From contig JBFLGF010000128.1 of NCBI GenBank assembly GCA_050230475.1, forward strand, positions 1 through 64,000: a DNA stretch of 64,000 bases. The letters run 5' to 3'. Of the stretch, positions 1 to 64,000 are shown piece after piece. This stretch comes from Ancylonema sp. Its lineage: Eukaryota. Numbering within the stretch: the stretch's first letter is position 1; the number at the start of each line of letters is the position of its first letter. Both the position numbers and the translations under genes were made by a program. Below the pieces are notes generated by a model. It was not told the DNA's origin. It saw only the letters and a list, made by a program, of their open reading frames with translations, and searched no databases.

Positions 1-3000
1 GGAAGCGGATCTGGTCGAGAGGCAGGCGGCGGTCCTGGGGGCACCGTCACGTGTTACTCGTCCGGGATCTCCGGTCACATCAGCAGAGACTGCCCTGACA
101 AGGGACAGATCTGCAATCACTGCGAGGCCATTGGCCACAATGCACGGTGCTGCTTCGACGAAAAGAATGGGGTGCCGCCTGGCCGACGTGCTGCCGGAAA
201 ATAGACAAGCGCCATGGTCGGAGAATTCGAGGACCTGGACTTTGGTCATGGCGAAATTTGTCTTGGCGAAGCCTGCGTTGGGGATCCGGACGGAAATTCA
301 GAATTTATGGTTGACGGGGGGGGCAATGACCACACAGACGGCAACATCACCCACTTCTCGACCCTCGAAGACATTCCGCACGAGCTGGTGTTTAGGCAAC
401 TCCAGGGTACGGTCCAGGTGAAACAGTGGGGGGCTATCCACCTGGAGACGCATGGAGAATGTGGTGGCATCGCCCTGCACAATTACCTGTACATTCCTGG
501 GATGCGCCTGAATCTCATCAGCGGGCAACGGATGCGGCAGGCCAAGTGGAACTACACGTGTGCTCGGAAACCAGGCAAGGTAGTCCCTCTCCTGCGCGAG
601 GACGGCAAGCAGGTTGCGACGATTCGGGAAAGCCTGCAGTCCTTAGATTCGCAAAATCCCCTACGACGGGGAAGTTGCGCTTGCCGTTGTTGACGTCAAC
701 CGCTTGCACGTGCGACTGGAGCACGCAAATGAGCGCGTGCTCATAGCCATGGAAAATTCGAATCTGGTGAGGGGCTTAGAGGGCGGAATTGATAGGGCGG
801 AATTTCTGGAGCTCTCGTCAACTGCGAGGGCTGTAAAATGGGGAAAGCGCACGACAGGCCGCACCCTCGCAAATCTGCCGACTCTGGCGAGAAGGTGTGC
901 CTCGGAAGGGTGTTCGTGGATCTTGCTGGCCCGTTCGTTCCAGCTTCCCTTGGGGGCGGCAAGTACAATATGGTACTTGTCGACGAGAACAACAGGAAAT
1001 CCTAGGTGAAGATTTTGCGAAGCTGCTCGGCGACTCATACAGTGGATCGTGATCTGGGAAACTCAGGCCGGCATTAAAATCAAGAATCTGCGGACTGACA
1101 ACGGAGGGGAGTTTATTGACGGGAGATTTTAGCTCTGGCTCCGAAATCGGGGAACGAATCACGAGACTACTCCCCCGCACACCCCTCAAGCCAACGGCAT
1201 CACAGAGCGCATGAACAAAACGCTCCACGACCGCGCTCGGTCCATGCTAGTCGGCATGAAGCTCCCTTCTGGCCTCTAGGGCGAAGCGATTTCCTTCGCC
1301 TCCTACCTCAAAAATCGCTGCCAGGTCGTGGGTCTCCCGAAGACCCCGGAGGAGATGTGGAGTGGCAACCCGCCAAACGTGAGCCACCTGCGCGCATATG
1401 GCTGCAAGGTCTACGTGCAGATGGAAAAGCGCGATCGCAAAGGGAAGATGGGACCCCTGGCGTGGATCGGGGTCAACGTCGGCTTCAAGGACTTCAGCTA
1501 CAGGGTGTGGGACCCCACCACCAACGTCGTCAGTAACGTTGGTGTCGGTCACGCCGATTTCGAAGAATCTGTCCCACCAAAGTGGTGGAAAGGGCAGCAG
1601 CTGTGGAAGAAAAACAAGCTCGCTAAATCTCCAAAATTTGAGGAGATTCAGTGGCCTGTTTCGCCGCGACCAGCAAGGGGAGCTGACCATGGCATCCAGG
1701 GTGCTGCAAGAGCTGGAGTTGGCGGTCTTGGCGGGGCAGGTGGGGGTGGGGCTGTTGGAGGTGGGAGTGGCGGAGGTGGAGGTGGTGGAGGTTGGGGTGA
1801 TGGTGGTGGAGGCGCTAGAGGTGGGGGTGCTGGAGGTGGGGGTTGGGGAGCTGGAGGTTCGGGTGGCAGAGGTAAAAGTGGGAGTTTTGGAGGAGTTGGA
1901 GTTGCAGCCAGAGGCCTTGGTGCAGCGGGGGCAACTGGAGATGGGGGTGGGGGCGAGGAAGAGACAGTTCCTGACGCTGTGGGGAATCCCTTACCTCAGC
2001 GTCAATTGCTTCCCCCCCATCAGGAACAGGATGCACCTGACCTCGTTAGCAACTCCAGCGGGGGTAGCTACATGGATGAGCAGCTTGAGGACGGCCCTCA
2101 ATGGTATCCCAGCGATGCAGGCGCTGAGAATCCTATCGGGGCTGGTCCCCCGGGAGGTGGCGTGGCACGGGCAGTTGTTGGGGCTGGGTTGGGAGCAACC
2201 GCTGAAACTGGGGTTGGGGCTGCGGGTGGGGCTGTTGGGGGCACCCTCGCCCCACCCCCACCTACCCGCCGATCTAGCATAGTGAACTCTGGTATTCCCA
2301 CTGTCAGATTCGAGGAATCTGTCGCAGCCGCTCTCCGCAGTCCAAAAAGTGCCAACTAGCAGGCTGCCATGGGTTCTGAGATGGCCAGCTTGAAGGAGAA
2401 CAAGGTCTTTCGGGTAGTGGATCGACCTCCTGGGGCGAAAGTAGTCAAATCCAAGTGGGTCTTCAGGGTGAAGAAAAATGCCAATGGGGAGGGGGAGAAA
2501 TACAAGGGACGGGTGGTCGCAAAGGGGTTCAGCGAGGTAGAAGGCGTGGACGACGACCAGACTTTCTCCCCAACTGTGCGTTTCGAGGGGATCCGTCAGC
2601 TGGTCGCCCTCGGAGCCTCCCAGCAGCTCCACATGCACCAGATGGACGTCACGACCGCTCTACGCTCCTTTGGAGGAGATCATCTACATGGAGCCCCCTG
2701 AAGGGACTTGCGAGCCAGGGGATGAAGGTATGGGAAGGTATGGCTCCTCCTAAGTTGTCTGTAGAGTCTCAAACAGTCCCCCCGCATGTGGAACGCTCAT
2801 ATCGATGAGGTTTTACAGGGACTAGGATTCCGCCGTCTGCGTTCCGATTTCGGGCTGAATGTCAAGGGGTCTGGCCCTAACGCCCTCTACCTGGCCCTCT
2901 ACGTAGACGACCTGCTCTTCCTGTCCAAGGAGCTTAGCAGGATCCTGGGGGTCAAGGTGGAGCTCGGGGAGCAATTCCGCATGCAGGATCTGGGGGAGGC

Positions 3001-4098
3001 AAAAAAAATCCTGGGCGTGGAGATCAGGAGGCAGCCAGATGGGGGCGTGTTTTTGTCAGGAGAAGTACGCTCGCGAGGTGCTGAGGAAGTTCAACATGCT
3101 GGCGTGCACCCCTGCAGCCACCCCTGTTGAGGTTGGCAAGGACTTTTGTAAGGACCCTAGGCCAGTGGCAGGCTTCGTGTGGGAGGGGGTGGCGGATGTC
3201 CCTCACAAGTCTGCAACGGGCAGCCTTCTCTACTTGTGCTCTGGGACGCGTCCTGATTTGGCGGCGGCTGTCAACAGCCTCTGCCGCTACAATCAAAATC
3301 CAGCAGCCCAGCACTGGGAGGGGTTAAAGAGAGTGCTGAGGTATATTAGGGGCACCTTAACTCATGGGCTGTTGTACCAGTGTGGGGGGGAGTTGTGTGT
3401 CTAGGGCTACTCGGACAGCAGTCATGGAAATGATGAGACCACACGCAAGGGCAGGGGAGGGTATGTGTTGATGAGTGGGGAGGCTGCAATAAGCTGGAGG
3501 AGTAGCTTGCTGGAGACGGTTACTCATAGCAGTTGTGAGAGTGAGTATGTGGCCCTCAGTACAGCTGGCAATGAGGCAATTTACCTTCGCGAGTCGCAAG
3601 GGGAGTTGGGCATTGCTAGTGTGGTTGGGGTTCTCTTCTTGGGAGATAATGAGTCCTCTCTCAATCTTGCAGAGAACCCAATATTTCATCGTCGATCCAA
3701 GTATATTGAGTTGAAGTGGCATTCTATTCGGGAGAGGGTAGCCAAAGGATTGATAAGGTTGCACTTTGTTAAGAGAGAGTTCCAAGCAGGTGATATGCTC
3801 ACTAAGGAAGTCCCAGTCAAGATCCTTCAGGAAAACTGTGACATGATTGGGCTTGTTGCTGCTCCTTAGGAGTTATTGCTTGGGAGGGGATGGGGGGGGA
3901 CCCTCCTGTTTAGGAGGGGGCAGTTTTTGATTGGGAGGGGTAGTTCTTTGGGGGGGGGGGGAACTTTGATGTGAAAAATCGATATCGATGACATGATTTT
4001 TGGAGGGGGTGTGCCAAAGTTTCTAAGGAGGGGGTGTGAGAATTGGCTATAAACTTTGTTGTATTGAGAATATTCGTTGTATCGATTTTGTGGCAACA
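1..4098 (+). mobile_element. Degenerate Ty1/copia LTR retrotransposon (5' end outside window)
   Basis: Copia domain order: CCHC-like knuckles (~52-160), protease-like FMVDGGG (~305), integrase (LRTDNGGEF ~1090; TPQANGITERMNKTL ~1180-1225; HLRAYGCKVY), RT (KSKWVFRVK, YKGRVVAKGF, HQMDVTTA, LYVDDLL) and RNase H (AISWRS, SSCESEYVA, KYIELKWH, GDMLTK; ends 3869). Many stops and frameshifts. Purine tracts at 3880-4034 precede a short TG...CA segment (~4035-4098) that may be the 3' LTR; this cannot be confirmed without the 5' LTR. Confidence 0.93.
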
Positions 4099-4771
4099 TG
4101 CCTTCTTGCTATATCTTTTAGCAAGTATTCGTTAGAACGACACATCCGACAAGGCATGTTTACTTGGGCACTAAATTGCGGCCGCCATAATATTCAATCG
4201 GACTCTTTGCAATCAAGACTCGACTCTCTTGTATGGCCTGTGGTGAATAAGTTTGATTCTGCAGATTGAAGCTATTGGTGTAAAGAAGGCATCATGGATG
4301 ATGGTAACACTCACACCGGTAATATCCGGACGCGTACAGAACGCGTCCGAGCCCGGACACTCCCGAAACGCGTCCCGGACCCGGACGCCAGAACCAAAAT
4401 CTGGTATCCATATCTTTGTATAACCTCCGGAATCAAAACCCTTATTGGATTTTTGCATCATAGTTGGGTTCCGGACCGTGAAGCCGTCATGACATTTGCA
4501 ACAAGAACGCTACACAAAGATTTGTGCACAAAGGCTCTGCAATAACGCATAAACATGAAAGACCTCCTAATGCACCTCTATTACAATAGGAGGTCTACGA
4601 TAGGAGGTATTGTAACATACGTGTTGATTAAAAGTTAAACTATGGGTCAATGGGTTAATTATATTTTATTTTAATGTGATTTATTTTTTGGTTATGGGTT
4701 GATTATAGGCGATACTATTTTCATAATATTTTCGTAGAAAATCCTACTTTTGTTTTTTAACGCGCGTTAAA

Positions 4772-5136
4772 CATAGTTGCACAGATCGTCGAGCCGGGAT
4801 GTCGACGTCCCGATTCCGGACCGAGGTCCGTTTTTATAGACCAACACATCATAAAGGCGGTAGCAAGATACTTTCCGTGTTTATTTTTTATTTTTGACAA
4901 GTTCATCTTGGAGAAAAAAATCTGGAAACATTCATGTCGTAAATCATGTTAGCTTGTGCATTGTTCAATTTTTATCCCCCAAAAAACCCAAAGATATCTC
5001 AGCATGTCCATCTCCCCTCGAAAACTAATGGGAAAAATAGAAACCTCGCAAATTTCGTTGTCTCACCGGGTCCCCATTCTGGATCCGGACGGACCGCGGT
5101 CCGTCCGGGTAAAATGGTGCTGATCCGTGCAACTTT
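4772..5136. mobile_element. MITE-like repeat, TAGTTGCAC...GTGCAACT family
   Basis: Terminal inverted repeat catagttgcacaga...tccgtgcaactttg with GGACCG/CGGTCC subterminal motifs. A related copy lies at ~23309-23678. Confidence 0.55.
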
Positions 5137-5318
5137 GGTGCCAACGGCTTCACGTACCATTGTCCCGCATTCTCGAGTTCCCGCATTCTCGAATCGTCAC
5201 CGGAACGGAACCGGATCGGAACCGGATCGATAACCATCAGGAAAAAGGAAATGTCGAAGTTCCATAAAAACCTTCACATGCACCGCAATTCGGTTCCCAA
5301 ATGTGGCGTATAACATCA

Positions 5319-5685
<367 letters not shown>

Positions 5686-6839
5686 CTCCCCTTTCTAGTC
5701 CGATCGAAGATTGTTCATATCCGGATAAGATCCGATATGATCGGCAAGATGATCAGGCATAGTTACTGGAACATTGGTTCGGGGTCTTGTCGGTTCTCGC
5801 CTCGGAGACCTCCCGCTCCCGACCCGGGGGTCCCTTTTTTGACCCAAGAGTCGGACCGGCAATGGTATGGTACTTTCCTTCATAAGTATGGGGTTTCAAG
5901 AGTTTTTTCGTGCAGAAGGAATTCTTAAAGAAACAAAAACGTGAATCATACTGCCTTGTGTATGCTAAAAAACGCCTAGGAACTGTATAAATACAAATTC
6001 CCCGCCTCATCCCTTTTTCCCCGAAAAAATGCCACGTCAAGTAATACCTGAGAACCATGAATCCTTCTCGGTCCCGACCTCGAACCCCGGCGGACCGCAT
6101 TTCTAAATTTGGTTGCTACCGGTTGGCGTAACCATGAAAAAGTTCACGGGGGAAAAAACCCCTAAGAACCGAGGTCCTTCCTGGTCTAGACCTTGGACTG
6201 CGGTTGTGTGATCGGTTGGGGTCACTATGTGATCGGCGATCGAGGGTTCGTCGGATTGGGGCGCAACTATGGTGCTTTGCAATGCAAAGCACACGTCTTC
6301 TCATTTGCATACGTCTTCTCATTTGTACGTGCATGGGTGCACTTAAGTGCACTAATCCGTACCCCATGCTTATGCCAATTATATCAAACAAGCCCGAAAG
6401 AAAGTGCATGCTCAAGCGCATGGACGAGCGTGTAAAAACATTTCTTAATAGTACAAGCATATATGCCTCTTGGTATGGAATTTGCTGGTTGTAGAAATTG
6501 ACACAAAACATATTACTACAGAAACGAAATAAAAACAAATGCCGGTAAATAAGACATTATAATATTGCCTTGCATCCTCACATCGCAACAACATTCTTCC
6601 CATCGGCCCAAGCCATGCTACCACAAGAAAAAACATTTTATATTGGAAGACTTTGGATATGGGAAAAGTGAAGTTCTCACATATCACGTGCTACAAAAAC
6701 ACATGTAAGGACAAGAAGCGTATACGAAGTTACATTCTTGTAGATCAGCCAAGGCTAGGATAGCGAATAACATACAAGGTTAAAATGTCCAAAGGCTGCG
6801 AACATGTCATCTTTAACTCGTCACTCATACTCTGCCGCA

Positions 6840-9559
6840 CTATGCAGCAGGCTGCGCATTTTGCTTTGCTTTTTCTATCAACGGTTTTAGTTGCCTCTTT
6901 TCGGCAAGAATTTTCAGAAAGTTAAAGAGGAAGGGGATGTAGTTGTGCTTCCGACGAATGTTTTCTGCTTTCCACCGTTTGTACTTCTCCTCCTCATTCA
7001 AAATTTCGACTGCACAACCAACGATTCCAACATCAGAATAATACCGATATCATTTTCCTGCACCGTTTACTCACCTAATCTCTTACTTGTAGTGGTATAC
7101 ATGATAATGAAGGTGCAGAATCAAGGTGCAGAATGTGCCATACTCTCCTCTACAGCCATGTCCTCACCTAACACTTGCCCACCAATTCTACGAATCGGAT
7201 GTGATCGAACATATTGAGACCAGTTCATACAAGAATCATCTCCATGACAGATCAAGTTGAAGCAACTCCTGATGACATGACAGGTAATGGACACTATCAG
7301 CCAGGGAAACTCCCTCCCTGACAACATATGCATAAAATCATCGGAGCAGCTTAGCCGATCGAACTGCCTAAATACGTTGCTGAGTCCTCTGTTCCCATGT
7401 ACTGTTCACAGATCGGCTGCATGGCCACTTCACCTCATGTCCCTTTCATACGAGACACGTGGTCTATGAGGACTTCAAACAAGACAGATGCAGGAATTCG
7501 AGGGACAGCTTGCCAAGCCATCGCCAAGAAACCAACTCCGCGAATACTAGCTGGTCTTTCCGGGCTGTGACACCACATATACATATTCGAAATTGCTGGA
7601 GTTTTTTGTGCGTTTCTTACCATTGACAGCAAGTATCTGTCTCTCCACCTCTGCCAACTCCTCCTTTGCTTCGTCTGCTCCCCTTTCCGCTGAGTCCACC
7701 TCCATTTCGGTTGGCCCTGCCTCTCTATCCCCTATCCCTCTCTCCAGGTTCGATTTCCTCACATTGAGCACCTCCAGTTCCTCCAGAAGGACCTCCCTGC
7801 GGTCCTTTATGACAGCCATGAGGTTGAATCTGATTTCGTTCTGAGCATATTTGTCTATCCTTTCTTGGATGACTGGCTGCACCATGCGGAGCCAATCTCG
7901 GTCTTTGTCGCCACAGTCTCCCAACTTGATTGGACCTCCCTTCAACCCATCCAGCTCATACAACGCGCCCTGAATCGGAAGGTATGATATGAAGTGGTAC
8001 ACATCGTCGTCTTTGTCCGCTGCCTTGGGCTCATCTGCCGCCACAATTGCTTCGGGTCTCGCAAAACTGTTGTGAGCCGTCCGGATGGCCTCGCTGTTGT
8101 TGATGGCGAGGCCCTTGAGCTCGGGGGGGAAGTCCTTTGAGAACTCTCTCAGCTTCTGTAGTTCTGGCCCAATGTCCACCTTGTTCTCGCAGTTGAGGAG
8201 GATGGAAAGAATGGCTTGCGTGGCGCAGGCGTTGTTGATAACCTGCAGCAGGTACAAGTACGGCCAGTTTTTCATGCCAGGAAGAGCAGACTTATGTAAA
8301 GGCTTGACAAATAAAATCTGCAACCTGCAGATGCATGTTTCTTTGGTTTTTTCTACCGCCATGCCACTCCTCCACCTGACTCTGTCTGTCCACACCTCCA
8401 CCCCCTTTTTTAAATTCTAAAGAACAGATGAGCAGAACATTACATTGAAAAGTCGTGTTAGGCTAATTTTTCTACAAACATCTGCAACCACATGTCCCAG
8501 AAATACTTTTGATCATCTAGTCCCAGTTGGCAGTCCAGTACACACAATACAGGCGTTGCAGCAACAGCAGCAATGATATTTAAAAAAAAAATCGTCAGCT
8601 GAACCTTTTCGATGATATGTCTGGCTGTGTTTGAGAAAAAAAATGTCAAAAATTTGTCAGCAAAAAATCCCCAAAAAGAAACCCTCCATTTTAAATCTCT
8701 CCTTGGTTTTCAGTCTTCTGTAGGAATACCTGATTGGCAAAGAAGATTTGGTCGCTGTAGTCGGTTAAAACAGGACGGGTATCGGATTCCCCAGCCCTCC
8801 ACTTGAAGAGAAATACCAAACCATATACGGGTCTGCAAACACAGCACTTTGCTTCGACTCACACGCTGCTGCAGGTAGTGGACGTAGCTCGGACAAGATA
8901 AGATGCAACCTCCTCTCACAAGGCTGGCTTGTGACGAATATTGCAATGGTAACGCTGAAAAGACGTTCGTGTGCGCGCATATGAACTCAGCACAGACACG
9001 GAGTCACTGGACAGCCAGCTGAGTCGGTTTTTCCTCAAGCTTTTTGAGATGTCAGATTCCAGTAGTTAATAAGTTGGACATGAAGTAAGTGACCGGCTCA
9101 CCTGAGGCCCTCCAAGACGTCCAAGTCCAGTGTGTACAACTCCTCAACCTGAAAAAAATGACAACCTAGCTCGTCAGGGACCAGCATTTCTGTTGTCTTC
9201 ACTTTCAGAGGTGAATGAACAAAAATGGATGATGCAGGCGTTTTTTCATAAGATACACATGTTTCTGAATGCTAAAATTGAGATACGAAGTTATTTCCAT
9301 CCATGTCAGCTACTTGTATGCGTGCAAAAGCCCCTACGAAACCGGCATAAGTGTACTAAAGTAGGCGAACCTGGACTCCTTTGACATCCATCTGCTGAAT
9401 GAGCTCCGTAAAAACTCCTGAAAATGGGAAAGAAACACGAGTAGTACTACATGAGTCAGCAGCTGTTTTCAGTGTGGAAGAGCAATTTTCGATATCCTGA
9501 CCAACCATAACTGAGGGGAACGAGGTACCTGGGTCAGATTCGATGGTACACCAAGACAT
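6840..9559 (-). CDS. UCHL5: Ubiquitin C-terminal hydrolase, UCH37/UCHL5 (plant UCH1/2) type; 6 exons: 9559-9529, 9417-9371, 9148-9102, 8832-8730, 8242-7621, 7009-6840
   Basis: Spliced translation [20 protein letters not shown]...[11 protein letters not shown]...[18 protein letters not shown] (catalytic Cys)...YHFISY...LYELDGLK (His/Asp)...IRFNLMA, then C-terminal [15 protein letters not shown]...LIEKAK. All introns GT-AG. Confidence 0.96.
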
Positions 9560-9737
9560 GGCTGCCGAAGGGTTCAAATGTATAAGAATTCTTCTCGCTG
9601 TGGAAGAATAAACCTCCAAGTCACTGGTTCCAGCCAATTTCGCAACTTCTTGCAAGAGGTGCGCTAGGTGCCGCGAGTTAGTACGGTATCTTCGCGGGGC
9701 CAGTTGAGGAGGTCTGAATTGCTATCAGTGTTTACAG

Positions 9738-11248
9738 TAGGGATGGGGCCCAACCCGCGACCCCACCCAACCCCGCAACTCCGTTCGGGTTGCGCAACTC
9801 CCGCCGGAGTCGCGGGGCTGCGTCGGGGTTGCGTGTTGCTTTTTGGGTTTGCGTGATGCATTCTGGGGTTGCATGGGGTTGCGTGGGGTTGCGTGGAGTT
9901 GCGAAAAATAATAAAAGAGGGAATTTATCGATCCCATTATAGGATCGATATCTCGATCTTTAGTTCATATTTTTCGTCATGGATTTCCCTCATCTTGGAA
10001 GGGACGATGCTTCTTCAAAGTTCCACATTTAGCACTCAAATGTGGTGACCATTGAACGATTTGTATAGTAAAACTTGTCTTAGTGAACGATTTGTACGGT
10101 AAAACTTGTCTCCATTAATACTGTCGGGACTGGGGAAAATGATCAATTAGTACATGTTATTAATTAACACGGTAAATTATGGATGATAATCCGAAATCGG
10201 GCTGAAGATGAGGATGTACCGACGGGCTCAGCGAAAGTCACTCTTGGGTACCTCTTTGGCGACTTAAAGCTGCCGTCCATTAGCATTGCTGACCTCCTTG
10301 CCTACAATCTAGGATATTTGATAGTAGAACCTTGTCATACATGTGCCACCATAGGGTGGTAGAAAATTTATGATTCCAAACTAGTCATCGCTTACGCTGC
10401 GAGTTATGACTTCGGCACTTTTATTTATGACAATTTTGGTATATACTACAATAAATTTGTTATATGTGTCGGTCCGAATCCAATACCTGTAATGTTCGTT
10501 GCTAAACATCTACGTGCAGTCTCTCACACCCACCTAAAAACATTACTCACACGATGGCCCCAAGTATTGATTATTTTCTGTCTTGCAATGGTGTGGCGTT
10601 GCATTGTTGTGACACTCCCATGAAATGGTAACATTGCGAATTAGTACGTTAACTCTACAATACAAGGTTATATGTAACGAACGACCAACTCCTATTTAAT
10701 CCTTCGAAATAGTGAAGAAATGGGAATTGTAGTTGCGGAGCACTACGAGTTGAACGATTCAAAAGGTTTGAATTAAGATAATGTAAAAATATACAATCGT
10801 TCGTTGCAGTCTGGATGAAGACACTTTCAAGTAAAGAAAACCAGTTGTTCAATCAAAGCCGAATATTGACGTTAAAGGCATAAAAATCGACATGCAAAAT
10901 AAATACAAGTTATATTTACAAGGAGATTATCGAACTACCTTCCAATGATTGTATCTTTCTCATGTGCAGTGCGTTACTAATAAAAACGCTCAACTCGCAT
11001 TACATGTATCATAAATTTGTTTCCAAACTCGCACTACATCATTTGGGGGTGAAAACCCTTTTTTTGGTGGTTTTTTGGGGTTGCGTGTTGCGTTTCGGGG
11101 TTGCGTGTTGCTTTTCGGGGTTGCGTGTTGCTTTTTGGGGTTGCGTGTTGCTACTTGGGGTTGCGTGGGGTTGGGTGGGGTTGCGTGGGGTTTCGAAAAA
11201 AACAACAACACGCAACCCAAAGGGGTTTGGGGTTGCGCCCCATCCCTA
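9738..11248. mobile_element. Non-autonomous hAT-like DNA transposon
   Basis: TIR TAGGGATGGGGC(C/G)CAACCC at both ends. Flanking 8-bp duplication gtttacag (9730-9737) / gtgtacag (11249-11256), 7/8 match. Subterminal GGGGTTGCGTG(TTGC) arrays at both ends. No transposase ORF. Confidence 0.85.
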
Positions 11249-12059
11249 GTGTACAGAGGTTGATCAGAAAGGAGTGAAACTCGATTGAACAAACATTTGT
11301 GGATATAGCGGTCCTCCATAACACAGCCGTATGAACATTGATATTACGACGATTAAATACTTCAATTCCCACTAAACTTTTTTTCGTTGTAAGTAGATAA
11401 TAGACCCTCAACATTATAGGATTCAAATTAACGAGGCGCTTAAAGGCAACTCCACAAGTCCACCTTCCGTAAATGCATAGGGGCTATTTTGGACCAATGT
11501 ACCGGAAGATACCGATGTGTCAATCTTTGTCGCGGATTATGTGTGTGTTCAGTGGTGAAGGGTATCACATATGGTGAAGTGTATCACATAGCCTTCTGCT
11601 TTTTTGGGGGGGATTTTGTTGAGTATTTGGGGGTTGTAAAAAAAAAAAAAAAAACAACAACGGATGCATTCGCACTCCTTGTGCGTGCGAATGACTCACG
11701 CCAACAACCCATATGTTGTTTGGATGTGAGGCTATTGTTGTAAATTCAAATGAAGATGCTATGAGTTTGGTGGGGTACGGTACCAAGCGCCAAAACGTTT
11801 GTGGTCCGCTCATGTTCACGGTTATCTCTCTTTGCTCAATCCATTGTACCCAATCATCATACCATTTTTCACTATGCAAGAAGCAATCGGCATGTGTTTG
11901 ATATTACAACACGGGATACTCTTGCGGTAGTGGTTATTGCAAAGTTTTAACGTAATTCGCAGTGAAGAACCGACTCAAGATTTAGGTGAATTTCATCTGT
12001 GGTTTCCGATTTTTTGCCTTGTATGAAATTGCGATCAATTTCGAAACACATTCCGATTA

Positions 12060-12970
12060 GAATTACCGTACTGGCCAAAGATAATGAACCGGGTCATCGA
12101 CCAACTTGATATTATCAAGCTGTATTTCTAGCTGTATTATGACCCGGGTAATTCAATTACCGTGACCCAACAAGCATGATGACCCACACCAAAACTATGC
12201 GTGCCACACCGCATCAGCACCGCAGAAATCAAGGTACAATGAACGCTTAAACGAGGAAAGAAGCAAAAAGAGGTATCGGCTCTAGATTTCGGCCCTCTAG
12301 CACACTGTAAGACAGCCTGACTCAGACCTAACTACACTGTCAATGTTAAAATGTGTTGCTGGACGTTGTCGTTGTTCGTCAATGAAAAGAGGTCCTTTAT
12401 ATAAATATATGTTGGAAGATCCCCCGAATATGAAGGTGACACTTTATAAGGTAACACTTTGAGTACATGGGATGTATCTTATCCAATCCAATTGGGAAGG
12501 AAACACTATCAATGTTTAGTCGAAGTTAAGGAAACGGCTCATTCTCCTTAATGCGCTAGTAGTTCATGACTTATACATTATAACCAGAGTGGTACCCGAT
12601 CCATCCCGATTCCCGTTTTGGATCGACTTCGGTTTTTGGGGTTTTGAGTACAAACAAGACAAAGTTATCCACCTAAGATAAAACCGACGTCTTTTCTGCA
12701 CGATTTCCCCCCCGACTCCACATTTCAAAGCTAAATTGCTCAAAACCGATACGAAAATATGCAGTTGCACACCGATGGCGATTTATTTGGACGCTACTAG
12801 ACTACAATAGGAACTCGGACGACCAGGGTCGAACCACACAAGTGTTGAATGAGTAGGTAATGCTGATATTCCAATTTTGGGGTAGTCCAAAAGATTTCGG
12901 AAATAATGCGTGACCCACACCCAAAAAATGAATTGTTTCATCCGACCCGACCCACCCTTATCATAATCGA
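12060..12970. repeat. Dispersed repeat; diverged inverted copy at ~22550-23300, fragment at ~41865-41925
   Basis: Shared blocks in reverse complement, e.g. gctaaattgctcaaaaccgatac, tgagtaggtaatg, ccaaaaaatgaattgtt...cgacccaccctt, ttaccgtgaccca. Confidence 0.75.
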
Positions 12971-13493
12971 TGAAGACTCGTTATCTTTGACCGGTACAAT
13001 AATCTAAGCGTATCGCGGCCAACTATGGCCCAAACCTTCACCACAACACTACATACAATAGATACACTTTCATAGATATACTTTCATATATATATTTTTC
13101 ATTGTGTCGCATGCCAAATAGGGCTATTGTGATTTCGTCACTCCAAACCTCTAATTTTGCTAGTTTATGTGTGGAACATCGCACTTGAATCTACAACTAC
13201 ATGCAGTGGTAAGAAAGGCTAGAAAATGTCATGGATAGTGGACATAATAATACTCAAGGTTACACAAATTTCTGACCACGGCGCTTGCTCAAACAAATAT
13301 CTATATTAACAAAATGTTTATGCACCCGGAAGGACTTCGTTTGAGGTCTGATCAACACATAAACTTAAGGTCAAGCCACTTGGGCGACGAAAAGAGCCCA
13401 CTCCCCACTTCCGAACCCGACATCAAGTCACTTTCACGCTCCACTCCAGTGGGCAGGGGTCCCTTTCTCTCCCGATAGGTCTGCCCATCTTGT

Positions 13494-14923
13494 TTAATGC
13501 TGAGAGACCTCTTCTTTCAATGCCTCCATCTGCTCCTGAATGAGATCGTGAAGAAGCTGCAGCCCCCCCCCCCCTTTATTTGTCTTAGAATACACAGAAG
13601 CTAGATGAGGTCGCCTGTTTCTCTCCTACCTGAGTGGGCGTCCGCTTGTTTGCTGAACTTCGGTACTTGACCCGGCGTCGTTTGAAGTCCCGTTCCTCCG
13701 CAGCAATCTCCACAGACGACTTGCGACCGCTTGCCTGCATACCAATGTGTGCATCAAAAGCCACTCCTCGTCGAGGGAAACTTTTCTGAGGTACACCCCT
13801 CGTCGGGGGAGAATCGGTACCTGACGCCCGGCGTATCCTGTCCGGTCGCTGCTGTCGTTAAGATAGTGAGACCCGCGCTGCTGCCTCTCTGCTTCCGCCC
13901 GGTCTACCAAGGCCTTGTGCTCGGTCACTCTGCCAGGTACTTGAATGTATATTTCAGTCGCGTTTCTTCATTTGGACTGTTAGTTAGACTCTTAGACTGC
14001 ACTCAATAGGGGCTTAGGGAAACCCACCTGTCTTCCGCAGGCCCCTTTGGTGCTTGCATGCGGACGGAGGTCATCGCAAGCTCTTGCAGGGCCGCTTGCA
14101 ATCCCTTCGCCCACCAATCTGCGTCGTTGTTCTGTGGCGTGTCCATGTGTTTGAGGAAGGGTTCGGGATCGAGAAACATTTGGCGGAACAGAGAGAGAGT
14201 GGCCTGCTCGCAAAATGCAGGATCAAGAAACAGAGCCAATTGAGAGGCCAGCCATTGGAGCAACTCGAACAGAACCGGGCAGTCGTTCCCGGCAGTCTGA
14301 CATGCGAGGGATTCAGAAAGAGGCGACGGACTGAATGCTTCCTTGGCTCCTGCCCTCAGAATTGCACGGAGGAGACTGCTGATTGGCGGTATGGCTCCGA
14401 GTGGTAGGGCCAAGTGACATTGCAGGATGTTTGTTGTCAGCGAACGGGTGGGCAGAAGAGATGCTCGCAGCAGGACGTGGCCGACCCACGGGCCCAGCTT
14501 GAGCGGAGCATGTTTCCAATCCAATATCTCCTGCCGCGCGTGCCAGATGAGATAAGCATCCAGGGGTGGGGGGGGCGATGAATACCCCAGAGATGGGTCG
14601 AGTAGTGTGGGTGGAACAGAGGGGGGTACACTGGTACTGGTAAGTTGCACGACATGAGGGGTTTGTTCGTAGAAGAAAGAAGAGGTCTGATGTGCTAGAA
14701 GAGGAGACCGAACTCCAGCGGATACAAGACTGCACTGCTGTTCATGAATTGATAGTATAGCCAGGGGCACACAGTGCGTGGGGTCATTTAGGCATCGCGC
14801 CACGGACGGTGTCGAACCGGAAGTGATGAGGATTCGAGCGGACAGAACCTGAAGCACGTCCCGAGTGTGCCTCACAAGCCTGCGGGCGCTCTCGAGGCGA
14901 GTGTCTAATGTGTCCGAGGTCAT
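13494..14923 (-). CDS. SNRNP48: U11/U12 snRNP 48 kDa protein (minor spliceosome); 4 exons: 14923-14028, 13929-13821, 13734-13630, 13556-13494 (~390 aa)
   Basis: CHHC zinc finger RCLNDPTHCVPLAILSIHEQQC. Plant U11-48K-like blocks SSFFYEQTP, EILDWKHAP, CPVLFELLQWLASQLA, EHKALVDRAEAERQQR, and the signature AEERDFKRRRVKYR...KRTPTQLLHDLI. Exons join in frame via GT-AG introns. Confidence 0.88.
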
Positions 14924-15889
14924 TAATCAAAAAGTGTGTGCATGGGAACTCATAGTTTCCATCACGTTTGACAAATCCAGCTCAAAGACGATAACTGTAA
15001 GTTTTTTTTTAAAAATTGGCTCTACAGCTAACTTGGCGATCCACCGGGCGATCCACCGGGTGTAGACAAATAACGCTGTATCGAGGGTTCACTGTGGAGA
15101 TCCGCATCGTAAGCTCCGGATGGTCAACGAGCCCGTCAATGCGAAACCAGTTGTCCTCGGCCGGGCTCGGAGCACAAATCGGAACACTTTTTCCTCGAGT
15201 CGAGGCGCGGAAGTTCATACAACATTCCGCCTTGAGAAGGAAGAAAGAAAGAGAGAACACCAATGTCGTAGACCAATACCTGTAACTTCGTGTGTTGTAT
15301 CGTGCTTTCAAGACAACGTACTCGCTTATCCCACGACTACGTTTCTCACCTTGCACTTCTTTGGCATGTCTGCTCGTCTCACGGCGTCTGTGTCCCGGGT
15401 GTAGATTTTATAATGCCTGTAAAAGTGGTTTTGGGTTTTTGGGTTTTTTTTGGGTTTTTTTTGGGTACAAGGCAAATGGTTGCGTATTGAAACATTAGAG
15501 TATCATGCAGAGTAGTACAATCTGATATGTTTCAATAGAGTAGTAACCAAAGTTGGCCCCGCATCGCTAATCCTGCGTCCCGGGATAATGCGCCATGAGG
15601 TCGCTGGTTCGTACCCATTTCTGCTGCACAACAGCACATAACAGTGGATGCCGTTGCTGCGATTCCGTCAATCCGCCGGTCGCAATGTACCAGACACGGC
15701 AAGAATAAGAGCAGCAGCAACAGTCCTGCTTATGGCAACACCACAGAGTTGTTGGTGGTTTTCCGGTCTTGTAGACGCAGCTGTTGTACCTGATGAAAGT
15801 GAACCAAATCTTTAGGTGCACCGATTCCGTGCTGACAAGTGCCTTAGGCTAGTCCTTGTAGTGCAACGACTGTTCGCAGCCGCTCCGTC

Positions 15890-18800
15890 ATGGATACCTC
15901 CCGTTCTCTGCGCGCTGACATGAGCCCTGGTGAAGCTATGTGGATGTGCTTGGTTTCTTTGTGGACCTTGATTCACAACTGTTGCCGTCTTCTTTTACTC
16001 CTACCCCTTCGGCTATTTCTGAAGGGAGCGAATCATGCAAAGCTTAGCCCGTTTTTTCAGATTGTAGGACTCAGTGCCGTCCTTGCAGAGATAGAGACAC
16101 CCCAATCTTTCTGCTTCAATGGAATAAAGGCTCAGAATGGAGGCCGTGGGTTGCTGCCTCCCCAGAGTACGGACCAGAAGGCACGACTGACGGTAAGTTC
16201 CGATGTCGCAAGAGTGTCCGAGGAGAGTTTCCCGGTGTATAGCATTCCTTGTTCAAGAAATAAATGAAAAATATCACGCATTCTTTCCTCACAGTTTGCT
16301 CGTAATTGAATCCTACATCTCCAAAATTTCGAGTTCCAGTTGCCAATTTCAACTGCAAATTTGAGACAACGCCCCAGCCTCACACCTACCCCGGTTTTCA
16401 AAGTCATGTTCGAATGAGCTACCAACGTCAGCAGCGTACCTCCCTTTTGTTTAGTACTATTACGTTCACAAAAACTGTGTGACGTCAATGTACATCATGA
16501 TTTAGCGATATGTTGGAGTGTATGCCTCGACCGATTCGAAGCATGCGATGGGTCCAGGTGATCGGAGTTGACACAAGACTTTTTCTGTCTAGGCATCCGT
16601 ATTTTACAGTGCGCCCGTATGTATGTCGTTCGCAGGTGGTGCTTGACTTGGACGAGACGTTAGTCTGTGCATACAACAGCGCACTTCTGCCCATGGAATT
16701 GGAGAAGCTGGCGTTGAGGGGAGCGCTGAGCACGTTCACCATGCAATGTCAGGCAATGGAGAGGGTGAGGAATCGAGGAGGGCTGGGGTTGAGAGTGATA
16801 GAGAAAAAGTCACGGTGCAGAAACAGCCGAACGGAATCGGGACATACTTTAGGTCCAAACTTTTCAAGGTTAGCTATAGCCAAGAGAGGATTGTGAGGCA
16901 CTGTGACCTGTGGAGAAACTGGGCCATGATGACGGCAGAGAAGCTTGAGATGCTGATGTGGCACCCGTTCTCATACATGGCCCTTGAGGTTGGCCGCCCA
17001 CAAGCTCTGCCTCGCAGGAGTAGCTCCTAGATGTGCTTACTTGAAATCAGGGATTTGCGTCTCCTTGTTTTTGTCGTTTGAGGTGGGCCTGAAGTTGGAT
17101 AAGAAGTTCAGCTGAAGCCTCTGTTCGTCTGGACGAAGGCAGTCTGAGTCTGTTGCTGTCGTGTATCAAAACTGGACAGATTGACAAGGGACAGCCCAAC
17201 ACTGTGAAGCTGACTTCTGTATGTGGTCTGTTTAATTCCTAAGGCCTGTGATAAGAGCGTCGAGGACCTGAGGAACTGTTTGTACTGTTACAGATCAGGA
17301 TTTACTTGCGTACTTGTACGTCCTCTGAAGCCTGTGCTGGAGGTAGTAGTTGGTATGCCATCATGAGTGACACGCCCTTGAAGCATTACCTCAACCCAGG
17401 CTGCCACTCTACGCCGCAAAGCTCCCTGTGTCTCTTTATGTGAAAACCCGGCATCTTTCGACCAAAAGCTTAGAGCAGTCTCCATCCGTGTCTGACTCAG
17501 GTGATGCATGGGGTTTGTGTTCAGGACTTGGAAGGACCTCTACAGACAGCTACCGTGACAGTGTTTGAGAGGCCGGGTCTTGCTGAGTTCCTAGAGAGGG
17601 CCAGCCAATTCTCGGAACTGGTGCTGTTCACCGCAGGGCTGGAAGGTCAGTTTCTCTGCCATCATCTGCTTTCTGCCGTTTTCTGCTCTCTTGGCTGTGA
17701 GGGATCCCTCACTTCAATCCCTCATGTACAGAAGCCGGGGCAGAGGGGCGATGTCTGTATTATATACAGGCTCTGTGCCTTATCAACATACTGCAGAACT
17801 TTGATGTGAGATTTGGAAACTCATAGCAAGGCCGTTCATGGCCAGTTCAGGTAGTATTAGTAGACCACCACTCACAGAAGGCCATCTGCTGACGTGTCAC
17901 AAGTAAGCAGCAGCAACGGCAGCAGCGGCAGCAGCAGCAACAACAGCAAGTGCATGGTGAACCAAAGTTGCTCCATCCTAGTTGGCAGGGTACGCAAAGC
18001 CGGTGATAGATCGAATCGACCCCCATGGACGAATCACACACCGACTGTATCGCCCGGCTACAGTCAGCACGTGAGTGTGTGGGGAGGACTGTGGACGTTT
18101 GTGGGAATTTGCCAGATAAAGGGACTAGGAAAAGACATAAAGCTGGGGGGGGGAGGATTTTCAGCGGGAGGCTGAAACAGATTGAAAGATGGAGTTGCGC
18201 CTTTGAGCTTTCAGAGTCAAGCGGATGTGATCTGGCAACAGGTTCTGGGAAATCTGTCAACTTTGATGTGAGTACAGAAAGGATGTATGTATGACACTAA
18301 AAGAGGAAGTATTTTCGAGGAGTACTACCCTTTCTTTTTTTTTTTCAGCGGCAGGCAGATACATCGATCTGGAACCGCAACCGGAATCGGTGCCCAAAAA
18401 ACAGAGGCTTTATTCCAGTAAATATAATGCAATAATACCAAACATCCATGAGCGTGGCCATCTTGTACCTTCCCACGATCATACGTTCAGCCTCTGATAA
18501 CCTGCCACCTGTCCCCCCCCCTCGACATTTTGCAGCCCCATTCGAGAGCACGTGAAGGATCTCGGAGTTTTGGGCCGAGATCTTGCGAGGTGCGTGCTGG
18601 TGGACAACAACCCCTTCTGCTTCCTGCTGCAGCCGTGTAACGGGATACCCTGCGTGCCATTCACAGGGAGGCACCCCCATGACAGACAGGTGAGGGGGAG
18701 GGGAGGGGGCGATGTAGAAATAACGTGGCGCAGATAACGTACCAAACAGGTGACGGGGTGAAAAGAAGAAAAATAAGAAAAAAAAAAAAAAGAGAAGAAA

Positions 18801-19764
18801 CCCTACAGACCAAAAAAAAAAAAAAAAAAGCTAGATGTGTCATGTCATAACAAAGGAAATTCGCGTAGTGGTTGCTAGTAATTACAAAAGCATGAAGGGT
18901 TGATCCTTGACTCTTGAGAGTTGGGAGGTTGGGAAGGATTTGACGAACTTGTATGATGTTTGGAGAAAAATACAGTATACCCTCGATATAATGACCCTCG
19001 TTGTAATTACAAATATTGAAACCATGTTTGATAGAGAAGCTCCTATACAGCAGCTACCCGAATATATGTACATTGACCTTCCATATAATGACATCCAAAG
19101 CTAAAAAAATGTTTTTGAATGTCATTATCGAGGTATATAATGGTACATCTCGCGCATAACGAAAAGTTGAAATGTATCAAATTAAAGAATCTTGAAATGC
19201 TTGGAAAAAGTTATTGGGTATTGGTATCTGTGCGTACTTGTATTGCACATTTTAGAGAAGAGGTAAAAGTATTTTGATAGTAACCCCAAGGCTGATATTG
19301 CACTCAATTCTTATTGAGCACGATTAGATGTTCTTGATTGGGCAAAATACAATCCCTCAATAAATTGAAACCTATTTATTGTTTTCGAGTAATGTCGTCA
19401 TGCACTGTTTAATGACACCGTATTACGACCTATTTTCCCATTTTTATATTCGTTATATCACGGGTTGTTTATAGCCGGTGGTCATGAAAAATAAAAGATG
19501 AGTCAACCAACTGCATCACCCACTTTGTGTCACCCGACAATGCAAGGATTTGAATTTTCCTACTATAGGTCGAATATATATCAAAGTGTTCGTCACAAAC
19601 TCATATTGATTGCCTTCCCTCTGCAGCTCCTAGACGTCCTCCTCCCCCTTCTCGAGCAGCTCTCCGAGAAACCCGACATCCGTCCAGCTCTCCGCGACCA
19701 CTACCACATGCCCACGTGGTTTCAAGACAGAGGGGTGCTACTCGACACAACATCTGCATGCTAG
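15890..19764 (+). CDS. SCP1/CTD-small-phosphatase-like HAD phosphatase (NIF/FCP1 domain); exons 15890-16192, 16636-16764, 17525-17645, 17989-18070, 18536-18689, 19627-19764
   Basis: DxDxT motif VVLDLDETLVCAY, then VFERPGLAEFL, LFTAGLEGYAKPVIDRID, RLYRPAT, HVKDL...LVDNNPFCFLLQPCNGIPC, LLDVLLPLLEQLS. In-frame GT-AG junctions. Confidence 0.93.
18973..19473. mobile_element. Degenerate pogo/Tc1-mariner-like MITE in the last phosphatase intron
   Basis: Left end TA|CAGTATACCCTCGATATAATGA and degenerate right end TCGTTATATCACGGG. The CCCTCGATATAACGA motif recurs at ~58955, 60050 and 63810-64000. Confidence 0.4.
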
Positions 19765-22549
19765 CGCCGCCAACAAAGATCCGATGTTCTTTGGAGCCAT
19801 AACGAGTAGCATGCGCGGGCATATGGCATGCGCCGTTGCCATTTGCAGCCATTCCGTTCATCCTTCATTGGCCTTTTGTTGACGAATCCGATAATAATTT
19901 CATTGTGAGCTCGATGGTGATGGTTGTACATTTGTTCAATGGCCTAGAGGTGGAGGGCACTAAACTGCGCTTGCAAATTGTAACATCTCGAAAAAAAACG
20001 ATGTTTGTCGTATAGTGAATAACTCTTAGTAATCTTGATAAAGTGCGTGGAGTGGTTGAAGGAGAAGTTTTACCTTATATCAACGTGGCTTTTCGAAAAG
20101 CGTGTCATTATAGGCGAAACTAGAGGTTGTGTCTTGTATATACAACGGTCCGTCATTATTTTGTTTTGTAGAGGTTAGAGTGCTGATAAGAAAATCCGGA
20201 TGCTGTTGAGGCTTGAAGGACAAAGATTTTCGGACACGTAAACACGCAACAGGTACGGTAGAATTAGTGAACTCAAGCAAGTCGTGAGTGTTTCATGTTC
20301 ACTTGGGATAGCTTGAGTAGATGAGTCTTTAGAATTTGAGCATTATAAAGAGATATAGGGGAGAAAATGAAAGGATTCGCCCTAAATGGCGAAATCGAGT
20401 GACAGGTCAAAGGGGTTGTACAGAGAGAGGTGTGCTGGATGTTGAAAGGAAGATAAACGTTGCAAAATATTCTAGATTCTAGATATTCGAGATTTTGAGA
20501 GGTTGTGAGCCATCAAATGGTGCTCTTCTAATCATTTGCCACTGCTTTCAAGCCAGTTGTCGGTGTCTATAGTGATTGCAATGGTTTTAGCAAGGGCAAA
20601 AGTGGTAGTGAAGTGATTTCGCACATGCAACACCATTCTGAGCTTAGTTAATTGGCGACATTTTAGTCTCCGGTCATGTTCTGACCATCATCGTTTTTTT
20701 GGGTTTTCAACACAATTTGAGTGGCTGGGTTTTTGTGAGGGGAACATGGAGCCTTCATTGTAAATCTCCCGATCGAAGTGGGGGAAACTCGGCGTGTAGG
20801 TATAACGGTGACATATGTTCCTTCGATCGGCTATAGGACCAAAATACTTTGTGCGTGACTCTTGTTACTGCAATCGAGGTTAGCTTGGCCAAACGGGACA
20901 AAGTTACTTTCGAAACGCGTGCAACCACATCTCGAGTGCTCAAGTCACTATGAGGACACACTGTTTATTATTTGAGGATTGCATTTGATTGTTGTGAACG
21001 AAGTCATGCTCAACACTGCATTGTGTGTCCTTTTATAAGACAAGTACTTGATGGCAATAAGTATTGTCTTTCGAAGTGATATCGGCTCCTCTCATTTTAA
21101 CTTCTTTTACTTTCTCCATGTCTAGCCAAATCATATAAACATCCACGTGAGCCGAAGAAGCCCGTGTATTCTAAGGTGTGAGACTTGAGCTTACCGAACA
21201 ACAAGAACGCTCGCTTTGATATTACACATGGAGATACCGTACATATAGGGATGGGGCTCAGTCCCCACCCTCGCCTTGTCCCATTACTCATGGGGCTAGA
21301 CTTCGCTTCACGCCTATCGAGTGTTAGCTAAGACAATCACCGTCCCGTGAAGATGATGATTGAACTTGTAATCTCGCGTAAACTCTGAGGTTACAAAAAC
21401 GGAGTTCACGGTCCGACCGGCCCCAATTTCGGACCGGGTTCCATCCTCCGAGGCAAATGTTTAAACAGCATGAACCGTTGATGTTCCGAACCGAACATTT
21501 CCAGATTCGTTCGGAAATTTGGGGTTGCCAAGTTTTGCATTACCCTCGGTACGGTGGAGAATTAGTCCCTTTTAACTCAATTTCTAGGCCAATCATGATC
21601 ATCAAGTCACTCGATAGGCCAATCATGTCACTCGATTCGTTGGTAGGTCGATTTGAGCGATTTGAGAAGTTGTTCCACATCCGACTATCACCTTTGCATC
21701 CTATCACACTATCCGAATCCTTCAAATCATTATACAAAAAAACAAGCGCTCAACGTCATTACTAGAGAGCTCGGATTGTATTACAAGTACACACAACCAA
21801 CTCCCACTCCCTCCGCGGGAAATGATATTGTCAAAAATATCAAGACGCATTTTCATCGCATCAATAAGCTTTTGTCAATGGAAGTCAAGATGTACGAGTT
21901 TTTATGCATAACTTCCGATAGTGAGGTCTTTACTTTGATAGAAGACAAGAAGACAAGAGGACAAGGGCGAGTCGATCAAAAGTCCGCGGGGAGGTAGTCT
22001 ACAACAATCAGCAAAGAAGCTAGCCATAGAATTTATTGGATACACCAACGTGTCACCAACGTTAACGAGACCGCATCACCAGCTTATGTGTGTGAACGAA
22101 TACAAAATGTGTGCCCCCCCCCTATTTCCTCCCCGAATCAACATTCGGCTTATAGACTCTGTTTTTTCCTTCATGATAGACGTCTCCAATGATTCCATGC
22201 ATTTGCGAACCGGAGTTCGGAGATTCCGGGTTGTGAGTCGTGGTTCCTGATCGTGAAGTGCTTGTTAAAATGAAGCTATATCTCACAATTATGTAGCCCA
22301 AATATCTTTGGGAGCACTAGATGGTTGGTTGCCAGAACTCCTTGTATAGTTGGCTCCGGGCATGTCCAGGATTCTCCGATTCTCCGATTCTCCAGACATG
22401 TCCGCACACGGACTTGTCCGGTTCCAGACATGTCCGTGACACGTCCCGGATGTGACACTCTAGCCATAAATAAATACCATGAAACCGAATAAATATTACG
22501 CCTAGGTGAGTAATGTCGCAAGTGTACCGTACTCACCAAAGATGAAAAC

Positions 22550-23300
22550 CCTCAAATAATTATGGAAAGGGTGGGTCGTGCCAAATTGAACAATTCATTT
22601 TTTGGGGGTGCGTGTCACACATGAAATCTCGAAATTTGCTAAAAATGGGTCATTATCCTAAATATAGATTTCATGCATTACCTACTCATCTAACACCTAC
22701 GTGGGTTGAACCCCGGTCGGCCAAGCTTTAATTGTGGTCCGGTAGCGGCCGAATCGATCGTCGTCGGTGTGCTGATGCAATTTTTTTGTATCGGTTTTGA
22801 GCAATTTAGCATTATAATGCGGAGCCGTGTAAAAACGGCGTCAGGATTGTTTTAGGTGGGTAATCTTTTCTTGTGCATCACACATACCCGTAAAAAATAA
22901 TGTTTGTTATAACGTATAAGTCTAAACACCTTCAAATATTCGGGAGTATGAACCTTTTTCTCCTCATTTTTAAAACATGATACTTAGTAGTGTTTCTTTC
23001 CCAATTAGATAGAAGTACACTCCATGTACTCAAAGAGGGCCAAAATCTAAGAGCCGACACCTCGCTCTATTGCTTTCACTCGAGGGTTGAAGCATTCATA
23101 GAACAGTCATTGGTGCGATACTGGTGCGGTATGGTGCGCGTCGTTTCGGCGCGGGTCAATATGCTTGCTGGGTCACGGTAAATGAAAAAATATTCACCCG
23201 GGTCATACTTCTCGGTCACGGGATATGAAATAAACTACGTTAGGTTCAAGTCGGTGGGTCACCACGGTAATAAAATGTGTGTGTTTTTTTTTACCGGGTC
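22550..23300. repeat. Inverted copy of the 12060-12970 repeat
   Basis: Reverse-complement similarity to 12060-12970. Confidence 0.7.
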
Positions 23301-23308
23301 ACAATCTT

Positions 23309-23678
23309 TATAGTTGCACGGAACGGCGGACCGGGGTTTCGAGGTTCCGGACCGGGGTCCGTCCTTTTGGGCCAAATTGCCGGACCATCTGTAGTATAAT
23401 ACTTATTTTTCTTTAGTGATTTTGATAGGTTCTTCGTGGGGAAAAAAAACCCGGAAAAAAATTACAAAAATAATATAAAATAAAAATGTCGGCTCGTGCA
23501 TCGAGAAAAAACGAAAGAAAAATGTATCCCTTCAAAACACGCTGACATGTCCATTTCCCCCCGACATGGGCGGGGGAGGGGGGGGGGGGCTAAAAGATCC
23601 CCGACATAACCGGATCCCGACTCCGGACCCGGTCCGACCGCGGTCCGAGAAACTAATCTTGCCGGTCCGTGCAACTCT
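23309..23678. mobile_element. MITE-like repeat, TAGTTGCACGGA...TCCGTGCAACT family
   Basis: TIR visible; similar to 4772-5136. Confidence 0.55.
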
Positions 23679-23699
23679 TAGTCTTTGGTCAATACAATG

Positions 23700-24621
23700 C
23701 ATAGTTACCATAACCGGAAAATTCATATTTTGGAACCGAGATCCGCCCCGGTCCGAGATGCGGACCGGGATGGACCGCGCGGTTCTTAGGGTTTTTTTTG
23801 GGCGTTATTTTTCAAGGGGCGGGTTGTTTTTCTTTTTCTTTTTCATTTTTCAAGCCCTACGTGTTCCGCCTAGGCACAACCTGTGACACGCCATGTGTTT
23901 GAAAAATCTACAAAAGTACCTTTAAAAAAGGCATATGAAAGGTAGGAGGCTACGATACCAAATAGTTGTTTTGTGGTGGGAAAACGGATCAAAAACTTGA
24001 GGTATGCGTAGATAAGGCGAAGGCATGAGTAGGCAAAAGCATTAAAATTGCCGAATAAGTATGCATGTGATATTTGACATGTCACATGTGATATGTGTAT
24101 ATTAGAGTTCGATAACGAAGTTGTCTGGCAATTATGGTGAATGATAGGGTATATTGATTCGCTGAAACTTCAAACTTGAAAGACAAACAACGTATACTTC
24201 TAGAGGTTTTTTAATCGTTTGTAACATTGCAACCTCTCTTGATCACATGTGAGAAATTATGAGAAAATGGTAAGAGATATTATCGCGAAAATGTTATAAT
24301 TCCTAATGATGGTGTTGGGGGAGTGGGAGCAAAAATTACTTAGTCAAATTTTATGGAAAAAATCAGTGAACAAGTTGGTTTTTGAGTTTTCATTCAATAA
24401 TAGTATGGCAAATCATTTTTATTACATTTTTTATAGGCACACATTAAAAAACTACGCAATAAAAAAACATTTCCGAAGTTTTTTGAACTAATAAAAAAAT
24501 GAAACCGTATAAAATATGATTTTACCCTAAATCGCCGGTCCGAGGTATTGGGTCTCGAAGGACGGACCCTGGTCCAAGATGCGGACCTTCGAACCCAGTT
24601 CCGAAGGTTCAGGTAACTATG
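23700..24621. mobile_element. MITE-like element with CATAGTTACC...GGTAACTATG ends
   Basis: 10-bp perfect TIR and GGACC/GGTCC subterminal motifs. No clear TSD. Confidence 0.5.
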
Positions 24622-25744
24622 ATGTACCCAAACTGGATACCGTAAATGATTTCTCTTTTTCCAAAATTATTTACTTTCGTAATGATTTATGCAAATGATT
24701 ATGGGTTTTCGTTAGTTATTATCGACGATTTGCGATAATGATTTCATATATCCGTTAATTATTATCAATGATTTCTGGGGATGATACCGAATTGTAGGAA
24801 TGAAAAGTATTAAAAATATCCTTATTTGCGAATTAAAATTCAAATGATTTGCCGACATCCACCCGCATATGGGTCACTGTGACATATTCAACGTAGATTC
24901 CGACGTCGCAAGTGCACGTGGCAGTAGTCGAGATGTCTCGTTCGGCCCCGATTTTGTCGTTATGGAAGGTATTATGTTGTCATCTGGCGCGGTTGATGGG
25001 TGATTTCCCATATCGTGGGACTTTGGGGCCCGGTTACTTACGGGACCAGACAATACCGGCAACTACGTAGTTTCTTCCGTCGTAAATGTCGCTCGCTCCA
25101 AAATGTGTCGTTTTGCACGTGCCTACTTTGTCGTGTAGCCCATTTCATTACTTCGAGAGCCACATCTAGGTAACCCCGAATTTCCCGTAAATGATTCCTA
25201 AAACGGGTTTTATTAATGATTTATTATGATTTCCTTTATCTACCTTTCTACAATTAATTAAATGATGACTTTCGGGTTTCAATAATTAATAAAAAAATCA
25301 TTTATGGTGCCAGGTACGGTAATGTGTAAGCAATATCCATAGTAAGAACCGGGTGTCAAATGTAGCGTTATGAAAACCCCCACACTTCTGTCGCTTGAAT
25401 ATAAACAATGGAAAATACGCTTTTGAAAAAAAAAGCAAACAATTTTGTTGGCCCCCGACATGTCCGAGAAAAGTGGTGTGCGGGAAAATTGCGAGACTTG
25501 CCCCAAGCAAGGTTGTCCGAGATCGAACTACGGCAAGAAGCAAGAGTGGAAACAACCTACTTGAGACACTTTCGGAACGGTTGTTTAAATATGCGTGCTT
25601 CAGGATAGAGACCGTCTTGTAATCAAAGAACTCCGGAACTGGGAACTAAAACGTTCAAAATTTCCGGAGGCAATCATGGGTCCATCATTGAACTATACAA
25701 AGAGCACCCCTTCCTAATGTCAAGAAAGAAGTTGGGAGTTGTCT

Positions 25745-26100
25745 CATAGTTAAGCGCTATCCATCCCGATCCCCAATCCGGATCGGAACTGATCTGGCTC
25801 CGATCCGGATTGGCGATAGATCAGATAGGATCAGGTTTAACAAAAAAAAAACGAAAAAGTAGAAAACACATTTTGGTAGGGTTCAGGCCACAATGGGTAC
25901 ATAAACAACTTCGTTGATTTTTTAATATGTTTTCTTCAATTTTACCTAATGTTTGGCGATTCCGATTTGGATCGGATCCGATCTGGTTCGACGCTGTATA
26001 TAAAATTCCGGGAATTTCCATATTCCTGGAAAATTCGGGGAAATTCCGGGAACCGAGGACATTGATTACCGGATCGGATCAGGAAATTGTCCCAACTATG
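25745..26100. mobile_element. MITE-like element with CATAGTT...AACTATG ends and GATCCGGATC motifs
   Basis: Terminal motif plus clustered gatccg/cggatc repeats. Related motif clusters at ~29370-29680, 40190-40480 and 60460-61010. Confidence 0.5.
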
Positions 26101-26522
26101 AAATGCCTCTAGACCAAGAATTTGAGTCGATTGTGAAGTAGGACATAAGAATGACAACTTTTCACACCATAAACTTACACATGTTGCAAACGGATGCACA
26201 TTTGATCAATTTGCACATCATTCATACAGACGCCCTACAACTTAGCCTTGGCCTTGCACCTTATTCAGATGACGCAAACAACAATGACATCTCAACATCC
26301 ATTCACAATGGTATATGCCACATGGAATTGTGTTGCCACAAATATTGTGCAGTGCGACCTTGCGTTTGAACACTTAAAAGAAAGAGAGAGTTCAAGAGAT
26401 TATGTCACATTGTTTGCATAGCAACTTGCTATAAGATGTTGACTTCATGGATGGGCGGTGCACCCAAAAACACCATCACAACAAGATGCTTTGGCGGATA
26501 TACATTGCCACGTGGTGACTTC

Positions 26523-28413
26523 CTACTTGCCCGCAGCTCTGCACCCAAAAAGAAGGAATTGGTGAGTGACGAATTGAAGTAATCAATAAACCCATACAAC
26601 CAAAACGAGGAGGTTGTAAAATACAAATAACAGTGCAAGCCAGACATTGAATGTTATGTTTGGACATGGAGACCTTGCAGTCTTCTGCTAAAATTAGTGG
26701 CTCCATATACTCTATTTGATCCTCGTATCCGATGCACCTAAACTTAGCACAACAGCTCAAACCACCCTCCCAGCGCTCTCTTTTTACTTCATCCCTTTTC
26801 CCCTCTGAACCCGTCCACCCGAGTATGAACTTAAACCAAAACTCAGAAGTCCAATCCCTAGCAATGGCAACTTGTATTAGACGTTCTTGCTTTCGTTGCA
26901 GTCATATTCTTTCAGAATCAGTACAACAGACGAAGTTCGTCCTGAACCACACACGGCCTCGCAGTAAAACTTGCATCCCCGGAATCTAGTGTCTCCCCTT
27001 CGTATTCTCTATCATTCTCCTGTAACCTTCATGACTCCCTTTTTATGCGCCATAGGAACGACTTATTCTTGTCTTCGCAGTGAAAACCATGTCCTTGACA
27101 GAGCTCCCTGCCCAGAAACCCTACTCTGCTTGCCTGCTAGTCCCTGCTCTGCTCTAAAATTTTAACAGGTCCGTTCTTGATTGTCCAAATATTTTAATTG
27201 CAGAACAAGCAAATCTCACGCCTGACCCGCATTCCAAACCCTTCAGTATAAAGTGGCATGGCTGGCCACTAAAAGCTGATGCCCTTATCCGATTATGCTT
27301 ATACCGAACTGCCCTTCAGCCGAATCATACTGTCCTCACATCCTTACCTGATCTTCCTCAGAGTTGCCGTCATGTCTTCACGCTTTCGCTTGGCCCTCAA
27401 GTGCGTCCCAAGCTTCTTCTTGGCAAGTTTGAGCGCGCGCTTATCCTTCCCGACCTTCAACAGCTCCTGAATCCGCTTCTCGTATGGGGCGAAGCCAACC
27501 ACCTCGCGGATGAGCGATCGCACGAACTTCACACGCTTGCCAGCGATCTGACAGCCCCCCAGAGTTCAGCAAGAGTAAGGTTCCGGAATACGGTGACGCG
27601 AAAGCCGCGGATGCCATCTGCTGCCATTTACAATATTCCTACCCATCTTTTTATGGACCACCCATCGAGTAAGGTAGCAATATTCACAGAAAGGAAAAAA
27701 AATGTCGTGGACAAACGGCTGCCAATTAGGATTGTCAGTGCCAAAGGTGCTCCTTCAAGTTCTCAACAAGTTCACCAATAAGTTAATATATGTCGGAAAC
27801 TTCACTGGTATGAAAGTGAAAGCCGCGCGCAGCAAGAGCGACAGCAGAATAAAGGGGAAAGACAGGAAGCTAAGTTGAACCGTTTTTTTTTTTTTTTTTT
27901 TTTTTTTAAATGATAAATTTACTAATTCAATGAACCCAGCCCCTGCCCCCCATTTTTCACGTACTTCCTTCCGTATGCAATGCAAGTCGTGGTAACAGTC
28001 TTCTAACTCTACTCTACTCTCAGAACTTCTTGAGGCTCCAAGCTGCATTCCACCCGCCGCAAGCACCGCGACGCTTCCGACGGAGACCAAAATTACTTAC
28101 TGGCTGAAGTCAGCGACAGAATTAAAAGGAAATACCTGGCGCATAAGGCACCCGCAGTCTAGGTGAAAAGCCTTCCAGACATTCCAGAGAAGTTACCCAG
28201 ATGCTCTCCCAGAGGTTCTGCCAAAGGCGGAAAGAGGACTCTCTAAAGACAGTGCGGATGCCCGGAAAACAGACACCTAGAGCTTAAACCCTGACCCATT
28301 TATTGACCCCAACTCTATCCACTCACCCCCTTCCTCAAAGCAGGTCGCTCCGCCGACTTTTCTCGTCTCGTCACAACATGTCCCTTCCCTGCTCCGATAG
28401 CGATCCCCGACAT
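26523..28413 (-). CDS. RPL36: 60S ribosomal protein L36 (eL36); exons 28413-28327, 27547-27348, 26538-26523 (100 aa)
   Basis: [29 protein letters not shown] | [59 protein letters not shown]...KIR | AAGK*. GT-AG introns keep frame. Confidence 0.96.
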
Positions 28414-28505
28414 GGCTGCTCGTGGGGCCGGAGGCGACAACAATGTGGAGGGCGAACGAAGAGAGACAGATGGTGGCGGAGCCGGAACTCAAATGGTCGA
28501 AAGTT

Positions 28506-28757
28506 TGAGCCCACTCATTACTGTTCGATACAACGAGAAAATATCCTCTTACACGGGTCTTTCCCAATATAACTTGTTCGGTATACAGTACCTTGACATG
28601 ATCCCCCTTGTGATGAGCCCGTGAGTTCTGCGGTCTACGAGCCAGTGAGCCTCCACATGTCCAAAAGGCGGGCTCAGAGTCCGACGAGTTCACAAATCTT
28701 GGATCTCAAGGGCTCATGCCATACTCTTTCGGGCCCGTCTGTACTTTCACGGGCTCA
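28506..28757. promoter_or_regulatory. Cluster of site-II-like GGGCTCA/TGAGCCC motifs upstream of RPL36
   Basis: Five copies (28506, 28614, 28670, 28710, 28751) plus GGGCCC at 28731, within 350 bp of the ATG. Plant ribosomal-protein promoters typically carry site II (TGGGCY) motifs. Confidence 0.45.
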
Positions 28758-29981
28758 ATTTGTGGGAGGCACAGTACCACTTCCATTTTTGCACGTTCCA
28801 GGAAGCCCTCTTGATGCTCTTGATGCTCTTAATTTTGATCCTTTAGGGCACATTCCCGCCATTGTTTTTTCGGGGATATGGGTTGGAATCTCGCTTGACT
28901 CTTTCTTTCGTTTTGAAAGTTGTATATTTTTCAGAGGTACAACAACATGTAGCTCAATTCAAACCAACGAAGAGATTGCCATGGCGGATGAGAGTAGTCC
29001 GTCTTTGATTCAGTAACGTGTTTCGATGCAACAAAAAAACACTATGCTTGAGGTACACCATATGCTACGAAAGTTAGTGATGAAAACTATATGACAACCA
29101 GTTGTCATCTTAATTACGTAACGACGAATATGTAAATTAGTCATTTCTTTTGTGTATTATGTAGGTTTATGTGCGTGTTAGGGTATGTGTGCTAGTGTGT
29201 GTGCGTGTGTGGAAATGCTTCAGTGATACGTTACACGAAAACAAGGTGTTAAAATAGCACAAGTCAAAGTGAGTTAAATTAGCCTTGTTTGAGGGCAACT
29301 TGATCTTGTTGGGGATTTTTCATCGTGTTACGATCGCATTCCCAAACCTATTCACATTTAGTGATTTAACTCAGTGTTCACGATCCGATCGGGAAATTTC
29401 CGATCCCGTGCCGATCCCGATTTGGTCCGATGCGGCGCCGATCCGGATCGGAGATACCAAACACTAGGTGGAACTCCAGAGAAAAAAACGTTACACATGC
29501 ACCCTTTGTGGCGTAACAGCCCCCAAATCCGTTTTTTTTGTTGCTCATTTGTATTGTATTGAGCCCAATGCGATCGAAATATTTCCGATCACGCGCCGAT
29601 CCGGATGAGGTCCGGTCCGGCGCCCATTCGGATCGGGGATCGGAGATCGGGACTCGGGATGGATTCGGACCAACTACAGATTTTGATGCTTAATTCCTAT
29701 CCATAATTGACCGTGTCACACATGAGTGAATATATTTACCTCACCAAGGCCCTTACCTTATGGTATACAATGCATGCTACTTTGCAAACAGGAAAAACGG
29801 GCATCAAATTGTAATAGGAGGAAAATTCCACCACACGACACAAAACACAAGACACAAGATACAATATACAAGACGCAAGTCAAGAATACCAATAGTTATG
29901 TTAACCTTTTTTACTCCCCCATTCCTCACAAATGCATCAAACATTATTTCTACTCCAGCTAAACTACCGCATTGTCGTTAC

Positions 29982-32934
29982 CTAGCCGATCTCAATCCCA
30001 ACTTGATTACCCAACCCACTCCCATCCTCAGATTTCCCACCACCACCTCCCAACCCCTCCTCTTTACTCCCCCCCAACCCCTCCGACCCCTTAGAGGAGA
30101 GTCCGCTTCCATTCCCATTCCCCAACTCCGCCCCCGCCCCCGCCCCCGCCCCCGCTTTCATGTCCTTCAACGTCTTCAGAGCCGCTAGCGTGCTCCGATA
30201 AATGGAGTTCACATGCCCTTTTCTCTTCCCCATCTCGTCCGACTCCTCCTCCTCCCCCTCCTCCTCCTCCTCTTCCTCGTCTTCCCCACACAAAGCATCC
30301 GAACTCTGAGCCGCTGACATGCTGTCCTCCGAAACTTCCTTCTGTAAGAACCAAGCACAACAAGAAAGGGGCGGTTACAGATAACCGCCTTGAGTAACCG
30401 TACGGGTTTCACTCAAGGCCGTTCCCTCAACAAATAGCCACATGAATAGAGTAAAACATGTCTTAACACATACTGTCGGTCCCAGGAACAAATATTAATT
30501 TCGACAGGTTATAAATTAACACGTCAGCTTCTGGGTGATATCCCAAAATCGGGCTGGAGATTTTCGATTGAATAAGAGAGGTTATTGATCAGCACTGTAT
30601 TAATTGATACAGGTTTCACCGTATCTCACCTCCACTACCCCAATGACCTCTAAAGAGAAAAGGGGGACTGACCTCTGCGTCTCTCCCAACCCTTTGCCGC
30701 TTCTTCTGCCCCCCCCCCCCTCCCATCCACAGCCGCCCCTACATGTTTTGCCACCCCTCCCCCTCCTCCCGACCGCACTTCCACCCCTAACTGCCCCCCC
30801 CCCCCCCCGCCGCCTCCCCCGCCCCTCGCCAGCCGCAGCATCCGCGGAGGCCTGCCCCTCTGATCCGGGGAAGGGGGGGGGGGGTAGGACCAGTTCCAGG
30901 ACCTTTTCGCACTGTGCAATGAGTTTGGTGAGCATGTCGGTAGTGGTGAAGGGCTGGTTAGAGACGGTGCGGATGAAGGGGGCGCGGAGGTTGGTCAGCA
31001 TGCGCTTGTCGTACTTCTTCAGAATCTTCAGCAGGCCTGGGGAGACGAGGGGCGGGTTCGGGTTCAGGTTTGGGTTCGGGTTCAGGTTCGAGTTCAGGTT
31101 CAGTGTCGGGTTCAGATTCAGGTTCAGGTCCCAACACTCTCTTTTGATAAACGGCATGGGCATGGGCATTTGGTTGTTGAAAATCGGTGTGCTTCATTAC
31201 TTATCATTATGCTGTTCTGCGTTTTGGGTTCGGGCGGATCACAATGCAGAAAAAAAAAAAACTCCCACGCTATCTGTCTCCAACTTTACCTCCAAAACAC
31301 GAACCTAGACCTTCACACCTCCCTCTCCCTCCTCCCTCCCTCCTCCCTCCTTCCCATTCTTACCTTCCACTGCCTCTACCCCTACCCCCACCCCCAATCG
31401 CCCGCTCCCCAACCCCCCCCCCTACCCCCCCCCCGGCAGTCCCCCCTCACCCATGAAGTTGAGTGATGAGTAGTTGAGCAGCAGCACCATCTCCCCGTGG
31501 AAGCCCACAATGTCCCGCCGCAGGGCCATGACCTCGGGGGGGCAGGCCGACCCCCAGAGCAACCTGCTGGGCTCACTCACGCAGCTCATGCGCTCCTTGA
31601 GGCACTGAGCGGACAGGGAGGGGGACAGGTGGACAGCCGGGGGAGGGGGGAGGGGGGAGGGGGGAAAGGGTGGGTACCTTCCTTGTTTTTGGAAGACGAG
31701 TAGCTGTGGTATCTATTCCAGGAACACGGGAGGTATCTCATAACCGTCACTCACACGGTTCACCAAACGCATGCAGCTGTGAGCCACACACTGACCCCCG
31801 AAGGAAAACAAATGTATCTCAGTGTAGATAAACAGCGGTCGGCTGAATAGTCATCAGCGGTCTTCTCAGACAGAAAAAATCCCTATACCCTTGAACCTAT
31901 AAATACCGGGCTTTGGAAAGAGACTGTAAGAGGAAGGCCGCACAGATATGCGAGGTGAAGGCGTCCAGGTTAGTTGACATGTGTATTTCTTCCGAACCAA
32001 AAGCAGGACAGACAGCTATACGCTTCGGCGCCAGGTACGCCCGACGACCGTTGTATCGAACAGGGCCAACCAGTACCACGTCCCGCTCAGCCTCCTCACC
32101 CTCTGGGGGAAAGTGGCACCTAGTCTACCCTCCCATTCACACTGTCGCTCTGTTTCAGTATTATAACGGTATTATATTCCAAACCGTACCTACGATGCTG
32201 ACACGGTCTGCGGTTACGGTTCCGGTATTAGTATCCATACTTAGAACTCAAAAAAAAAACCAGACCAGAGCTGTTGGGACTTTGCAAGCTACTGCCACCT
32301 GGCGCGGTCACACTGCCACCTGCACACCTACCTCCCATCCATCATATGCCGAGAGCTAGCTAGCTAGCTTGCCAGCTTGCCAGAATAATCGGTTGAAATA
32401 GCGAACATATCCCTCGGGATATCGACATCTTACCTCCAACTTTATCACGTAGTCCTCTACTTTCTCCATAAAAAACTCGTTGAACTTCTCCAGCTCGCCG
32501 TTTAATAACCGTATGAACTCCCTCTGCTCTTCTGCAGAAATATGCCTGCTACTCGCTCCCGCCCCACGCACTTCCTCCCTTCGAGCAGGAACCTTTCCGT
32601 CTAGTTTAACCCCACCGGTACCCAAGTCTTCGAGGCTATCATCGCTATCTTCCTCGGGAACTGCTTGCACCACATTCACCTTCCCTTCCGGCTCTGACGC
32701 TTTCATAACCGCCTCGCCCTGAATCCCGAGATTTGCGCCATTTCCTGTCCGACTATCCGGGTCAGTAGTGTTGGTAGCTGGATGTGAGCCAGGCTCCGCT
32801 TCGTGTGTGCCGTTGACAGGTGGCGCGGCCAGGGTCTTTAGCCTCTTCTTCAGCTCCTTGTACGACAAGAATTTATTGCGCCACTCTGGCAACGTGTCTT
32901 CGATTTGAACGCGGAGACGCTTTCCAAATTTCAT
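29982..32934 (-). CDS. SPX: SPX-domain-only protein (phosphate signalling); exons approx. 32934-32434, 31604-31451, 31036-~30673, ~30342-29982
   Basis: MKFGKRL...[74 protein letters not shown]...PFI...[10 protein letters not shown]-terminal [15 protein letters not shown]. Exon 3/4 boundaries are uncertain because of homopolymer runs. Confidence 0.93.
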
Positions 32935-33596
32935 GGCTGCAGTGCGTCTACGGTCTGGAGTGCGTTTACCGTATGAGGGTTCCCTCAAGCGCAATTTTTC
33001 AGCTGAGAAGAAGTATCGAATGCTCAAGATTGAAAAGCTGTGAAGACGGACTGGAAAGGTATCCTGGGCGAGGGATCGACGGATTCCACGTGGATTCTGC
33101 GAAGATTCTCTCAGAATAATTTCTGCGCCTTTCGACCTTTCAGTTGAACTTGCGGAGTGCGACTCTATTATTGCGGCGTACAAATTCGGCGCACTGAGGT
33201 ACTGATTTTTCGATTTCCTATGCACAACTGTGCAGCAAGATCCAACGGCGTGAGACCAATTCACAGCTGAATGCCACAAATGAACGGCTATGAGCGCCAA
33301 TCGGATATGTATGCACGTGGTATAGCCGTGGCCGTGGCCGTTAAAGTCACCAAAGATTCCTAAGTTCGTGGCTGTAATCTCTGATTGGGCGTCAAAATTA
33401 AATTGACAATTCAAAAATCAACAATCAGTGAGCGAATCCCTGCAGGCCACGATGGCTGACAAGCTCGTCGTCTTCCTTCAAATTCATGCCATCTATTATT
33501 GCTATTGATGGGGCGTTGACAGGGGGGGTTTAAAGGCTTTCGCCAACCCTCATATCAGCGCTCTTTTTCCCAGCTTCAGCACGAGAAGATCGTAGA

Positions 33597-33608
33597 AGCC
33601 ACGTGGCT
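33597..33608. promoter_or_regulatory. Palindromic G-box (AGCCACGTGGCT) in the divergent SPX/DnaJ intergenic region
   Basis: Perfect 12-bp palindrome with a CACGTG core. A second CACGTG lies at ~33314. Confidence 0.35.
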
Positions 33609-33720
33609 ACACTGCAAGACGTAGCAAACAAATTTGCCACCAAATAAAAATACAAAAACACATACAAATGCATATATAAATACAGATAAAAATACACCAA
33701 AAAAAAAAAAAAAAAAAAAA

Positions 33721-33758
<38 letters not shown>

Positions 33759-33866
33759 CATCGCGAAGGGCGACAAAATTCTTGAGTCGAACGAATAACC
33801 AGGCAGACGCTACTGCAGCCGACGCTCGGCTGCTCTACGTGGCGGTGGAGGCCGTGGCTCAGCTGA

Positions 33867-36800
33867 ATGGCGCTAACAAGCTGTGCAATCACGTGGACCA
33901 ACTTTTCATTGCCAGGATTCCGTCTTCCGACCGCAGGCGGGAGGTGGAAACATCGCGATTCGGAGGCGTCTTGCGCGCCCCGTTCATCCCTTGGTAGTTC
34001 CCCAAATCAGATCAAGGGTTGGGAATCAGAATTTACTGGTAGCAGAAGGAGAACCGGGGGAGGCGGTGGAGGTGGGGGTTGGGGTAAGGGGCAAGGGGGT
34101 GGCGGGGGGCGGCGAAAGGGAGGATTTGCAGTAGCCATGGCGGTCGATTATTATACGACACTTGGAGTTGGCAAGAGCGCTTCGAAGCAGGAAATCAAAA
34201 GTGCCTACAGGAAGCTAGCTCGCCAGGTATCATTTATCGAGGGGCTCTAGGACCAATTTCGATTTCAAATCTCTCTATGCGCCTTCTGGAACTCGCTTTT
34301 GATGCATATAGAAATCAAGAGACTGAAACCTACCCACAGAAGCTTCCGACCACCTACTGAAAAGTCCCTCGCTTTGGTCCACGGCTCTGACATTCTGTTT
34401 CTTTTCGGTGGGGCTGTGTGGTTTTTGTGGCTTCTTTGGGGTTCCAGTACCATCCAGATGTGAATAAGGCGGCAGGAGCCGAAGACAAATTCAAGGAAAT
34501 CAGCAATGCCTATGAAGTAAGTCTGCTGCTCACGGGGAGAGGAGTGTGGGCGGAGGGGGTTGGTTAAGGAAGGTATTGGCACTACCTCGAGTTGGGGTTT
34601 AAAGATCTCGATACCAAATACATTCCCTACCCCTTCGTGGGGTTACAGTTGGGACCTCCTAGTAGTAGTGGATAGATAGAGCAGTAAGCTGCTGGATAGT
34701 GCAGAAATTCTAAGGGTTTAGTTGTTGCGAGTTCTGAAAGTTCTCGGTGTGAAGACGGGCAAGGGTAGAGGGGCTGGCTTGCAGTGAACCACATACCTTA
34801 AACCTCATACCTTCCCCCCATCCCACAAAGCGAATGTCAAGGAACCATTCACAAGGCCCACAGTTTACAGACAGAGTCCGGGGGTTAGGGAGTCCAGGGT
34901 CCGTTCCAGGGTTCACGGCCACTGGAATTTTTTTTGGAAAGGATACTGCCCTTCCACCAACCTGAACGTCGGAAACTTTAACCCCGTTGACGATTTACCG
35001 TAGGATTCACCGTTGTTAATAGTTCATATTATAGTGAATGTAATAGTTGATATTTAACGCCTCCCCAGCAGTCACTTCACCTGATTTTGACCGTGGTTCA
35101 GCTTCTGCTTCAGGTGTAGTTGAAGTTCACGTTCTTAGGTCCTCTTGGCCCTCTCCATCCAAACCTGAACCTTAACTTAAACCTAAACCTAGACCTAAAC
35201 CTAAATCGAACCCGAACCTGAAGCATCAACCCAAATCCAAACCTGAACCTAAACCTGAACCCGAAGCTACACCTAAAACCAAACCCGAACCAGAACCCGA
35301 CCCTACATCTGGCCTCGTTCCGGCGACATGAGTCACCTGTGTAATAAAATGAGGCAGCAAGTAGTGGTAAGTGATGTTGGAAGTGATGTAGGGCAATCAA
35401 TCCCCGCGAGTCGATCAGGATACACCTTCCTGTGAACCCTGAACCCTAAACCCTAAACCACGAACTCTTAACCCTGAACCCTGAACCCTAAACCCTGAAC
35501 CCCTAAACCCTGAACTCTAAAGTCGGGCGCAGGTTCTGTCCGACGACCAGAAGCGTCCTCTGTACGATCAGTACGGCGAGGCTGGGGTGAGGGCGGGCGG
35601 GGCAGGCATGGGAGGAGGAGGGGGACAGGCGTACGCGGTAAACAACCAACCATGGACAAAATCACTTCCAAGGCCCTGCCTGGTCACTCATGGGGGGCCG
35701 TGGAGGGGGGGTGCGGGTGGGGATGTGGTTGGAGTCTCAGACAAACCCCTTTGATCTTTTCGAGACCTTCTTCGGAGCGAGCGTGGGCGGCACAGGGACG
35801 AGAAGAGCAGGACCCGCAGTGGGGGAAGACATCAAGTGAGGAAACCCCTCCCCCTCATCAGGACCTCGCAATCAGCACCCCCTCTATCAACCCCAACCCC
35901 CGACCCATAATCCCCGACCCCCGACCCCCAACCCCCAACCCTCAACCCCTGACCCCGACCCCTACCCCGCCCCGTGTGCAGATACACTCTGTCTCTGGAT
36001 CTGGTGGAGGCTGTTTTCGGCGTGGATCGCAGTCTGGACATCTCCCACCTCGAGCAGTGCGGGGTGTGTGGGGGGAGTGGGGCCCGCGCCGGCACCCAGA
36101 GGAAGCAGTGCCCCACCTGCAGGGGGATGGGGCAGGTCATGGCGGCGAGGCAGACGCCGTTCGGGACCTTCTCACAGGTGGGGGGCTTTTCCTGGGTTTT
36201 TCTAATGGGTTTTTCTTGGGTTTTTTCTGGGTTTTTGGGTTATTTTCCCAAAACCCGAAAAAAAACCCGAAAAAACCCCAGAAAACCCAAGCAATCCTAA
36301 TCTTTAGTATCGAATGATTCATCTATACATTACACTGCATCTGAAAACACCTAGGTGACTACGAAAAGGCCCGGGCAATCAATTTCTCTTCGCCCAATAC
36401 TTCCTGAACCCAAACTTGGTCCCCTCAACGGCGTCTCCGCATCACCCTACAGTCACCCATTTTTTCCTCTCCAAAACCGTCCCTCCCCCCCCCCGCAGGT
36501 TACCACCTGTGTCCAGTGCAGCGGGGAGGGTGAGATTGTGAGCGAGTACAGTCGTAAGTGTGGAGGGGAGGGGAGGGTCCGCGTGAAGAAGCAGGTCTCG
36601 CTGCAAGTGCCGCCGGGAGTGAAGACGGGGAGCACGCTGAGATTGAGGGGGGATGGGGACGCGGGGTTGAGAGGGTGAGGGGGGGACGAGAAAGGGGTTG
36701 CGCAGTCGTCGACGGTTTGTATCTATCGGTCATTCGTTTGTTTGTTTGTTTGTTTGTTTGTTTGTTTGTTTGTTTGTTTGTTTGTTTGTTTGTTTGTTTG

Positions 36801-39687
36801 TTTTCTCTTCAACGTGTCTTTGAATATCTTACTCATTCATTTGATTTCCCATCCAATTTGTATATGGGTCATTCTAATCTCCAGATTGAAGTGACACACA
36901 CATACATGTAAGAAGACCAAAAAAAGCCCGGAAATTAGTACTTCTAAAACAACGATGTCATTTGTATATACATTTCGATGTGAATTTCAACCCCCTAGAG
37001 AGCCAAAAAAAAAGTTTCCCACATCGACCACATCTCACATCTCACATCAAATAGTTTCTTATATCGAGGTTCCCCTGCACTTAATTATATCAAATAGTTT
37101 CTTATATCGAGGTTCCCCTGCACTTAATCATATCAAATAGTTTCTTATATCGAGGTTCCCCTGCACTTTATCATATCAAATAGTTTCTTATATCGAGGTT
37201 CCCCTGCACTTAATCACATCAAATAGTTTCTCATATTGAGGTTCTCCTGCGCTTTCTTTTGGTTTTGGGCGGTCAAGCAGGGGCCCCTCAGGTGACCTCT
37301 ACGTGGTCCTCACTGTGAAAGAGGACCCAGACATTGCTAGAGACGAGCTCAACCTGCGCTCCAAACTCACGGTGGACTACACAGACGCAATACTGGGGAG
37401 TGTGGCAACGGTAAACCACAGGGGGGGGGAACCGCGGGTAACTCAGTCTAGATAGTTTGGCAGGGTGGCAGGAACCTGATCAACAATCATCAATCGTTTC
37501 ATATGGTTATGAATGGTTACAAATGGTTAAAAATGGTCATTGTGTGTTTAAAATGGTCATGAATGGTTGTAAATGGTTGTAAATGGTTACGAATGGTTAT
37601 AAATGGCTACAGATGGTTATAAATGGTTATGAGTGGATGTAAGTGGTTGTAAATGGTTATGCATAGTTACACATGGTTATAAGTGGATGGTAATAAATGG
37701 TTATAAATGGATGTTAATGGTTATACTTGGTTATCAATGGTTACCAATGGTTGGTGTGGGGTTCAGGTGCGAACCGTGGAGGGGTCGATGGAGATGCAGG
37801 TGCCAGCTGGCACGCAGCCAGGCGACCAGCTGGTGCTGACTAGGATGGGGGTGCCGCGACTGAACAAGCCGACCCTGAGGGGGGACCACATCTTCACCGT
37901 GGCTGTCACCATACCCAGCAAACTCAGGTGAAATCTCAGGAGAAAAACACAGCAGAGTCAGTACCTCTTGAATCCGGACCCTGGCTGTGAAGCCTTGATT
38001 TCGAAACTGCCAATCTCAAATTTTGAAACTCTGGTTTTTTTTCCCCGAACCCTTGACCCCAAAGATTTAAGGTTCAGTTCAGAGCTTAAATCTTTGAACC
38101 TCAGACCCCGAACTCCAAATTCCTGAACCGAATATTCCAAACCATGAAACCAATTCCTGAACTAGAACCGAGGACCCTGAAACCCCAAGTCCTGAGCCTG
38201 ACACCATAGTGGGTCGCGCTCCGCTCGCGGAATTTGCGAGCCTGGCTCCGAGCCGGCGCGCGTCCGCGAGCCGCCTGGCAAAAACGAAACATCGAAATGC
38301 GACTAAGTAAAAACCCTTCTATGCGAAGCAGGTAGTTACTGGTTACCGGAACTTCGGGCAGTGCGTCAGGAACATAGTAACCATATTCTGAAGGTTACCG
38401 TGTCCGTTTGATCCGGTTTTATTTTTAGCGAATCTAAAAGATCTTCTGACATTACGGGAATCGTACGACATCTGGGGGAGGGACGGGGCACTGAACAACG
38501 CTCAGCCGTCAGATGCGGGATTTCTTCCAAAAATTGATAGATTCTGTAGCGCAAACGACAAACTGAATCTATGATAGTTACACATTACGAAGGACACACA
38601 TTATGAAGGAATGGGAGGACAACGATGGTACGGAAAATACGATGAACGGGGGGGCTACCATTTTTTGTTTTTGTTTTTTCCTGTGGGCCCCGCTCCGCTC
38701 GCGGATTTTGCGAGCCCGGCTCCGAGCCGGCGCGCATATTTTCGGGCTCGGGGACCCACTATGCCTGACGCCTCAAACATTAAACCCTGAACTTTACATC
38801 TCAGACCTTAAACCCAAAACCTTACACCTTACACCTTAAACCTTAAACCCTAACCCTCGACCCTGACCTGCCTTTGGTTCCAGTGACACGGAGCGCGCCC
38901 TGGTCCAAGAGCTGGCGCAGATCCGAAAGGAGGGGAAGGCAAAGAAGAGGAATCCGTTCACCGCATCCTGTGAGACCACCCCCCCACACATCCAGGGAGT
39001 GCCACGTGGCAGAATCTGAGTGGTGGGTTTGTGTGTGTGTGGGGGGGGTGGGGGGGTTGGCACTGCAGGGGGTAGTGGGGAGAAAGGGTCCCCCTCCACC
39101 ACGCCCACTTCTGCCACGCGGACTTCTTCCGGGGGGTCCCCTTCTGCCGGGTTAGGGGGGGAGGAGGGGAGGGAGGTTGGGGGGGTGAAGGAGGAGGAAG
39201 GTTCCAGGAAGGAGGGGGAGGAGAAGTCGGTGTTGGGAGCTGTCAAGGATCTGGCTGGGTGAGGGGGGGCTGGGGGAGGGGTGGGGGGGTGTGGGGGGTG
39301 TGGGGGTGATGGAAACAACGATTGCTATTGGAGAATTCTATTGGTGGCCGATGGAGAGTAGATATGTGGGAGATGTTATAACGAACTTGTGGGTGTAGCA
39401 AGCAACAAGAGAATGCAAACGGGAGGCATGGGTTTGGGCAGAAGATGTTTGGGTCGTTAACATGGTGGTAACCATTTTTGTAAAATTGTAGGTGGAGTGG
39501 GGGGGGGTGGTCTAATGAGAATAGGAGGGTGCATCTTAGGGGAGATGCGGTGCATGGACTTTATATATCACATATTCCGGAATGGCTGGAAACGTTCGGA
39601 TAGATGCCTAACGTTGCAATGGTTTGTTGTGATTGGTTCAGAGCTGCCGCCTCAAGTGCCTTCCAATGGCTGAAGAGGAATCTTTGA
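33867..39687 (+). CDS. dnaJ: Plastid-targeted type-A DnaJ (Hsp40); 10 exons approx. 33867-34226, 34448-34516, 35533-35637, 35741-35835, 35982-36177, 36499-36674, 37281-37410, 37767-37927, 38884-39258, 39642-39687
   Basis: Transit-peptide-like N-terminus. J domain DYYTTLGV...[18 protein letters not shown] (HPD motif), G/F region, CxxCxGxG repeats, C-terminal [22 protein letters not shown], and a plant plastid DjA-like end [10 protein letters not shown]. Confidence 0.94.
35157..35520 (+). repeat. Intronic AAACCT/GAACCT hexamer array (35157-35300) and degenerate telomere-like (A/G)AACCCT heptamer array (35433-35520)
   Basis: Directly visible. Similar arrays at 38780-38870 and, on the minus strand, 31050-31130. 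Confidence 0.85.
37046..37251. repeat. Tandem array of a 43-bp unit, ~4.8 copies
   Basis: atcaaatagtttcttatatcgaggttcccctgcac starts at 37046, 37089, 37132, 37175 and 37218. Confidence 0.95.
37500..37755. repeat. Degenerate 10-bp tandem repeat (AAATGGTTAT)
   Basis: Directly visible in DnaJ intron 7. Confidence 0.9.
38205..38763. mobile_element. hAT-like MITE in DnaJ intron 8
   Basis: TIR CATAGTGGGTC...GACCCACTATG. 8-bp TSD cctgacac / cctgacgc (7/8). Internal ~50-bp direct repeat cgctccgctcgcgga...gagccggcgcgc near both ends. Confidence 0.8.
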
Positions 39688-40639
39688 CTTTGACTTTGAC
39701 TTTGACTTTGACGTTGACTTTGATGAAATTCAACCAACGAGGCATCCAGTTGTGATGCAATTCTAAATTTTGACCGTTGACTTTTTTATTGCTGGTTTCT
39801 CACGTGACGTAGGATTAAAGTGTTCGTACCTTCTTACGGGCAACATTTAGTGAACGTGCTGTGTATGATTTTTCCACAATTCGACTAGAAGTCGCATTGG
39901 CCCGTGGTTGAAGTGGGTGTGCCTAGTTGAAAGCATTTGCTCCTATTTAGGAACTCTCAAGGTTGAGACATTAGGCATTCTTATGTTTGACCACCTAGTA
40001 ATCATTTGCTGCGTTTCAAATTGATTTCCGGAGCTAAGTGTTGACTTGGGAGATGGGAGGTCGTCCTCTACAAGTGCTTTGTTGTGACTGCTAAGTCGTT
40101 CAATCAATGTACTCAGCATCACGTTATCATTTATGATCTGTCAATCTGTCTCATTGAAGATATAATTGCAAGTAGGTATGATAGATAGTTGGTATTGATC
40201 CGATTGTGGAATTTCTCGGAAGCCGATCCGGATCGACCATATGTGGATTCGATCTGGGTCAGGCCCGATCCGGATCGGATCAGGGTCGGGGCCCTGCATA
40301 TTCAAAAACAACGAAATGAAAACACTAAGATACGACTAACGGTTGAATTCGTCTCTTCTCGTAGATAATACCTACTACGAAGTCCGTAATGAAGAACTCT
40401 TGCTCATAGAAGGTCTTCACCATAGTTGAGCCCGATCCGATTAGAGAATCTCCGATCCGGCACTGATCCGGATTGAATGTATCATACTGTGACCCGGTAA
40501 GCAAAATGACCCACCTCAAAACAACGCGCAATTTTTACTGCACCACTACCGTACTAATAATTATCCTGTGAACCCTGGGGGGGTAACTTTCGGCCGTCGT
40601 TTTCTTTCTGGTTTTTCCCGGATTTGTTTTTTCACTACA

Positions 40640-40970
40640 CCGTTCACTTTACCCTAAAACATCCGTTCATCCGTTTTCCTTTATCTCAAAATTATTCGCC
40701 GTTCGTCCGTTCACTTTACACTAAAAAATCCGTTCACTTTCCTTTACCTCAATTTAGGCGCCGTTCATCCGTTCACTGTACACCAAAAAATCCATTCGCT
40801 TGCCTTTATCTCAACTTTATTTGCCGTTCCTCTGTTCACTTTCGTTCAAAAAATCCGTTCATTTTCCCTGATGTCAACTTTTTTCGCCGTTCATCCGTTT
40901 ACTCTACACAGATACATCCGTTCAGTTTCATTTTTCTCAAGTTTATTTGCCGTTCATTCATTCACTCTTG
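40640..40970. repeat. Tandem array of a ~63-bp unit rich in CCGTTCA
   Basis: Unit starts near 40698, 40761, 40823, 40886 and 40949. Confidence 0.85.
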
Positions 40971-42569
40971 TTCAAAAGCCTTATGTCAGTGCGGTGCGTT
41001 GTCAACTCTAGATTGCGGTTCTGCAGATTGCGTTCTATAAAATGGCAGACGTGAACACAGTCTCTGAGTTCACAATCGTATCGCTAGACTTTGTCGCTGA
41101 TCGTCATGAGAAAAGGCCCGTTAGACAAATATATCATGAGAGACCCCGAAGAGATAAAGGCGAATGCTTTGAAAGTAGTAATACGTGAACAAAAGGCAGA
41201 TGCCGAATATAAGTTGGAGTATGATGCTAGGAAATGAGCTACGGCTGCTCGAAATCGAAATCCATTGTAAGGAGGAGGAGAAGGAAGCCAAGAAACGCAA
41301 GGGGAAGGAGAGGGTGGACGAGGTGAGGATGGGTGAGGAGGAGATGGAGGGGGGGGGGGGGGGTAGGGCGGGGAACACGATTTACACGTCTGGTTTATGG
41401 ATCCAGAGGGGGAAGAGGGCGACGAGGACGAGAAGGATGAAGTGAAAGAGTAGTGAAGAGTAGATAGTGGTATAATATGAGTAGTACGTAGTGAATAGTG
41501 AGTAGTAAGTGAAAGTGTGGAGATGTCCGCATACTTTCGGTTTTTCGGATTTTACTTACTTTTCGGGTTTTTGAAAGGTATATTGTGGTTTAAATTGTTT
41601 GGAAACTCTGTGTTGTTTATCATGTTGGCTTGTGCATGGTGCAAAAATTTAAGAAAAATGTACACCTTATTTAATCGCCGACATGTCGACTTCCCCCCCC
41701 CCTAAATTTATGAAAATAAAATCAATGACATTTGATTATGCTGCTACCGGACCACTATTGAACCTTGGGCGACATGGATCCAACCACATATGTGTGATGA
41801 GCAAAATATCGATTATGAGCGATTCTATGAAATTGACCCACAACGCCGGATGTCGGTATTGATGGCGTGACCCAACCAAAAAATGAATTATTTAATTCGA
41901 CCCGACCCACCCTTTCCATAATTATTTGCGGGTCATTATGCATGGCCATTACGGTAGTTGGGCGCGTACATGTGCGCGGGTTTGGCGCAAATGTTCGGAA
42001 GATGTGCGCATCGTGCACCTCTTAGCGTATTCCAAATTCGAATTTTTGACTAGGTTAAAAGCCACCGCTCATAGTAGGTATTTTAAGTCTTTTTATCCAA
42101 AAAAAAAAACATAGTTGGGCGTGCACGTGTGCGCGGGGTTGAGCGCACATGTTCCGAACATGTTTGGAACTAGTGCGCGCCCAACAATGATTGACAGGCC
42201 TCACCTTGTTTTTTTTTTTTTCTAGTGGGGCCAATCCGGATCGGGGAAAGTGGGATCCTTGATCTGGGAAAGATTCAACTCTGGTAAACTTTGACCAAGA
42301 TATTTAAAACAACTCCACGTGGAGCTAATTCCCTTTGGATTCAATTGCCAACAATTCTAACATTTTGGACGCGATCCGGTTGTAAATATGGCATAAGCGC
42401 GGTTTCGACCTCGTAGTTACAACATACATCATACGCATGAGGTATTTTTGGGTTTTTTTTGGGGGTTTTTTTTTGCCGTATGTTAATAAGAGGGAGCCAA
42501 TATAAAATCGAAACTTTACCGAAGTTAGAGTACGAGTAAGTCTTTGTTCGTCATAACACGTCAAGCTTA

Positions 42570-43409
42570 GCATGGTTGCACCCAAACGCGTCCGAGTTTG
42601 GCAAACGCCAAACGTCCAAACGCCAAAACGACGTATTATGGCGTTTGGTGCCAACACCAAACTTGTTCATGGACGCCAAACCAACCGAGGAGATCAAACG
42701 TCCGCACAAAATTACAGACGTTTGCCCAAAGGCTGTTTTGTGTAAAGACATGTGCCAAACGTCCGTATGTTATTACGGACGTTTGGAAAAACGGCAATCA
42801 ATTATTTGTTGTGTCCGGGTCCGGATCAAGCAATTTTGAGTGGCATAAAAATAAAATAGTAATTTTTTGAAATTTTGGGAGGTTGCCGGACGTCCGCATT
42901 TACGGAACGCCGTTTGAGTCGATTCTTGCCGTTCGGGTGCAACCCTACGTCAAAGCATGGTTGCACCCAAACGCGTCCGCGTTTGCCAAACGCCCAAACG
43001 CCAATACGGAAAATTTCGACGTTTAGTGCCAACACCAAACGCAGTACTAAACGTGTGTACGGACGCCAAAACTGTTGAATTGTAATTGTAAATGCATTTA
43101 GTAATTTGTTCAGTATTGAGAGAAATAAGTGAATCTGAACAAAAGCGGCCTAGGAGACCAAACGTCCGTATCAATGTACGGACGTCTACCAAACGGTCGT
43201 TCAGTGTACATACGTTTGCCAAACTTTGGTACGTACATTCGGACGTTTTCAAAACGGAAACCCAGAGTCCTTTTTCCGGGTCCAAAGCCGGCAATTTCAA
43301 GTGGTACCCAAAAAAAAAAAAGGTAATATTTCGGAAATTTGGGCAGTTGGACGTCCGCGTTTGGCAAACGCCGTTTGTGCCGATGTTTTCCGTTTGGATG
43401 CAACCATGC
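42570..43409. mobile_element. Two adjacent MITE-like units with GCATGGTTGCACCCAAACG termini
   Basis: Left ends at ~42570 and ~42955. Inverted right ends cgttcgggtgcaacc (~42930) and cgtttggatgcaaccatgc (~43391-43409). Internal CCAAACG/CGTTTGG repeats. Confidence 0.7.
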
Positions 43410-46400
43410 GCTAATACAACTATGCAAGCGGATACTTTCATCGATGTGCAATGGGTAATATGGGCATACTTCGTGCACCATTCATCGTCGAGTTGCACTA
43501 AACCACCGTGAAACTCAATGTTTTTATCCACCACAATTGTTTGAGATCACGGCAGTGTGCATGAAAACGGTGTCGATGTTCGTGCAATCATTGGTTAATT
43601 AAAGGCCAAGACACAGGCGAGCTATAATTGATTACGTCTCGGAGATTCCAGACACACTAAAAATGGAAATACAATTGTAACCGGATGAGTGGGTAGGAAT
43701 TGAAACTATTTTTGGGCATCATATTCACCATTAACTCCCCGAATCACATGCTTAGCGAAAGTCAATGGGGGCGAAAAAGAAGCATTGGTGATGCCATAAA
43801 CTTATGGTTTGTATACTCTTCAAGACGTTGGTTAAAGAGAATCGATGTGGAGAACAAAGACGCATCGATGACACCACAAATTATATATGTTAACTTCTTA
43901 TCAACCCGCCAAAGGTGTTGTGATGACCCCTTTGATGCAACCATATGGGTATCTAATAACTTCTCTCATGAAGAGTAGGTTACAATGTGTTGCGAAGTTT
44001 TTGTTAACCAAACATCAAACAAACTCTAAGGACAAGGTTCTTCTTTTTTATTATTTATGTCATGTGACACGTGGATGTAAATAACATCCGGGAAATGTGT
44101 ATGGTTAAGGAGGTGTGCAGTGTTGCATATTATATATAAACTCTTATGTATAGACCGATGAATTATATCCCCGCCACAAGCTAGTCGTCATGATAGAATG
44201 TGTCGCAATTGTATATTAAATATCGACAAATTTACTAGTATTAGTACTGCGTAAGAAAGGTACGAGAGAACCAGTATTTGCAAATTTCTTGCAAAAGTTT
44301 GATGTCTCAACCCCTTGGCTGGATCTTGATGATCGATTTTTGACGTCGTAAAAATATGCTATGAACGATCTTGTATTATCGATGGATTATCTAACAATGT
44401 ATTTTCGTGGTTAAAAGTTGCATTCAACTCTCTCTTGTTTTTCTGAGAAGAAGAAGCGCAAATCGGTTTTCCGATCTAGGAAAAATGTTTGTCAAAAGCG
44501 AGCCATTCGTTAATATTGAATTCTCACAACGAATATCGGAAGCTCAAATTGCTCGAATTTTATTCCGTGGTAATTTTTTTGTATACAACGAAAATTTAAA
44601 CCGTGTCCAAATCCTGTACCGATGCTTGGTCGAAAACATCTTCTAAACAATGTAAATATTTTGATCTCTAACCAAGGAGGTAGTAGTCGGGTGTATAAAC
44701 TAAACTATATCGGATCGAAATGCGTACATGTTCGTGACAAGTTCAAATGTCAAGTTTCATACATAAATACCCCTTCATACAACGATACCACTTGACTAAA
44801 AGTATCCAAGGAACACCGCCAGACCGACCGACAAAAAAAATCATCACAAAACACACTTTGCTGAAGACATCACATCATAGTGACGCATTCGTTCATATTG
44901 CCAACACAACTTGCAATGCGCTTGGTCGCTTTCAGCATGCGTTGGTTTTCTTACCGTTTTGAGAATATTTCTGTTTGACTCCATTATTGGGGAGAGATGT
45001 ATCAATAAGGTGGGAAGATTATTTACTATGTGGTCCTGCAACCGCTTACGTATAGCAGCGTATCGATTACCGAATACACACAACAACACACGCAATGCCT
45101 TGCATTGTACAAAACTACAAGTTATAATGTTTTAATCGTACCTCCCAAATCACCAAATATAAACACGTGTTCCCATAACCCATACTATTGCCCCTAAGTC
45201 CATATACCACCCAAGCACAACAAGTGCTGAATTGTTTTTAACTTACTATCCAAAGCAAGGTAAGCTCTGGGTGCCAAAAATGCGAAGCGTAATTAGCGCA
45301 CAAGCAAGCTCAGAGGTGTTCCAGCTACGATAGAATAACAAATTGCGTAGAGAATCACGAATCGCACGTACACAAGATGTTGAATTAAGTCGTCCGGGAA
45401 ATGTTGTCGGAAAGTGAATACAAGAGTCACACCCTAGACGTATAAAAGTGGAGCACCAACCCACTCGAAGAATGTCGGCTGGACCAAAAGTCTAACCAAC
45501 GGTGATTGACTAGTGGCCGTTCAATCCCGGTCGTTCACTCAAATGGATGTTGGAACCCCTAACTCAATGATTGGTCAAGTAAGCGGGGGCGCCAATCATA
45601 CTCAAGCCTAAGAATATCCGCAAAAGCTTCCCCTTCACCTTTCTCCTACTGGGGCGTATCGAACTCTCTACTCCGTTAGAACGACACAAAGTCTGAAAGA
45701 TTGGATATACTCACTCGTTCCTACACAACGGTGCCTGGCACGCGTTATAACGACACGAGCCTATACACTACGACACCGCTTCCACGCGTACAAAGTTCCG
45801 CAACCTAGACTCGTACCCGCCGCCCAAGAGGAATCGAAATTACGCCTCTCTCACCATATTGATGAAGCCGATCGCTCGACGTCTCTTATACCGCCCACCT
45901 ACGTGGCGTCGTCGACGACCTATTATGAATCTGACTCGATGTTGAATTGATGCATTAATCATAAAGAATCGACATTTCGTTCTACTTTCCAAGTTCATCT
46001 AAAACTCAGGTGAAATGCACCGCAAATAATGGATGGCAAATATTTTTTGGAATTATGGGAGGATTCTCGTGAAGCCCGGGAACATTTTGGCAATTTCTCT
46101 TCTCGTTTCTTCGATTAAAAACCGCTAGAATTTTAAAGAGAAAAACACAATTTCATTAATGGATGTGCTTCTCTTCTATACTTTTTTGGCACATAGTCTC
46201 GATCAATTGTGTTGTGCTTGTAAGACTGGGATACTCTTCTTCTGCGCACGTCCAGCCCCGCCGTGCCGGTAGGCCTTGCCAACTTTGCGAACACCCTGCT
46301 ACAGTTTGAGAAGCATATCTGATAGCTTCAAACGATGTCGTTCCGGAACCAGCCGATTTTGAGATGTAGACCACAATTCCAATTACCTTTATGTTTGCTG

Positions 46401-49400
46401 ATTTAGTACGATTAAAATAAGATTTAACATGATAGTGCATCCTGTGTTTTTTCCGCAAGTTCCATTTCTGAATGTTCGGTGGTTGCGCCATCATGTTTGC
46501 AGGCCCCCCACAACAATGTTTTATTCACATCAGCTTCTTTCAAAAAAAGGTATACTTGGTCAGATATGGTGAGTGCTTCCAGTCCGAGAGGTCCCAGAGT
46601 GACCAGATGTCGATGAAAATCATATATTTATACATTTTTTTGGCAGCATCATTTACTAGTAGAGCATTATTTTGCAAGATTGCCGCTACGATGCAAGCGA
46701 AAATAAATCGGAGGAAGACGGAGCAGATTGACATCAGTGACATGTGGTAAATTTACCATCAGTTGACCATGCCACGATACTTCCTATCAACTTAGGCAGG
46801 CAGGATTATTCTATGTTGACCTCGATTTGACGATTCGCTGGATTTTACAGCCAACGATACATCGACAAATCTGTGTGTATGAAGCATGCACTAAACTAGT
46901 TGCTTACGGTTTTCGAATTTTGGACAGTGAACACATTCTACAGACACAAATTCCACTTGCGCTGCTACTTTCGGGGATTCTTATGGGTGAGCACTTTTGA
47001 TTCGCGCACGGATATTAGAAAATGTATTTTGGCTGCTGGCAACATGATTTGCCAACGTGCAGGAGGGCTGGTCGTGATATACGCCATAAAAGTTTCGTTG
47101 CTCTACGAGGACTACAACGAATTTCTTGTAAGTATGTACAACTTTGAGTTTACATATTATTGCACGCCTTGGTAGCTTGGAACCGTACATGGGTTCTCAA
47201 TTGAGCCCTTCGGCTGAATGCATGTGAAAATTAAGGTTGTCGCAAGAGTGCGCGAGATAGACCAAACTAATCTACCTCGTGGAAAGCGACATGCCAGGTT
47301 TGCAAAATATTTATAATTACATTGATGGAATTCGGTAGCATAGGTTTGTATAGAAACCGGACACTCCTGGTTGATTGGAGATTACAGATTGGAGTCGATT
47401 ACCATTAACTACGTGGGAGGAAATCTAGTTGAAGACCTCGAGCGACATTTGTTTGAGCCGAGTACTCCGGAGAAGCGAAGAAAAAAGCAAGTAGGTGCAC
47501 ACATTGTTATTCCAATAAATCATTATTTTTATCCCTTAGAAGTAACTACTATCAAAGTTGCATTCCATGTCTTGTTTCTATCTCTCGTCGGCTGTTTACT
47601 CACGATTATTCGTGGTTTTGATGGTGATGCAGACCGAAACATTCTTTCGAATGCCGGGTAAAGGCGAAGGTGAAGATGATCTCGACGAGATCCAGCCACC
47701 CCGGGCAATGGTGGCCAGCATCACCTTGGAGGATCCACTTCCGGATTTTGGAGGGTGATACCTCATATTTGCAGGCCTGGGATTACATACAGTTTACTCG
47801 TTTGATATATCATCGGAGGTGTTTTGGTGTTGTTTTCTATTTAAAAATGGTTGACCCGATTGCAGGGGATCTTTCCCGAAAACTTCAATTGCACCCTCGG
47901 ATGGTATGATGGGTATGGTAACATGCAGTCCCCGATAACTTTTATAGTTCGATACATCAAAAATTGATGTCCATATACTACCATTTCTGTTTATTCTACA
48001 TCTGACGGAAGAGACGGGACCCACTCAAGTTGCACATCCACATGACTCCACCGATAACACCTCGGCCAATCACCTACAGTAAGTGTGGAAAATGTTTTTA
48101 TATGTGTTTGGAGCATACATGCGATGCTTGCATTGATTTGGCGCTTAGTTCGCGCCGAATGTAAATCTGGTTATTAGTGATGTGATCATTCATAATGATG
48201 ATGATGATATAAAGGACGTGGATGACGAATTTTCGTATTTTCATGAGAGAGGGTCACCCTTTGTCATCCTTTCTTCAAATACAATTTCTGATAACGTGTT
48301 TTTCACTTCTCCTTCTAGTTTTCTCCGCGAGCAGTATTGACGTGCCAGATGGAGTCGGCAGACAGCCTCTTGACGAAATCTCTCAAAAACAAATAAATCG
48401 ACAGATTTTGGAAAAATCTGCAAAACTTGACTTTTTATATTTTTTTGCGTCGATGAAAATGACGGATGTTGGTCGATGACTTGGCTGCTTGTCTGGATGA
48501 GCAGCATCAGGATTGGGCCTTTGGTCAATATCTGGATCTCACTAGAGTAGATTGGTGTAGGTCGAATCCTTATTGACCACACAAGAATGTAATTCAGGCA
48601 CGGTATGTGACTTATCAACGAAGTTTGCTGTAGCTACCTACTACTCGCCGAAAGCTGAGATGCACTCAACGCTTAGTGGTGGGAGGTCTAGAAACAACAC
48701 TAAGGTTAATCACGCGTTGCAGGTTATCGTACTTCACAACAGGTGACAGCTACAAATAAAGAGAACGCAAGGCAAATAGCTATAGAATTTCTACAAGGGT
48801 GCAGAATGACTGATAGTTGGTTGCGACGGGGTGCGCACTCACTATAGGAATCAAACGTTGTCATGAATAAAACGATTCACTAGATCTGAACGGGTGCAGG
48901 CAAATTCAAAGGGTGAATTGTCTGACTGAGCTCGCACAAAACGGTGCAGCTAATTGTAACGATTTCTCACGTCAGCAAAACGGCTGACAATCAACGACTT
49001 GCAAGGGTCACGATTTTGCAAGGGTAACGATAATCTGACTACGGCAGAATTTCACACGATGCGTATGCAAAACGGCACACGTCTTTTTGTACTACTTGAG
49101 ATGCGACAGCACGCACAAGCAAACATGCAATTTCGCATAACTTACGGCTGGATGGAGCGACGCGAAGTTTGCAAAAATTCACAGAGAATATCAAAGGCGA
49201 AACGGCACACTTGATAACGATTGTTGACGATTTCAGAATACACGAATTCAAGATGGCGATTGCAAAGAGTTGTTGAAATTCAGACAACGTAAAAACTGAC
49301 AGCGGCTGACAGCGGTAGCTGGCAGTTCAGAAAGCAACTTAGGCTTTAGTACAATCGACGCGCCGTTTCACACGCGCGGTAATCTAGATCTTATCTTGAT

Positions 49401-50744
49401 CTATGGTAGAAAAAAAATATCGACTAGACAGCCAATCGTGACTGTCTATTCTAGAGTTCTAGATTTAACACGTGCGGCGGTTCAAACGCCAGGCTGGCTG
49501 ACTGAGATAAAGCTCGGCGCGCACTGGGAATCTACTCGTCGATACGAAAAAATACTCCGAATTAAAATCTAAAAAGTGGTACACCGACTTTTCTAGATTG
49601 ATTGAGTATATAAAAAAAAAAAAACAAACGTCTGACTGATTGAAACTCATATAACGACAGAGTTCAATACAAATACTAAAAATCGACAATTACCAAAATT
49701 GCTATTTTTCAAGCGTATCGACAATTAAAAAGACTTTACTTTCTAACGATCTCTAACGGCATGACAGCTGACGTGCTAGACGGAGTCGGCAAACAGCGTG
49801 TCGACGAAATCTCTCAAAAACAAAGTAATCGACAGATTTTGGAAAAATCTACAAACTATTTTTTTTATCATTTTCTGCGTCGATGAAAATGACGGATGTC
49901 GGTTGATGACTTGACTGATTGTCTGGATGAGGAGCATCAGGATTGGGCCTTTGGTCATCATCTGGATCTCACTCCCCCCCCCCAACTACGAAAGCTCTGC
50001 GTCGGAGGCTGGGACACATGGACATCATTTGATGTGGAGCAAGGTTAGGATGTATTGCAGAATGCCGGATTTCTTGTTGTTCACTGTCGAGACATAGGTT
50101 TTCTCAAACGCAGTGCACACACGGCGAGTTTGGTTAGGAAGTCCGAATTGCATTGGTTTCTAGTCGTAGGCATGATGAGAGGTGCCTGAGTCATACTATA
50201 GTTGGATGGCATGCAAGGGTGAAGGAAATTGTTATGAAAGAAACTGTGGGTTGGTGAGGTGTGGTGAGACAGCAGGGGTTGACATAGGGTCAGGATCTAC
50301 TGTGGTTACTCGCCAAGGTGTACGCCGTGAGGTTTCTTCAGAGAGAGGTGGTGAGTGACAAATCAAATGTGGAACTTCTGCCAAAAAAATCAAAATTTCT
50401 TTTTCTGTTTGAAGTAACGTGGTTGCATTTGCAGCGAGGGACTATGTTTGAGTGATGGCTGTATGAGAGCAAGGGTAAATAGTGGTCGAAGACGTCGATG
50501 TTTGGGGTGAACTAGATACGGAGGAAAATGCACTGGTGGTTTTCCAAGGTTCGTCATTAACAGGTGGTGGAATTGCCAATGGCGCAAGGAGAACTGATCG
50601 TACGGGTTTCTTCTTTTTGTTTGGTTGCTTGGGTTTCACATGCATTGGTTGGCTGACAAGATGCATTGTAACTTTGGTGGAGTTGGCCCTCTGCCTCAAC
50701 AAGGATGGTGGGGAATACCTGAGAGTTGAGGTGAGGCGCTATCC

Positions 50745-52278
50745 CTATGGGTTGTAGGTTGCCATGATGATGGATGCTAGCCAGTGGGTGACGTGACGAT
50801 CGAGGGACAAACCAAGGGTGCTGCGACGCTGAGCAGCGGTGCGGATCATTCCCACTGATCCTGCGGTGGCTCCCGGGGTGCATGGCGCGTTCCAGATCAT
50901 AGGGTGAGGGTGTAATGTAGGTGCCAGATTGTTGTTCATACACCATGCCCTCGCCTGGGTGACCGGTGGCCGGATCAATGGTGAAGTCAAAGCTGTCGGG
51001 GTATGGGGTGATAGGCGGGAATGCACGTCGGGGTTGCCCAACAATGTTCACAATCGGGGGTTGCACATCACTGGCAAGCACTGGTGTCGGGAAATGGCCT
51101 CGTTCTAAAATGTATGCAAGTTGACATCCAATGGTTTCACCAAGCAAGCAAGCCTCGAGAAGGCGGGTTGGCATGTGGTTCTACCACACAAGGGTTGATC
51201 GGCGGTTGTTGGAGTTGACCACGGTTGCCTCGATGACGGCTGAGTGTCTAAGGAAAGTGGTAACCAAAGGGTACATCTCTGCTACCCAGGGTGGTGAATC
51301 CAAAAACCGGTAGGTGAAAAGAATGTAACGAGGAGGGTGATCCTGAATGTTTGAGAGGTTTTGCAAAACCTTGAGCAGCGCCAGGAAAGGGTACACACGG
51401 TGATCGAAACCCCCCCTAAGTGGACGAAAAGTGACCTCCGTTTCCCTGTTCCAATTCCCCCCCACAATGTCGATTTGGCCTCGCTCGTTGAGGAGGTGCC
51501 GGAAGGCAGGTTCTGCCGTTTCCTCGATGATGTTGCTCCCCAAACGACTGCAACAACCTGCGAGTGCGTTGTCGGGGAGTTGTCCGGAGAATTTTCGTTG
51601 AGCTTTTTGCAAGGCGAAGTACACGGCTTGTTCGTCCGCCTTGCTCTCCACCTGCGTCGTGTAAGTCCCCACAAAGTCGCCGCATTCCAAGTGGAGGTAG
51701 AGGATGCTAATGTTGGATCCCCCAAATGGTCCGTAGATGTGCACGCCTTTGCTGAGGATGGACGGGTGAAGGGGTGCGATGCCGGCTGGCATGGGTTTTT
51801 CTCCTTGAAACTTGCGTCCGCTCCAATGAAGCTTGGGTGGAGAAAGGGTGAAGTCCTGCATGATCTTGTGGTTTCCCAAACGCAACAATCGTTGACCCAT
51901 GATGAGTTGCTCCTCGCGGATGGTGGCGACAACATTCACGCTACGGGGTGTGTAGATTCTCCGAGTGTCCTCGGCTAGTTGCTGGGGTGAAAATGTTGCA
52001 GGCAATACCCGTTGGGTGATGAGGTAAGGATATCCAGGCACGATGAGATGCTGATCTCTGGGGTTCCAGAATGGACACTTCTGACGGTAGCGAGCCCGAT
52101 GCCTGGCGAGGTCGTCACCATCACGGGAGTCACGCAAGTTGTCGTAGTCACGGAGTGCCAAATGGCGTTGTGCAGCCGTCGCCATAGCGTTGACTGCTGC
52201 CTGGTCTTGGGCAAACTGGGTTGCATTGTGCTGTGGGGAAGGGATGGGAAGGAGAGGGAGTACTGAAGTTTGTGCCAC
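50745..52278 (-). pseudogene. Retrotransposon-borne C5 cytosine methyltransferase-like domain with catalytic motifs lost; in-frame stop at 51181-51183 and a frameshift near 50878
   Basis: Collinear with DNMT domains of streptophyte gypsy elements as I recall them: GVHIYGPFGG (motif I), GQLPDNALAGCCSRL, IDIVGGNWNRE (motif IV position, no PC), PPRYILFTY (motif VI position, no ENV), EATVVNSNNRRSTLVW*N (motif VIII), VNIVGQPRRAFP...GEGMVYE, PSPYDLERAM (motif IX), AAQRRSTLGLSLD (motif X). Confidence 0.72.
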
Positions 52279-52309
52279 TCATGAGACCCACGACACTCCG
52301 GCGATCTAC

Positions 52310-54070
52310 ATGGCGCGCAAGAAGCAGTTTGCGCATCCTCCTGGCTCCAACCGTCAAGGACTTCGGAGTCAGCATACTACACCGACAGCAACAAAGGACG
52401 AGTGCGTCTTCAATGACGACGACGTCACTGTGGTTCCCACCGTCGATCCTACACCACTCCCTCCGGTGGATCCTTCAGCACCTGATCACATGGAGTTGAC
52501 CATTCCAGCACCCTTGGTCACCACCATTGCTGCACCCCTGTCACCACCTCCTGGCGCGGGACCCAACTTCATTACCCCGGTGTCATCTCTAGCACCTCGT
52601 TTCTCACCCTTGACTTCACCTATCTCGGAGTACAATGGACCACCTCGCTCTACCCTTAGTCGAGAGTTCGATTCATACTTTCGAGACACTCCCTAGAAAC
52701 CACGTTCATCGACAGGTAAACATTGCACGGCAAATCGTACCACCTCAGTGAAACACGGATATTCACCACAGACTTTGAGTGCAGGTCGTTCTCTTCGCTC
52801 ACCCGTGTTCCCGACATCACCATTGCATGCGGCGATAGCATCCTCACAACCAAAGGGTAAGTAATCATCCAAATGCATTCCTTTGCAATAAACCATCGAT
52901 GACACGATAATGGCACCATTTGCAGAAATTGCTGCACCTCCCACTGCATCGATGCAACCACCTTCGCCACCCGTTACCACCACACCATCGACAGTCGGAG
53001 GTACACATTTACCACCCGTCGATGAATCGCAAACAAGGCCAGCACCAATGTACATGTACTTATCTGCTAATGTCGAGGCAAATTCGGTACCCCGCGACAC
53101 GGTGCGATCGAAATTTGAGGAGGGACCATTACAAGCACCCTTGTCATCTCAGAACCTTGGCAAAGGACAGCAGACAAACCATCGACAAGAGCAGCTGTAA
53201 CTTGACCTGCTTAACCTCATGGCATTGGCTGACCACCTCCACATAGATCGATACGTCGACACCATGCTGCAATAGTTCAACCCAGACATCCAGCTCACCC
53301 CGATTGAGCAACTCTACATCATCCTCACCCGTCCATTTCATGAGCCTCACCACGTGACCCCGCCATCGATCGAAGCCATTCGGACTCAGGCTACCTCGGA
53401 TCGAGTGAAGAGGGAGAAAGTGGACAAAGATAAGCTCACCGCTAAACTTCGTGCTTTACTTCGGCAAGAGTGGGAAGCAGAACGGGAAGCCGATCGCATG
53501 CAAGCTGCCGAAGACACTACGGCAGTGGACGAACCAACGGTCGACAACGTGGACGCAGAGTTGCTAGCGGGCCGTCAACGCGAAATCGACAACCTGGCTG
53601 ACGATATGCAACAAGCCAACCACACCATCTTCAACCAGGGTGCAGCATTGCGGGCAAAGGGAGATGCCATCGCAGTCTACCAAGCGGAGAAGAAGAAGGG
53701 CAAAGAAAAATCGGACCCTGTCGTGAAGCTGGAACTTTCGGACTCTGACTCCGACGACAACATGAAGAATGTTCCACCTCCGGTATACAAGCATCAAACC
53801 ACGGTCACCATCGGAGAGCGCAAACCAGTCCGGAGTCCACGCGCGGAGTTGCAGCGTCCTATACATCGACAAAGGACGACTCCCCCTCAGCCCAAACTCC
53901 ACCGACGCCCCAGCCCATTCCAGTGTACCAGACTGTTCCTCGGCGTCCCCCGCCATCGACACTCCCCACGGAACGCTTGCCAAACAATGTCCTCCCCTCC
54001 GGAAGTCTGGTCGATACATGTATGTTTCGGTCCACGAATCAGGATATCCTCCCATCGGGCAAATAAATGA
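52310..54070 (+). pseudogene. Antisense ORF inside the retroelement: Pro/Thr/Ser-rich N-half plus predicted coiled-coil region; probably two 69-nt introns
   Basis: ORFs 52190-52696, 52910-53200 and 53354-54070 share one frame. It is broken only by TAG/TAA at 52694, 53198 and 53273, and by two TAA inside a GTAAGT...TTTGCAG segment (52857-52925). Starts MARKKQFA. Confidence 0.6.
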
Positions 54071-56162
54071 GTTGCCAAGGATGATGTCGAACTCCGTCGA
54101 TGGTGACAGATGGAGGTGAAGATGCACAGTGCAAGGGTGAGCAGTGCCTTCCCCAACGGTGATGGGAATCTTCTCCTTGGTACTCCCCAAACTCGTCTCT
54201 ATCTTTCCTGACGCCGTGATATATGGTGCTCCGGGGTGCAGGTCAGCGGGTGAGAGTTAAAGGAGTTTGGTGAGGTTGGCGCCAATCATGGTTTCTTTGG
54301 CACCAGTGTCTAATACATTCTCCACGGGTTTCACATCGCCTACGAGGAGAACACCTCGTCGGCTAGGCAACATGGTGATGCCGTAATGCTTCGCCAGCCG
54401 GTTGTGGTGAGCAGGTAGACGGGCTGAAATATGAAAGAAGACGGGGTTGGTGGTACGGGCGTTTGCAGGGTCTTGCATGAAGTGCACCTGATCGGCTGCC
54501 TCCTGGAGTGCTGACTCCGTTCCCTAAACCATGGCGCGTTGTTGCATCAAAATTTCATGAAGACGATCATGGTGAATCTGAGCTTTAGCCAAGGGTAAGG
54601 GTGGTGGCACATCTGAATCATTCATGTGCTGCAGACTGGTAGTACCTGGTTCCACTTGCAAAGGAAAATGTGGTTCGAAAGAATCAGGCATTTTGGTGTT
54701 GTATCCCTGTCGTCGACCCATAGTCTTCTCCTTCTCTAGCAACGGTTTCCAACAATGTTTCAGAGTGAGGAGTGGGGTACTCCCTCGTTCTGACTGAGCA
54801 TCTTGGTAAATTGGAGTGTCTCGTTCTCTAGTGGGTGAAGGAGACCGTTCCTTAGTCTGCTGTTCTTCACCGTCACTAGGTGAGCCCTGGTTTGCCGAAT
54901 GCATAGGTGTGCTGACATCGACAACGACTCTAGCACTCTTTTTCCTTCGTGCCTTTCTCTGTCCTTCGTTGTCTACAATGGCTGCAACTCTGGGTGAGCG
55001 ACGTGGTGCCATCATATAATGAGCTGGGAGATCAGGGAAAGTACCTTGTGTGTCTCACTAGGGGTGAGATTGGTGTTTTCTTTCGCCTTGGTTTCTCAAG
55101 GTAGGCCAGAGATGAGGTGATGGGACGATGCATGTACGAAGTTGGTGGCTCACGGCTATTCCACTCGGTTATGGTTGCACCTGCACGGGGTGAAGCATCA
55201 ACATGAATGGTGAGATTTTGACTGGCTCGCTTGGCTTTCTTGCATTGTGCAACGGTGTGGTTAACCTCCCCACAGTGTGAGTAGTGAGCCCCTTGTATGT
55301 AGTCACACTCTCCGTATTGCCGTGTCCGTGGTAACTTCTTTTGATTCTCTGGTGACTGTCCGTAATTGCCACCCTTAAATGGTACCATGCCGTAGCTGAC
55401 GATGGTGAAGGGTTAGGGCGTGTCGACGAAAATGGTGAATTTGTCACCGGTTTATCTTTCCGGGGTGAGGGTTATTTTCTAGAGTAGTGTCCCTGCTGGT
55501 GACAGTTGTAACACTCAATCGGCTTGTCAGGTCGAGATCGCGGGAGATCTCCGGAAAAACTGACGTGACGCAGGGAAGTGGATGGAGTCCCTTGGTTAAG
55601 CTTGAGCGCGCCAAATGTCGACGGGAGCTGAGGTCCCACCTCTGTTGCTGCTCGATACTCAGAGCCAACTTTGGTGAGGGTGAGTTCAAACCTATCAGCT
55701 TTAAACATGAGATCCTTGACGGAGATAGGTGGTGTCGGCGTCGTCTCATATAATTTCTTCTCGGTTTCCTGGATATACCAAAATCCAAGTAGAGGCGAAA
55801 TTGAGTTTTGCAGAATTGAGTGAGTTCTCTAGGTTCAGGTCGAGGAAGAGGCGTTGGTCGAACCATAGGTGTGGCTAGGAATCTTCCTTGTGTTCTCCAA
55901 CAGTACATTACAGAGTTCTTCTCACGATGGGTGTCACGAGCTGTCATAAGGGTTACGTCACCAAGATTGTCTTTTCTAAATTTCATCCAGACATCATGTG
56001 CAATACCCATGGTGAACCTGCATACTCGATGGTGTCCCACTGAACATGCCCGTTCCGTTCGTTAGAAGTTTTGTATATAAAATACGACCACAAAGCATCC
56101 ACAAATTCTTCCTGTTTGTCACGGACCTCGCCAGAATACAAATGTACTTTTTGTTCAGACAT
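53564..56162 (-). pseudogene. Degenerate gag + aspartic protease of the retroelement
   Basis: Gag-like start MSEQKVHLYSG. Knuckle-like CYNCHQQGHYSR (~55480-55515) and YSHCGEVNHTVAQC (~55245-55285). Protease VLDTGAKETMIG (~54310) followed by ITASG and FDIILGNSF. Stops and frameshifts present. Confidence 0.82.
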
Positions 56163-59100
56163 GTCGTCGATACTATCGTCAAAAATACTTTCCGAGGTGA
56201 CAATAAAGGGTATTGTCGGAACCACAACAACGGGTGTTGTGCCTGTCATAACCTCTGCTGAAGGTCCACCTAGTTGAAGAACAGGTTCTTCGTCAAATAG
56301 AATGATTGGTAAGATTGTTTCGAGGTGACGGAGGTTGTTGTCTGACTCTGAATGTTCTAAATTCGCCAGAGTAGAATTCAAATGACTGTCGGGTGAAACC
56401 TTGATCGAACGGTTGGATTGGTCTCTTGTCCACTGCATACACTAGAATGCCAAAATCTAGTACGCCGGTGAGATAATCCATAATTTGTTTCTTTGGTTGC
56501 GGTCGATTTGAATCGACAATAACTACTATGCCAGTATTCGTATGGTATATGTCCAAAGCCAGGGTGCTGAGAATAACCAAGGGTGACAGGTCACGGGGTC
56601 GGTTTTTTTTTTTTCCTGGTTTCGTACCTGTCGAAAACTGCAGACCTCGATGCGAAGAAGCTCTTCCGCTGGCCAGTTTAGAGTAGATTGGTGTGGGTTG
56701 AATCCCTACTGACCACACAAGAATGTAATTCAAGCACGGTATGTGACTTATCAACGAAGTTTGCTATAGCTACTACTCGCCGAAAGCTGAGATGCACTCA
56801 ACGCTTAGTGGTGGGAGGTCTAGAAACAACACTAAGGTTAATCAGGCGTTGGAGGTTATCGTACTTCACAACAGGTGCAGCTACGAGTAAAGAGAACGCA
56901 AGGCAAATAGCTATAGAATTTATACAAGGGTGCAGAATGAATGATAGTTGGTTGCGACGGGATGCGCACTCACTATTGGTTTCAGGAATCAAACGTTGTC
57001 CGTGAATAAAACGATTCACTAGATCTGGAACGGGTGCAGGCAATTCAAAGGGTGAATTGTCTGACTGAGCTCGCACAAAACGGTGCAGCTAATTGTAACG
57101 ATTTCTCACGTCAGCAAAACGGCTGACAATCAACGACTTGCAAGGGTCACGATTTTGCAAGGGTAACGATAATTCTGACCACGGGAGAATTTCACACGAT
57201 GCGTATGCAAAACGGCACACGACTTTTTATACTACTTGAGATGCGACAGCACGCACAAGCAAACAGGCAATTTCGCAGAACTTACGGCTGGATGGTGCGA
57301 CGCGAAGTTTGCTGAAATTCACAGGGAATATCAAAGGCGAAACGGCACACTTGATAACGATTGTTGACGATTGCAGAATACACGAATTCACAGAGATTTC
57401 AAAGATGGCGATTGCAAAAAGTTGTTGAAATTCAGACAGCGTAAACTGAGAGCGGAAGGTGGCAGTTCAGAAAGCGACTTAGGCTTTAGTACAATCGACG
57501 CGCCGTTTCACACGCGCGGAACTAGATCTTATCTTGTCTATGGTAGAAAAACAAATATCGACTAGACAGCTAATCGTGACTGTCTATTCTAGAGTTCTAT
57601 ATTTAACACGTGCGGCGGTTCAAGCCAGGCTGGCTGACTGAGATAAAGCTCGGCGCAGTCTGGGAATCTACTCGTCGATACGAAAAAATACTCCGAATTA
57701 AAATCTAAAAAGTGGTACACCGACTTTTCTAGATTGATTGAGTATATAAAAAAAAAAAAACAAACGTCTGACTGATTGAAACTCATATAACGACAGAGTT
57801 CAATACAAAGACTAAAAATCGACAATTACCAAAATTGCTATTTTTCAAGCGGATCGACAATTAAAAAGACTTTACTTTCTAACGATCTCTAACGGCATGA
57901 CAGTATGACACCGAGCAAGTGGAGGCGCTGTCCATGGAAAACCTTTCAGGAGGCCTTGCGAGGTGGCGAGCGGCGAAAGTATTTTTTCAGATCTTCGGTA
58001 CATTCGCAATACTTTCATCCCAACTTTTAGATATTTAAATATTGAGATTTGATTTCTGGATTTCTTCGCAGCTGCAATATGAAGTATCGATGTAAGTAGA
58101 AATTGGTGGCGAAATGAGTCCGAAACATTGACAACGATGTGGTGTGGTTATCTTTTATCCTCGTGTACGCACTTTTGGCATCCAACCGCTATTTATCTGC
58201 AAGATCATTCAAAGATCATGCTATTTAACCAGCCAGCCACTCCGTACGGGGACATCAAGATCATGCATGGCCAATATCGTTGAGATTATTTGAATTACAG
58301 CATCGCACAATTCTTATTCAATGTGACGTATAAGGAGCCCTCTATTCCCTTAATCGAGTAGAGACTTTGCTATTCTTTGCACGTGTGCAAAGGGCCACAT
58401 TTTTTTTGTTTTTGTTTTGTTTATATATTTTAGTTTTCATTTTTTATTTCAAGGATTTCCTCATCACGTTGGCACCACCTAGTCGTCCAGGACAATGAAG
58501 TTTATTTAAGTAGATTATTTGGTGTTGCGGCCTGTATTGTTGCCTTGAGACACATATGATTTGGATCAGAAACACTCGAATGGCTGGAGGTAGGAGGACA
58601 CAAGTACAACGGCCAATCGTTAGATAGTGAACAATCAGATAGAATGATGGCGCAAGAAGGCTCTTCCTGGTATCACAAGAAAATTTGGAGCACAAGGACA
58701 CATGTTCAGGTGGATAGAAACCAAAAATTGATATGCAAGTGCTGACATCAGTACTTTTTGAGAAGTTGGATCACGACATGATTGTCCTCATTGAAATAAT
58801 TTCACCGACATTTGAGAACATAATGTGGGATGACCACATTTCAATCCGTCATATGTGCCAACTTTTATGTGGCATTTGAGAAGAATGGTGGACCACAACT
58901 GAATATAGACAAAGTTGTATGGGGCAATGGAGTCGAGAAAAGTTAGATATAGTGGTCCCTGGATATAACGACCCTCTTTAGAAGGACAAACTCGGTATAA
59001 CGACAATTTTTTTGAGTTTTTTTATAATCAATATGAAATCGCCCGCGCTATAAGCATAACGACACTCTATACAAAGACAAATTATTTGAGAAATTGTTAC

Positions 59101-60049
59101 TGAATGTCTTTATATTGTAACGGAGTGACGTGCGCGTTATCTCTAATAATCCACAATTGAACTAATTGTCGATTGTGCTTATAAGCGAGGTTGATTATTA
59201 TGGGTCGCCGGTCCGAGGCCAACGCCCCTAATTTGAGTATTATTAATACTGGCGCTAGCTTGCGCCAATCAATACTTGTACGAATATTGAACCGCCACTT
59301 CGACGGGTCGAAGTACCAATCCACACGTACGGTGTAACCGTGCCGGACGAACTTACATTGACGTATAGTCAGCGGTCAACGCGAGGCTAGGAGCCCGCCT
59401 CGACGAATACAACTCGGAGTTGTCAAGCGGCGTGGGCAACTGCTCTTAGTTGAGGGGTGTCACGTCCTCAACTGATATGATTCTGAGCTCGGTTCATCCG
59501 AGGACTCTCACCTTAGTATACTCACGCCGAGGTTGCGAAGCATGGACAACGAGTTGTGGAGAATAAGCTTCTGTTGGTGTAGACCTCGGACACAGCGTGA
59601 GAAAACGTTCGAGTCGTTTGTATATTCACCTTATGAAAACAACAAGTGTATTGCCCGTGGGGTGGTACCTTTCATATATTGTGTATATAATGCTATTGCT
59701 CGTAGATAACGATGTATGGAAATCGAGAAAAATCTAAAAACCTCATGAACGACACCCCAAATTCTCTACAACGTGTTCGAGTTGTTCGACATGTCATATC
59801 AAGAGAACGCCACTTCTGTCCTCCTCGGATGGTCCAGAACTAACTATTTTGTTCATCCGCATGTATTGGTATCATGACGCACTTGTATAGCTCGTACATC
59901 AACACACACGCTGCATTGAATAATCATGCCAAGGCAACTTACTCTAGGAAACACATGATAAACACATTTGCTTTTTTACTATTCTTCATTCGCGAAGTCC
60001 CTCGATACAAGGACACAAATTTCATATTCTAGTAGTAATTGTCCATGTA

Positions 60050-60116
60050 CAGTGTCCCTCGATATAAGGATATTTTTTCGGATTTTGTTTTTGGTCGTTT
60101 TATCGAGGGAGCACCG
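60050..60116. mobile_element. 67-bp pogo-like mini-MITE
   Basis: TA|CAGTGTCCCTCGATATAAGGA ... TCGTTTTATCGAGGGAGCACCG|TA: imperfect TIRs flanked by TA. Confidence 0.5.
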
Positions 60117-61874
60117 TAGGGCAGTGAAGTTGGAGGCATATTAAAGTTCGTATACCAATACTACATATATCAGGAGACTAATAGCAATTGTCGTTGAGCG
60201 AGATAACATACGACAACTCACATGTATTTTAGCTCTTGCTATCAACATGTTGGATACAACAGTACACCCATGCACATGTCTGCTCAATACCCATCTGCTA
60301 CGACAGTATGCGTACGAACTTTACTGGTGTAGAAACTCAAGGGCCCGAACTTTAACTCATAAATAGTCTAATATCTAAGAGTTTGAACTTCAAACTTTGA
60401 AGTAGCAATGTCTTTGAAGTAGTCCGCCTGTCGCCCGCTTCATGTGATTTTGGAATCTATGATCGGAAGCCGATCTGGATTTGATCCGGGTCAGGCTGGA
60501 TCCGGATCGGATCAGGGTCGGGGCCCCGCATATTCACAAACCACGAAATGAAAACAATTATATGAAACGTTGAATCCGTCTCTTCTCGTAGATAATACCT
60601 ACTACGAAGTCCGTAATGGTGAACTCTTACTCTTAAAAGAAGGTCGTCACCATCGTTGTGCCTGATCCGATTAGAGAATCTCCGATCGGGCAGTGATCCG
60701 GATCGGCTCCGGTATTGATCCGATTCGGATCGGGGCGCCGATTAATTGGTGAAACTGGATGAAAATAAAGCTTCATGTGCACCAATCGTTTCGCAAAACC
60801 CCAAATAAAGTCAGATCGGGGGTCGTCCGTAATGACCAGAATCGACAGTTTGTTCGAGATCGCGATTTACAATAAATGATATACACCACCGGTGCGTGCT
60901 GGTTCCAAAGAAGTATTGGCAGGCCTCGCCTCGTTCTTTTCATTTGTTTATAGTGGGGCCGATCCGGATCGGGGCAGGAGGGATCCGGGATTGGGATCAG
61001 GACCAACTATGGTATGTTTTGACCAAGAGATTTAGAACAACTCACCTTGAAGCAAATTCCCTAAGGATTCAATTGTCAACAATTAGAGAATTTCGGACGC
61101 AGTCCGGAAACAACCGGATCCGCTTTAGGGTTGTAAATTTGACGTAACCTCGGTCTCGACCTTAACTACAACATACATACACATGAGGTAAATATAATTG
61201 TACCGTTCACACCCCAATGGTTGTGTGTATGACGTAATATAAAGTTTGACCCCGCAATTACAACTCAATGACAACGTTAGTTGTGCCATACATTTTAGTT
61301 GCAAATATATTGTTCAACACTCAATCACAGGGGCATTTGGCTAGACACCGAAAACATATTCGAAACCTTTGATTGCCAATTTATGGTATTTAGAGAAGAG
61401 TACATGTTCCCCCCCCCCCTCTTCTAAGCTGGCTGTGAACGGCCGCAAAATTTCCGTACACATTCTGGATCCATCCGTTATGAGTTTTGATGTCAAATCA
61501 CGACCCAGATATGCCTTCAAGTGATACAAAACTAGTGAATGTGTTACAACAACAACACACAACAAGATCGATATCAATCCCACGCACGCATATGCGTGAA
61601 ACACACCCACCCCCTACCGCCTACAAGTAACAAACCACACACTCCCGAGAATCACACAAAATAGAAATTAGAGCCTCATCCGACCTACTCTTGATGTATC
61701 AAAACTCACACCCACTCTCGCTCATGTTCCGGGCTTGGCGGAAGGACGATTGGTCAACCAATTAAACCGAAGAAAAATGTAGCCCCAAATGAGAAGCTCC
61801 CCCCCTGCGCTACACGTTTGTACAAGAAGCAACAAGGGGGCCACGTCCTCCTTCCATGTATTTGTGTGTACATC

Positions 61875-63714
61875 CTAACTGCCACGTGCGGCAATGAGAG
61901 TTTCGACCACGGAAGGGTCTGCGAGCGTGCTGATATCGCCTGCACCCACAAGCCGCCCCCAAAACACAAATAGTTTGGTATTCATTTCATTCATGCGATG
62001 ACCTTCACCCCCGAGGCGGAGTTGTTCGGAGGCACTCTATGTTTACGGACAACCCCGTCATGGTGCAGTTCCTTACAAATTTTTTTTTTTTTTTTTTTTT
62101 TTTTGGTTGCGTCACTTTTGTCTCACAAAGTCAGTACTTCGCAATCGTCCATTCGTCTCAATGCGTCACCGGAAGGCGTCCAAGCAACCGATCACAAACC
62201 CGTTTCCCGCGAAGTAACGACTATCATTTAAACAAGATATCCGTACTCACAAACGAAAAGCAAACGGCTCGAAGAGTAAACTTTTGGCCATGCAAGCAGG
62301 GAAGGAGTGAGGAGTGGGCACGCACCAAGTGCATCATCTTCCCCCGCAGCAATCTTCCTCAAAATTCGCCGCATGATTTTGCCCGACCGCTGCCGCCCCA
62401 TCCCCACCACATCAGCACCCCCCCTCCCCCCTCAGGAACCTTAAGCACTTCAAAATGGCACCCTATACATGAGGGAATTGCGCCCTATGCATGAGGCAAT
62501 TGCGCCGCATCCCCCTCATTTGAACCCCCCTACTCCTCACTCCCCGTACCGTTTTGGGCACCCCTGGCGCCCAATGAATCACGTCCGGCGTGGCAAACGC
62601 GCCGATGTGGTGGCGGACGGACGACTTGAGACTGGAACGAAGGGCCTCAGAACCCTCCACTCTGCAACCAACCATCCATTCCTCTCATGACACTCTGTAC
62701 TCGATACTCAATAATTCATACCTAATACTTAATACTCAATACTTCATACCTAACACTTAATACTCAATACTTCATACCTAATCCTTTATACTCGATACTC
62801 GATACTCAATAATTCATACGTAATACTTCATACTCGATACTCAATACTCAATACTTCATACTTCATCCTTCATGCTTCATACTTGTATTAAGTAGGTCTG
62901 AAGAGTTCCGACCCCCCCTCACCCTTCCATGAGCGTGACAAAGGCGTAGATGCCTTCCCCCTTGATGCTGTGACTAAACCCAACCACGGCAGCCTGATAC
63001 CAACCCCCCCCCTCCCCCCCCCCCATCCCCCCCACACCTCCTCACTCCAGTCACACACACCCTCCCACTCGCCCCCCTCCCAGGGCCCCACCCCCGCCCA
63101 CCTCAGCGCACGCCTCATGGGTGACCAACGCACTCTCAACCTCGGCAGTGCCGATACGATGACCACTAATCCCCCACCCCTCCCCACCCCACCCCACCCC
63201 ACCACCCCCTAACCGCGCAGTTGGGTTCCCTACCATCCGGGTACCGACTTTCTAGCGCACGGCGATAGATGGGATGGGAGGGGAGGGGAGTGGGTACCTG
63301 ACGTTGATGACGTCATCCACCCGGCCTGTTAGCCAATAGAACCCGTCCTCGTCCCTCCGACATCCGTCCCCACTCATGTAGAGGCCGCGGAAGGGAGAGA
63401 AGTAGACGGACTCGAAACGACCGTGGTCTCCTGCCACCGTGCGGAAGCAGCTGGGCCAGGGGCGCTTTATGGCCAAGTAGCCGCTACAGGGACCCTGCGC
63501 ACCAAAGGACAGACCACAACATAACTCTCACAACCTCATCATCATCACTATCAACCTCACCATGACCATCATCCTCCTCATCCTCCTTATCGTCTTTTCT
63601 GTCCTCACCTCCATCTCCTTCCCCTGTTCGTCCAGCACGACGGGGTCCACCCCGAAGAAGGGCAACATGGCGCAACCGGGCTTCAGGGGAACAGCGCCGG
63701 GGAGGGGACTGATC
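61875..63714 (-). CDS. ACS: Acetyl-CoA synthetase, 3' part (continues beyond window); exons approx. 63714-63610, 63495-63298, 63165-63102, 62993-62922, 62662-62550, 62388-62326, 61938-61875
   Basis: [32 protein letters not shown]...GDHGRF...[99 protein letters not shown]. Confidence 0.96.
62700..62886. repeat. Degenerate 7-bp tandem repeat (ATACTCA/ATACTTC) in an ACS intron
   Basis: Directly visible. Confidence 0.85.
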
Positions 63715-64000
63715 TGCCAGGAGAAAAAAACAGACACTCACCTCAACCACTTACTTCTCAGATGAATACCCCCACCCCACATCCTACCAACCACAACCCC
63801 AGAGACTCGTCCCTCGATATAACGACCCCCTCCATATATCGAAGCCTCCCAGAACTGTACCCCCAGCGTCCCCCCACCCTAGATCTTACCAACCACGATA
63901 TAAACCACAATAACCCCTCCATACACCTACCCCCTCGACATAGCGACCCCTCGATAGAACGACCCCCTCGATATAAATGACCCCTCGATAGAACGACCCC

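Follow-up and report, generated by a model that had tools for sequence, protein, structure and literature searches.

A non-autonomous LTR-type retroelement with split direct repeats in Ancylonema sp. and its possible integration through a site inside the LTR

A defective retroelement copy of 9,565 bp (~9.6 kb) occupies positions 48338-57902, on the minus strand, of the window, the 64-kb stretch of Ancylonema sp. DNA (64,000 nucleotides) analysed here. It is interpreted as a non-autonomous copy of LTR type, likely inserted by the DDE integrase of a partner element acting on a CA-GC-TG palindrome that lies inside the LTR defined by reverse transcription, a reading of the sequence to which we assign a probability of about 0.4. 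Its repeats are split, yet its ends are of integrase type and four target bases are duplicated at its flanks, so that what integrated was likely a circularly permuted form; the term integrase-type here describes the termini and the duplication. The split A-internal-B-A-B layout has so far been described only for a different class of retroelement.

Repeat layout, termini and coding remains

Using direct reading and a repeat search, the order of the element in its own sense could be established as X'(1224 bp)-internal region-G10 tract-Y'(205 bp)-GC-X'-Y'. The search of positions 46000-60000 yielded eleven direct-repeat families and no inverted pairs, with nine families (spacing 8131-8152) forming the X repeat and tiling 48543-49767 and 56679-57903, and two families (spacing 1430-1431) forming the Y repeat and tiling 48338-48543 and 49769-49973. 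BlastN comparison of the element with all 64 kb of the window aligned the X pair with 93.2% identity over ~1,248 columns and the Y pair with 88.35% identity over 206 columns, and recovered these two pairs only, with no further copies of the element in the window. The 5'-terminal repeat X'a (A1; 56679..57902, minus strand, 1224 bp) starts with TGTCATGCC at 57902, and Y'a (B1; 49769..49973, minus strand, 205 bp) directly follows the G10 tract and ends with GGCACGTCA at 49769. A directly read GC spacer (49767..49768, minus strand) lies between the terminal CA of Y'a and the initial TG of X'b (A2; 48543..49766, minus strand, 1224 bp), which again starts with TGTCATGCC, at 49766, and whose end joins the terminal repeat Y'b (B2; 48338..48542, minus strand, 205 bp; ending with GGCACGTCA at 48338) in a U5|U3-type junction (J5) without a spacer. 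The layout X-internal-G10-Y-gc-X-Y given in the initial annotation proved exact by repeat search, BlastN and direct reading, with self-comparison placing the repeats at the positions it had assigned to them. The order A1-internal-B1-A2-B2 is that of the DIRS split-direct-repeat type, and the internal region is not enclosed by two complete LTRs, with X' alone on its 5' side and Y'-GC-X'-Y' on its 3' side.

The element has TG...CA termini (TGTCATGCC ... GGCACGTCA), its terminal 9-mers being inverted at seven of nine positions, and is bordered by a target-site duplication, read directly as ATAC in element sense on the 5' side (57903..57906) and on the 3' side (48334..48337; GTAT on the plus strand). 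A 4-bp flank match is expected by chance in 1/256 cases, and TG and CA at both ends in ~1/256; because the repeats alone had set the boundaries, the two together are far beyond chance. The ATAC on both flanks and the inverted TG...CA ends therefore indicate that the whole 9,565 bp was inserted in one step at a staggered cut. The one copy examined thus has both the short inverted TG...CA ends and a duplication within the 4-6 bp range of the LTR order, and, with its 4-bp ATAC, departs from the lack of a target-site duplication by which the DIRS order is recognised. At the Y'a-GC-X'b junction (J4), GC forms the centre of a 20-bp imperfect palindrome, and direct reading finds the same GC missing at both outer ends of the element. 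The terminal TG...CA and the duplication had been placed previously at the Y/X boundary inside the priming-defined LTR, with imperfect inverted repeats flanking the GC, and both statements hold, the intact CA-GC-TG being read elsewhere in the copy and the palindrome arms being inverted at 7/9 positions. The six junctions conform to one scheme: the inner boundaries X'a|AAC-TGG... and G10-AG|Y'a are the points joined in X'b|Y'b, and the outer ends are the points joined via GC in Y'a-GC-X'b. Near-identical contigs of single-copy depth cover the outer left junction (47457-48364/5, one other letter) and the outer right junction (57873/4-58900, two other letters) in the public runs X1 and X2, which possibly derive from the same sample as the assembly of the window.

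A polypurine-type tract of ten G (49974..49983, minus strand, direct reading) is followed by AG and the TG of Y'a, such that G10 plus AG abuts the 3' repeat directly, at 49983-49972. The putative primer-binding sequence TGGCCAGCGGAAGAGC (56660..56675, minus strand) begins with TGG 3 nt past the end of X'a, with AAC between them; no tRNA genes were found in the 64-kb window. Both sites were read directly at the positions proposed for them in the initial annotation, the tract abutting the start of Y and the TGG following X. No integrase-type inverted ends are seen where Y' starts (TGAG...) and X' ends (...CTCTA).

The internal region encodes a retropepsin-type aspartic protease domain (LDTGA ... 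IILGNSF; 54065..54343, minus strand) with one in-frame stop at 54257-54259. Scored with X placed at the stop, it matches the Pfam family PF13650 (Asp_protease_2; E 3.1e-6, 28.2 bits, cut-off 24.3; residues 238-330 of P0001), and its score against PF13975 (25.9 bits) is under the cut-off of 28.2. Protease clusters also came up in a further search, as leads only. A Gag-like frame (55475..55828, minus strand), next to which the gag frames are frame-shifted, ends in a CX2CX4HX4 zinc knuckle with a weak zf-CCHC match (E 0.013, 16 bits, under the cut-off of 20.8). The combination of Gag and retropepsin that marks LTR elements is therefore found with PF13650 above and zf-CCHC below its cut-off, and the knuckle, protease, G-rich tract and TGG site are all on the minus strand in LTR-retroelement order. 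ORF reading also distinguished a long frame (50560..52278, minus strand) that spans 573 codons, is interrupted by a single stop (365 + 207 aa) and could be assigned to no family, with no Pfam families, no homologues, no usable match in the atlas, nothing in the PDB under E 1.8 and an AF2 model with a pLDDT of 39. Among 85 stop-to-stop frames of at least 45 aa on both strands, none matched reverse transcriptase (RT), RNase H, DDE integrase or tyrosine recombinase families at E up to 1, and the copy is therefore non-autonomous. Protein searches returned no homologues or autonomous relative. With respect to the test between DDE integrase and tyrosine recombinase proposed earlier, there is no recombinase among the 85 frames, and neither an integrase nor an autonomous relative was recovered.

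Other copies in the family

The full-length reading is of this one copy, and the family-level argument is drawn from the summed depths of short contigs in the public runs X1, X2 and X3, which are not copy numbers. By these depths the family is highly repeated: taking the flank depth of ~126 as single-copy, other copies contribute the Y'-GC-X' junction at ~290 times that depth (X1). At 49777, on the Y' side of this junction, 32 contigs of X1 have a summed depth of 36,577, of which 34,757 carries a family-majority letter absent from this copy; the best of them extends 41 letters to each side of 49777, and hence at least 31 letters into X'. The GC-junction contigs differ from this copy by 4 mismatches in ~60 letters, which is near the 90% cut-off. 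Relative to 49756 on the X' side, the depth at 49777 is 6% in X1 (36,577/605,553), 3.6% in X2 (1,112/30,650) and 6.8% in X3 (75.8/1,109). With only 4-7% of the depth of the X' start, the GC junction is therefore not inside every LTR, which disfavours a single aberrant copy in an otherwise ordinary LTR family. The internal region has a depth of 16,000-50,000, similar to that of the GC junction in other copies. Over its first ~100 bases, X' has 2-3 times the depth of its remaining length.

Where X' begins and where Y' ends, contigs break off at the repeat boundary, those over 48369-48371 (X1 depth ~144,000) within 32-35 letters, which is the Y' end, and most of these points appear to be genuine termini of the element. 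In the family as a whole the G10|Y' junction is common, with depths at 49985 of 89,098 (X1), 2,322 (X2) and 112.8 (X3), and a depth in X1 of 154,621 in the bin 49960-50019 versus 16,167 in the adjacent bin; this rules out an LTR consisting of X'Y'. For the X'|Y' junction the depth of 41,680 at 48528 is an upper bound, inseparable from contigs lying wholly within Y'. One contig of single-copy depth (128.1; 20 letters on its shorter side) connects 56674 with 49973, so that the X' end and five further bases run into the AG preceding Y'. If junctions re-form each cycle, an additional U5|U3-type junction distinct from X'b|Y'b is to be expected, and this contig would represent one. Judged by the GC-junction contigs, the split layout does not look like a one-off. 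Ordinary structure in other copies, which would have spoken against the initial annotation, is not what emerged, given that the depths do not favour YX-internal-YX and exclude the X'Y' form.

Proposed integration route and alternative explanations

The best fit to these features would be integration via a site of abutted ends inside the LTR defined by reverse transcription. RNA would extend from X'a to X'b, and tRNA- and PPT-primed reverse transcription would generate a linear cDNA with the LTR Y'-GC-X' at both ends. The two cDNA ends would then be joined, X' end to Y' start, in a junction of two-LTR-circle type, presumably in a circular intermediate, and a cut at one CA-GC-TG site would produce exactly the observed molecule, with loss of the GC and integration with a 4-bp stagger. 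Shorter X'-internal-Y' copies, which the contig depths suggest to be the commoner form, would result if both CA-GC-TG sites were cut, or if a one-LTR circle were opened at its only site. In a spumaretrovirus, the accessible part of PMC1180852 describes integrase cutting of a palindromic abutted-ends junction. Against the scheme, X'b|Y'b is without the 5-6 bases (AAC plus the TGG start) expected from blunt joining of full ends. The earlier proposal of an att site inside the LTR with loss of the GC agrees with the layout, junctions and depths, but did not predict the divergence of the repeat pairs, and no integrase was found. It is rather doubtful, though conceivable, that the whole family behaves in this manner, in which case it would combine tRNA/PPT priming, Gag and protease with an integrase site at the palindrome inside the LTR, every new copy would be permuted, the split form would be replication-competent and the shorter X'-internal-Y' copies would be by-products.

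Y'a and Y'b differ by 20/203 substitutions (9.9%), and X'a and X'b by 39/1202 (3.2%) plus 13 gaps (46 nt), the Y' pair being three times more diverged (Fisher p ~1e-4). This counts against a single two-LTR-circle event, as one cDNA should give repeats of equal age, an expectation that gene conversion in the longer pair could save only as an ad hoc assumption. For the DIRS split-direct-repeat type, too, A1/A2 and B1/B2 should be almost identical when inserted. The inequality, which suggests that the four repeats are not all of the same age, fits recombination after insertion, in which a one-LTR circle or second copy entered a resident X'Y' or X'-internal-Y' by recombination between homologous X' or Y' sequences, whether or not gene conversion followed; a single crossover between a circle (internal + Y'GCX') and a resident X'Y' would give the exact order and retain the duplication of the resident. 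A crossover in X' would, however, leave X'a and X'b as diverged as Y'a and Y'b, which is not so, and the two are close kin, because ten of the 24 listed departures from the family majority are common to both. Moreover, a resident ending at the X' start and Y' end is still required, which is itself the unusual feature, making this history improbable. Imprecisely joined two-LTR circles commonly arise as by-products, and one full copy was read, with indirect evidence from depth; the locus could accordingly be a rare accident of an ordinary family with the LTR Y'-GC-X', in which a two-LTR circle or tandem-LTR cDNA used a cryptic internal site. This too is unlikely, as the GC junction should then reach approximately the depth of X', and not the 3.6-6.8% observed in three runs, with a depth in other copies like that of the internal region; the contigs that break off where X' starts and where Y' ends likewise speak against it, as does the lack of integrase-type inverted ends at the opposite boundaries, the start of Y' and the end of X'.

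A non-autonomous element of DIRS order (Ngaro-, PAT- or VIPER-like), its circular cDNA inserted by the tyrosine recombinase of a partner and its flank match due to chance or a shared core, would account for the layout, which defines that group in the available portions of PMC8969392 and PMC6681497, and for outer ends that correspond to the B1|A2 junction. The copy encodes neither enzyme, such that its gene content argues against a recombinase no more than it does against an integrase. This origin is nonetheless given little credence, given that the DIRS order is recognised by the lack of a flank duplication in the accessible part of PMC8969392, conservative recombination would retain the GC missing at both ends, TG...CA ends, retropepsin, CCHC-type knuckle, G10 and TGG site are found at the places of an LTR element, and phage-integrase-type families were matched by 0/85 frames at E up to 1. 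It is highly improbable that the layout stems from a misassembled high-copy repeat. The family is very abundant, and the runs supporting the flanks may be the assembly's own data, but pairs differing by 3-10% plus 13 gaps are not collapsed copies, contigs of single-copy depth that differ in 1-2 letters run across both outer junctions, and the matching 4-bp flanks tie both ends to one event.

Comparison with known systems

TG...CA ends, a short duplication, the PPT/PBS position, a Gag knuckle and retropepsin are common to this copy and LTR retrotransposons. In ordinary LTR elements the order is LTR-internal-LTR, and priming sites and integrase ends coincide, whereas here they are offset by 205 and 1224 bp, and the repeats are therefore split. 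Non-autonomous LTR forms include LARD and TRIM, which are without genes and depend on a partner, and TR-GAG, which reportedly keep gag and obtain RT and integrase from a partner, as this copy would. Cleavage of the palindromic two-LTR-circle junction by HIV-1 integrase is said to occur in vitro. In the two-LTR circle of PFV, as far as the available text of PMC1180852 extends, the two integrase ends meet as CA-NN-TG, forming an imperfect palindrome that integrase can cut to give a linear substrate, which resembles J4. The retroviral palindrome is, however, the LTR-LTR junction, and cutting it restores the provirus order; here it lies inside the LTR, and a junction of LTR-LTR type stays in the inserted copy. 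The circles or tandem dimers of IS911, IS30 and IS21 undergo DDE transposition from abutted ends, with a 2-3 bp spacer lost on integration, but as bacterial DNA elements without reverse transcription they offer a functional analogy only. Complex LTR insertions by template switching, in the accessible part of PMC1950507, involve a larger-than-unit daughter inserted in one step, with the order LTR-internal-LTR-internal-LTR and whole LTRs, unlike the split LTR and shifted ends found here.

The closest likeness in order is to the DIRS elements (Ngaro-, PAT-, VIPER-like), for which the portions of PMC8969392 and PMC6681497 available describe A1-internal-B1-A2-B2 with ends equal to B1|A2, as here, and a replication logic implying circular or end-joined cDNA, in agreement with the initial annotation, which had called the split layout typical of tyrosine-recombinase retroelements. 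These elements carry a tyrosine recombinase and RT/RNase H and are recognised by the lack of target duplications; this copy is without the recombinase, has the 4-bp duplication, inverted TG...CA ends, retropepsin, G10 and TGG site as features of its own, and lacks two bases of the B1|A2 junction at its ends. Retroelements with a tyrosine recombinase are regarded as marked by split direct repeats, and integrase retroelements by LTR-internal-LTR with coincident boundaries of priming and integration. If the partner encodes a tyrosine recombinase, the DIRS order would come to include elements that have a protease, priming sites and flank duplications. If the proposed integrase route is true, a split layout can arise from integrase chemistry on circular or end-joined cDNA, two-LTR-type circles have a natural case as productive intermediates, and LTR-finding software, which expects two equal terminal repeats, has a blind spot. 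The element would then represent an integrase-based counterpart of the tyrosine-recombinase split direct repeats.

Architecture and coding content of the element

The coordinates reported in the initial annotation for the retroelement copy at 48338-57902 proved exact when positions 46000-60000 were searched for repeats and the element was compared with the window by blastn. Eleven families of direct repeats and no inverted pairs were distinguished in the repeat search, with nine families tiling a long repeat (48543-49767 and 56679-57903) and two tiling a short repeat (48338-48543 and 49769-49973). BlastN comparison against the whole window showed 93.2 % likeness over about 1,248 columns for the long pair and 88.35 % over 206 columns for the short pair, and no further copy of the element was found in the 64 kb beyond these two pairs. 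In element sense, the first copy of the long repeat (X'a; 57902-56679, minus strand) has ATAC directly outside it and, on its inner side, AAC followed by TGGCCAGCGGAAGAGC. The internal region extends from there to 49984 on the minus strand, and a tract of ten G (49983-49974, minus strand) adjoins the inner short repeat (Y'a; 49973-49769, minus strand), which opens with AG-TGAGATCC and is followed by GC. The second long repeat (X'b; 49766-48543, minus strand) stands between this GC and the terminal short repeat (Y'b, minus strand), which extends to 48338 and again has ATAC directly outside.

The start of X' reads TGTCATGCC and the end of Y' reads GGCACGTCA, and these 9-mers are inverted with respect to each other at 7/9 positions. 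Their meeting point at Y'a-GC-X'b is an imperfect palindrome of 20 bp centred on GC, which bears out the imperfect inverted repeats originally noted on either side of this dinucleotide. The X' start and Y' end have only chance words of 8-14 nt in common, and the two element ends thus share no R-like short repeat. The 5' flank (57903-57910) reads TGTCATAC, directly before the TGTCATGC of the element; the target thus resembles the element's own end, which could reflect chance or a target preference. Both X' copies include, at about position 155, a T run followed by TATATA (49600-49625 and 57735-57760, minus strand), a possible promoter element from which RNA would begin within X'. A small LTR element made up of Y'-X'-Y' and plain LTRs in the form X'...X' were rejected as readings, as the boundaries they imply have neither matching flanks nor priming sites. 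Conservative recombination within TGTCAT, a motif that the X' start shares with the 5' flank, was likewise rejected, since it predicts junctions that differ from those observed.

Eighty-five stop-to-stop frames of at least 45 aa (44 minus, 41 plus) in 49900-56800 were scanned against Pfam at E values up to 1, and none matched a reverse transcriptase, RNase H, integrase or tyrosine recombinase. Two frames gave weak matches, one to a zinc knuckle (16 bits; cut-off 20.8) and one to RVP, while the protease frame, with X placed at its single stop, matches Asp_protease_2 with 28.2 bits against a curated cut-off of 24.3, over profile positions 5-90 of 90. The gag frames are interrupted by several frame shifts, and the Gag and protease remains follow one another on a single strand as they would in an LTR element. 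Since the scan recovered these remains without any of the four enzymes, the copy is, as judged from its coding sequence, a non-autonomous, decayed retroelement. An atlas search with the protease frame gave only leads, scoring below 0.9, to retroviral-type protease clusters; the gag-C/protease read-through had no homologue among longer or similar-length proteins, and the protease read-through had no sequence match in the PDB. A 573-codon reading frame that a single stop interrupts (50560-52278, minus strand) had no relative in any library tried, including the PDB, where no sequence match fell below E 1.8. A 365-aa piece of it showed no protein homologues and no usable atlas match, and its AF2 model (pLDDT 39.3) was too poor for a fold search. 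Depth matches that of the family across the entire internal region, so this frame was not captured by this copy alone. A 264-aa open frame on the opposite strand (53276-54070, plus strand), rich in charged and coiled-coil-like sequence and without a Pfam match, overlaps the stretch immediately after the protease. No Rfam matches occur in 47000-59000 at E values up to 0.1, and no tRNA genes were found in the window.

The DNA around the element is ordinary eukaryotic. A decayed Copia-type element (205-3127, plus strand), with Pol_BBD, SH3_retrovirus and two RVT_2 pieces in different frames, may extend past the window start. Exons of a ubiquitin C-terminal hydrolase family 1 protein (7550-8416, minus strand) and an SPX-domain protein (32359-33417, minus strand), a NIF-type phosphatase piece (17474-17806, plus strand) and a DnaJ protein with its coding sequence divided between frames (33867-36675, plus strand) indicate an intron-bearing eukaryotic genome.

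Other copies of the family in public sequencing runs

Evidence for the wider family derives from short contigs of public sequencing runs, with eight runs from three studies containing part of the window. Contigs were matched at 95 % likeness in four runs and at 90 % in three runs on 48280-50070, and the runs X4 and X6-X9, with shares of 0.16 or less, were left out of the depth analysis. Runs X1 and X2 represent one sample, possibly the source of the assembly itself. The summed contig depths are rough and do not equal copy numbers, and a junction contig of about 60 letters already has four mismatches to this copy, so that more diverged subfamilies were possibly lost at the 90 % cut-off. A search of metagenome contigs for the X' start retrieved no stretches, either with the exact pattern or with one degenerate base placed where the element's letter is the minority among the run contigs, and the single pattern match among viral contigs was no relative. 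In X1, depth is about 126 in the flanks, about 16,000-50,000 in the internal region and mostly 120,000-820,000 in X', with the summed depth of the two Y' copies being of the same order as X'. As both repeats lie far above the flanks, the family is highly repeated, with X' and Y' at about one to one. The first ~100 bases of X' (49660-49767) reach about 600,000-820,000 in X1, two to three times the median of about 300,000, which may stem from truncated copies or from sharing with another family.

The junction between the G tract and Y' is common (89,098 at 49985, and 154,621 in the bin 49960-50019, in X1). Past 50024, depth falls about tenfold, from 154,621 to 16,167 in X1, 6,001 to 685 in X2 and 237 to 34.5 in X3, and a loose end occurs near 50024 in X2 and X3 at both 90 % and 95 % likeness, which shows that most relatives continue differently beyond this point. 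The drop and the loose end thus point to a much commoner relative with the same repeats, G tract and last ~50 internal bases, and another interior; this relative may be the autonomous partner, for which it is the obvious candidate. The Y'-GC-X' junction also occurs in other copies, with 32 contigs over 49777 in X1, where the family-majority letter, absent from this copy, accounts for 34,757/36,577 of the summed depth. Contigs of this kind that do not continue into X' fit Y'b more closely than Y'a, and the best of the 32 reaches 41 letters to each side. Relative to X' depth at 49756, the junction represents 6 % in X1, 3.6 % in X2 and 6.8 % in X3. Both at the X' start and at the Y' end, the deep contigs break off at the repeat boundary, as they do where flanks are variable.

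As a rough summary for X1, depth is ~89,000 at G tract|Y', ~37,000 at Y'-GC-X', at most 42,000 at X'|Y' (at most 41,680 at 48528, a figure that includes contigs wholly within Y') and ~144,000 at the Y' end and flank. Were the LTRs ordinarily Y'-GC-X', the GC junction should equal X' depth, whereas it is far lower; were they ordinarily X'Y', the G tract|Y' junction should be rare, whereas it is common. The ordinary XY or YX layout raised for other copies in the initial annotation, as evidence against a split family, thus matches the junction depths in neither form, within the roughness of these figures. The depths fit a family in which short X'-internal-Y' copies coexist with split copies of the present type. 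One contig at single-copy depth (128.1) joins position 56674, five bases beyond the X' end, to position 49973, at the AG that precedes Y', where the shorter side comprises 20 letters and the intervening letters are not known. If genuine, it represents another U5|U3-type junction, differently composed from the first, as is expected of junctions made afresh in every cycle but not of one deletion that was copied.

Candidate route of integration and its rivals

The tract of ten G and the TGG site after X'a indicate the limits that reverse transcription would give an LTR, which would thus consist of Y'-GC-X'. A staggered-cut, DDE-type joining to the target is marked by the TG...CA ends and the 4-bp duplication, which place the joining point at the GC inside that LTR. 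Our leading, still tentative reading (probability about 0.4) is integrase-type integration through a CA-GC-TG site inside the LTR, after end joining. On the simplest route to this molecule, transcription would proceed from X'a to X'b and reverse transcription would yield a cDNA with two Y'GCX' LTRs, the ends of which would be joined to give the X'|Y' junction at 48543; one palindrome would then be cleaved and the product integrated with loss of GC. The short form could arise from the cutting of both palindromes, or of the single palindrome of a one-LTR circle. A precedent is found in a spumaretrovirus, where, according to PMC1180852, integrase cleaves the palindrome formed by abutted ends.

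Several observations count against this route. The Y' pair differs at 20/203 positions (9.9 %) and the X' pair at 39/1202 (3.2 %; p about 1e-4), whereas equal divergence would be expected on descent from one cDNA. X'a and X'b have 10/24 listed departures from the family majority in common, while each of the 14 listed departures in Y' occurs in one copy only; the gap may have come from gene conversion of the longer pair or from an unequal origin. The X'b|Y'b junction is without the 5-6 bases that blunt joining would keep, the apparent absence of any integrase in this copy weighs against integrase-type joining, and the TGG site is a putative tRNA primer-binding site, a weak point of the mechanism. 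A circle or second copy that later recombined into a resident short copy would yield the right order, but such an event leaves the unequal divergence likewise unaccounted for and presupposes the odd element ends, and is considered unlikely. An equally doubtful explanation is a tyrosine-recombinase element of the DIRS type, which shares the layout exactly but is at odds with the target duplication, the lost GC, the protease and the priming sites. A one-off accident in an ordinary family is just as doubtful, with the junction depths against it, and misassembly is highly improbable.

Comparison with known retroelements

Among the titles and abstract openings listed in the searchable library for split direct repeats, for circularly permuted LTR retrotransposons and for tyrosine-recombinase elements with a protease, PBS and PPT, none presents the combination of features found in this element. 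The element is of real interest to transposon biology, with the case consisting of one decayed copy and indirect depth evidence. Its layout is that of the split-direct-repeat members of the DIRS order, as described in PMC8969392 and PMC6681497; however, it has a target duplication and no recombinase, and thus falls outside the definition of that order. Although it is without two complete LTRs, a defining feature of the LTR retrotransposons, its ends, duplication, priming sites and protease are all of their type.
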